Positions 1 to 42,315 of a stretch of 42,315 bases of DNA are shown in pieces. Positions within the stretch are counted from its first letter, which is position 1, and the number at the start of each line of letters is the position of its first letter. The notes beneath the pieces are model-generated. The model searched no databases and was not told where the DNA came from. It saw only the letters and a program-made list of their open reading frames with translations. Both the position numbers and the translations under genes were made by a program. Source of the DNA: Klebsormidium nitens (lineage: Eukaryota; Plantae; Klebsormidiophyceae); NCBI GenBank assembly GCA_000708835.1, contig DF237659.1, forward strand, positions 1 to 42,315. The letters run 5' to 3'.

Positions 1-584
1 CGCGGTGATCGAAAATGTCCGGAAATCGTCGTGGGGTGGTGACGTGGCGTCCTCTACGGTACATGCAACAGAATTTACCGTCACTGCCGAATCCGGCACG
101 AGCGTTAACGCATTTCCACCGTACGATCCGTCCGGGGCGATCCTGGCCGTCCAGATAAGCCTGAACTTCATTTGGTAGGCCCGTGCATTTTCCCGGATTC
201 CAAACTGCCACCCAGAAGCTTCCGCGCGCGGTAACGGTGAACGAAAGGCCTTTCGCCGACAGAATCTTGTCAAGTTTGTCAAGCCCTCTGCGAGCGCCAC
301 GTGGAAAATATCTCGGGCTTTGTCTTGCTTGAGGTTTGAAAATGGAGTCAAAGTACCTAAAAGTCAAACCTTTCAATCCAACGGTTTATGATGCACTGCC
401 TGATCCGGCGGCCCGGGAAGCAGTTAGCGGACCGGGGCTCTGAGCCCGGATCGTCCGGGAAGAACAACTTAACTAGGCCCATCAATTACAGCTTTCGTTT
501 CGAAGACGACTGTGAGTCCCATTCAAATTATCATGTGTTGCTTGTCGTGGAACAGAGTAGCCGTCGCCCTCATGTACTGGTCAG

Positions 585-1186
585 GTAAGGGCACTCCCCC
601 GGGTGCTTCCTCGGAGCCCGGGATATGGAGGTTGGCACTGGATCTTGAAAGTTGACGGTTGACCGTTTTGGGTGATTGGAGACCGTGGTTCGTAACCCGG
701 TCTCGTTACCTAGATGGTACCGCCTGCTACCGGTCTGAGCCCGGGTGAGTTGACCTTGGTCCCGGGTACAATAACCGAGCCTTTTAAAACTCCTGCCTTG
801 TGCTGAAAGGATGCTCGGAAGCCCCTACCAAGGCCCCGTCTCGTCAACCATGCACTCAATAAACCAACGGTACCGTACCCGCGCTTCTTGCTGCCTTGTC
901 ACGACGTTCATGCTGAGAAGACGCCAGGCTGAAAGGCGCAGACTGCTGAGTTCATGAACATAGGTAGCTAGGACCTAGCCTCACCTAGGTCCTAGGTGTT
1001 TCACAAGTAGTTGGCGGCAGGAGGAAGAAGAGCTCAAGCATTGTTTGGTCCTTCACCATCAGGGCGCCGACTCCCTGCCTTACCTGATTTATGCTCACAT
1101 AACAGCAAGTCGTTGGGGCGTCCTATCATCTGCTTATTATCCGATCTACGTGCTTCAAAAGTCTTGTTGCCCCTCCGTGTTTACAG
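585..1186 (+). other. Probable 5'-UTR intron of the carrier gene
   Basis: Consensus donor CAG|gtaagg at 585 and pyrimidine-rich acceptor ccctccgtgtttacag ending 1186, upstream of the ATG at 1253. No transcript evidence. Confidence 0.4.
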
Positions 1187-1252
1187 CCCCCCTTCTCCAG
1201 TTCATAGAGGAAGCTTGCATTTTGAAGGGCGTGCTAGAGTATCAGGAGACTG

Positions 1253-4200
1253 ATGGCTCTATCCTATGCCAGGGGGGTGGGCACCCCCCTAAATCTGGGC
1301 CAAGTGGGGCCTTTGTTAGGCAGCAGATCGTGGATAGATCCTCCACGGCCCTTCTTGTATCCACCATATGTGGCAAGAAGGGGCTTTATGGGGCGAAGAG
1401 CAGGAGACCTTGCCGATCTGGTGTCTCCAAGGCCCGCCTGCCGGTGTGCGGGTTTAGAAAGCATGTTAGGAAAGGAGCAAAGGCGGAAAGAGGTGCACAG
1501 TGTGCGCCCGAGGGCGGGGAAGAGGCTGAGCGAGGGTCAAAGACAAGGGGGCGTGCAGGAGAAGGAAGGAGACGGAGAACAAAGACACAGTATACCCCTG
1601 TGGAAGTCCTTCTTAGGAGTGACGGCAGGTTTGGCCCTCTGCACCAGTCTGCATGTGGGCCAAGCACATGCGCTTGAGTTAGATCAACCAGGGGTTGTAA
1701 CAGAGACCTCACTAGCAACTCAAATAGGGGTTGCAACAGAGTCCTCACTAGCAACAGAGACTCTCTTAGAAAGGAGATCGAATGTGACAGACGACCCCCT
1801 AGACAGCGATGTCACACTCCCAAGTGCAGGCATGCCAGTCCAGTTCACGGTCGACAGTCCTGGGGGCACAGACGCTCCTGTTTCAGGGGAGGCTCCCAAC
1901 CCTGTCCTTGACATCAGCGTAGAGAGCAGGAAGTCTGACGGGTCAGAGGGCGCATCTGGAGAGAGGAAGAGGCGGACAAGCAACGGGATCGCGGCCGCCG
2001 CGGCCGCTGTGGCGGGGGTGTCTTTAGTCGCCTCTGGAGGGTCTACGGCTGCGGCGGCAGGCGCAACTTCTGCCGCTGTTGCAACAGCCGGGGGGGCTGC
2101 GGCAGGGGCGACTACAGGGGGGGCTTTGTTGGCGGCGTCCACTCTTCCTGTCTCTCATGCGGTGGCTACAGCAGCCACTACAGCAGCCACTCTTCACGCT
2201 GCGGAAGCAGTTGGAGCGACTGTGGCTGCTTCTGTCCTAGCAGGGGGAACTGCCGCGGCCTCTGGTGCCGCCGCGCCCGCGGTGATGTCAGCGGCAGTTG
2301 GAGCAGGGGCCGTTGCGGCGGGGACGACGTCAGCGGTTGTTGCGGCGGGGCTCGCCTCAGCGGCAGCAGGCTCCGCAGGGGCAGCGTCAGTGGCTACTGG
2401 GGCGACGTCAGCGGTTGCGGGAGCGACATCTGCGGCATTGGGGGCTGCATCAGCGGTTGCAGGGGCAACTCCAGCGGTGACAGCAGCAGTGGTTGGGGCG
2501 ACGTCAGCAGTGGCAGGGGCGACGTCAGCAGTCGCGGCGACGACCTCCGCGGTGACGTCAGCAGCAGCAGCAACGACCTCAGCGGTGACATCAGCAGCAG
2601 CCGCGACAACCTCAGCGGTGACGTCAGCAGCGGCGGGCGCAGCCGCGAGCACCGCAGTCCCCTCCTCGGCGATCCTCGCGACCTCGCTCCCCGCGGCAGT
2701 CGCCAGCAAGGCCGTCGTTGCTTCTTCAGCGGGTGCGGTTTCCAGCACCGTCGCTTCGACCATCCCCGCCGTCGTGGCAAAGTCGGGGGCAAGTGCGGCC
2801 GCCACCTCAGCGCTGACGTCAGCGGGCGCGGTGTGCACCACCCCCGTGAGGGCGGTTGCTCACGCTGCCACGTCAGCGGTTTTGGAAGGGGGGGCCGCTG
2901 CCGTTACTGCGGCAGAGAGCGTTGCGGTCGCGCATTCTGCTGCGGTGTTGACTCAGTCGGGGCTTGCGTCGGCGATCGCGAGCTCGGCGCATCATTTTGT
3001 GGAGGGTGGCGTGGCGGGCGCAGTGGGGGCGACTGTTGTGTGCCCAATTGGTGAGAAGTGACGTTGAAGGGCATTGCAGTATTGAGTGCGGTTCTGCTCG
3101 CAAAGCTATGCATCTGCTGTTTTGTCGTTTACTGAGATTGCTGGGGAAGTTGTATTGTCTAAGAAGTACGGAATGGAACAAGGTCTGGTCAATTGCATTG
3201 TAATCCATCTTTGCCTGTAGGCCAGTCAGAGCACGCTTACTTCTGGTCAAGATGGAAAGTACATCAACGTTCATACAAAGGACTTTGTGGCTTTGAATTC
3301 AATTACTAACCTCGTCTTTCCAATCTTGCAGACGTTGTCAAGACCCGTATGCAAGGCCAGGAGACCAAGAAGGGGGAAAAGCCTAAGTACGCCAACCCGG
3401 CCGACTGCGTGGTTCAGATACTGAAGGAGGAGGGGCCCGGCGCATTCTTCTTGGGCCTCATCCCTCAGGTAATGAACCCTCCAAATGCATGGGCCCTTTG
3501 GTCCCTTGTATGTAATGACGGTTCAGAAATCCTGGTCAGTTAGCCCTTTCAACCTTGTCAGTGGACTGGTTTGCGTCCTGTTTGCGTCCTGATGCTTGTT
3601 GCCATGACAATTTCTAGCATGGGCGTTACTGTCCTGTAAGATCCGACTTCCATATTTGTAAAAGAGTCACCATACTAGATTGTTACATATAGAAGGAAAA
3701 ACTCTTTGTTCTTTAGTTAAGATTTGACTCCTAAAGCACTCCCAAGCGTCATCCACAACCCCATGGCAAGTTCGACACATTGTTTTCTAAGTATAAGTTT
3801 TGCAAACCATCATCCTCAATCCCCTAAGACTCGTATCCCTTGCCCCGCAGCTGCTTGGCGTCGCCCCTGAGAAGGCCATGAAGCTGACGGTGAACGACTT
3901 GCTCATGAGCGTTCTGGAAAGCTACATCCCGGGGGCTCGCCTCTGGACGCTGGAGCTCTTTGCCGGCAGCGGAGGAGGCCTAGCTCAGGTCGTCTTCACA
4001 AACCCGGTGAGTGACTCCTATCGGATTGTCAGAGGACTTGTTTGGTTGGTCATTCTTGTTCTGCCGCCATTGCTTGATCGAAGAAAGGCGCGGCTTTATT
4101 TTGATTTGTCTATCAGAAACGTCCGTTTGCCTCAGTGTGCTTTTTCTGCCCGATCTGGACAAGTGATAGCTTCTTGAAAATCCTTCAGGGTACCACCCCT

Positions 4201-5504
4201 TTTCTAGCAGCATCCCGATTCACCTGTTCTTGATTCATGGTCTTACTGCCTTCTCTCCTTCCCTAACCGGAACTTGATCAGGATCAGTAACATATTAACC
4301 AACCAATGTTGATTTCCGGCTGATAACGTTTTTCTCTTCCCCTCAGATGGAGATGGTCAAGATCCGGCAGCAGATGCAAGGCCCCGCCGACGCTGGCCAC
4401 GCCAAGAAAACAGCTCTCGAGATCGCACGCGAGCTCGGCCCCGCCGGTTTATACCAGGGCAGCATCGCCACGCTGCTGCGCGAGATCCCGTCGTCCGCCA
4501 TTTTCTTCGGCTGCTACATCGTGTTGAAAGATTCTTTCCCGGATCAGCCGTTCATCGCCGGCTGCCTCGCGGCTGCGCCCGCGGCGTTCCTGTGCACGCC
4601 CATGGACGTCGTCAAGACTCGCATGCAGGTGAGAAGGTCTTAAGCTTTTTGGGATTTCGGTTGTGTTTCAGGTTGAGTAAGGGACGGAGTCTGGTTTTCA
4701 GGCTTTGGTTTTGGGCTGCGGTAAGGACAGAATTGTGCTTATTGGGCTCTTGTGCTGGGTTTGATACGGGAAAGATCGTGCTTTTGGCGGGTGAACATGC
4801 CAGATGCCCGGGTTGGCTAGTCCACGAGTTAGAATTTGAAATCATGATGGGTCCAATCGCCGGTTCAGGGCTTGACGTTGTGCTTTCTGTCCTTTTTTGT
4901 GTGGTAGCGATCCATGACGGTGGTACTTGCTCTTTTCTGAGCGTTTGCTGAGTGTCACAAACGCTCAGCAAAGCATCACTTCAAGGGGCACTCGATCTTC
5001 GAACAAACGCCCAGCAAATTGCATAAGTTCCGCTCTTGAAAGTTGCGATCTGTTTCCGTTGTGCAGATGGAGCGGAAGGAGGGCGAGGTGGTGCTCGGGT
5101 TCTGGGACACGACCCAAAAGATCATTCGGGAGGAGGGGCCAAAGGCCCTCTTCAACGGCGGGCTCACCCGCGTGCTCCGAGTTAGCCCCCAGTTCGGTGA
5201 GAATCTGTTTCTAGCAAGGCCTTCGGAATGCAGTTCAGCATACCCAAGCTCTCCTTTGATTGACGTTCTCACTTAAGTTGACTGATGCTTCTGTGTGTGA
5301 TAAAAAGCAGATTTTGGTGTTTGCTTTGCTCCTCACTTGGGGTGCAAGTGACTTCGGTCTCAGATTCTGTTTGTATTTGGATGCCAGGCGATGCCCTAAG
5401 TCGGTTGCTGTGTCAAGCACGCTCTCCCAGCATCTTACAGAGATCCGCTTTCATTTGCTGCAGGGATCACTCTGGCTGTGTACGAGCTTCTGAATCACTG
5501 GTAA
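1253..5504 (+). CDS. Mitochondrial carrier family (SLC25) protein, citrin/aralar (aspartate-glutamate carrier)-like, with long N-terminal extension; 6 exons, ~847 aa
   Basis: Exons 1253-3050, 3332-3468, 3851-4006, 4347-4628, 5067-5196 and 5464-5504 join in frame through GT-AG introns (2544 nt, ends TAA). Three carrier repeats carry the signatures PIDVVKTRMQ, PMEMVKIRQQ and PMDVVKTRMQ. PQLLGVAPEKAMKLTVND, LLREIPSSAIFF and RVLRVSPQFGITLAVYE match the AGC subfamily pattern as I recall it. Confidence 0.88.
2030..3000 (+). repeat. Ala/Thr/Ser/Gly low-complexity coding region with tandem peptide repeats (GATSAVA-like 7-mers; AVTSAAAATTS 11-mers x3)
   Basis: Visible in the translation of exon 1 of the carrier; recurrent gcgacgtcagcggt-like DNA units at about 2390-2640. 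Confidence 0.85.
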
Positions 5505-6661
5505 CACCAGCCGGTCTGCAATTGTTCAAGTCGACTCGACATGCTTTTGCGCAGAGTCAGGATAGAAATTGTTACATACTCGCAGGTAGATAGTGGGTTG
5601 ATATCATTCTTTCGGGGCCTCTAGAAAAGAGGTACATAGAAAAGTGGGCGGGGAAGTTGATTGGTTAGCAGCCTGTCATTTGTACAGTGGGTTTTCGTCA
5701 GACTGGTGTGTACAACAAGAGATTGAGACAATTTCGAGAAAGGCACAGAAGTTCTTGCCACAACGTAGTGCTGGATTAGGTTTCGACGAGTAGTTCAAGT
5801 TTGCATAGTCCGAATGAGAAAGTTGTTAGAAAGGCATTTTGTTCATAATCTTGGTCAGATTAAATATGCAACCTTGTCATTTGTGATCATTTGTTAACAG
5901 GTTGAAGGCAGTGCTTCTTGGGCGCTTCCCAAATCGGGCAGGAACCTGGCTGTTGATTGGACATCCCGTATTTGACTCGCTGCAAACCTGCAAGGCATCC
6001 TGAGCGATATATATAACATGTGCGCATCAACATATTTGTTTCATGGAATTAGGGTTGCTGGCCGCCATGTTTGATCCCCAGTCAGCCAGCTCGGAAGTCA
6101 CATGCCAGCGTAACGTTCAAAAACGTACTCAGCAACATTTGCCAGCATCTGGTATATGCTGGCACTTGGCATCTGGCATCCATGCGTTAAACCACCACCC
6201 GCGATTTATAATCGGGCAAATTTAAAATGCTGACGTGGCATAACTTGCCAACGGTCGTCGAGACCGTGAAATTCAAACTGCGACCATGGGGCGCACCATT
6301 CTGAACACTGATCGAAAAGGGCGCTCCCGCCTGCAACTGCGGCATCAAATCTCCACCAAACTTGGCGGTGTCAAGCTTGTTCGCCAGGAACAGGCCCCGC
6401 TGGGACGCGCTCCTTTTTCCAGCTTCAAAAACCACCAAAAATAAGGCCAGGAAGCACAATAACGATGCTCTTACCTTATAGACGCTATTTTAGCTCGTTT
6501 TGAGGGCTGAAAAGACTGGCGCTGTCTTTTGAGGCCTGCATGTGGCGACTAAGCTTGGCACCGCCAGCAAACGGCATGATCTTGGCAGTCTAGAAGGTGC
6601 TAGGGAGCCATTTCTGCATGGTGCCAAAAGCTTGCGCCCCATGAGAGAACTTGAACTTCTC

Positions 6662-7368
6662 NNNNNNNNNNNNNNNNNNNNNNNNNNNNNNNNNNNNNNN
6701 NNNNNNNNNNNNNNNNNNNNNNNNNNNNNNNNNNNNNNNNNNNNNNNNNNNNNNNNNNNNNNNNNNNNNNNNNNNNNNNNNNNNNNNNNNNNNNNNNNNN
6801 NNNNNNNNNNNNNNNNNNNNNNNNNNNNNNNNNNNNNNNNNNNNNNNNNNNNNNNNNNNNNNNNNNNNNNNNNNNNNNNNNNNNNNNNNNNNNNNNNNNN
6901 NNNNNNNNNNNNNNNNNNNNNNNNNNNNNNNNNNNNNNNNNNNNNNNNNNNNNNNNNNNNNNNNNNNNNNNNNNNNNNNNNNNNNNNNNNNNNNNNNNNN
7001 NNNNNNNNNNNNNNNNNNNNNNNNNNNNNNNNNNNNNNNNNNNNNNNNNNNNNNNNNNNNNNNNNNNNNNNNNNNNNNNNNNNNNNNNNNNNNNNNNNNN
7101 NNNNNNNNNNNNNNNNNNNNNNNNNNNNNNNNNNNNNNNNNNNNNNNNNNNNNNNNNNNNNNNNNNNNNNNNNNNNNNNNNNNNNNNNNNNNNNNNNNNN
7201 NNNNNNNNNNNNNNNNNNNNNNNNNNNNNNNNNNNNNNNNNNNNNNNNNNNNNNNNNNNNNNNNNNNNNNNNNNNNNNNNNNNNNNNNNNNNNNNNNNNN
7301 NNNNNNNNNNNNNNNNNNNNNNNNNNNNNNNNNNNNNNNNNNNNNNNNNNNNNNNNNNNNNNNNNNNA
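6662..7368. other. Assembly gap (707 N) flanked by an exact 55-nt direct duplication
   Basis: 6607-6661 is identical to 7369-7423. Confidence 0.95.
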
Positions 7369-7407
7369 GCCATTTCTGCATGGTGCCAAAAGCTTGCGCC
7401 CCATGAG

Positions 7408-7436
7408 AGAACTTGAACTTCTCAAGTTCAAGTTCT
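7408..7436. repeat. Perfect 13-bp-stem hairpin (agaacttgaactt-ctc-aagttcaagttct)
   Basis: Reverse-complement arms read directly from the sequence. Confidence 0.9.
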
Positions 7437-8175
7437 GAGGAGCGCCGGCATCCCGGCGGCATTTATAGGTTGGGGGTGGTGGTTTAAGGCGGCTCTAAGA
7501 TTGATCCTCAACATCTACATAAGATCGAATATAGCTGCATACACAGTCACATAATATGAGATGCCGCATGATGACCTTGCTCATGGCGGCTGTACACCTA
7601 TACTTACCCCATGTGCGCCCAACTCCTGCACCCGCGGCCCAAAATCATGAAGCATATACGCTTTCAACATCTACCGTCATGTTCAAAATAGCCAGCCAAT
7701 CAGAAGTATACCTACATGTAAGATGTATGACCTGTAGTGTATACCGTCTTCGCGCAGAATTAGAAAGCAACATCCAAAAGTTCGAAATACGTATAGATTG
7801 CATCACGCCTCTCATTTTTCAAAGTGTGCACATGTAATCAGGGTGAGGACCGAGGAAGCATGCAATTTCCTCCGTTCAAGACTGCTCGTTCAATGATTTC
7901 ATTTCACAACCGACCGTTTTACCGGTACGGGTACAAGTTCAATTGAGGGCAATGTAAGTGTGGAGCTGACGATATGCACAGGCCAGCAGATCCATCACGA
8001 CGACCATCTTTGAACGCAGCAACCCCCATCTGGTCAGAGCTAGGCTAAGCTAAACTGCTTCGGACTGAGCTCCCGAAACCCATATCAACAGCAACCTACT
8101 AGCTAGTCCAAAGCAGAGAAAGGAAACCAGCCCCACGTGTCCAAGCTTCCGCGTCTAGCATCCCGTTTTTCCGCT

Positions 8176-11100
8176 CTACTTCGCTGCGTACCAATTCTTG
8201 GCGTGCTTCGCATCGACCGCCAACGCCACTTTCAGAATGTTCTCGCCATCGAATGGATGCGCCATGGCATGAACCACACGGCTCAAGGCCTCGTCCGCGC
8301 TCTCCTCCGGCCCTTCCAGGATCATCTCGTCGTGCACTTGCAGCAAAAGCCGCCACCCTAGTTCCGCCAGCCGGGCGTCGCGGGACAGCTCCAGCATGGC
8401 CAGCATCGCCACGTCAGCAGCGCTCCCCTGTGAGCACGCGAAAGAGGTCAGAAAAGCCGAAATAAGAACGCGGCTGCGTTGCAGAATCTGCCGCCTTTTA
8501 CCCTTTTCAAAGAATGCTCTTCGCAAACTGAAAAGTGACCAAGACTTTCTCCCTCTTCGGCAATTGAAAGCCTTTCCCCTACTAAACTGCCTGAACCAGG
8601 CAGTCGCCTGGTCTATCGAACCGATTACCACAGCTTCTGCGCGAGTTCATCCCCTTCTACCGAGAACGAAATACAAGATCCGGACATCCTCGCTCTTTTT
8701 GACACCTTTTTCTACTGCGCTCTGCATCCCAGCTGCTTTCCAAATGAGTCTCGGCGACCGCCCTACCTGCACGGGGGTGTTGATGGCTGCCCGCTCCATG
8801 TGGCTCTCCAGCAGCCGGTTCCTGCTGTTGATGTCGGGCAAGCGCCGCCGCCGCCCGAGCAGCGTCGGGACGTACCCCGTCTTCTTGGCCTCCTCGATGC
8901 GCGCCTTCTGCCACCGCTTCACCTCCTGCCGCGCCGCGTACCACAGCTTCACCGTCTCCTGCGCCTCCTCCAACGTCACCTGGAGAGACACGACACTTGG
9001 ATGACGTCATGACTGCGTTGATGTGAACTCATGGGGAGGTTTAAGTAGAGGAAAGAGATTCAACCTTCACCTCCTGGGCACGCCGCGTACCACAGGTTCA
9101 CCGTCTTCTCTGCGGCTCCTCCAGCGTCATTTCGAGGGTTTGGCACTCGGATGACGTCACGGTTACGTCAAAATGAATGTCGTGGGGAGGTTCCAAACGA
9201 GTACAAGAGTTCAAACAAAACCTGCTCTCATGGCGGACCGCAGATTTACCTCTGTCCTGCGCCTCCTATTACGTCACTCACCGACTGAAGTTTGTGTTTT
9301 CAACACAAACAGGATTGATTGAATCATGGAGAGGACTGAAGCTACGCTTCATAGTGCAACCAAGTAGGGTCGGGCAAGAATCACGCTCACGACGTCCTGA
9401 CCTGGCTTGCGACAAGCTCTCATTGTCTAACTTAAAATCTGAGACCTGGAAGGAACTTCCAATGCCACGAGCACGCCGCCAACCTCGACCCAAGAGCCAA
9501 CCCTCTGCTGACGTCACGAAAGAGACCGGCCACCCAAGAGCCAAACCCTGCTGACTTCATGGACAAATCCCACCACAACCCGCCCACCTTCCAGTCCTTG
9601 CTCAGCCCCGCCGCCGTTTTCCCATACGCGATGGAGAAGTTGAGCATCTTGGCCTTGCGGCGCTCCGCCCCGAAGACGTCCTTGAGCATCGGCGCGGGCG
9701 CGGGAACGGTGCCGTCTTTTGAGTCCCACTCGAGGAGGACCTCGCCGCGCTCTACGGCTTCCCGGACGTGCGCGTACATGTTGACGGCTGTGCGCGAGTG
9801 GAAGTCGCCACCCGCCTCGAAAGCGTCTTTCATGCTCTGGCAGTCGGCCAGGTGGGCGAGCAGGCGTAGCTCCAACTGGGGGTGAGAGGGGGGGTTCAGT
9901 ATCGTGGGGGAGGGGGGGTGACAGGATAGCGGGATAACTATTGAATGGACACGGACAATATTCCGTCGCTTCCAACGCGTTTTCCATTCTCTGGCAGGTG
10001 GCAATTTGCGCAGAATGAGAGTAGGGGGGTCAGACTGAAAATAGCATGGGGGGGTAACATCAAACAGAGTTCGGGTTGACATCCGAGTGGAGACAGAAAA
10101 GTTAATCCGCTGAGTGACCCAAACAAGAGTCTGTGACCTCCGGCGCCACCGACTAGTAGTGGGCCAGCTTTGCGAGTCGCTGCAACCTCAAGTGGGGCCG
10201 AGAGGGGACGGTCCGACTGCAAGCAAGCAGTTCTTCTGCAGGAACTTGTAACAGCCGACTTGAAAACTCCTGAGTTGACTAGTTCCTCGAACTCTAGAGC
10301 AACCTACTTCAAACGGAGGAATATACACAAACTAATCGGTGGGCCTTACCTGACCATAATCAGCCACGATGAGCGTGTTGCCTGGGGATGCCACAAAGGC
10401 CTGTCGAATCTTGTAGCGGTCTTTCTCGAGGGCGGGCTGGTTCTGCAGGCGGAAAGGGAAATGGCTACAGATGTACTCGTATCGAAACCCGACAAGCAAC
10501 GACAAAAGTTGGAGATAATGAGGCAATCAAAATCAGTTGTTTCGCCAAACATTCCTTTGATCGGCTAGGTGAGATAAATTCCAAAAGGAAGTGTGTACCA
10601 GCTTGGGTGCAACGTAAGCTGGAACTGCATCAAAGAAGGAAAGCAAGTAATCAACCTATCAAACTAGTCTGGACAGACGACATTGATGCAGCGGATTGGG
10701 CCAGAAGAACAAAACCACAACAAAAGTTTTAACATCTTGCCTGCAGGTTGGGCTTCCTGGCGCTGAGCCGGCCCGTCTCGGTGTTGATGTTGAGCGAGCA
10801 GTGCACCCGCTTGTCCGGACCCAGCATCTGGTCTCCTTGGAGCGGCTGAATGAACCCCGACAGCAGCGTGCTAATCGCGGAAACTTCGATCAGCGCCGCG
10901 ATTGCGTGGCACGCTGCCTTGCCTTGAACGCCCCCTCCGAAGGCGGCGTATGCGGTGCCGTACTTGGAGACGTCGTCCTTTGGAGCGTCCTGCAGACAGC
11001 GGGGCAATTAACATAACCATACCGTCTAATGGTGATAGATCTACGGAACTGAAAGCACTGAAAATCGTTGACTGACCAACCTAAAACCCTAAGGACAAAA

Positions 11101-14100
11101 TGAGTTACTCCGCACCTGAACCCACCCTAACCACCAGGTGAACCCCGCCCGTCCTCCTGTACCTTAAGTTCCTTGTACTATTGAAGTATATTCCTATGGA
11201 TTTCAGTACTGAGAAAGCTAGAAAGCGCTCCTCAGTTGGCCACTCATCGGGGGGTGGCTTAGCGCAGGTTGCGGCATAAACTATGACTTCGTCATAACAG
11301 GAAAGATTATTATTTTGCACGGTGGCTAAGCAGGCCCCGTCCGACTTCCGGCGTTTCATACGCGACACTAGTTGTTTAAACCAATCTTTCCAAGGTCCGA
11401 GCCACCAAATGCTCCTCCCTTTGCTTCAGTATGCTTGCGAGTTTGATGGATGAACCTATCAAGCTGACGGCATCGCACTTTCGGCCACAGCAGATTTGCA
11501 CGGCGTTCATCGTTGCACACGGCGACAACCTGAGCAGTGCCAATGATAAGAGCAGCCGCGCTTGCTACGCATGTCCTCATTACCAGAAAACTGGAACCAA
11601 TGGCAAATGAGCTCTTCGCACCTCTGAATCGCTATCCGTTGGCTCGAAGCTCCACTCCAGTCCTCAATACATAAAGCTTACGACTCCAAAATCCGGTTTC
11701 AATCCATCACGCTCCAAACCCAAAATTCAAACCACAATCGCTGCTCACCTCTGAATCGATATCCGTCGGCTCGAAGCTCCCCTCCAGTCCTCAATACATA
11801 AAGCTAACGATCTCCAAAATCCGGTTTCAATCCATCACGCTCCAAACCCAGAACCCAAACCCCAATCTCTGCTCACCTCTGAGTCGCTATCCGTCGGCTC
11901 GAAGCTCCCCTGGTCGTCCTCCTCTACTTTGGGCGTCCCTCCAATCAATGGCCACGACAGATAAGGCTCACGCTTCAGACCCCTCCGAAACCCAAGTTTA
12001 CTGCCGAAGTCGAGTTCTCCAAACTTCGCATTCCAAACAAGCGAGCATTTCGGCTTACCTCGTTATCGCTATCCGTCGGCTCGAAGCTCCCCTCGTCGTC
12101 CTCGTCCACTTCGGGTGTCGCCCAGTCAATGGCCACCTTGCCCGCGAGCGCCTTGAGCACCGGTCCGCTGACAGCTGGCCACCCGGAGGGGGTCCAAACC
12201 TCCACTGGTAAGTCGACCCCCAGACCGGTGAGCGTGATGTCACGCTGCTTCTTGGGGGGCTTGCCCTCGCGGCCGGGCTCAATGTAGCCGTCCGTGTTGG
12301 GTACCTGGGAAAAACCAATTGTGTCATGGGAGGCCCTTTGTAGTGGGCTTTACTGAATCCCTTTACCTGGCTCTACTTCCTATGCTTTGTTGCGGTGATA
12401 CAAGAGGCAAGCATCTTTGATTGGGTTGCCGGTAAGGACTTTCGCGAAACATAGAGCGCAGTGACACTTGCGGGCCAGATTCGATGCGGGTATTGTGTGC
12501 GCTGATAAGCACGCAACATCGGCCATCGAACCGATTCGAAACCGAAGAAAAAGATCCTTGCCAATACAATCCCAGTCCTTTGGTGATTACTTGGAGGTTC
12601 CGGCTTCATTGAAGAAGCGCTTGTACTTCACCAGGGGATCATCACTCGAAACTGCCACTGATTAAGGAAACGTTACATCTTATTTGCATGCATCCAAGTA
12701 TCTTGGACGATAATCGGCATCAATCCTGCTTGGTTGTGGCACCCACCTTGAAGACCTTGGACATCGGAAGCGACTCCTTGCTGTCCGGCTTGCTGTTTTG
12801 AATGCCCCCAAAAAGGAGCTGGCGAATCTGAATGTCGCTTCCAACGTTCATGAGCACCGCGTCGGGGCACCGCTTGGCGGCCCACCGCCGAAATCGCTCT
12901 ACCGCGCGCGCCTGCTCCGTCAGGGCCAACTGCAACAGTTGGAGAGTATCAAGACGCCGTCAACTTTCCTTTTTCCTTTTCAAGACACCGCCAAGTTGTG
13001 ACTGGTCTGTTTTTTCTACGAGCTTGTGATTCTAAAAGACTGAGCAAAGGCCACCACAATCACTCTCGCAAACCAGGATCCCAGGAAAATCTGTGAAATG
13101 GGACGAGCAGTTCGCTGAGCGAACGAATGACTCGTTTGGCCTGCATCACCATGTGCTGTGGTGGTGACAACCAGCGGTAAATGTTGGTATAATGTAGACC
13201 AATGTTATGAGGTACCCGTTTAATAAAAGCTCAGCCGTTCCTAACCCAGAAGCACGGAGGAGCCCAATGACCACTTTTACCCAAAGGATCGAGAAAAGTT
13301 CCTCCAGCTTGACACCAATCTCCCGACCAGCTTACCTTCTCCATCTTCGCAAGGTGATCAGTGTCAACGAGCATGCCGTTCCGCTCCATATCCGTCAGCA
13401 GTTCCCCAAACGGCTGGTAGTAGCGCTCGTAGCAGTCCCAAAGCGTCCCGCGCATGTCGTCACCCACGCCTCGCCAGGCAGTGGCCTCCAGCTTCGCCTT
13501 GAGAGCCGCCCAAAGCTGCCACGTGGCCTGACATGGAAAGAGCATCGACAAACGTCAGGAACGGGTGAGTCAAAAACAACCTGGTCCCCATATCCAAGGC
13601 TTCCAGAAATTGCGAAGCTGAGACCTCTCTGGCGAGCAGTAGCTAAGAGTAGCAGCCCGAAATGTGTCCTACATGCAGCACATCAGTGTTTATATTGTGT
13701 CGCAATTGGACATGAAGATGCTCGAGAGCACCGCAGAACAGCGACCCCCTACTGCACACTTCACAAACTTGATCCCCTTCGCTTCGATAGCATTCTGCGA
13801 AACCTCACTTTAACGTCAGCGCGAGTTTACCAACCAGACCAGAATGGTCTTCGGTCGGGCAGCCAGACTCGGCCACACAAAGCAGGTCAGCACACAAGAG
13901 CGCTCCCCGCTCACCGTGGCATCGTACGCTGCATACTGCACGAACGCCTCCCGCGTCTCCGGCGCCGTCTGCAGCTCCTCAATCGGCGGCAGCACCTTCA
14001 ATTTCCCCTCCGCCCCATCCTTCTTGATGTTTGGCCTTCCGAACAGCGTCGCCATGCCGATCTTGGCGTTCGTCTTTTCGCCCATTATCTCGCGGTCCGC

Positions 14101-17100
14101 TGTTAGCGACTCGAGTGAGTAGCCCGCGCCGGCCTTTTTATCGCGGGCGGAATCGTAGAGGCGCGCCATGTGCATGGTGTCCGCGTGGAGGCCCCGCGCG
14201 TCGACGCCGTGGTTGTGGAGGATGTGGCGGTCGAAGCTGTAGTTGTGCCACACCTGGGGGAGAGCGAAAAAAATGCTTGTGGGACGTCTGACGCCTCTGC
14301 TGAACGGACGTGGTAGACGGGAAGTTCGACGGGAAGGAGAGCGAAGGAGATCTCCGAAAGCGAACGACGCTTATGATGAAGCCGGAAGTGAAGGAATTTC
14401 ATTGTGCGTATTCAAATTAGGAAAAGGCTCTGGAACGTACAAATCGATGCCGATCACTTGCTGGCCTCGCATTCGGCGTCAATTGCGAAAAATTTGCTAT
14501 TTGGGAGGCGGTACTGGCGCTTTACCATTTCCTGCATCTATTGCTGTAATTCCATATTCCAAAAGGAGTGAAGGGCTAAAAGTCAAATGTAAGGGGAGAA
14601 ACTTATTCCGCATCTCCCTGCTTCTTTTATCTACCGTCGTGATAGATAGTTGGCACAAACTGACAAAAAAACCGAGTCCAGAACCGCAAAAAGACTCCTG
14701 AAATGTTGAAGCAGAAACTTTTCCTCACAGAAGGCACATTCCCCAGGATCTGACGATATGAAAGCTTCGACTCCTTGAATAGCAACAGATTGGAGCAGTA
14801 CATCGGGTGCATTTCTCAGATCCAACGTGTAGCCCACCTTCTTGATGGTCGGATCTTCAAAGAAGCTCTTGAACGGCGCCAGCAGCTCCTGTCCCCCCCC
14901 CAGCAGGTCCACGAACACGCAACTATTCCCGGCCCCCCAGTCGACGTCCGGCCCCGCATAGAACGTGAAGCACGTCATCATGCCATGACCCACGGGGCTC
15001 TCCTTCTTGACGTCAATCTCCATCACCTCCGTGTCGCACGCAAACACGCGCGCGCGGTGTGACGTCAGCGCCAGCTCAGCAACCCGCTCCGCCTCGGCGA
15101 GGTCGCTCACCAGAAGGACCGCCTCGTCCCGCGCCGCGAGCGCCGCGGCGACCGCCGCTTTGGCTTCGGCTTCCGTCGGGACGGGAAGCGGTTCCGGAGG
15201 CGGAGCGTCTGGCTCCGACTTCAGGGCAGCCTTCGCGCGCGGCTTGCGCATTGCGGGGGCTCTCCGCGGTCCTGACCCCGTCTTCTCGGACCCCGTCTTG
15301 GAGAGTCGTTCGCCGAAGACCGTGCTGCTCCGCAGGAGAGGCGACATGCTTTGCGCCGGGGTCAGGGTCTGCGCAAACGGCGCAGAGGACCCGTTTCCGG
15401 GAGTCCGTGGCTGTGCACTGAGACCACCTCCGAGAGTGTGAAGGTCCGCCGCTGCTTCGATTGGCTGAGAATTTACCCCTAGAGGAACGTCCGCCACCGC
15501 GAACCCGGCATCTGAAGCACGCTCAGGGGGGTGGAGAGCGCCGGTGCCATTTCCGAGTACTCCAACAAACTGCAATTGGACCTCCAGACCCCCCTCTGCG
15601 GTCAGCACCTCGCCCACCGGCAGCCCAGGAACCCCCTGCTGTCCCAACAGCCTAGTGCTGTCGACCCTTTCTCCTTCCTCTGGCTGCAGTCTGCCCTCCT
15701 GGATCCGCCCCGCAGCCGGCATCTGCCCACTTGACACTGCTCCCACAACCGGCTTAACAGCCTCCTCGGCTGGCTTCGAAACCCTGGCCGTCTTCCTACC
15801 CACCCCTCTAGTTCTCGTTGCGGCCCCGAGACCGTCTCCTGGTGTCAAAGCCTCCGCCGCTTCCCCCTCCGCAATCTCAACCGTCGCCTCTGGCGTGGAC
15901 GTCGCCCGCCAACTCCTTGTCGGCCGCTTCTGCGACACGGTGGCGCCAGCCCCGCTTGCAGACCCCAAGGCCTTCGTCTCTCCATTCTTTTCCTCCTCAG
16001 CAAACCGCAACCCTTTAGGCCGGTTCACTTTGGGCTTCTCTTTGACAATGCCCCTGTCTTTGCCTCCAAGCTCTCCATTTGCAGTGCTGGTCTCCGGGGC
16101 GATCGGTTCACCTGGCCCGTCCTGTGCCAAGACAGCATCCTGCACCTTTGGATCCCTGGCCGCTGGGACTTTAGGTGATACGGGAGAAACAGCCTTCGCA
16201 GCCCCTGCTTTTACCCTAGCTCCATTGGTCAGGGCAGCGTCCCCAGGACTCTCTGCTTCCAAACCTTTCGCTTCCACTTTGACAGCAGACTCGACACCTG
16301 CACCCTCTACCTCCGTGGCCAGAGTTTTACTGCGCCGTGGCTTTCTTGGCTTAAACGGCGGTCTCTTCTTCCCTTCGTCGCAAACGGCGCTTCGCTTTGG
16401 CTCCAAATGAGTCTCCGCTTCCCCACCCCAAGCTTCAACCAAAGTGGCCCCTTGAGGGGGGCCCTGCACTGCGCTGCTTGAGACCTCCTTGTTTGCCTCA
16501 GGAATGGGGCTCAAAGGTACGTTTGGAGGTCCATGCATGGGGCGACTTTCAGCGGACTGCTCACGTTGACGAGCAATCTGCGGCGAGTTGCGCGCTCTGT
16601 GCGCCTGTTCCTCCACAAATTCCTCCTCAAGGAGCTTCGAGCTAGCATCAGTTCGCTGCAAGGAAGCCCAGAGCTTCAAGTTCTCGGGCGACTCGTATGT
16701 TGCTCCAGGTATAACCCTCCCAAACTCGGTATGGGCACCGGTTTGCACCGCTGGATTGATGGCTATTTTCACGCTTCCTGGAGGCCTCGCCTTTTGCCAG
16801 GGCTCCTGATCCCTGTCCCAATCGCCTCCCCCCCTCCAGTATGACGCCCGTTCTGTAATAGGCTGGGCTTCCTGCAAGCATGGCTTGCTGCTGGAGGGGC
16901 GGAAGGCGGGCAGGCTCCGATTGGCGCTCCCAGCAGTGCCGGGGAGTGTCTGAGCAGGGGAAGAACCCAGAGCCAGGGGGCCCCACAGCAGGGAGACACT
17001 CTGGACGAGAAGAGAGCTGCAGAAAGAAAGTGGAAGCAGGGTCATGCATCTTCAAAACCTCCTACGCTGTGCACAGGATTTCCTGCTCGCAACAAACATA

Positions 17101-17493
17101 CTCAGAATTGACAAAGCCGATCATAAGTGCCAAGTGCAACCTTCACTGGTTTCAAAAGCCTCGTTGTCGCTTTCGCAAAAGCGAACGAGATTGACGACAC
17201 TTTTGAGGCGACTGATTGATACTTTGATGATAAGGAGAAGGGACAGAAGCATACCTGGAAGAGCCCTGTTTGCCATAGCTCTGCAGGGCGTGTGAGACCT
17301 TGGCCACGGGGCCCTCAGCCGCCGACAGCATCTCCAGTCTGAGGGCAGACATGCTGACAATGTGCTGGAATCGAGATGCAAGCTGCAATACGGCCTGACG
17401 CTGCGCAGGCCCAGTTTGCATCAGGAGGCCGCCACCACTGCACAAGAGATGCTTCAATGACTTTGAGAGTTTGTAAGGAATTATTTTTGACAT
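8176..17493 (-). CDS. POP: Plant organellar DNA polymerase (family A, PolIA/IB-like) with 3'-5' exonuclease; 11 coding exons, ~1490 aa
   Basis: Exons on the minus strand: 17493-17255, 17016-14838, 14253-13915, 13527-13336, 12929-12747, 12304-12059, 10989-10741, 10442-10350, 9875-9588, 8979-8767, 8427-8176. They join in frame (4473 nt, ends TAG). Motifs: ExoI FACDTEV, ExoII WHNYSFD, ExoIII YAAYDA, motif A IVADYGQLELR, motif B RRKAKMLNFSIAYG, motif C LQVHDE, plus the POP-type insert GTAYAAFGGG..ACHAIAAL. The start codon is uncertain (17493, 17421 or 17352). Confidence 0.93.
9077..9280 (-). repeat. Decayed intronic copies of the acceptor and start of POP exon 10
   Basis: ttcaccgtcttctctgcggctcctccagcgtca...ggatgacgtca...ggggaggtt (about 9097-9192) parallels 8948-9042; a third fragment lies at about 9245-9280. 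Confidence 0.75.
11615..11960 (-). repeat. Three decayed ~128-nt tandem copies of the 3' end and donor of POP exon 6
   Basis: ctatccgtcggctcgaagctcc recurs near 11635, 11760, 11890 and in the true exon near 12070. The copies keep GT donors at 11876, 11748 and 11621. Confidence 0.85.
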
Positions 17494-18192
17494 CAGTTTT
17501 TGCGGTCTTGATTGGCAAAGTGTTGAAGTAGCGTGTGCAAAACACTGACCAGAAAAATATGATGGTCAGATACTTCCAAGAAAACCGTAGTGTTCTTGTG
17601 GAAGTGCAATTTGCTGATCAGACTTTGCCTTCTTCAACATGCCAAGGGCTTTTCTTCTGAGAACGCGCCACAGCATTCAGCTACAGCATAAGGAGAGTGC
17701 ATGAAGAATTCGAGAACAAGTTTTTATAGGGGGAAAGTCAGGACACGCATCAATAAGACAAAATCAGATAAAAGCACCCTCGATGGTAGTGGTGGGACAA
17801 AAGTGTCCCCTAGATTCCAAACGCTCAGACCTTCCCCGAGCAAAACCTGTACTTTCATGAGTTTGTAAACTGGGAATCATTCCCAAAGGAACCTTCATGA
17901 GCAAGGGTAAGTAACATGGTGCTACATGGTGCTACAATATGTCTTGTAAGGAGACAAACGATTGCAAACATGTTATTTCGCGAGTTTAGTTGATGACAGG
18001 GGGTGTGCAAATTTTGAAGACTGTACAGAATACATGTAAGACTGCATAGTTGGATTCAATAGGAAACAACAAAATTACGGATGAGAAGCTGTAGCACCGC
18101 CAATTCATAGAGCACATACTTGTAGACCAACAAACAAGCTACCCAAACTTCAGTTGTTAGAGAAAAGAAAGCTTTGAAAGAAAAGCCTCCTT

Positions 18193-18862
18193 ACCTTACG
18201 AGTAGGGCCTAAGCGACAATGGAATAACTGGCTTCAGACATCCGCTTGAAACCATTCCCAATGCAAACGGCTTCACCCAAGCAGGAATCAAGCGTGTCCA
18301 ACGTACTTTTAGAGTATCTCAAACCATTACAATGACGCTCAGCAACGTTTCCGTTCCCGTCCCTCGCCCTTGCACCATTCTCATGTTGATGGAACGCCCC
18401 CTCCGAAACACCAAGTCTACGCGCCAAATTTGAGGGAGTGTCGTCTGACTGAGAGGGAGTGTCGTCTTCTGAGTCGGAGCTTGGCAGCCGCTCAGGAGTT
18501 CTCACAACGGAACGGAATGGCGCGCGGAATGTTTCCGCATCAGTCAACAGATCGTCGGATCCGCCCGGGGGTGCAAACGAGTCGGACTCGGAGCAGGGCG
18601 CGTTCCGTCAACCTTGTCTACGGGTGCGCAGAACGGGACCGGAAAGAGCCAGCAAAAGGGCCATGAAGTTTAACTTTTTACGAGAAACAGAAGATTTGAG
18701 CCAATCCTGGACGCCCACTTTCTGCTTGTACAGGTACTGAAGTAGAAACCATCATTTGCTCTAGCTGAACTGAGACTGAAGTCCTCTCTTTGATTTGAGC
18801 ACAGGAGGAGTTCATTGGGGCGTTCTTCTGCTTAGCACAATCAGAACGATCAGGAATCATTC
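18193..18862. promoter_or_regulatory. Probable compact bidirectional promoter and 5'-UTR region shared by POP (-) and ALDH10 (+)
   Basis: Head-to-head genes. Minus-strand donors gtaaggtaag at 18199/18194 and an acceptor near 17545 imply a non-coding first POP exon here. The ALDH ATG is at 18863. Confidence 0.45.
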
Positions 18863-21300
18863 ATGGCTGAAACTGATGGCCACTCCGCTGTGGCAGCACG
18901 GACTGCCGTGCCAACCAGGGATCTTTTCATCAATGGCACATGGGTAGCCCCTGTTCTCAATGAACGCGTCCCAATCATCAACCCAGCAACTGAGGAGAGC
19001 ATTGGTGAGACCTCAGCTGAAGCTGTTCGTCAAAGTGATTATGCAGTATGTAAAAGGGGTTTTTGCAGATCTAAGCAGCTTCTGGACGGAAACAAGACTG
19101 TCTGAGAGTGTTTAGGTCATGATGTTTGTACTAGGTCCAAGAGCAAGACTCTGCTTGCAACTTTATCTTGTTTGTCCTAGGCCTAGTGTCCTGTATGTCT
19201 CTCACTGCCCTTACATGAGCTGCTTGTAGTCCCCAATCTGATGCACTTTCATGGGCAAAACCTTGCTCTCAATTATTTGGGAATCTCCGTTTTTGTTTTG
19301 GACACTTTGTACGTCTTCGTGGTTGACACTTTATATAAGCATGAGTCTCCCTAATCAAATTGATTGGAGGATTGGTGCATCTTGTGGGGTATAGGCGCAA
19401 CCCCTGCGGCCACTTGCTGGGGACGTAGACAAGGCGGTGAAGGCCGCAAGGGACGCTTTCACCAGGAATGGGGGCAAGGACTGGGCGAGGCTACGGGCGC
19501 CGTGCGTGCCAAGTACCTCCGAGCTATCGCCGCAAAGGTACACGGAAGCTTCTGGCTACTTCCTGTTTCTAGCATTCAGCTTTTGGGCCCAAGATTTGAC
19601 TGTAGCTGGAGTCCTTTTCTGGCAGGGGTTAGAGTTCTTCAGAGACATCACTTTTGTCCCTCCCTCTCTTCAATCTACGCACAGCAGTATTGGATCTTTT
19701 AGAGCAAGTGACTTTGTGTGTTAAGCTTATCCGAGCTGTGAGAATGAGAATGGGGCCCATGAAAACAACTTGTGAGGAATGTTCACTGAGCGGTCTTTGA
19801 GTCTCGTGAGGTTTTGAAGACTCCAGAATCCACAACTGAAAGGCTACTCTTTTTGGAAATCATCAGGTCACTGAGCGTAAGTCGCAGCTTGCGCAGCTTG
19901 AGTCCATGGACAACGGCAAGCCAATTGATGAAGCAGAGTGGGACATGGTGAGTGATCCTGGCAACCTTCATTCTTTGCTCGGCTAGCTTAGGGTCCGTCC
20001 GTTTGGTTCTTAAAAGTGGTCGCTGCATCACGATTGCCTTAAACGTGGTTGAATCCTTTGATATATGAGAAGGTTTAAGGATGCCTCAATAAGCCTTTCA
20101 ACTCTCTTCAGAGGGCAAGTACTTGTAAAGAAGCAGCTTCGAAATGGCACGTTCAAGCTGTACACATGGGAATGCTCTGGTCCAAAACTACTGGGGGGTC
20201 CAAAACCACTGGGGGCCACATATTGAACTGCAGCTGTTCCTTGCCAGAAAACTTGCGAGCAGTCATCCTTCACAATCAGCTCACGAATGCTTCCCTTCAG
20301 CGCAGTCTCCTTCTTCAGAACAAGGCCCATTGATGGAGAATCACCTTTAAATTTAACGACACCTCCGACACGAACGGTTCTGCTTCACACAGACTTCAAA
20401 GGGGCTGACAACTTTGTGTGAATATCGCTCTCTTTGCAGGATGACGTGGCTGGCTGTTTTGAGTACTATGCTGAGCTGGCGGAGGGCTTGGACGCCACCA
20501 AGTACACCGAGATCAAAGTCCCCATGGACACCTTCAAATCGCACGTGACTAAGGAGCCGATCGGAGTCGTGGCCCTTATCACCCCCTGGTGAGAACGTGC
20601 CAACTTTTATTTGTCAGCAGATATCATGTGTTATGTTGTTTCTGTTAGGGAACTGAGTCAATCGGAAGGCTGACAGGCGTCAGAAACCTTCGCTTGGACA
20701 TATCCAGTCGATTTGGAGTGATGTCTGCAGTGGTGATTTGATGTTAATATGGAAGTCGATGTAGAAGGATGATTGCAGTGTAAGTTCCACTTGGCTCAAA
20801 TCGAGGTGCTGTTTCTGGCTTGCTGCCTTGTCTCGTTAATCCTGTCATAGATGCTGTTTTCTTTTTGACTTGCCTGTGAAGCCGCGTCTCCAGGCTCACA
20901 ACTGAACATGATTGAAATGGCGGACCTCTGGAAGGCGAGTAGCAAGCTACATTGACCCCGACGAAAGCCTTCGACCACTTAGCAGAGCTTGATTCTGCTC
21001 GAAATGAACGCAAGTAGACTTCTAGTGAAATCTGACCTGCGCTTCCTTTGCCTTTCAGGAACTACCCCATGTTGATGGCAGCCTGGAAGGTTGCTCCGGC
21101 GTTGGCGGCGGGCTGCTGCGCGATTCTGAAGCCGTCTGAGCTGGCCTCGATGTGAGCACACAACGGCGTTTCCCCTCCAAGCAGAGTCGTATCAAAGCTC
21201 TCGCGGCTGCCGCTGAGTGGATTCAAGAAGCTCAATCCATCCCGTCTCTATCTTCCTGTAAAGCCGTTGGTTTTTACGTTCTTCCTTAGTCGCGGCTCCC

Positions 21301-21500
21301 GAAAACATCTCACAACTGGAGACACGAAACGTTTCATTCCCGACCATTGCCTTTCTCCGAAGGTACCTCGATATCACCCCTTAAAACCGTGGCTTTCATG
21401 ATCTTTGTTAATTGCTGCTCCCGAACATATCCTAAAATGGAGACACGAAGCGTTTCAGATCCTAGCATTGCCTTTCTTCGAAGGTTTCTCGATATCCAAA
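21301..21500. repeat. Intronic ~80-nt duplication
   Basis: gaaaacatctcacaactggagacacgaaacgtttca...cattgcctttctccgaaggt..ctcgatatc at about 21301 and again at about 21423. Confidence 0.75.
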
Positions 21501-21689
21501 ACCGCGTGTTACGTACAGCACGTGTCTAATTATCTGAAACCGCGTGTTCCGTGCAGCACGTGTCTGGAGCTCGGCGCGATTGCTGCGGACGTCGGGCTTC
21601 CTCCCGGCGTGTTGAACATCGTCACCGGGCTGGGGCCAACGGCGGGCGCGCCGCTGGCAGAGCACCCAGGAGTCGACAAGGTACGATTG

Positions 21690-21915
21690 TGTGCTTGCCA
21701 CGTTCGTTGGCGTTTGGATTTGCGGTTCCTTCTCAAAAGAAAAGCTCTCGACTTTGCCACGTTCGTTGCCTTTTGGATTTGCGGTTCTTCTTCAAAAGAA
21801 AATCTCTTGTGCTTGCCAGGTTCGTTGGCTTCTGGATTTGCCGTTCCTTCTCAAAAGAGATTCTCTGGTGCTTGTCCCCGTTCGTTGGTTTTCTGATTTG
21901 CGGTTCCTTCTCAGA
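21690..21915. repeat. Intronic tandem repeat, ~60-nt unit x4
   Basis: cgttcgttgg...ggatttgcggttccttctcaaaaga recurs four times. Confidence 0.85.
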
Positions 21916-23390
21916 AGAGAATCTCTGGCCTTTGTTCTCTTAGAGTCCCCGGTGATGGAAAAAGCGTCCACAATTCACGACTGTCCTCTCAAAAGTAGAC
22001 CTGGGGCATCTTAAGTGGGGCGGTCGTACCAACTTTGCATGTCGTTGCAGAATCGGTAGAGACCACAAAGGTCTGCGGACGAGGGGTGAAGAGGCAAGAT
22101 GTTACCAGGAAAGCTGGTCGCTTCAAAAGCTCACTCTGGCAAAGAAGAATCCGAAAGACCCGACATCTAATGTCTCTTTTCTCTTCGGTGACAGGTGGCC
22201 TTCACAGGCAGTACCGCAACCGGGCAGCGGATCATGATGGCTGCCACATAGGCGATCAAGGTCCGTCCTAGCCTTTCCAAAACCAGCCATCATTGAACGA
22301 GGGTCGCTCTTCAATGTTTACTAGAGCGCTTACCAACCGTTGTCTGCATCGCGGCGCTTCGTTGGTGCGTATTGTGGGTTGCCTTGTGCGTCATGAGTCG
22401 GACGGCAGTCCTTCCTGGATCTGGTGTCGAGCTCTGTGTCGAAATGGCACCGAAACTGCCCACTTTCCGACGAGCTGGTTCGTACTTCGTTAGCGTTGGA
22501 CATCAGTTCTGTGACGTAACCCGGCACGCCCCAACGAAGGCATATGCATCGCGTCGAACCACTGCTTCTTGAAATCGTCCAGAGCTATCGGCATAATGCG
22601 CTCGAATCTGAGAGTCGTCGTGCTGATTTAGGTAGCTAAGCATTGAGTGCATGAGAAGAAAGACGAGGAGGTCGTGGGGGGGGCGAGCCTCTGGTTTCTC
22701 GGTGCAGGAGGAGGGGCGGTGACTCGTACTGGGCAGTGAGAAAGTCCATCTCGCTATGGAATTCTTCTCTCGACATGTTCAATCTAGTTGTTTTCTTGCA
22801 GCCGGTCTCGTTGCAGCTCGGTGGGAAGAGCGCGCTTATGGTGTTCGAGGACGCAGACATTGACAAAGGTAGGCGAAGTCATTTCAAAAAATTCCAAGAG
22901 ATGGATCGAAGACGTTCCTAGCTGACGCCTGTGGTTGTTTTGGCGATTGGCCGTACGGTGACTTGTAGACTGAACGAAGAATGAAGTGCTTGTGGTTTTC
23001 TGACAACTGCGTACAACATTTTGAAGAGTGGGTATGCTCTAGCAGCAAAAGAGCCGAAGTCCTTGATTTTGGCGTCCAAGAGACATCTTAGCAACAAAAC
23101 GTTTTTCCATAGCAAAGCTGCAATTTAGGGTCTTCGAGCCACGGTCGTTCACATGCGTTATCCACACCCTACTGAAGCGTCTGATTATTACGAATTCCTG
23201 CGGAATCCGAGTTGAACTTTTGAGCACCGTCGAACGTTTCCCTTAGTTGCTTTTGTTCGAACCCCACGGAGCATGGGTCTACACCTACCGGCTTTGAAGC
23301 ATCATTCAGACCCTTCTGGCTACGAACCACAAGTTTAAATTTGTTAACGGTTCGGATGAGCCTCACTCTGCTCACCAGCATTTTGCGTCT

Positions 23391-24435
23391 CCTTTCGCAG
23401 CCGTGGATTGGGCATGTTTTGGCGCGTTCTGGACCACCGGCCAGTTCCGCAGTCACGATCTTCAAATTACCTTGATGCAAGAATTCCAGTCTCCCGGCTC
23501 TGAACACAAACTTCAGATCTCAGTTTGTTTTGATCCATTGTATCACTCCGACCACCATTTTGCGTCTCCTTTTGCAGCCGTGGAGTGGGCGATGTTTGGT
23601 GCGTTCTGGACCAACGGCCAGGTTTTAGTCACGATCTTTGAAACCACGTACGGCATGATGTCGAATCCGACGGCCTTTGAAACTGTTTCTAAAACTCGTA
23701 TATCTGATCAATATATCGATCCGACCAGCAATTTCTTTTCCTTTCGCAGCCGTGGAGTGGGCGATGTTCGGCGCGTTCTGGACCAACGGCCAGATCTGCA
23801 GCGCCACGTCACGACTCCTCGTGCAAGAGAGCATCGCCGACGAGTTCAAGCGGAAGCTCAAGGCGTGGGCGGAGGCCATTGTGATTGCGGACCCACTGAA
23901 CCGCAAGTCGCGCCTCGGGCCGCTAGTTAGCGAAAGCCAGGTGAGAGTCTTTTAGCGAGTTCGGTCTACTTTTTTGTTTTTCCTGACTCCGAGCACAAGC
24001 TCAGAAAGTGGGCGGAGGCCATCGTGAATGCGGACCCACTGATCCGCAAGTCGCGCCTCGGGCCGCTAGTCAGCGAAAGTCAGGTGAGAGTCTTTTAGGT
24101 CAATTCGAAACGAAGTTGGGTTTGCTTTTTGGTCATTCAACTGTTTTCTGAGTTCAAGCGAAGCTCAAGGCGTGGGCGGGGCTATCGTCATCGCTGACCC
24201 ACTCAACCGCAAGTCGCTCGGGCCGCTAGTCAGCGAAAGCCAGGTGAGATTGTTTTGGGTTTTGGATCAGAACGGAGTTGGGTTTATTTTTTTATATTTT
24301 CTGAGTTGAGCACAAGCTCAGAACGTGGGCGAGGCCATTGTGATCTGCTGACCAACTCAACCGCATGGACGCAAGCTAGTGCAATCGCTGACCAACTGCA
24401 CCGCGTTGGCCGCTTGTCCGCGAAAGCCAGGTAAG
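23391..24435 (+). repeat. Tandem copies of both ends of ALDH exon 9 (3 acceptors, 4 donors)
   Basis: gcag|ccgtgga..tggacca.cggccag at 23401, 23578 and 23750. cgaaag(c/t)cag|gt(g/a)aga donors at 23941, 24084, 24244 and 24431. Confidence 0.9.
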
Positions 24436-25577
24436 AGTTTTGTCGCTTTGAGATTGTAGCAAGAACGAGTACTTGTTATCCTCTAGTCGCAATTGGTCAT
24501 GATCAGTCGCAGTTTTTGAGTCATTTGGCTAGAGAATGCCATGTGGGCTTGAAACAGCTCATGCAGAACCTCATCAAACTTCGACTACGATGGTTTTTGC
24601 AAGTCAATAACTGCTTCAACTGTCGGGTTGTAGTGAAAGACGAGGACTGGGCTGCTGCATGGTGATCACGTACTTCTTGCGGTTATGACAGGATACATAG
24701 CTCAATAAGTTGCAAAAGTAAACGCATACAGATTACGGATCAAAACATGGAGCCCTGATTTTGCAAAGACTGATTGCCCCCGTTTGCAAGTTTCCGGAAA
24801 ACACTCGAACTCTAGACATCAGCTATTCGGCGACATACATCTGAGGAGTGGTTGCTTGCTCAGTTGCGGTACAAGCTGCTTAGAGGGACCCTAATCAGTA
24901 ACAGGTAGCTCGTGCACAATCATTTGAAGCGAATGAGAGAAGGCAAGACGAGTCCTGACTTCCACAAGGAAGCTCGTATTGACTCCTCCCTGGGAACCCC
25001 TGAGAGCCAGACCATAACGTCCAACTGCCGCACAAATGGAGATGCTCTGCTAATAGGCTGCGATCTAACGTCCCCCAGTCCCGTGACATACAATGATGTG
25101 TGACGAAGACAGACAGCTAGCAGCACCCGGGGAAAAGTACTGCCTTGGGTGTTTGCCCAAGGCAGTACAGAATGGATGCATTTCAGGAAGTTGCTACAGG
25201 AGACCTTGGCAGATTTCTTTCATTACCGTGTCAAGAGATGTTCAGGTTACATGCGCCCACAGTAAACAATTTTCCAAAGTCGAAAGGTCTGCCTCCCCAC
25301 CAAGGATGCAAACAATCTGCCAGTGCATAAGAAGCCGCCTGAGTAGTAGGGCTCCTCTGGGTATCATGGCGAAGCGGACTGTCCTGTACGGATCCGGCTA
25401 TGATGGACTTCTGGAATGAGACGTTGCCTCAATAGGTGTAGTCCAGGGATGCCGACCTTATCGCAAGTATTTGGAGTTTTCTCGATCGGTTCGAAGAATC
25501 CTGTAGTTCCAGATTGCTCTCTGAATAGATGCCTGGAGTGTGCTTGGCCGGGGACCTTTGGGGTGGTCGGTAAGCCT

Positions 25578-25930
25578 CCCCGGGGCTCAAAGCACCGTGC
25601 AGCGCGCCCTCAAAAACTGCGTTCTGCGCGGTGCTTCCAGCCCCGGGCAAGTTTTCGTGGTCGAAGGACACACCGGGGGGTCGGAGCATCCTGCGGGGCG
25701 CCGCCAAAACAGGCGGACTGCGTGGCGCGTCGACCCTCCGACACAATCTCGTGGCCGGGTGACCTGCCCCGGGGCTCAAACCACCGCGCAACAAAAAGGC
25801 AAAGCGCCGTCGCGCGGTGCTTTGAGCCCCAGGCAACATGATTTCGCAGACAGGCAACAACTCCGGGCCTTGGTAGCTCCTCAAACAGCGCCACAGGGAA
25901 GGCGCAGCGCGCGGTGCCGCAGCCCGGGAC
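25578..25930. mobile_element. Cluster of short (~70-nt) inverted-repeat elements, MITE-like
   Basis: Arms ccccggggctcaaa(g/c)caccg(t/c)gc and gcgcggtgctt(tg/cc)agcccc(g/a)gg at 25578-25647 and 25767-25833, plus a partial third unit at about 25862-25928. No target-site duplication confirmed. Confidence 0.5.
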
Positions 25931-26186
25931 AAAATGTCCGTGGTCAGAGGGACATACCTAGGACTCGAATTCTCATCCAAAGCGCCACCAGATCAGGTGC
26001 CCTTTTGCGTGCTTGCAGATCCGAGCAACTTTCGTGGGGTTGAAATCGTCCGGCAGCGCGACGCCAAGAAGGCACTCTTGAACTCCCCGTTGCGGCCGAT
26101 TTTATTTTTCCAACCTTCCTGTCTGCTGTTGTTGGCTGCATGGTAATACGAGCTGGATTCAGGTCCCATCTTTTTTGTGTTTGTCT

Positions 26187-29100
26187 CTACTTCCTGATTG
26201 GATAGGCCAGGATAGGAATTGAAGTTTGAGAGCGCAAGCACCTCTCACGGTTCACGTTCCAGCGTTGATAACAACGCGTATGTACGAAGATGATTCCATC
26301 CTTTAAGAGCGACGGTTTGTGTCTTTTGGACGGATAATGGTCTCTTCTCGCCCCCTGGCCCCAAATGAAAGCGTCAGGCCATGTCTTTAGTGTGAGTGAG
26401 TCCCAGTGCTGTGAATTTTTTCGGAACCGACCGGACGGTGCGGATGTCCACGGCTGCCTGCAGCATCCTGTGGGCAGCTCTCGTGACCTTGTCGGAGTTG
26501 GTCGATTAGCTTTGCGGATTGTACTCTCCTCGCTGGTACTTCTGCCTGGACTCACCGTCACGCTCTTTTGCGGGGCTCGTTCCGCAGTTGAGCACTCCCG
26601 TTTATTCCTAACCACTCGGTCAGTTGCGGATTCACGACTCCGCTTGCGTCTTTGAAAAAGGTTCGCCGCCCTCAGGATGTCGGTGGACTGCTGACGTCAT
26701 CCGCCCTCAGTTTGGTGTACTCGGTTCCTCTTCCAGGACTCTCAAATTGGATTGAGTCTGATCCGACGCCACTCTTTTTCTCTGCAGATTACCGGCTCGA
26801 GCCTTACAGTTGCATTAGAAGGTAAGCCCTCGTATTGTGCATCGTACTCCTCAAGTTCGCGATGTCTTTGCCGATCATTTGCCGCCATATTCAGGGATTG
26901 CCTGGTTTGTCATCGAGTCTGGCGAGAGCGTGAGTATGAAGATTGATCTGGCCGATGTTTTGCAGGTTGCGGAGTAGGACAGTCTCGTTCCTTTCTTAAG
27001 GTGAGAGCCCTCGAGCCATCCTCTCATCCATCTGATCAGCAAACGTACTATCATTAGGTTAGGAGCTTGTAGAAGAGTCCGTCCCAGCTGTGGGCTCTCG
27101 CAGGTTGCAAAATTGGGCATTGAAAGATTTGTTCCCTGCTCAAAATGAGATACTATTGCATACTATTTGGACTGGCTTGTCATGCTAATCCCCATAAATC
27201 CTGATTCCTTTGCAGCAGACCATGATCCTGACGGAGTTGTACATATAAGCGCGAAGGTGAGCGTGTTTACGGGGTATTCCATATTATGCACTTTTTCATG
27301 ACTGACTTCCGGACAGGCGGTCGATATTGAGAGTCCTTTGGGCGTTGAACGACCCATCTGAATTGCTATATGTAGGAGTGCTGGGCTGAGCATCGTAAGA
27401 CTTTGTTAGCCGGCCTTTCGTGGCGAGGCGTCCATGCGAAGATGGTCGACTTTATGTCGATCTTAGAAGGAGCGGTTTCATTGACTCCTGTTGCCTCTTC
27501 ATTGACGCCCCTTCATTCTCGCAGGCAATTGTTGGGTGATCAAGGTGTTCCGTGCATCAAAAGGTAAGAAGCCATCACGTTTCCTACCGAAGGACAGCGA
27601 ACGCTTCTTACACTTGTACTACCTTTAATCAGTAGAATTGAAGCTGAGCCGTTGCTTTCGGACATGAAGTGCAGCCGTTGCTTTCTAACGGTTCCTTTTC
27701 ACCTCGCTTCTGTCCTGACTCCTTGTGAGGTTCGATCACCAACATACTCAGGGTCTGAATACTCAATCTGCTTCAGAATACGGCTGGCTTGTCGACGTCC
27801 GTTATCGTCTGTGGTAGCAATCAGTACGCTCGCCCTTGCAGGTCAATACCGGAGGCGGTCCTGAAGCGACAGCATCGCGCACAAGCTCGTAATTGTGGAG
27901 GAGATCATACAGGCGACATTCGTGAGTCAGGGGTTTATGCTGAAATTGGTGAGCACAGATTGAGGTTCCCTGAGGGGGACTTTTCACTGTGTGGTTAGTT
28001 TTGACGGCTTTGGTTTACATGCTTACGCACTGCGCAGGACTCTAGCGTGGCAGCAGGTACACTGGATTCGGTTAAATTATAGATCTTCGGCAAAGTCGAC
28101 CAGGTTCTATTGGAGGACTGCGTCTTTACAGGTTAGGACAGTAGGTCGTACGTGCGATCCAAGATGAAGACCCACTAACTTTAGAACGACTTGGAGGTGA
28201 GGGATAGACCATTGAGCAGCTGGTCAAAGTTGTATTTTACCACTGGATACTTGTTGAAGTTACGGTTCAATATTGCACGCTATTTGCCCAGTATTATTGC
28301 ACAAGATATCATGTCTGGTGCATCATAACCGACTCGAACACACAGCAGCCTCAGGCTGACCGACACCATGCTATAGCATTCCCAATATATGCACAGCATG
28401 GTTTCCATTCAGTTTTTGTATGCCTTCCACATGATTTCCTCTTGACCCCCAGAGCTCGGAGTTCGCACGGTTGCAGCACGGATTCTATGTGCATGGAAAC
28501 CGTGCCATCTTCGCATGAATGTTATTGACAAGTACCGCATGGACAATGGGAACTGCATACGAAGTCTGACCGCAACGAAACCGCACGGGATTCAAATGAG
28601 AATATGTCGGGTTTCCAAGCGCTAGAACTTCGTACGCAATCTATATAAGGGGGGTGTTTTGTGACTGGCAGTCTTTACTAGAAGCTCAGCCAATAGTGAC
28701 CTATTTACGCTGGTCCCAGCCCAGGCAGCGTACAAGACAGGCTTGCGCCTCCTCTTCCATAACTCTGCATATTGCACGCTCACATCATTGAGCAGTCCTT
28801 GGAATGTATCTGAGACCCCCATGTTGAAGTTAGGCAAGCTCATGTCATCATCGGGCGCTACGTGAAACGCCCACTGGCCGGAACATCCATTGCGCATACC
28901 GAGTGAATGCAAAAGCCACGGCGGTAGCCAAAGATCTGCTTCCAATCACCAATTGCGGTCTGCTCTTCTGGATTGCAAGTACTGCAGGCATGAGACAACA
29001 TGCACCATGACTTCGTCAGCTGTCGTGCAATCAGCAGGGTCCATGCTATTCGATCATGCAACGAGTTTCCCATTGCTTGTGACGCAGGTGTCGCGCGCAA

Positions 29101-29460
29101 TGATTCCCACCATTTTCCCACCCCAACGAGATGGGGCTCTCAACTTGCTCGTCTTGGCTCCTCGCCAGAGCGCGCGCTTATCTGTTGGCGGTCGCCTCGA
29201 ATCTCGGACCCAATATTTGATGTGGCGGTCACGCTAGATGTAGCGGCACTGAACCTCTCTCCCGCCTCTCTGGCATGGCTGCGAGAGGTGCCCAAGGAGT
29301 TCACATGCAGCATGCCGATAGAGGGGCACTGGATAGCTTTCATCGATGCGGGGATCATCACGTACTACAGGGAAGATCTCGCGAGAGCGAAACGGTTCAA
29401 GATGCGCCTGTGCAGACAACTTAAGGTAGATCAGACAACCACTTCATCCATTGTGCAGAC
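26187..29460 (-). pseudogene. Heavily degenerate coding-like sequence of unknown origin (possibly a decayed transposon or gene)
   Basis: Protein-like frames run through scattered stops, e.g. DSTFADQMDERMARGLSP*ERNETVLLRNLQNIGQINLHTHAL at about 26850-27040 and ...CLQYLQSRRADRNW*LEADLWLPPWLLH... at about 28620-29420. No family recognised. Confidence 0.25.
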
Positions 29461-30095
29461 GTATATGAGTCTCTAGCTTCATTTCATCCTACTTTCAGAC
29501 GCTAGCTCGAGCTCGTCTCGGTCATCATGTTGGGCTTGCCAATGGAATGCGTACACATGATCACACATCTACAAGCCTAGCCAAACAAAATCCAAACAAA
29601 TCCTTCAAGTCACTCCCTATTATCCTATTTGCCGTTTGTCCTCTTTTGATTCTCCCTTTCTTCTCTTCGATCTGCTGTTTTACAGACAGCAAATTCCCCT
29701 CCTGCTTTTATCATTGGCTGAATCACAACGAGGCTGACGTACAGGTAAAGGCCTTACATTCAAGCCTCTTACTTAGCACTATATGTGCTACCGTCTCTAC
29801 CATATCGGTCTGCTTCAACCTACACACAGGCAAACTTAACTACACAAATCCACACAAAATTCACACTCAATCCTGTCGCTCTAATTTTTCCGGATCCTCT
29901 TCAATCAGGGTCCACTCTCCGACTCTCCTTACGAAACTGATCCACACAATCACAGTGATCCATCTGCTGATGTGCTGGCCTGAAGGTAGGCGAGTGATCC
30001 CTCGCCGCTTCTGAAAAGGCAAAGCCTCCGTCGATCCAGATGGCGACCAGAGAGTACTCGTCCCTGGTTTGCCGTTCCTCCTCCGCTTGAACACC

Positions 30096-33000
30096 CTAAA
30101 CGTTCACAGTCTGATTGTTGTCACCGAAAGTCATGTCCCTGAACAGAGGCGGCGCGATAATCGTTTTCTGCACCTTGCTCGTAGACGCCCCGAAGATGTC
30201 GCTGAAGAGAACGCGGTCGCCCATGGCCAGCGCGGTCAGCGCGGTCGCGCGGCAGCCGGCTGCGCGGTAAACGAGCTGGTAGCCAGCAACTCTCTGCCCG
30301 CGGGTGATTGCGCTCTTCTTGTCCACCATTTTCTGGATGACGTCAGCCGCCTGCATACCAGGTATTGATAAGCACTCTTGGCATGTCATTCAAAAAGCTG
30401 CGTCGTTAACTTGAGCTGGATCGGCGGGCGTCCTACCGAAATGCAGGAAGCCGGATGCAGAGATGACTGACTGTGACCTCTGATGAGAGTCTCCTCACGA
30501 AGGCATTGAAGCAAGCGTTCTCAGACCAGCCACAAAGATTGGTATCAACCGTCTGCAAAGTTTGTCATCAGCGCAATCAACAGAAACCTATCAAAAACTT
30601 CAGGTTGCGAAAGATCCGGACGAAAGTAGATAGGTTTTGGCGCCTCTCAACCGAAATGACGTGATACGTTTGATGGAACGGGAAAGTAGGGCGTGACCGA
30701 AAGCAGCATATGAGTTTCTGTACACCAAAGTCAGCAAACGGCAGAGACTCTTGGAGGTCAAAAAGCAAGGTCCTCAATTAAAAGAAACCAAAAAAGCCGC
30801 TCGGCGTTCGCCCACCTGAGAGTCGGCAGCGGCCGCGACTGCCTCTGTCTTCGCCTGTTGCACCAAGTCGGTGGTAGCTTTGCCATCTAGGTCTCGCGTC
30901 GAGTTCAGCACACTCTGAGCGGCAGCCTGGAAAGCACCCTGGGCGGCGCCGATAGCCAACGGGGTAACCGTCTGGAGTTTGAAAGAGAGCCCAGTTCAGA
31001 AAGGGATTGAGGTGCATAGTCGTGGTCTTGAGCGAGTCGAAAAAGGCGGTCAAGGTTTGCTAACGTTTTCCCCGCAGAAAGAAGAAGACAGCGTGTTGAG
31101 GCTTCCTGGTTCAAAGCCGAGACAACAGCCAATCCCTATTGTTTCTGGGGCATGAACCCTCTTTCAAGAAGCTTATTCTAAGGGCAGCAAAGCTCACACG
31201 AAGCGAGCGAAGGCGCCAAAGCCTGTGGGCAAGCAGTACACTGCAAGATCTACCTTGAGTATTTGCGAAGCCCTTACCATACACGATCTGACCGGGAGAA
31301 GACTGTATAATTCAGTGTCGAAAACTCACCTTCAGCATGTCGGAGAAGAAGCCTCGCTTGTCACCGACCGGCACTTTGCCGGCGCTCAGTGCGACAGACG
31401 GACTTGTGGGTTTGGCGACGTTCACCAGCGCGTCAAACAGGCCGATGTCGCCGGCACCAAGCGCGACGACAGCCGCAGCGTCAAGTCCGTTCTGTCCGTT
31501 GGAGGCGAGTACGGACTTGTACAGAGAAACCTTGTCCACCGCTGTTGCCCCGCTGAACAGGTCGCTGACCTTGGACTTTGTCTGCACCGAAAGCAACGAA
31601 AAAGAGTTAGTTTTGAGAAGAGTCGCTTCCTTGAAGGAAGGCTTCGCAATTGATATCTTCCAGTAAACGTTCGTCCTTGGATCAGTCGGTCCATACTAGT
31701 CACGTGCCGTATTCTTTCGGCATTTGTTTGAAAAGATACTTTTGTAGCTCTTGGAAACGCATGCCTTCCTTCCAATAAGGCCTCCTCATTGAAGAGAGCC
31801 TCGAGTGTTTGAAACACGAACAGACGGAGTGAAGAGATTGTTGGTGGAATCAGCTTTGAACCGCAGAGTCTTCACGAACTAGAGAGGGCGCAAGAAGACC
31901 GCTCAACAGGCCACCCACCTGCTCGTCTTTCACCATTGATAGGGCCACCTGGCGGGCTCCCTGTGTCGCTTCATCTCCCAGGGATCGCTCTCCAAGCGCC
32001 TTCACGTAGTCGCTGACGTGTGAGGTGCCAAGAGTGACGCCGTTGAGGATGTTCTCAAGCGCGGCCGCGCCTGGCCCGCCTAAGACGGCGGTCAGCTGGT
32101 CGCGCGCGGCGGGTTCAAGGTCGCGCGACATGCCGGACAGGGCGCCGTTCATTGCTCCCAAGAGCGCTCCCTTTCCCACGCTCAGGAGGCTGTCGAACAA
32201 GCCCCGGTTGTTGGCCGCGAGGGCTGTGAGAGCGGTGACTGAGGGGCCTGCCCGCGCGTAGAGAGCGCAGTAGGCGGCTGTGTCGTTGGCGCCGGTGGAG
32301 ATCAGGTCGGTTGCCGCTTTGACCGCCTGCAAGCGGAGGTTTGAGGTTTACGGTTTGAGGTTCGAGGAGGTTCAAGTAGAGAGGCGGAGGGGGTTTTGCG
32401 CTGCTCCGCATCCTCCACTAAGAAGAGTCCTGCGGCCGGCTACGCGCTCGAGATGAGATGGCTGTCTGATGGCATTAGGGCGGCCCGTCGACGGCTCGGC
32501 ATGACCAAAATAGAGAGCGGTGAATCAATCTTTCACACACCCTTTCAAGACGACGATGGCGGTGGCACGAGGATCAACTTCAGTGAGGGCTGCGCTTGAG
32601 CAGTGAGGGCTGCGCTTGAGCAATCTGCTTGCTATTGCTGTCTATCACTTCAGTTTCGGTAGGGACGAGCGTGCGGGCGTTTCGACAACGAAACTTTCGT
32701 AGCTAACAGGGGCGGAAGCGGAGGGTTCGGATTCAACAGGGGAACAAAAGTAAAGACATCTACTTTTGTCAAAGTGGCTTACCTGGCTGTCGGTAACTGT
32801 CTTCCGGATGACGTCAAGGGCATGCATCTTGAGGTCGTCGCTGCTCAGCTGGCTGCGCTTCGAGCTCAACAACGCGAGGGCAGTGTTGAGGACCGGCTCC
32901 TCCTGGCGCCGGCTGCCTGCGACCGGTAGGTCACGGCTGAGCGCGCTGTTGACCGCGCCGTTGACCGCGCCAATCGCAATCGGCTTCAGGAAGTCGAAGA

Positions 33001-35487
33001 CGTCACCAAAAAGGCTGCGGTCCATTCCGTCGACAACGAGAGCGCGGGCTGGGCCGCCAATTGCGGCTGTGAGAGCAATGTTGGCGACAGGGACGAGGAT
33101 GCTGAGCACGCTGTCAAAGAAGCCGCGGTCGCCGGCCGCAAGCGCGGTCAAGGCCGCGACCTTGGGACCCGCAGTGTCGACTATAGTGTGGTACAGCTGG
33201 GTGCGCCGGGGCGCCCCCATAAGGAGCGAGTTGTCGACCAGCTGCTGGACGGTGTCGGAGGCCTGAAAGGGTTGAAAAAGGCGATGGAGCGGGCGTGCAA
33301 GAATTGGAGTGATGCCTGAGGAGTACCTCACTTGGTTTGTGCTTGCTAGCGAAGTCAATGCTTACCTACGTTCATTCCAAAAAAGTAACTGAAAGGAGGA
33401 CTTACAAGGAATGAGCCCTTGCATTTGCAAAGCCAAAGCAATGCAAGCCACCAAGCTAATATACACAAGTCGGCTGAGCTGAAGTTGGCCCCCAACTACT
33501 ACCGTCTAATCTACTCGGGCCGCACTTTCCGGTAGGTGACTTGGGTGCAGCTTTTTGCATGAGAACACAGGCAAAATTCTTGTTATACCATGCCCAACTG
33601 GCAGAAGGAAGATAGACTCACCCCGGGCGTGTCGCCAGCCACCTTCTGCACTACTCGCAGCGCCTGCGCGCGCACAGCTGGATCGCCCAGGTCGCGCGCC
33701 CCGAAGGTGGAGATGGCGTTGGTCAGGAGCCCGTCGTACAAGCCGTTGCCGGTATGCGCACTCAGGTCCCGAGAGGCGAAAAGGCTCAGACCCGCCCCCA
33801 CAATGTCCCCGAAGAGATCACGGTTGTAGGGATCGTCGGTAGACAGGTCGCGGCCGCCAAATGCACCATTGACAGCTCCCTGCAAACAGATCTTCGTCTA
33901 TCGATGCTTCTCCCGGGGATGATTGGATGATGATTCTGTCAGAGAAATCGAAGCTGGTACCACGTATGTGGGCACCAGTTCACGAGAAGCTGGCATAATC
34001 TGCTCAGCAATGATGAGCAGAGAAGTCATGTCCTGTTGAAGAACACAGTGAGCTGCTTTCATCAGAACAACCAACTTTCGTTGATTACTTCGTTCATTTG
34101 TTGATCGTACGTGCCAAGCCAAGCCGTTGGTTCCAAGCGGAAATATTGGGCACAGCAGATTTCCATCACTCTCAATTCCTTAATTCCCTTCAACTTACGG
34201 AGAGAGCGGCTAGGCCGATGTTCTTCAGAGAGTCGAAAAGCCCGCGGTCGCCCGCCGCCAGCGCGACGAGCGCGGCCGCCTTGGGTCCCGCACGATTGTA
34301 AACGAGCTTGTAGCCGCGACGCTTGGCATCGTAGGAAAGGGTGCCTCCCGCAGGGTTGGCGAGCTGCTGTGCCGCTGAAATCACCTGACGTGACAAGAAG
34401 ATGGACAAGTCTAAGGGACACTCTCACAGATCCACTCAGGGAAGTGAACAAGTGAAGGATACTGCAAATGTTGCCCTTCGCGAGTAATCTGCCGCAACCA
34501 TCATTTATGCACCTGAAAGCCAACGTGGATGGGCTTGCAAAGTGCTGAAAAGGACAGTACATAGTCAGAGACAATGACGGAGCGTAATGCTTAGAAGTAT
34601 TGGACCTTGATCTCTTGACATTATTGACACTTGCCAAGAGCCTACTGCGTTCGGACATTCGGCTCAAAAGTATCCTACTTCAGCAACAGCGGCTAAGAAG
34701 GATGAGGTTTTCCTTTGAATCACTTGCGCTCAAACCTCCACTTTTTGCAACTGTAAGTTTGCAACAGGCCTGAGTAGAAATAGGTACCCAAGTCATCGTC
34801 CTAACGACAAAAATTGCACTAGCAAATGCTTTGTTGAAAGAAGTTTTCATGCTTGGTTGTGATTGTCACAACACTCACCTCAGGATCGGCGACGAAGTTC
34901 TGAACAATGGCAAGGGCCTGCTCTTTGACTCCCGTTTTAGGACCAGCCATATCGCGAGTCGCCGCATCCAAAATCTGGATTGCCGTTCCCAGAAGACCGT
35001 CAAAGAGGCCGCGCGGCCGCCCGCCGCCACCCACCACGCTTCGAATTCCGATGGCACCTTGGAGCGCACCAGCGGCCATGCCGGCCGCGCCTGAGCCCAC
35101 ACCTCCGAGGGCGCCCTGGAGCGCGCCAGCGGCCATTGGCTTGACCGTGCTCCAGAGGTCGTCGAAGAAGCCACGCTCGTCTGCCGGCATGCGCGTGAGC
35201 GCGCCCAGCGCGTCATTGATGACGTCAGCAAGTCCGCTCTGGACGTCCGCCGCCAAGCCCGATGGAACAAGGGGATCAGCGACCCAGACGGCAGCAGAAC
35301 GGAGTTGGGTGTGCTCAGGGAGAAGCGTAAGGGCGTCGTCGAAGAGCGCGCAGTCGCCGGCAGCAAGCGCGGTAAGTGCGGTGACGGTGGGACCGGCCAG
35401 GGTGTTGAGGGCCTGATACTCAGCCGCCTTCTGGGCGGAGTGAAGGTTTCCCACGGAACTGGCAAGGGCGCTCACGGCGGACTTCAC
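30096..35487 (-). repeat. Six protein repeat modules (Y..L...AGP....L.ALAAGDRG[L/F]FD core followed by R-delimited Gly/Ala-rich amphipathic segments)
   Basis: Cores: LAGPTVTALTALAAGDCALFDD, RAGPKAAALVALAAGDRGLFDS, TAGPKVAALTALAAGDRGFFDS, RAGPSVTALTALAANNRGLFDS, GLDAAAVVALGAGDIGLFDA, AAGCRATALTALAMGDRVLFSD. Confidence 0.85.
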
Positions 35488-38360
35488 CTGTGCGGTGGAG
35501 TGAAGACGGGTCAACACGTCATCTGGTGGCATTAAGGAGTGCCCGGCAAAGCGCGCGTGTACAAATGTAGACCTTTTACTCCTTGAGGTCAAAACTTCAA
35601 AAAACACTCAGGACAGCACGCCCCCGAAATGATCATACTGCTCAAGTACGTGTTTAAAGCTTTGAAAGAGGCGAACAAGAGCGGCTGACAAACTTTGTGG
35701 CCGAATGCATTGGCACGCGATTTGGAGGCGCCTGCATAGCTCCTGAAATCATGAGAGTCTTACCTTCTGAGTCACGGTGTGTTGGTGATTTGCGCCAGCG
35801 CCCACTTCTTGTTCACAGCAGACTCCAAATCACCGGTCGCAGGAAGGCCAGGCAACTTCAAGAGAAGGCTTGTCAGACGCCCCAGGCCCGGCGGTGGCAC
35901 CGCCATATCCCGTGTCTTTGATGGTGTAAAGGGAGCCAGGAAGGGAGTCTGCACCCGGTCGCTCATGCAGTTCACGTTCGGGATTTGAGGCCGGCCGTTG
36001 GCTTGGAGGTCAGCCAGGATAAGCTTCTTCAAGCCCGCAATCCCGAGGGTCCTGGCTTTAGGGGCCTCTCCGTAAAGGAAGTAGCTGAAGGCGCCGTAGG
36101 CGTTGAACTCCTGTGCAGGCTCCTCAAAGCGGCAGGCCGAGAGCACAGTCGGGGAATCCTGCAGTGGAGAGCGACCGGGATTGTCGCTTGATTGTAATTC
36201 TGTCACAGATGATTAATCCTTTGTGCTTAGCACGATTGAGTAGGAAAACGACCAAGTTAGCCAGGTGAAAAGCTAGCCACTCGTTCACAACCAACCAACC
36301 GTGCGTGTTGCCTGCAGTCACTTCGTGCACATCTTTCTAAACCTTAATCAGGCGGCCCAAATCCATAACCTTAATTACCTGATTGCTGGAAGTCACGGTG
36401 AAAAGGTTGCTGATAGTCGGGGCTGCAGTGGGTGCGAGGTCTCGGGCAGCGCTGTGGGCCTTCATTGCCCCGTGTTCGATGAAAGGGTTGGGGTTGGGAA
36501 GGTATCGAATCACGGGTGCAGAGACCTGGGTGCTGGGCAGGTCACGGGTGGCTGCAAAAGTGCGGACAGAGTCTTCATGTTGACACAACCGCAACGGTGC
36601 TTACTAAGTTGGATGCAATTACAGGTTAGCCTCAAGGGCATTGTCGAAACAGCACATGGGCAAAGGTCCAACTGCACAAAGAAGTCCTTCTCAAAAGACT
36701 ACAGCGTACATATCTTCTCGTCAATTGGAAGTTGCTTTTGCTAACTAATCCAACAAGCGACACGGGCAACATGCTCAGACTATGCTAGCGTCGCTTGTAG
36801 TGCTACCTAGCTTTCATCACACATTCTCAGGACGCAACCGACGTGGAGTCTCCACCCTAGCTCAAACTCTGAGGTCATTAAGGAGGACTTGCGGCACCCA
36901 CCTTTTGCGCCAGAGTGGCAGCAGTCCAGGATGAGGTACACGCTGACGCCCTTGGACAGGCTATCAAAAGCTCCCTTGAATTCGGTGTCCAACAAGCAGT
37001 TGTTGAAGACACCGGTCTTGCTGTCAATCTCGATGTCTGAAGGAACCAGGATGGCAGTCTTGTCGCTCACAAGGGGTTACTGCAAAAGACATCAATTTAC
37101 GCTGTTTCGAAGTCGTTCGGAACGTTGATACAAGGGGTAACAACGACCTACTCTCCGAGACACATGGCCAGCTTCAAAGCAAGCATGCTACGAGATTGTC
37201 TGAACTCTTTGTGCGCTGTACACAAACAAAGTCAAGGTCTTCATTTACATGGAAGAATCGACCAATACATGTGGCTGCACATGGCTGTTGTGGCCCCTTC
37301 TGACTTACATGCCTAAAAGTGTCTATCTATTGGAGAGTCAAAAATGGTGAACACACCCTGGCAAACAAAGGGCAACCAACGAGGCAAATAGCACGAGACT
37401 GGCGTGAAAAGGGCCGGAGATAGAGCCGGCATCAGTCTGACGATGAGAACCGGTTCCTATAACCAAGCAGCAAACGATTATTGAAGGGGCCCATGATCAC
37501 CTGAGCCCCATGGCCACTGTAATGAAACACGAGCAAGTCCCCGGCCTTTGCCCCGGTGACCAATCTTTCAGGGCCTTCAAGATGTTGGTCTTCGTTGGCA
37601 GGGTGTCCTTGGAGTACAGCGTGGACTGGGGGTCGTCAACCAACGTCTGCAGACAATCAACCACTTGCTTTTAGTCATTCTGGAACCTGCCAGTGCCTTT
37701 CAGTTACGCAAAGTTATCAGGAAGGGCAACAACACACAATCTTCCATTTCCTAGCCTTACTGAGTAGGTGAGCGCACTGCCGCGACAGCTGGACGCAAGT
37801 CAGAATTCTCTAGATTAAGAAGTGGCCCTGCTTGTTTGAATAGGACAAGGGGAGGACAAGCTGCCAGCTAATAATATGCTCATGTGTTGAGAAACTGAAC
37901 ATCTGCAAACCACATCACTGCAAATGAGGTTGCTTTTATTCACGAGCCCTTGTATTCTCAGCTCAGCACAATTCTTCTTCTGAAGCGATCATTAAAAGAC
38001 CCCGGATTCAACGGTCCGCAAAAGCATCCTACGTCTTGACTGATCATGGAGAACGCAACTTAGCTTATAATCAGATTCAACCTGACGTGATATGATTCAA
38101 GGATTACCCTTTTGCATTAGTCTCCTCTAAGTTTAAATGAGAAATTTCAGCAAGAAAGGGAAGCCCATGTAGCTTACCTTGATGTTACTGGTGTCGAAGC
38201 CGTATGATTGCACGAGTGTAGTCTTGGCAAGGACAACGTCGTTCACGCAGCCGCTCAGTGGGGGCACATTTGCCGTGCCCTGGTAGTTGCAGCCCACGAG
38301 GAGAGCCGCCTTCTTCATCCCGGGAAGGGCATTGGGGGGAGCAATCGAGGAATTAGCCAT
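30096..38360 (-). CDS. Metacaspase (peptidase C14) fused to a long C-terminal repeat polyprotein; 13 exons, ~1225 aa if three frame lesions are repaired (possible pseudogene)
   Basis: Exons on the minus strand: 38360-38178, 37646-37501, 37079-36902, 36551-36379, 36158-35764, 35487-34879, 34384-34199, 33879-33622, 33262-32783, 32326-31919, 31581-31330, 30971-30816, 30350-30096. Motifs: KKAALLVGCNY..LSGCVND, PTKTNILKAL, FHYSGHG (His), ILDCCHSG (Cys), and p10 VLSACRFEE..GAFSYFL. The tail exons are all phase 0 and repeat AGP....L.ALAAGDRGLFD. The 3' end is uncertain. Confidence 0.75.
32581..32622. repeat. Perfect 20-nt tandem duplication in an intron
   Basis: cagtgagggctgcgcttgag x2. Confidence 0.9.
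35900..38360 (-). other. Caspase-fold (metacaspase) p20 + p10 domain
   Basis: His-Cys dyad motifs HYSGHG and DCCHSG are present; no N-terminal signal peptide or prodomain is visible. Confidence 0.88.
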
Positions 38361-39821
38361 GGAGGAAGCTGGGAAGGGCCTGATAGAATGCAGGCACTGC
38401 TTGTCAAATGCAGAAAGAGTGAGAGGACGGTTGGAGAAAGGTGCGGGGCCTTGAGCCTGGGGAGTTTGCGAAGGATTGCGAATGCTGTTGGGAGCTCGAT
38501 TGCAAAAGGAGTCTTTGATGGTGCGCAAGTTTTGGAGATCAGCAGCCGCTTTTATAGCCTGCGGCTGAGCTCGTTTCAATTTGCCAAGTCCACTAGGACT
38601 TCGAGTCGGCATCATTCATTGCGTGAACTCTGAAGGCCTTGCTTGGGGACCAGATCACCCACGGAAAGGACTTTGCCGGAAGGTGCTCTACCTCCGGCCC
38701 GGGGCTTGCCCCGGCCGACGTACCGTGCCGGGGTGCCAGGCGCGCCAACATGATTAAAGTAGCGCTGAGTGCACCTCTCGACAGCTGGGGCCCCGGGGCG
38801 TTACGATGGTTCCCCGACCTGCCGCCCCGGGGAGCTTAAGAGCTGTACTGCCGCCCCCATCTGGCACTCTGCCAGCATCCCTTGAAAATCTCCGCTGCGA
38901 TCAGTACCGTACTCGGTACTGGATCACTAAATGCTTCTTGACAAGTTGAAAGTTCTTGTTTGACTATCAAAGCATGTCGGTGCATTATGGCTCTCGAGCT
39001 GCCGCCTGGGAAGCTAGTAAAAGCAAATATCTTCAGCGTGCGGAGTTATTTCCTGTACCTAGCTGTACCTAGCTGTGCCGTACGCTACCTTATACCGGTA
39101 CCAGCCGCCCTGCAAAATGTCTTTAGTTGTAGGACTGTGTTAGTCCTGCGAAAATTTGAAGGTAACATGGACTCCGGCTTGTGAATCGTATTGTATTTTC
39201 CAGTGTTACCAGTTGCAATCGACCCTCGCGAGTCGCCAGACGCCGGATTCCTGGACGTTTGGAAGTACCGGCCGGACAGCTGGGAAATTCCACCTATTAG
39301 ATAGTCTCGTTTGGAATCAATTTGCGCCATGTGGACCCCATGTGGAGTACGGCATCATGTCATACCACCAGCAGTCTGATGCTTGCAGTCCCTGCGCTAT
39401 GCCTGGCAGTACGTCGACGGTACGTTTGTACTGGCGTTCAAAGCAGTACCTAGTAACTAGTCATGCAGACTAGGTACTGCCAGTACTGCCCACCTAATAC
39501 CTATTATAGAGTAGTTAGTACTAACACGCATGCGAAAGTGGTGGCACAACAATGAATTTTGCACTTAAATTACCTAAGACTTAGGTCATTGCATCTGCTG
39601 TTGACATCAGCACCTGCACCTGACTTCCATGTGCATAATGGATCTCAATCGAGACGCAGAGCTGGTGCAGCGGAGGAGTGCAGTGAAACTGCCGCACGTA
39701 CTGGCCAGCCTGGCCGGGCGGTACCTACTTTGCAAGGTACTGTGCTGGATCCTGCACGTACTGCGACTGTGCTTCCGTATGACGTCGCTCTAGCCTCTGA
39801 GTCAGCTCTCTTCACTGACTC

Positions 39822-40035
39822 ATGGTGTCATCTCAGCAGTCATGGTGTCATCCCAGCACTTACTATATGGTGTCATCTCAGCAGTCATGGTGTCATCCCA
39901 GCACTTACTATATGGTGTCATCTCAGCAGTCATGGACCATGGTGTCAGGACTCAGAACTCATCTCAAGGAGCTAGGATCAGGAGTCAGCAGTTATGGTGT
40001 CAGCAGATCAGCAGTCGTGGTGTCATCTCAGTCAT
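39822..40035. repeat. Minisatellite: 45-nt unit x2.5 built from atggtgtcatc(t/c)cagca subunits, with degenerate tail
   Basis: atggtgtcatctcagcagtc atggtgtcatcccagcacttactat is repeated; this explains the repetitive ORFs 39822-40082 and 39842-40066. Confidence 0.9.
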
Positions 40036-40904
40036 GGGATGCATCATTCAGTTTTTCTCAATTTAGTGAACAGTTAGTATGAAGTACCTAGCAGACAGTA
40101 GCCGAGTGTCCCAGTGAACAGTAAGCAATTTGGAGTTCACTATTAGGTAAAGCCTTAACCAGAAACTTATCCGCTCGGCACCCGTACCCCACCCTAACCC
40201 CCTAACTAACCCTACCCGTCTCCTCACCGGGCGCTGTTGCTGTTCAACGTACTACTCATCGATCAGGATGCACTCTGCCTTTAAACATCCGAAGTAACTA
40301 TGTCTATGGACAATTCATTTGCGCATCATGTAGGGCAGTAGGGGAGGGTCTGTGGCCGCAGCTCAGGCGCCAGCTCGCTCAGGCGCAAAGGCTCGTAGTC
40401 TAGGGTAGAACGGTAGGTTCAAGAGCATATATACCGTAATATTCCTACACTAAAAACCTCGGGCCGTTTTGAGATTGATAGATGAGACCACCTGGATCTC
40501 AAAAGGGGTATTTTGAGATTGCTCTGGCCTCACGGGTTTTGCACCGTGAATTAGTATGAGTGCGCTTCGTCCTCAGATGGGCATAGTGCTTCAAAGCACT
40601 CAAATTCAGGATATACGTTTGAGATTCAGTCAGTCTCCGCACCGTGCGGTGCAAGTGCGACTCCCCGTTGCACGAGATTGTTTTGGCCTCACCAAGATTG
40701 ACAGCAAGTTAATTGACTATAGCGGCGCCTCTGTTCATCATCGAGACTTCTGCCAGTCGACCGACTCAGTCATGGCATGATGATCCTCCCCTGATCATTT
40801 CTCAATACTAAAGGCCTTACTTGGAGTTGCGCAACGGGGTCATGCACGAGGTTATGCAGAAGATGTATCCAAACCGTTTTAGTAGGCAAGGATGATTCAC
40901 AGCT

Positions 40905-40942
40905 TGACATGTCATTATAACAACTTGACATATCATTATAAC
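40905..40942. repeat. Short 21-nt-period tandem duplication
   Basis: ttgacatgtcattataacaac followed by ttgacatatcattataacaat. Confidence 0.75.
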
Positions 40943-41239
40943 AATATGTAACACGGCGGGAACCGACTCCGAAGCACATAGCTAGTAGGCATAGGTGTGA
41001 GCTAGCGCTCACCTAGTAGCATCCTGAAGTGAATGCACTGAATGCACGAATGCACAGGGTGGCGGTCCCTCTTCCACCGCATTCTACCTTGAGCTACCGA
41101 CGAAAACTCCTGCGTAACAGGCGATTTGATTGGCAACAAACGAAGCCCCTCAATCTACGATAGACCTGTGGCTTTAAGTAACTTTTGGCCCTCGGAAGAA
41201 TCCCACTACTACGCGCATCTGCGCTGCGCTCCTCTACCT

Positions 41240-41924
41240 TCAATGTACATATTCTCTGCACAAGGAAGGAAGGCGAAAGCGTGTCGGCAAACCAGGAGCG
41301 GCATCATTGTTTCGAATTACGGAACGTTCTTCCCAACTGCATATCGCGTAATCATGGAAAAGGACTGTGTTCTCGAACAAAGCGTCTACTAAGCCTCTAG
41401 TTGCTCTAGCACGTTGCTGTGCTTTCAACTCATCAAACCTGTTCCTCTCGTCAACGTTGTAGAGCCCTTTGGAAGACAAGATCTTCGTTGACCTACTTTG
41501 TCCGCTCAAGAAGAGGTCAAGCCGCCTAGCTCAGACGACCAAGGAACGATGCATGGACCACCTAGAATGATGCAGCGGATACCTACCGGAATCTTACCGG
41601 AGTCTGCGAGGACTCTCCCCTTGCTGGGAAACTGCGTCGAAGCAGGTCGCTTGACAAGACCTATGCAACGAAGCAGTCTCCGAAATCTCTAGGAGCTACG
41701 ACATATTGAGCACTTACCTCGTTCAGCGCCACGTCTCGTCAGGGCGTCTCCTTCGGCGTCTCTTCCTCCACCTCCTCCACCCAGCACACCACGTGGCCGG
41801 CCTCGTTGCGCTTGCGGAGATAGCGGTAGATTCGGCCTCGAGTGCTGACCGTCCTCCCCTCCATTTGCTGCACATCGAGGGACACGTTGTGAAATCCACT
41901 TCCAAAGCTTGGCTTCAGACCCAA
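41240..41924 (-). pseudogene. Decayed spliced gene fragment of unknown function
   Basis: A GC-rich exon-like frame QQMEGRTVSTRGRIYRYLRKRNEAGHVVCWVEEVEEETPKETP*RDVALNE ends at a consensus GAG|gtaagt donor (about 41717) but contains an in-frame TGA. Further AG/GT-bounded segments lie downstream. No family recognised. Confidence 0.3.
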
Positions 41925-42315
41925 AAGAAGCGTGTGCTCCTATCCAGAAAATCTGATGGCAGTCGCGCACACCTCGACGATGATCGCCATTGCTGCCGGC
42001 AATAGATTGGGTATTGGTAGGACCCTTCAGCATTTTGAACGGGTGAAAGCGTTGAGGACCAAGAAGTTTCTCCATCTTGAGCAGAAAACGGTCCAAACGT
42101 CCCGCCCAGCTTTATGTGGACACTCAGGGTGCACACGAAGAGTCACCGAGGAGAACCAAAGACAAGCGGTGTCCGAAGCTTAGTCGTACCGGTGCGCATG
42201 GGGTGACAGAAGCCAACAACGGTGTTGGCCAATCTTCTATTGCTTATAACGCTCACATCTGTGACGGTTGGACAGGGTCACACGCTGCCTGTCTACTTCG
42301 CATGTGCGGAAACCA

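Follow-up and report, generated by a model that had tools for sequence, protein, structure and literature searches.

The Klebsormidium nitens scaffold DF237659.1, analysed here in full (the window, 42,315 nucleotides), carries on its minus strand the gene KFL_007100040, for which the coding sequence of the public model (P0001) occupies 30096-38360 and encodes 1,157 amino acids. These are exactly the coordinates that an earlier note, made from the sequence alone, had given for a metacaspase fused to a repeat tail. The product matches Peptidase_C14 (Pfam, E = 1.8e-12), the closest solved structures to its protease are AtMC9 (1.9e-14) and AtMC4 (1.3e-12), and PADLOC places the protease under 'caspase' (5e-8). 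It is closest to the Arabidopsis type II metacaspases and has no prodomain, the p20 strand coming first. By inspection, the N terminus is without a hydrophobic signal, in agreement with the signal peptide having been reported as absent.

All features described below lie on the minus strand. Exon 1 (38178-38360) contains the annotated start codon and the first p20 strand (KKAALLVGCNY, SGCVND); it was located by Pfam and by tblastn, for which metacaspase P0005 was the query, and by itself matches Peptidase_C14 (Pfam, E = 7.4e-5). Upstream of it the frame is open as far as an ATG at 38615. Exon 2 (37501-37646, 146 nt), recognized from sequence, tblastn and Pfam, holds the catalytic His motif HYSGHG (37524-37507), and exon 3 (36902-37079), placed by sequence, tblastn and the public model, holds the catalytic Cys motif DCCHSG (36926-36909). 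A linker exon of 173 nt between p20 and p10 (36551-36379), seen in the sequence and in the public model and absent from the earlier list, encodes the R-D-L motif twice (ATR/DLPS and AAR/DLAP). The p10 part, in exon 5 (35928-36158; sequence and public model), comprises LSACRFEEPAQE, with LSAC from 36143 onward, GAFSYF (36095-36078) and a C-terminal PQIPN..VQTPFLAPF; it appears as a weak second domain in PDB alignments to AtMC9. All the hallmarks of the caspase-fold domain that had been called complete (HYSGHG, DCCHSG, LSAC and GAFSYF) are thus found, but not in a single continuous frame, as FHYSGHG is one nucleotide out.

Three lesions affect this half of the gene. In exon 2, the frame that encodes PTKTNILKALKD gives way at 37563 to the next one, which encodes LVTGAKAGDLLVFHYSGHGAQ; the T at the break belongs to both, and FHYSGHG is offset from the frame of the rest of the exon. 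The tblastn high-scoring pairs of exon 2 are split over two frames, its 21-amino-acid His piece matches Pfam only when read in its own frame, and the annotated protein has unrelated residues at this site that match neither AtMC9 nor AtMC4. The catalytic His is absent from the 1,157-amino-acid product and, because its motif is out of frame, the present copy as assembled is unable to encode an active protease. In exon 3, the strong acceptor AG (37081-37080) abuts a TAA (37079-37077) that is in frame when the exon is read as homology demands; the public model opens the exon at 37065, behind a weaker AG. Finally, a TGA in the p10 frame (35774-35772) lies 8 nt before the best-consensus donor, at 35764 (aag/GTAAGA), and the model uses a weak donor at 35955 (cgg/GTGCAG) that costs the last p10 strand. 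The weak sites stand at precisely the points at which the frame would be lost without them; given the His frameshift, the TAA and the TGA, the 1,157-amino-acid product is accordingly what a gene predictor obtained by routing its model through weaker sites. The exon 5-exon 6 junction proposed earlier (35764/35487) did not hold up, as its donor is 3' of the in-frame TGA, so that the frame would have to be repaired, and no such splice joint occurs in RNA libraries. In-frame fusions through weaker sites do exist (35955 to 35487, as annotated, and 35834 to 35522), so that a fusion protein lacking the His may indeed be produced.

The original assembly may derive from an indel-prone platform. The sequence at the lesions is nonetheless probably correct: all sampled 31-mers of 34800-37700, which covers the three lesions, are present in a DNA run (fraction 1.00), a run that may be the assembly's own data. 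All lesions fall within the 1.2-kb protease half and none within the 2.6-kb tail (chance about 0.03), which suggests that selection still acts on the tail or that the tail serves on its own.

The tail, described earlier as about 870 amino acids in six homologous modules, comprises 867 amino acids in eight exons that have good splice sites and phase-0 junctions throughout, and its modules are 31-39% identical to module 2. Exon A (34879-35487; sequence, public model and module alignment) is module 1, and the remaining modules were delimited by alignment: exons B (34384-34199) and C (33879-33622) together form module 2, exon D (32783-33262) module 3, exon E (31919-32326) module 4, exons F (31581-31330) and G (30971-30816) the more degenerate module 5, and exon H (30096-30350) a truncated module 6 with the stop codon. 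Modules 2 and 3 were also modelled with AlphaFold, and exon E contains an exonic RNA-library contig. The tail is truly coding: its 2,598 nt contain no in-frame stop, whereas the other frames contain 21-29, GC3 is 0.75 against an intron GC of 0.48, and core dN/dS between modules 1-4 is 0.24-0.44 (dS >1).

Protease and tail are joined by a half-module that the earlier list did not include. Half-module 0 (35927-35764; sequence and alignment) runs TR/DMA…GDLESAVNKKWALAQITN, then breaks frame and ends in TVTQK immediately before donor 35764; it can be aligned to the C-terminal half of each of modules A, C, D, E and G, its last residues only after the frame change. Because this half-module is part of the p10 exon, protease and tail belong to one gene and were by ancestry one open reading frame, as the earlier note had held.

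Each module consists of a small helical sub-domain, predicted with confidence (..Y..L…AGPxVxALTALAAGD), followed by Arg-bounded segments, in which hydrophobic and often Pro-kinked helices that open with G-[LF]-F-[DS] straight after Arg alternate with short acidic spacers that open with D-L after Arg. The Arg motifs thus part the hydrophobic G-[LF]-F-D segments from the D-L spacers. R-[GDS]-[LFMI] occurs 17 times in the tail against 2.0 expected (5,000 shuffles, maximum 8) and R-G-[LFI]-F six times against 0.02. Arg precedes six of the eight G-Phi-F units, and one Arg, R82, is found without exception in the six modules. Conservation peaks at Y25, G33, A38, A41 and L42, columns that belong to the folded region and lie away from the Arg sites. 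AlphaFold predicts modules 2 and 3 to be all-helical, with four N-terminal helices at pLDDT 74-88, spacers as coil (32-44) and low confidence in the second half of each module. Arg is placed in a three-residue loop ahead of the G-Phi-F-D helix, which starts at that motif every time in both models. Over about its first 60 residues, a module is modelled with moderate confidence as a helical sub-domain and not as a string of free peptides, and R-G-Phi-F-D could be a mere helix cap.

The helical tail module is previously undescribed. Pfam, NCBIfam, PADLOC and fold searches returned no match to it (Foldseek against AFDB and PDB, E >0.6 only; Atlas, TM <=0.41), and its only relative among 1.84 billion proteins is weak; the earlier note had likewise not recognized the architecture. 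This relative, P0004, is a protein of 1,012 amino acids from a transcript-like contig of run ERR4329566, from an organism other than K. nitens. Its tail is about 31% identical overall (BLASTP E = 5e-10), scores 38.6 bits against the repeat-unit HMM (<=13.7 in 4,000 shuffles) and has seven units of the form R/G-[LFI]-F-[DSG]…P… with acidic spacers between them, Arg preceding G-Phi-F in all seven. It differs from the Klebsormidium protein in its N-terminal enzyme, a PolyA_pol-head nucleotidyltransferase and not a protease, in the absence of the AGPxVxALTALAAGD sub-domain and in codon usage (GC3 of 0.54 versus 0.75).

RNA libraries yielded five colinear contigs over the locus at a depth of 2-4, and no splice joint across the gene; four of them reach across an exon-intron border, and none of these is spliced. 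One contig (31934-32167) is fully exonic, in tail exon E, and another (35886-35648) is colinear across the TGA and both candidate donors. Expression is at trace level, with the protease half almost silent.

Type II metacaspases activate themselves at Arg residues of the p20-p10 linker (PMC5756287). The Klebsormidium protease resembles AtMC4 and AtMC9 in lacking a prodomain and in its DCCHSG motif, p10 part and linker Arg, and differs from them in a linker of only about 65 amino acids, the ~870-amino-acid tail after p10 and the out-of-frame His motif. In damage signalling, the Arg-specific AtMC4 frees a peptide from cytosolic PROPEP1, a precursor without a signal peptide. The system proposed here likewise pairs a metacaspase of Arg-specific type with a candidate cytosolic precursor that lacks a signal peptide. 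PROPEP1 is a small protein apart from its protease and is cut at a single site, whereas the candidate substrate here is covalently bound to the protease, repeated and hydrophobic, and shows no sequence relationship to PROPEP1. Gasdermins, cut by caspases and in bacteria and fungi encoded with neighbouring proteases, illustrate how a caspase-family protease can respond to a danger signal by freeing a portion that damages membranes; KFL_007100040 has no gasdermin fold or sequence and carries protease and putative cargo in one polypeptide, and the likeness is one of concept. Cyanobacterial orthocaspases have p20 without p10, C-terminal extensions that are known domains (WD40, GUN4, FGE-sulfatase) and many copies that have lost the His-Cys dyad, and among p20-only proteases they alone have extra C-terminal domains (PMC5756287). 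The shared plan of a C14 p20 followed by a long C-terminal extension is set against a eukaryotic p20 plus p10 enzyme and an orphan tail here. With multi-copy precursors of membrane-active peptides, those of frog aurein type and fungal KEX2-processed repeat proteins such as Ece1/candidalysin, the tail shares tandem hydrophobic or amphipathic segments of 19-36 amino acids, basic borders and acidic spacers; its segments open G-L-F-D, as does aurein 1.2 (PMC6695355), and many have a mid-helix Pro. The frog and fungal precursors carry a signal peptide, are secreted and are cut at dibasic sites by Golgi convertases, whereas this protein has no signal peptide, single Arg sites, putative peptides that are near-neutral rather than cationic and a folded helical sub-domain per module. 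The resemblance is one of pattern, not homology.

The most serious alternative to a cleaved tail, possible but less probable, is that the tail remains bound to the protease as a structural domain of helical repeats, such as a membrane-binding part or scaffold, with R-G-[LF]-F-D and R-D-L as helix-capping or loop motifs. The reproducible four-helix part, the helix at every G-Phi-F-D and the position of the best-conserved columns argue for it, and non-substrate C-terminal domains are common on prokaryotic caspase homologues (PMC5756287). Against it stand the lack of a match to any known repeat fold, the low confidence of each module's second half, the Arg kept before G-Phi-F here and in P0004 despite the low identity, and the alternation of hydrophobic pieces with short acidic spacers, which is typical of multi-copy peptide precursors.

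It is unlikely that the locus makes two products, a metacaspase ending at the TGA and a protease-less tail, from a bicistronic mRNA or an internal promoter, any cutting of the tail being done in trans by the same or another metacaspase. The TGA does share its frame with p10, the lesions spare the tail, and the reading frame of the tail, open from 35607 onward, offers a possible start in an ATG (35531-35529) that precedes the annotated acceptor by 44 nt. Contig 35886-35648 runs over the stop and both donors, but is equally likely to be DNA or pre-mRNA, because contigs over other introns are also unspliced. Stop and ATG are only about 240 nt apart, with no AATAAA or TGTAA seen between them, and the stop looks secondary, since the stretch before it is tail half-module and TVTQK, in the other frame, abuts the best donor as all other module ends do.

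Similarly improbable is the earlier note's reading as it stands, an intact, expressed and active metacaspase with its own substrate tail that on Ca2+ influx cuts itself into many peptides, the lesions being assembly errors or bypassed by splicing: the public model runs as one open reading frame, the tail is perfectly kept with a coding signature, half-module 0 points to a true fusion and the enriched Arg motif recurs as R-D-L in the autoprocessing linker, but FHYSGHG is lost from every continuous reading frame, the frame depends on weak acceptor 37065 and weak donor 35955, the lesion-covering 31-mers are all found in a DNA run and spliced RNA is not seen. With the protease half frame-broken and almost silent, a self-cutting peptide factory cannot work from the present copy. 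Of the earlier proposal, the motifs, the tail, the span, the single ancestral gene and the orphan tail stand, and the one-frame caspase domain, the splice junction and the active protease do not.

KFL_007100040 is a genuine metacaspase-tail fusion, restricted to its lineage, and its locus is probably decaying in the sequenced strain. An intact copy would consist of a type-II-like metacaspase without a prodomain and 6.5 tandem orphan all-helical modules of about 85-200 amino acids each, the tail copies having presumably arisen from duplicated exons bounded by phase-0 introns. Most likely, its Arg/Lys-specific protease would first cut its own R/DL linker and then the tail at R/ sites, in cis or in trans, and the cuts may release membrane-active hydrophobic helices rich in Gly and Ala; such Arg-specific cleavage of the tail is plausible. 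The reading that joins these elements, a lineage-restricted type-II-like metacaspase with 6.5 orphan helical modules, a tail cut at Arg and a copy decaying in this strain, has in our judgement about an even chance of being right.

The 42,315 bp are the complete scaffold DF237659.1 of assembly GCA_000708835.1, and the interval 30096-38360 is identical to the coding sequence of a public gene model, 'hypothetical protein KFL_007100040 [Klebsormidium nitens]' (P0001; 1157 aa). Mapping this protein back onto the scaffold gave 13 exons on the minus strand, those of the protease half at 38360-38178, 37646-37501, 37065-36902, 36551-36379 and 36158-35955, and those of the tail at 35487-34879, 34384-34199, 33879-33622, 33262-32783, 32326-31919, 31581-31330, 30971-30816 and 30350-30096. 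The eight tail exons were identical in an independent enumeration of splice sites made before the mapping. The frame of exon 1 is also open for 85 codons 5′ of the annotated start, as far as an ATG at 38615 (38361-38615, minus strand); this 85-residue extension is Pro/Gln-rich and without a Pfam match and, if translated, would give the protease a prodomain-like N-terminal part.

The protease half of KFL_007100040 matches Pfam PF00656 (Peptidase_C14; E = 1.8e-12, residues 17-255) and the PADLOC 'caspase' model (5e-8), and its nearest solved structures are Arabidopsis metacaspase-9 (AtMC9; 1.9e-14) and metacaspase-4 (AtMC4; 1.3e-12), with type I metacaspases from Trypanosoma and yeast behind them; on these matches, its assignment to the metacaspases (C14) is clear. 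The catalytic Cys motif DCCHSG (36926-36909) aligns with the Cys motifs of AtMC9, AtMC4 and P0005, an unrelated metacaspase used as a query. The Pfam match stops at profile position 192 of 233, and the putative p10 (LSACRFEEPAQE…GAFSYF) lies opposite SGCQADETSAD…YGAFS of AtMC9 in a second stretch that falls short of significance (0.5-0.8 bits). The first p20 strand begins 14 residues after the annotated start, and the absence of an N-terminal prodomain is type II-like. Whereas the linker between p20 and p10 is extended by definition in type II metacaspases (PMC5756287), here it is shorter, at about 65 residues from DCCHSG to LSAC, mainly within an exon of its own (36551-36379).

In the published classification, type I metacaspases have an N-terminal prodomain, type II have no N-terminal motif and an extended linker, and type III have p10 before p20; among p20-only homologues, additional C-terminal domains occur in prokaryotic orthocaspases only (PMC5756287). 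KFL_007100040 fits none of these types, nor the orthocaspases: p20 and a putative p10 followed by a long orphan tail match no architecture in that scheme, and the earlier note likewise knew of no described family with this architecture. We found no literature linking Klebsormidium metacaspases to such a tail.

That note had also described a complete caspase domain. All of the motifs that it quoted are present in the DNA, but no single reading holds the whole domain. Exon 2 opens with 28 codons in one frame (TLVDD…PTKTNILKALKD) and continues with 21 in the adjacent one (LVTGAKAGDLLVFHYSGHGAQ); the T at 37563 is shared, being part of the last codon of the first frame and of the first codon of the second. 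The His motif HYSGHG (37524-37507) is one nucleotide out of frame with respect to those 28 codons. The two halves of exon 2 match P0005 in two frames (tblastn), and Pfam recognises the His piece only when it is read in its own frame; in the annotated protein, the residues opposite FHYSGHG of AtMC9 and AtMC4 are unrelated and the His motif is missing. A tiny intron as the cause of the frame change is ruled out, because both frames overlap on the same bases. Exon 3 has a strong acceptor (ttttgcag/) that is followed immediately by a TAA (37079-37077); given an ancestral exon 2 of 49 codons, exon 3 must begin in phase 0. The public model takes an AG 14 nt further on, which compensates for its 146-nt exon 2. 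In the present sequence, no continuous reading contains both the His and the Cys motif, which contradicts the proposal of an active protease in the same open reading frame as the tail. In the public 1157-aa model, a gene predictor has threaded its way through a broken gene, and the product is unsuitable for use as an active enzyme.

Compared with homologues, the gene is disrupted, as would be expected of a decaying copy (processed or unitary pseudogene), by a frame break at 37563, by the TAA behind the exon-3 acceptor, and by a frame break with a TGA before the donor at 35764. Errors in the assembly would be an alternative account of these lesions. The fraction of the 301 31-mers sampled from 34800-37700, which covers all three sites, that we found in one DNA run was 1.00, where three indel errors would remove roughly 3% of such words; the run may be the assembly's own data, which makes this support rather than proof. 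We consider it likely that the lesions are real in this strain. All three fall in the 1.2-kb protease half and 0 in the 2.6-kb tail (probability of about 0.03 under uniform decay), and this sparing of the tail suggests that it is possibly still in use, for example from an in-frame ATG at 35531.

The frame of p10 reaches a TGA at 35774-35772. The donor with the best consensus nearby (aag/GTAAGA, exon end 35764) is 8 nt past this stop. In-frame fusion without any repair is available through weaker donors, either 35955 (cgg/GTGCAG), the choice of the public model, with loss of the last p10 strand VQTPFLAPF, or 35834 (ccg/GTGATT), which leads to 35522. Beyond p10, this exon continues for 54 codons that make up a half-module (TR/DMA…GDLESAVNKKWALAQITN). 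It can be aligned to the C-terminal halves of tail modules, most closely to that of module 3 (…DDLKMHALDVIRKTVTDSQ), which argues that protease and tail are one open reading frame by ancestry. The expected ending of the half-module, TVTQK, occurs directly before the donor at 35764, in a frame and phase that suit the acceptor at 35487 and that are shifted relative to p10; the present TGA thus looks like the outcome of the third frame lesion. The junction 35764/35487 put forward in the earlier note is therefore interrupted in the gene as it now stands, its donor lying past an in-frame stop, but the half-module ending suggests that it was probably the ancestral one.

Same-species RNA libraries contain almost nothing from the locus. 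Four RNA libraries compared with 31720-37700 yielded five colinear contigs of 231-261 nt at a depth of 2-4, with no splice joint among them; one of the five is purely exonic, and each of the remaining four reads unspliced through an exon-intron border or a candidate splice site. The contig at 35648-35886 spans the stop and both downstream donors without splicing. This pattern fits a background of DNA or pre-mRNA and speaks neither for nor against any junction. Expression is at most trace in the sampled libraries, as seen in Logan contigs, which lose rare transcripts.

The tail is unquestionably coding sequence. It comprises 866 stop-free codons, against 21-29 stops in its other frames and 33-39 stops per frame in the introns, and its GC3 is 0.75 compared with an intron GC of 0.48. 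The gene carries a C14 domain with a putative p10 and, after it, an orphan tail of 6.5 modules. Identity to module 2 is 31-39% across the six modules, which share seven invariant columns (Y25, G33, A38, A41, L42, F50 and R82); a phase-0 intron at every module boundary indicates exon duplication. These duplications are old (dS 0.65-1.8). In modules 1-4, dN/dS over a core of 34 codons is 0.24-0.44, with modules 5 and 6 looser (0.6-1.0). The tail matches no described family, nor any known repeat or pore-forming fold: Pfam, NCBIfam and PADLOC gave zero family matches, an ESM Atlas feature search gave a best score of 0.74 and no lead, Foldseek against AFDB clusters and the PDB returned only E values above 0.6, and an Atlas shape search gave no TM above 0.41. 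AlphaFold predicts an all-helical structure for both module 3 and module 2. In both, the first ~60 residues form three short helices and a long helix that starts from R-G-F/L-F-D (pLDDT 74-88); the remainder of the module is of low confidence, and the acidic spacers are coil (pLDDT 32-44).

The motif R-[GDS]-[LFMI] accounts for 17 of the 41 Arg residues in the tail, where 2.0 are expected and 5000 shuffles gave a maximum of 8, and for R-G-[LFI]-F the count is 6, with 0.02 expected; the modules being paralogues, these counts are not independent events and show conservation rather than repeated invention. R82 is invariant in 6/6 modules, the p20-p10 linker holds 2 further R-D-L, and the tail motif occurs nowhere else in the 42,315-bp window. 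Cleavage after Arg or Lys is an established property of the metacaspase family, and the Arg sites of the tail are putative cleavage sites of such an enzyme. The repeat polyprotein that had been proposed has repeated units bounded by candidate cleavage motifs, but the present sequence encodes no active protease in the same open reading frame. Cleavage at these sites is predicted to give two classes of fragment: hydrophobic, Gly/Ala-rich pieces of 17-54 aa that start with G-[LF]-F-D or [SD]-L-F-G-D, have a mean hydrophobicity 1-2 s.d. above the tail average and a net charge of about -1 to +2, and in several cases have a Pro near position 12; and short, acidic pieces that start with D-L. As their pattern resembles that of lytic peptides with an initial Gly and a Pro kink, such as aurein 1.2 (PMC6695355), the freed helices might act on membranes. 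On the functional side, the chief alternative is a structural repeat in which the motif merely caps a helix.

When 1.84 billion representative proteins were searched with the profile, the product of the gene itself was recovered (7.9e-192), together with just three further matches, all of them marginal. One of these, P0004 (L002:86-3124), is a 1012-aa protein from an intron-less, transcript-like Logan contig (run ERR4329566), which together with a GC3 of 0.54 indicates another organism; no paper was found that cites this run. The N-terminal enzyme of P0004 is a PolyA_pol-head nucleotidyltransferase, which falls closest to Atlas clusters of PolyA_pol proteins from bacteria and phages, and its 390-aa tail contains seven R/G-[LFI]-F-[DSG]…P… units with acidic spacers between them. 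The Klebsormidium tail matches this tail by BLASTP (48 bits, E = 5e-10), and a 25-aa hidden Markov model built from the Klebsormidium units only scores P0004 at 38.6 bits, against at most 13.7 in 4000 composition-matched shuffles; the module profile reaches an hhalign probability of only 33%. The unit, rather than the whole module, is therefore present on a different enzyme in a different organism. The analysis thereby defines a new, short unit of sequence, R/G-Phi-F-D…P (Phi, hydrophobic residue), found again on an enzyme of an unrelated kind.

The other two matches were set aside. P0002 is a bacterial-type perfect repeat, treated as spurious on composition and pattern, and P0003 reached E = 4e-4 with the module profile and only 9.5 bits with the unit model. 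P0003, a secreted-looking protein of 458 aa from an ENA contig with RR/KR-bounded repeats (…RRDIIGTLEGVANGA…KERDL…), looks like a convertase-processed repeat protein that is probably unrelated to the tail. Word-index protein searches with a piece of the tail, the whole protein and the protease part found no relatives of the tail, and the only long C14 proteins that they returned, the double metacaspase P0005 and the bacterial C14+PF24096 proteins P0006 and P0007, have other architectures.

Elsewhere on the scaffold, a gene for a family A DNA polymerase has exons at 9432-10082 and 14631-17045 (both minus strand); its downstream open reading frame matches DNA_pol_A (Pfam, E = 2.3e-13) and its 804-aa upstream frame has an exonuclease-like end. 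The product resembles a Pol I-type polymerase of organelles, with a long N terminus of low complexity. An open reading frame at 21405-21896 (plus strand) with an aldehyde dehydrogenase match (Aldedh, E = 2.8e-8) probably represents a single exon of an adjacent gene. A 602-aa frame at 1253-3061 (plus strand), in a stretch of 69% GC, is of extreme Ala/Thr/Ser/Gly/Val low complexity (ATSAV/AAGA-type runs) and has no Pfam match. The region 6000-8000 is an AT-rich island (GC 0.30-0.33 versus ~0.52 elsewhere), and at 6490-7462 several reading frames of both strands stay open for 250-313 aa, which suggests a low-complexity or repeat element. Rfam gave no match over the whole window.

KFL_007100040 is a metacaspase with an orphan tail rather than a demonstrated new system. 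A broader and, in our estimate, improbable reading is that the Arg-preceded, often Pro-kinked G-[LF]-F-[DS] helices are a new eukaryotic class of membrane-active peptides that proteases release in the cytosol. Such peptides would form the C-terminal cargo of a metacaspase in Klebsormidium and of a PolyA_pol-type nucleotidyltransferase in another organism; intact metacaspase copies would cut their own tails at the Arg sites upon Ca2+ or damage, and the Klebsormidium genome would contain a family of protease-cargo pairs, in fused and in neighbouring genes. If true, this would be a one-polypeptide executioner of cell death or defence, a functional analogue of the caspase-gasdermin pair and unrelated to it. 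To our knowledge, the substrates of metacaspases and their outputs in death or defence are known in very few cases. Here, a streptophyte alga has a metacaspase with a putative p10 and a long orphan tail, outside the three architectures that are used for classification. Should the tail be processed in intact relatives, they would represent the first case of a metacaspase with its own multi-copy cargo, and would provide a testable link from Ca2+-activated proteolysis to membrane damage in the lineage ancestral to land plants.

Follow-up and report, generated by a model that had tools for sequence, protein, structure and literature searches.

A metacaspase gene of Klebsormidium nitens whose repeat tail may be a multi-copy peptide precursor

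The gene and its metacaspase domain

The window, the whole stretch of 42,315 nucleotides of Klebsormidium nitens DNA that was analysed, carries on its minus strand the gene KFL_007100040 (30099..38360). The 13 exons of the deposited protein GAQ90987.1 (P0001) map onto the window with 0 mismatches, and in the deposited model of 1157 aa a repeat tail of 866 aa comes after a metacaspase domain; all features described below lie on the same strand. Plants, algae, fungi and protists have relatives of caspases called metacaspases. The metacaspase part is encoded by exons 1–5 (35955..38360; 38360-38178, 37646-37503, 37064-36903, 36552-36379 and 36158-35955) and P0001 matches the Pfam profile Peptidase_C14 with an E-value of 1.8e-12 (47.9 bits, cut-off 21.4), exon 1 by itself reaching 7.7e-5. 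Exon 3 encodes the catalytic cysteine motif, DCCHSG, in frame, and exon 5 the p10 motif GAFSYF, while the p20-p10 linker exon (36379..36552) contains two R-D-L motifs, the Arg codons of which are located at 36546-36544 and 36444-36442.

An in-frame His-Cys dyad was not found in P0001. The stretch of 21 codons that specifies the catalytic histidine motif, ..VFHYSGHG.. (37563-37501), has a different frame from both flanks, overlapping the frame of the upstream exon by 1 nt; because 37501..37563 is read in the other frame, the deposited model lacks the motif. Taken alone, this piece matches positions 65–83 of the Peptidase_C14 profile (E 0.017). The shift in frame may stem from an error in the assembly; with the motif out of frame in this assembly, cutting in cis by the fused K. 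nitens protease may be impossible. The acceptor of exon 3 is an atypical GAG, the other acceptors checked being CAG (10 of 12 introns examined).

The repeat tail and its relatives

The eight tail exons, separated by GT..AG introns, all keep an open frame in phase 0 through 866 codons. The tail comprises five full modules and a degenerate sixth, with 11 units of the type G-[LF]-F-[DS], nine of which directly follow an arginine. Each module proceeds from a conserved helical lead ending in ..ALTALAAGDR to one to three helix-forming units of 17–44 residues and then to a trailer helix; the units are separated by short spacers that start with D-L after Arg. Module 1 (tail exon 1, 34879..35487) contains three units: the degenerate ALFDD.. 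(35349-35299), preceded by Cys, the 44-aa Gly/Ala-rich GFFDDLWS.. (35172-35041) and GLFDGLLG.. (35010-34954). Module 2 (tail exons 2 and 3, 33622..34384) has several R|DL spacers and the units GLFDSLKN.. (34243-33850), which crosses the intron 34198-33880, and DLFGDIVG.. (33819-33769). Two units are present in module 3 (tail exon 4, 32783..33262), GFFDSVLS.. (33124-33044) and SLFGDVFD.. (33016-32933), and one in module 4 (tail exon 5, 31919..32326), GLFDSLLS.. at 32203-32123. Module 5 (tail exons 6 and 7, 30816..31581) harbours GLFDALVN.. (31443-31354), preceded by Ile and not Arg, and GFFSDMLK.. (31353-30894), which crosses the intron 31329-30972. The two units without a preceding Arg are numbers 1 (Cys) and 9 (Ile). 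Tail exon 8 (30099..30350) corresponds to the degenerate module 6, with the unit VLFSDIFG.. (30212-30138) and a final R|DM.

A preliminary description of this DNA had listed eight Arg-bracketed peptides, all of which are present on the minus strand between 30.9 and 35.2 kb, identical to GAQ90987.1, with Arg directly before them and Arg at the end. Six lie within single exons and two require a phase-0 splice across GT..AG introns, namely GLFDSLKN... (34199|33879) and GFFSDMLK... (31330|30971). The range then assigned to the array, 30816-35170, extends from codon G1 (35172-35170) of the first unit bracketed by Arg to the last base of tail exon 7 (30816); tail exon 8 and its degenerate module lie beyond it.

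The tail is predicted to be helical nearly throughout; Pfam returned zero matches for every tail exon and Foldseek no fold match. In an AF2 model of module 3, helix starts and ends coincide with arginines. The preliminary description had named burial of the peptides in a stable globular repeat fold as contrary to its reading. In the model the unit region has a pLDDT below 50 and so is not buried in a confident fold, and the lead (pLDDT ∼85) is modelled as a small bundle of helices into which the unit's first helix turn is drawn. When the K. nitens modules are compared with one another, the lead segment and not the units is the best conserved part.

A profile search of 1.84 billion proteins recovered four proteins only and found the cassette in a single lineage besides K. 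nitens, represented by two RNA-seq runs. In this lineage P0004, a single uninterrupted ORF found in two RNA-seq runs, combines an intact metacaspase (FYSGHG and DCCHS both in frame) with the same cassette, and P0002 joins the cassette to a nucleotidyltransferase without a fused protease. Very short GDRDIG-type repeat runs are seen ahead of the cassette in both P0002 and P0004. The snail match P0003 displays apolipoprotein-type Pfam matches. No signal peptide was detected in P0001 or P0004, the caspase fold beginning at residue 17 and residue 10, respectively, without a hydrophobic leader.

The entire tail of the relatives (lead, units and trailer) is equivalent to one K. nitens module, and K. 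nitens and P0004 are most alike within a unit, GFFSDMLK.. (13/23 identical). One column profile is common to the 11 units of K. nitens and the seven each of P0004 and P0002: among the 25 aligned units, G1 is found in 21, [LFI]2 in 25, F3 in 24, [DSG]4 in 25 and a proline at position 11 or 12 in 17, with a peak of hydrophobicity periodicity at 90–95 degrees. In the relatives all 14 units directly follow Arg. Between the paralogues P0004 and P0002 the arginines of the motif are kept at 14 of 15 positions, compared with 4–5 of 11 for other arginines, and the boundary Arg is never swapped for Lys; identity is 65% in units and 55% in spacers. As the family is known from two lineages only, tests of covariation or selection are weak. 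The units of P0004 and P0002 carry net charges of +16 and +18 and their spacers −8 and −11, an alternation as seen where cationic peptides are accompanied by acidic propieces.

The motif R-[GDS]-[LIFM] occurs 17 times in the K. nitens tail against 2.02±1.38 in 5000 shuffles (maximum 9), and 17, 16 and 15 times in the tails of K. nitens and its two relatives against 1.2–2.0 expected; the repeats being homologous, these counts are not independent events. Outside the K. nitens tail the motif is confined to the p20-p10 linker (ATRDL, AARDL). The enzyme part of P0004 contains it in the metacaspase linker, as AFRDF directly after DCCHS, and the N-terminal segment of P0002 has one occurrence, GHARRGLGD, adjoining the GDRDIG run. 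When the tails are cut in silico after Arg, nearly all fragments begin with G[LFI]F, D[LIF] or S[LF]. The boundaries in the tail are mostly single arginines, dibasic sites of the Kex2/furin type not being the rule.

Properties of the units and comparison with known systems

The peptides had been likened to amphipathic, membrane-active peptides with glycine zippers, and this portion of the earlier reading is weakened. Over the first 13 residues the computed hydrophobic moments are moderate, 0.24–0.65, compared with 0.77 for aurein 1.2 and 0.61 for citropin 1.1. The 18-residue moment ranges from 0.20 to 0.51 against a background mean of 0.22 and 95th percentile of 0.42, which only about one third of the units reach. 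The caveat of low charge was borne out, as K. nitens units have net charges of −2 to +2; in the relatives 13 of 14 units are at +1 to +5. HeliQuest-type lipid-binding scores are mostly below 0.68 in K. nitens and 0.75–1.58 in the relatives, with the exception of the P0004 unit GLLDVLAG.. at −0.03. GAxxGA zippers are above chance in K. nitens (7 against 0.3±0.6 in shuffles; GxxxG 20 against 9.6±2.7), but P0002 and P0004 show no enrichment of GxxxG-type motifs, so that the glycine zipper is specific to K. nitens. Transmembrane-level hydropathy (Kyte-Doolittle 19-residue maximum of at least 1.6) was found in just one of 25 units, GFFDSVLS.. of module 3 (1.96). Among the possibilities raised originally, lytic, antimicrobial or signalling peptides, a cassette of homologous Arg-delimited units on a metacaspase is retained, but its membrane-active or antimicrobial side is weakened by the near-neutral units and the lack of a signal peptide; the lytic or antimicrobial part of the reading is weaker than the precursor part.

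Multi-copy secreted precursors cut at basic sites include Candida Ece1, the source of candidalysin, fungal Kex2-processed repeat proteins and the precursors of frog skin peptides. The algal tail shares with these systems tandem homologous units bounded by basic residues and predicted products that are helical and membrane-seeking, and P0004 and P0002 also share the alternation of acidic spacers with cationic units. In contrast, the tail has no signal peptide, its boundaries are mostly single Arg and not Lys-Arg, and it is fused to its presumed protease, which is cytosolic; homology to Ece1, Kex2-processed repeats or frog precursors was not found. Aurein 1.2 and citropin 1.1 (sequences from PMC5602100) start with GLFD directly after a basic cut site. 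The resemblance to frog peptides noted at the outset extends to this start, but beyond residue 4 neither peptide fits the profile of the algal units (z 1.7 and 0.6). In influenza virus the HA2 fusion peptide, GLFG..., is exposed by a cut after Arg in HA0 and its activity needs the free N-terminus (PMC5855800). It resembles the algal units in having Arg directly before G-L-F, a Gly/Ala-rich and nearly uncharged composition and a kink near residue 12. Positions 5–23 of HA2 beat their own shuffles against the unit profile (z 2.8), but the absolute score is negative and below that of most true units. The HA2 peptide stays within a viral membrane glycoprotein and, unlike the predicted K. nitens products, is not set free; the likeness is one of analogy only.

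A further parallel is plant metacaspase 4, which cleaves after Arg/Lys, severs its own linker at several basic sites and, upon damage, frees Pep1 from PROPEP1 at Arg69 (PMC7206013). An Arg/Lys-specific metacaspase, a leaderless precursor and an Arg at P1 of the actual or predicted release site are common to both cases. PROPEP1 requires a single cut and yields one peptide, whereas K. nitens has ∼11 units, with protease and precursor in one polypeptide, and the predicted products are hydrophobic helices, unlike the basic Pep type. No similarity to PROPEP was detected: the tail exons are blank in Pfam and the four proteins from 1.84 billion include no PROPEP.

Proposed processing, alternatives and significance

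We give an even chance to the reading in which KFL_007100040 encodes, as its tail, a multi-copy peptide precursor cut after arginine; the cutting, its trigger and the action of the peptides are what we infer. At the level of sequence the cassette is supported by the Arg-delimited homologous units, the metacaspase N-terminus, the motif in the linker, the conserved boundary arginines and the charges of units and spacers in the relative. The two units without Arg, the moderate amphipathicity and the near-neutral charge of the K. nitens units count against a precursor, as do the out-of-frame His motif and the stronger conservation and confident modelling of the lead, and a possible i/i+4 salt bridge between Arg 0 and Asp 4 means that the conserved Arg may be structural. 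The likely cutter would be a metacaspase, given the Arg/Lys specificity of these enzymes: the fused domain might act on its own tail or on neighbouring molecules or, if this domain is truly broken in K. nitens, another metacaspase of the alga could take its place. By analogy with plant metacaspase 4 the trigger would be a rise in Ca2+ upon damage or stress, the linker being cut first at its R|DL motif and the tail second. The peptides so released, hydrophobic to moderately amphipathic, would have a newly exposed glycine at the N-terminus and may bind or disturb membranes or serve as damage signals.

The foremost alternative, possible if somewhat unlikely, is that the tail stays uncleaved as an all-helical repeat domain, by which the protease is anchored or regulated through reversible binding of membranes or lipid droplets or through protein-protein contacts, with R-G-L-F-D and R-D-L acting as helix caps or salt bridges. 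The nearly complete predicted helicity, the well-conserved lead modelled at pLDDT ∼85, the equivalence of one K. nitens module to the relatives' whole tail, as for a folding unit, and the apolipoprotein-type matches of the snail protein would all fit such a domain, and a membrane-localised algal metacaspase is known (PMC10896300). However, it leaves unexplained why the same motif recurs in protease linkers, where metacaspases cut themselves, why the boundary Arg is never Lys and is kept while other arginines drift, and why cationic units alternate with acidic spacers; the low pLDDT of the unit region and the blank Foldseek result also speak against it.

A second alternative, which we regard as improbable, holds that the K. 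nitens copy is protease-dead or decaying, its peptide-like segments being functionless relics of a system active only in the other lineage. It draws on the one-base frame overlap at 37563 and the His motif absent from the deposited model, the GAG acceptor, the loss of Arg at units 1 and 9 and the degenerate module 6. The 866 open codons in eight phase-0 exons with GT..AG introns speak against decay; moreover, the frame problem may lie in the assembly, trans cleavage by the alga's other metacaspases is possible, and P0002 possesses the cassette without a fused protease. It is highly improbable that the tail is a pseudo-substrate buffer, with an abundance of good cut sites to keep the active site busy, so that other proteins are attacked later or less, and with peptides that are waste: the motif common to linker and tail, the GDRDIG-type runs and the linker of metacaspase 4, which blocks the active site until cut (PMC7206013), would suit it, but it has no need for a conserved 22-residue unit profile, a mid-helix Pro or cationic units, and the cassette is also found on a nucleotidyltransferase.

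The precursor reading can be extended to a self-contained damage or death cartridge, an unlikely proposal in which a Ca2+-activated metacaspase would cut its own tail and so set free at once some ten peptides that insert into membranes, each exposing a fresh glycine at its N-terminus like a viral fusion peptide. The peptides might permeabilise the cell's own membranes in gasdermin-like fashion or act as damage signals. In gasdermins a protease of the caspase family removes the restraint from a membrane-damaging part. The similarity of logic is speculative; there is neither gasdermin fold nor homology in the algal tail, which has many short helices as opposed to one pore-forming domain. The fusion might then be a 'Rosetta stone' for the MC4/PROPEP pairing, which in land plants involves separate genes, and the cassette would be a portable module because it is also attached to a nucleotidyltransferase in another organism.

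To our knowledge few natural substrates of metacaspases have been identified, and the best-understood case is that of a danger peptide freed from a separate precursor in Arabidopsis. Should the tail prove uncut, it would still be an orphan helical repeat of very narrow distribution. New membrane-active peptides may reasonably be sought among the more cationic units of the second lineage. If the precursor reading is correct, the fusion of a protease to an Arg-bounded peptide array would provide, in an alga closely related to land plants, a protease and substrate already paired and open to testing, with the preferred cut site indicated as R|G-[LF]-F and R|D-[LI], and it could show the origin of protease-released peptides in the green lineage.

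A metacaspase gene with a modular tail

Klebsormidium nitens is a streptophyte alga, and the window, an entire scaffold of 42,315 bp, displays eukaryotic gene structure with introns of ∼300 bp. The gene KFL_007100040 runs from 38360 to 30099 on the minus strand and comprises 13 exons, to which its deposited product P0001 (GAQ90987.1, 1157 aa) maps exon by exon with 0 mismatches. Exons 1–5 specify a metacaspase, which matches Pfam Peptidase_C14 at E 1.8e-12, is devoid of a prodomain and harbours DCCHSG as its Cys motif and GAFSYF as its p10 motif. The splice into the tail falls at the exact end of the p10 domain. The tail exons were derived first from ORFs and splice signals alone and are the same as those of the deposited model; the exons were searched individually, and the deposited protein, itself a search result, provided the spliced sequence.

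The tail spans 866 residues, among which Ala (17.7%), Leu (12.3%) and Gly (10.9%) are abundant, and is organized into five full modules, ∼30% identical to one another, and one degenerate module. Every module is bordered by exon borders, modules 2 and 5 being also cut by an internal intron; all the tail introns are GT..AG and phase 0. The preliminary description had focused on a range delimited by the first residue of the first Arg-bracketed unit (35172–35170, minus) and the 3′ end of tail exon 7 (30816, minus); the eighth tail exon, which encodes the degenerate sixth module (30350–30099, minus), lies outside it. The eight peptides listed there are all present, each with an Arg immediately before it and another as its last residue, and two of them cross introns (34198–33880 and 31329–30972, both minus). 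None of the seven tail exon ORFs has a Pfam match, and tblastn of three tails, that of P0001 and those of two relatives, against the window disclosed no further copy beyond KFL_007100040. The intron between tail exons 4 and 5 contains a perfect 20-bp tandem duplication of 2.1 copies (32581–32622).

Elsewhere on the scaffold, an AT-rich island at 6001–8000 (GC 30–33% compared with ∼52% elsewhere) accommodates overlapping long ORFs on both strands, and no tandem repeats were found within it. A 216-aa ORF at 9432–10082 (minus) matches family-A DNA polymerase (PF00476, E 2.3e-13, profile positions 161–203) and probably represents a single exon of a longer gene. Two long GC-rich ORFs (66–69% GC), at 1253–3061 (plus, 602 aa) and 14631–17045 (minus, 804 aa), have no Pfam match.

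Arginine motifs and relatives of the cassette

The putative cut-site motif R-[GDS]-[LIFM] occurs 17 times in the K. nitens tail and 2.02±1.38 times (maximum 9) in shuffled versions of it (3000–5000 shuffles for each motif), a comparison in which the repeats share ancestry and the counts are not independent. The motif is retained although the modules have diverged to 30% identity. With the same dependence among counts, GxxxG is found 20 times against 9.6±2.7, and the GAxxGA glycine zippers pointed out earlier are indeed commoner than chance, with 7 against 0.3±0.6. When 25 units from three proteins are aligned at their first residue, a regular anatomy emerges: Gly opens 21 of them, the second residue is always Leu, Phe or Ile, the third is Phe in 24 and the fourth is Asp, Ser or Gly throughout. 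A Pro stands at position 11 or 12 in 17/25 units, and positions 17 and 21 are mostly Ala. Column hydrophobicity has a spectral peak at 90–95 degrees, which fits a helix with one hydrophobic face.

A module profile scored against 1.84 billion representative proteins matched four only: P0001 itself, P0004 and P0002 from Logan assemblies, and the snail protein P0003. P0004 (703 aa) has an intact metacaspase domain in which neither catalytic motif is missing; the same unbroken ORF continues with a single lead segment, seven units and a trailer. P0005 is nearly identical to it. The tail of P0002 (1012 aa) is colinear with that of P0004 and 53% identical to it, and is located behind a PolyA_pol-type nucleotidyltransferase domain. 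Short repeat runs of the GDRDIG type precede both cassettes, and in P0002 this run joins the enzyme domain to the cassette. The presence of the same cassette on a nucleotidyltransferase and on a metacaspase indicates that it behaves as a portable module. Moreover, as the whole tail of the relatives corresponds to one K. nitens module, it is a complete module that has been multiplied by exon duplication in the alga.

These relatives stem from the assemblies ERR4329566, which contains P0002, and ERR4329573, whose numbers adjoin RNA-seq runs of the blackleg fungus Plenodomus lingam (ERR4329547-58, 2020 ENA submissions; PMC13462568). Given their GC3 of 44–54%, as opposed to 75% in K. nitens, and the lack of an NCBI source for the proteins, K. 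nitens is not their origin, and a sequenced fungus or host probably is not either.

In the relatives, all 14 units of P0004 and P0002 are preceded by Arg, and R-[GDS]-[LIFM] occurs 16 and 15 times in their tails against ∼1.3 expected. In the protease of P0004 the motif also lies directly after the catalytic Cys. Between these two paralogues, motif Args are kept at 14 of 15 positions and other Args at 4–5 of 11; identity amounts to 65% in units and 55% in spacers. Net charge alternates as well, totalling +16 and +18 in the units and −8 and −11 in the stretches between them. Aligned locally, K. nitens and P0004 match best within a unit, where 13/23 residues are identical.

Further searches extended the family no further. 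A module 3 query of the ESM Atlas gave a best score of 0.77, below the useful level; a word-based protein search with module 3 and the tails of P0004 and P0001 returned known proteins only; and two scans of JGI metagenome contigs with patterns A2 and A3 retrieved no relative, alignment A1 being too divergent to yield a pattern. The fourth profile match, P0003 (XP_041347696.1; E 4.7e-6), is a secreted protein of the snail Gigantopelta aegis in which four almost identical repeats each open with NFFDDLL behind a dibasic site; the protein has ApoA-II/apolipoprotein-type Pfam matches. Its likeness to the algal modules is probably that of a convergent amphipathic repeat.

Possible membrane activity of the units

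The earlier suggestion that these peptides resemble amphipathic membrane-active ones is weakened by the analysis. Over the first 18 residues, the hydrophobic moments of the units range from 0.20 to 0.51, compared with a background of enzyme-domain windows with mean 0.22 and 95th percentile 0.42. These values are moderate; over the first 13 residues the units have 0.24–0.65, compared with 0.77 for the frog peptide aurein 1.2 and 0.61 for citropin 1.1, whose sequences were taken from PMC5602100. The moments of whole peptides are mostly no higher than those of shuffles, and the membrane-active look is only moderate.

The caveat of low charge, raised at the outset, applies to the K. nitens units, which carry −2 to +2 and mostly have a HeliQuest-type discriminant below the lipid-binding range. 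Units of the relatives carry +1 to +5 and score 0.75–1.58, with one exception, the P0004 unit starting GLLDVLAG (charge −1, score −0.03). As only one unit reaches transmembrane hydropathy, the tail is unlikely to be a polytopic membrane protein, and this candidate was rejected.

Homology to the frog peptides aurein 1.2 and citropin 1.1 was rejected: the GLFD start is common to both groups, but the residues beyond it misfit the unit profile, with z of 1.7 and 0.6. A cut after Arg, as proposed for the units, also exposes the influenza HA2 fusion peptide, which starts GLFG, contains much Gly and almost no charge, and has a kink close to residue 12. This peptide fits the unit profile somewhat better than the frog peptides (z 2.8), with a negative absolute score, and the likeness is one of analogy, not kinship.

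Proposed processing of the tail and alternative readings

Beyond the tail, P0001 contains only two R-D-L motifs, both in the p20–p10 linker, which is where metacaspases self-cleave. Plant metacaspase 4 makes Ca2+-dependent cuts at several Arg/Lys sites of its own linker and then frees Pep1 from PROPEP1, which is cut after Arg69 (PMC7206013). On the basis of the architecture, motif enrichment, conservation, charge pattern and protease context established here, the tail may be a multi-copy peptide precursor that is cut after Arg by a metacaspase, freeing peptides for membranes or damage signalling; we give this reading of the sequences an even chance. The metacaspase 4–PROPEP pair and multi-copy peptide precursors work in a similar manner, but the tail belongs to neither class. 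No homology to PROPEP and no other homology was found; unlike multi-copy precursors, P0001 is without a signal peptide and the cassette boundaries are mostly a single Arg instead of Lys-Arg; and, in contrast to the metacaspase 4–PROPEP pair, protease and putative precursor are fused in KFL_007100040. No literature naming the locus tag or accession was found, and none in the searched library describes a metacaspase with an attached cassette of tandem peptides, an absence that is not proof.

A rather doubtful alternative is that the tail stays uncleaved and, as a helical repeat, serves to anchor or regulate the enzyme. The lead segment is well conserved and confidently modelled, and a possible Arg0–Asp4 salt bridge would also suit such a repeat. 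An AF2 model of module 3, run with seven module pieces as a shallow alignment, gives the lead segment a pLDDT of ∼85 and the unit region <50, so that burial of the units in a stable globular fold, which would have spoken against the idea of the preliminary description, is not predicted with confidence. The predicted helices start or stop at Args. Foldseek found no match to this model in the PDB at E ≤0.001, and an AF2 model of all 1157 residues made without alignment (mean pLDDT 37.7) is uninformative beyond an all-helical tail.

That the K. nitens copy is dead or decaying is improbable, and is compatible with the other readings. The catalytic His motif lies on 21 codons at 37563–37501 (minus), in a frame that shares one base with the coding frame upstream, and is missing from the deposited P0001 because the model reads this stretch in the other frame. 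The acceptor of the next exon, at 37065, is an atypical GAG, compared with CAG at the other acceptors checked (10 of the 12 introns examined). Inspection of the sequence revealed no splice pattern that restores both flanks of the motif, with neither a phase-compatible CAG acceptor nor a good donor. The frame break may have arisen during assembly or may reflect a genuine loss of the motif. A role of the tail as a pseudo-substrate buffer is very improbable.

If the tail is a peptide precursor, the cutter would be the fused metacaspase where this is intact, or else another metacaspase acting in trans, and Ca2+ or damage would trigger the cutting. The products would be helical peptides, hydrophobic to amphipathic in character, that begin with a newly exposed N-terminal Gly and may then target membranes or serve as damage signals.
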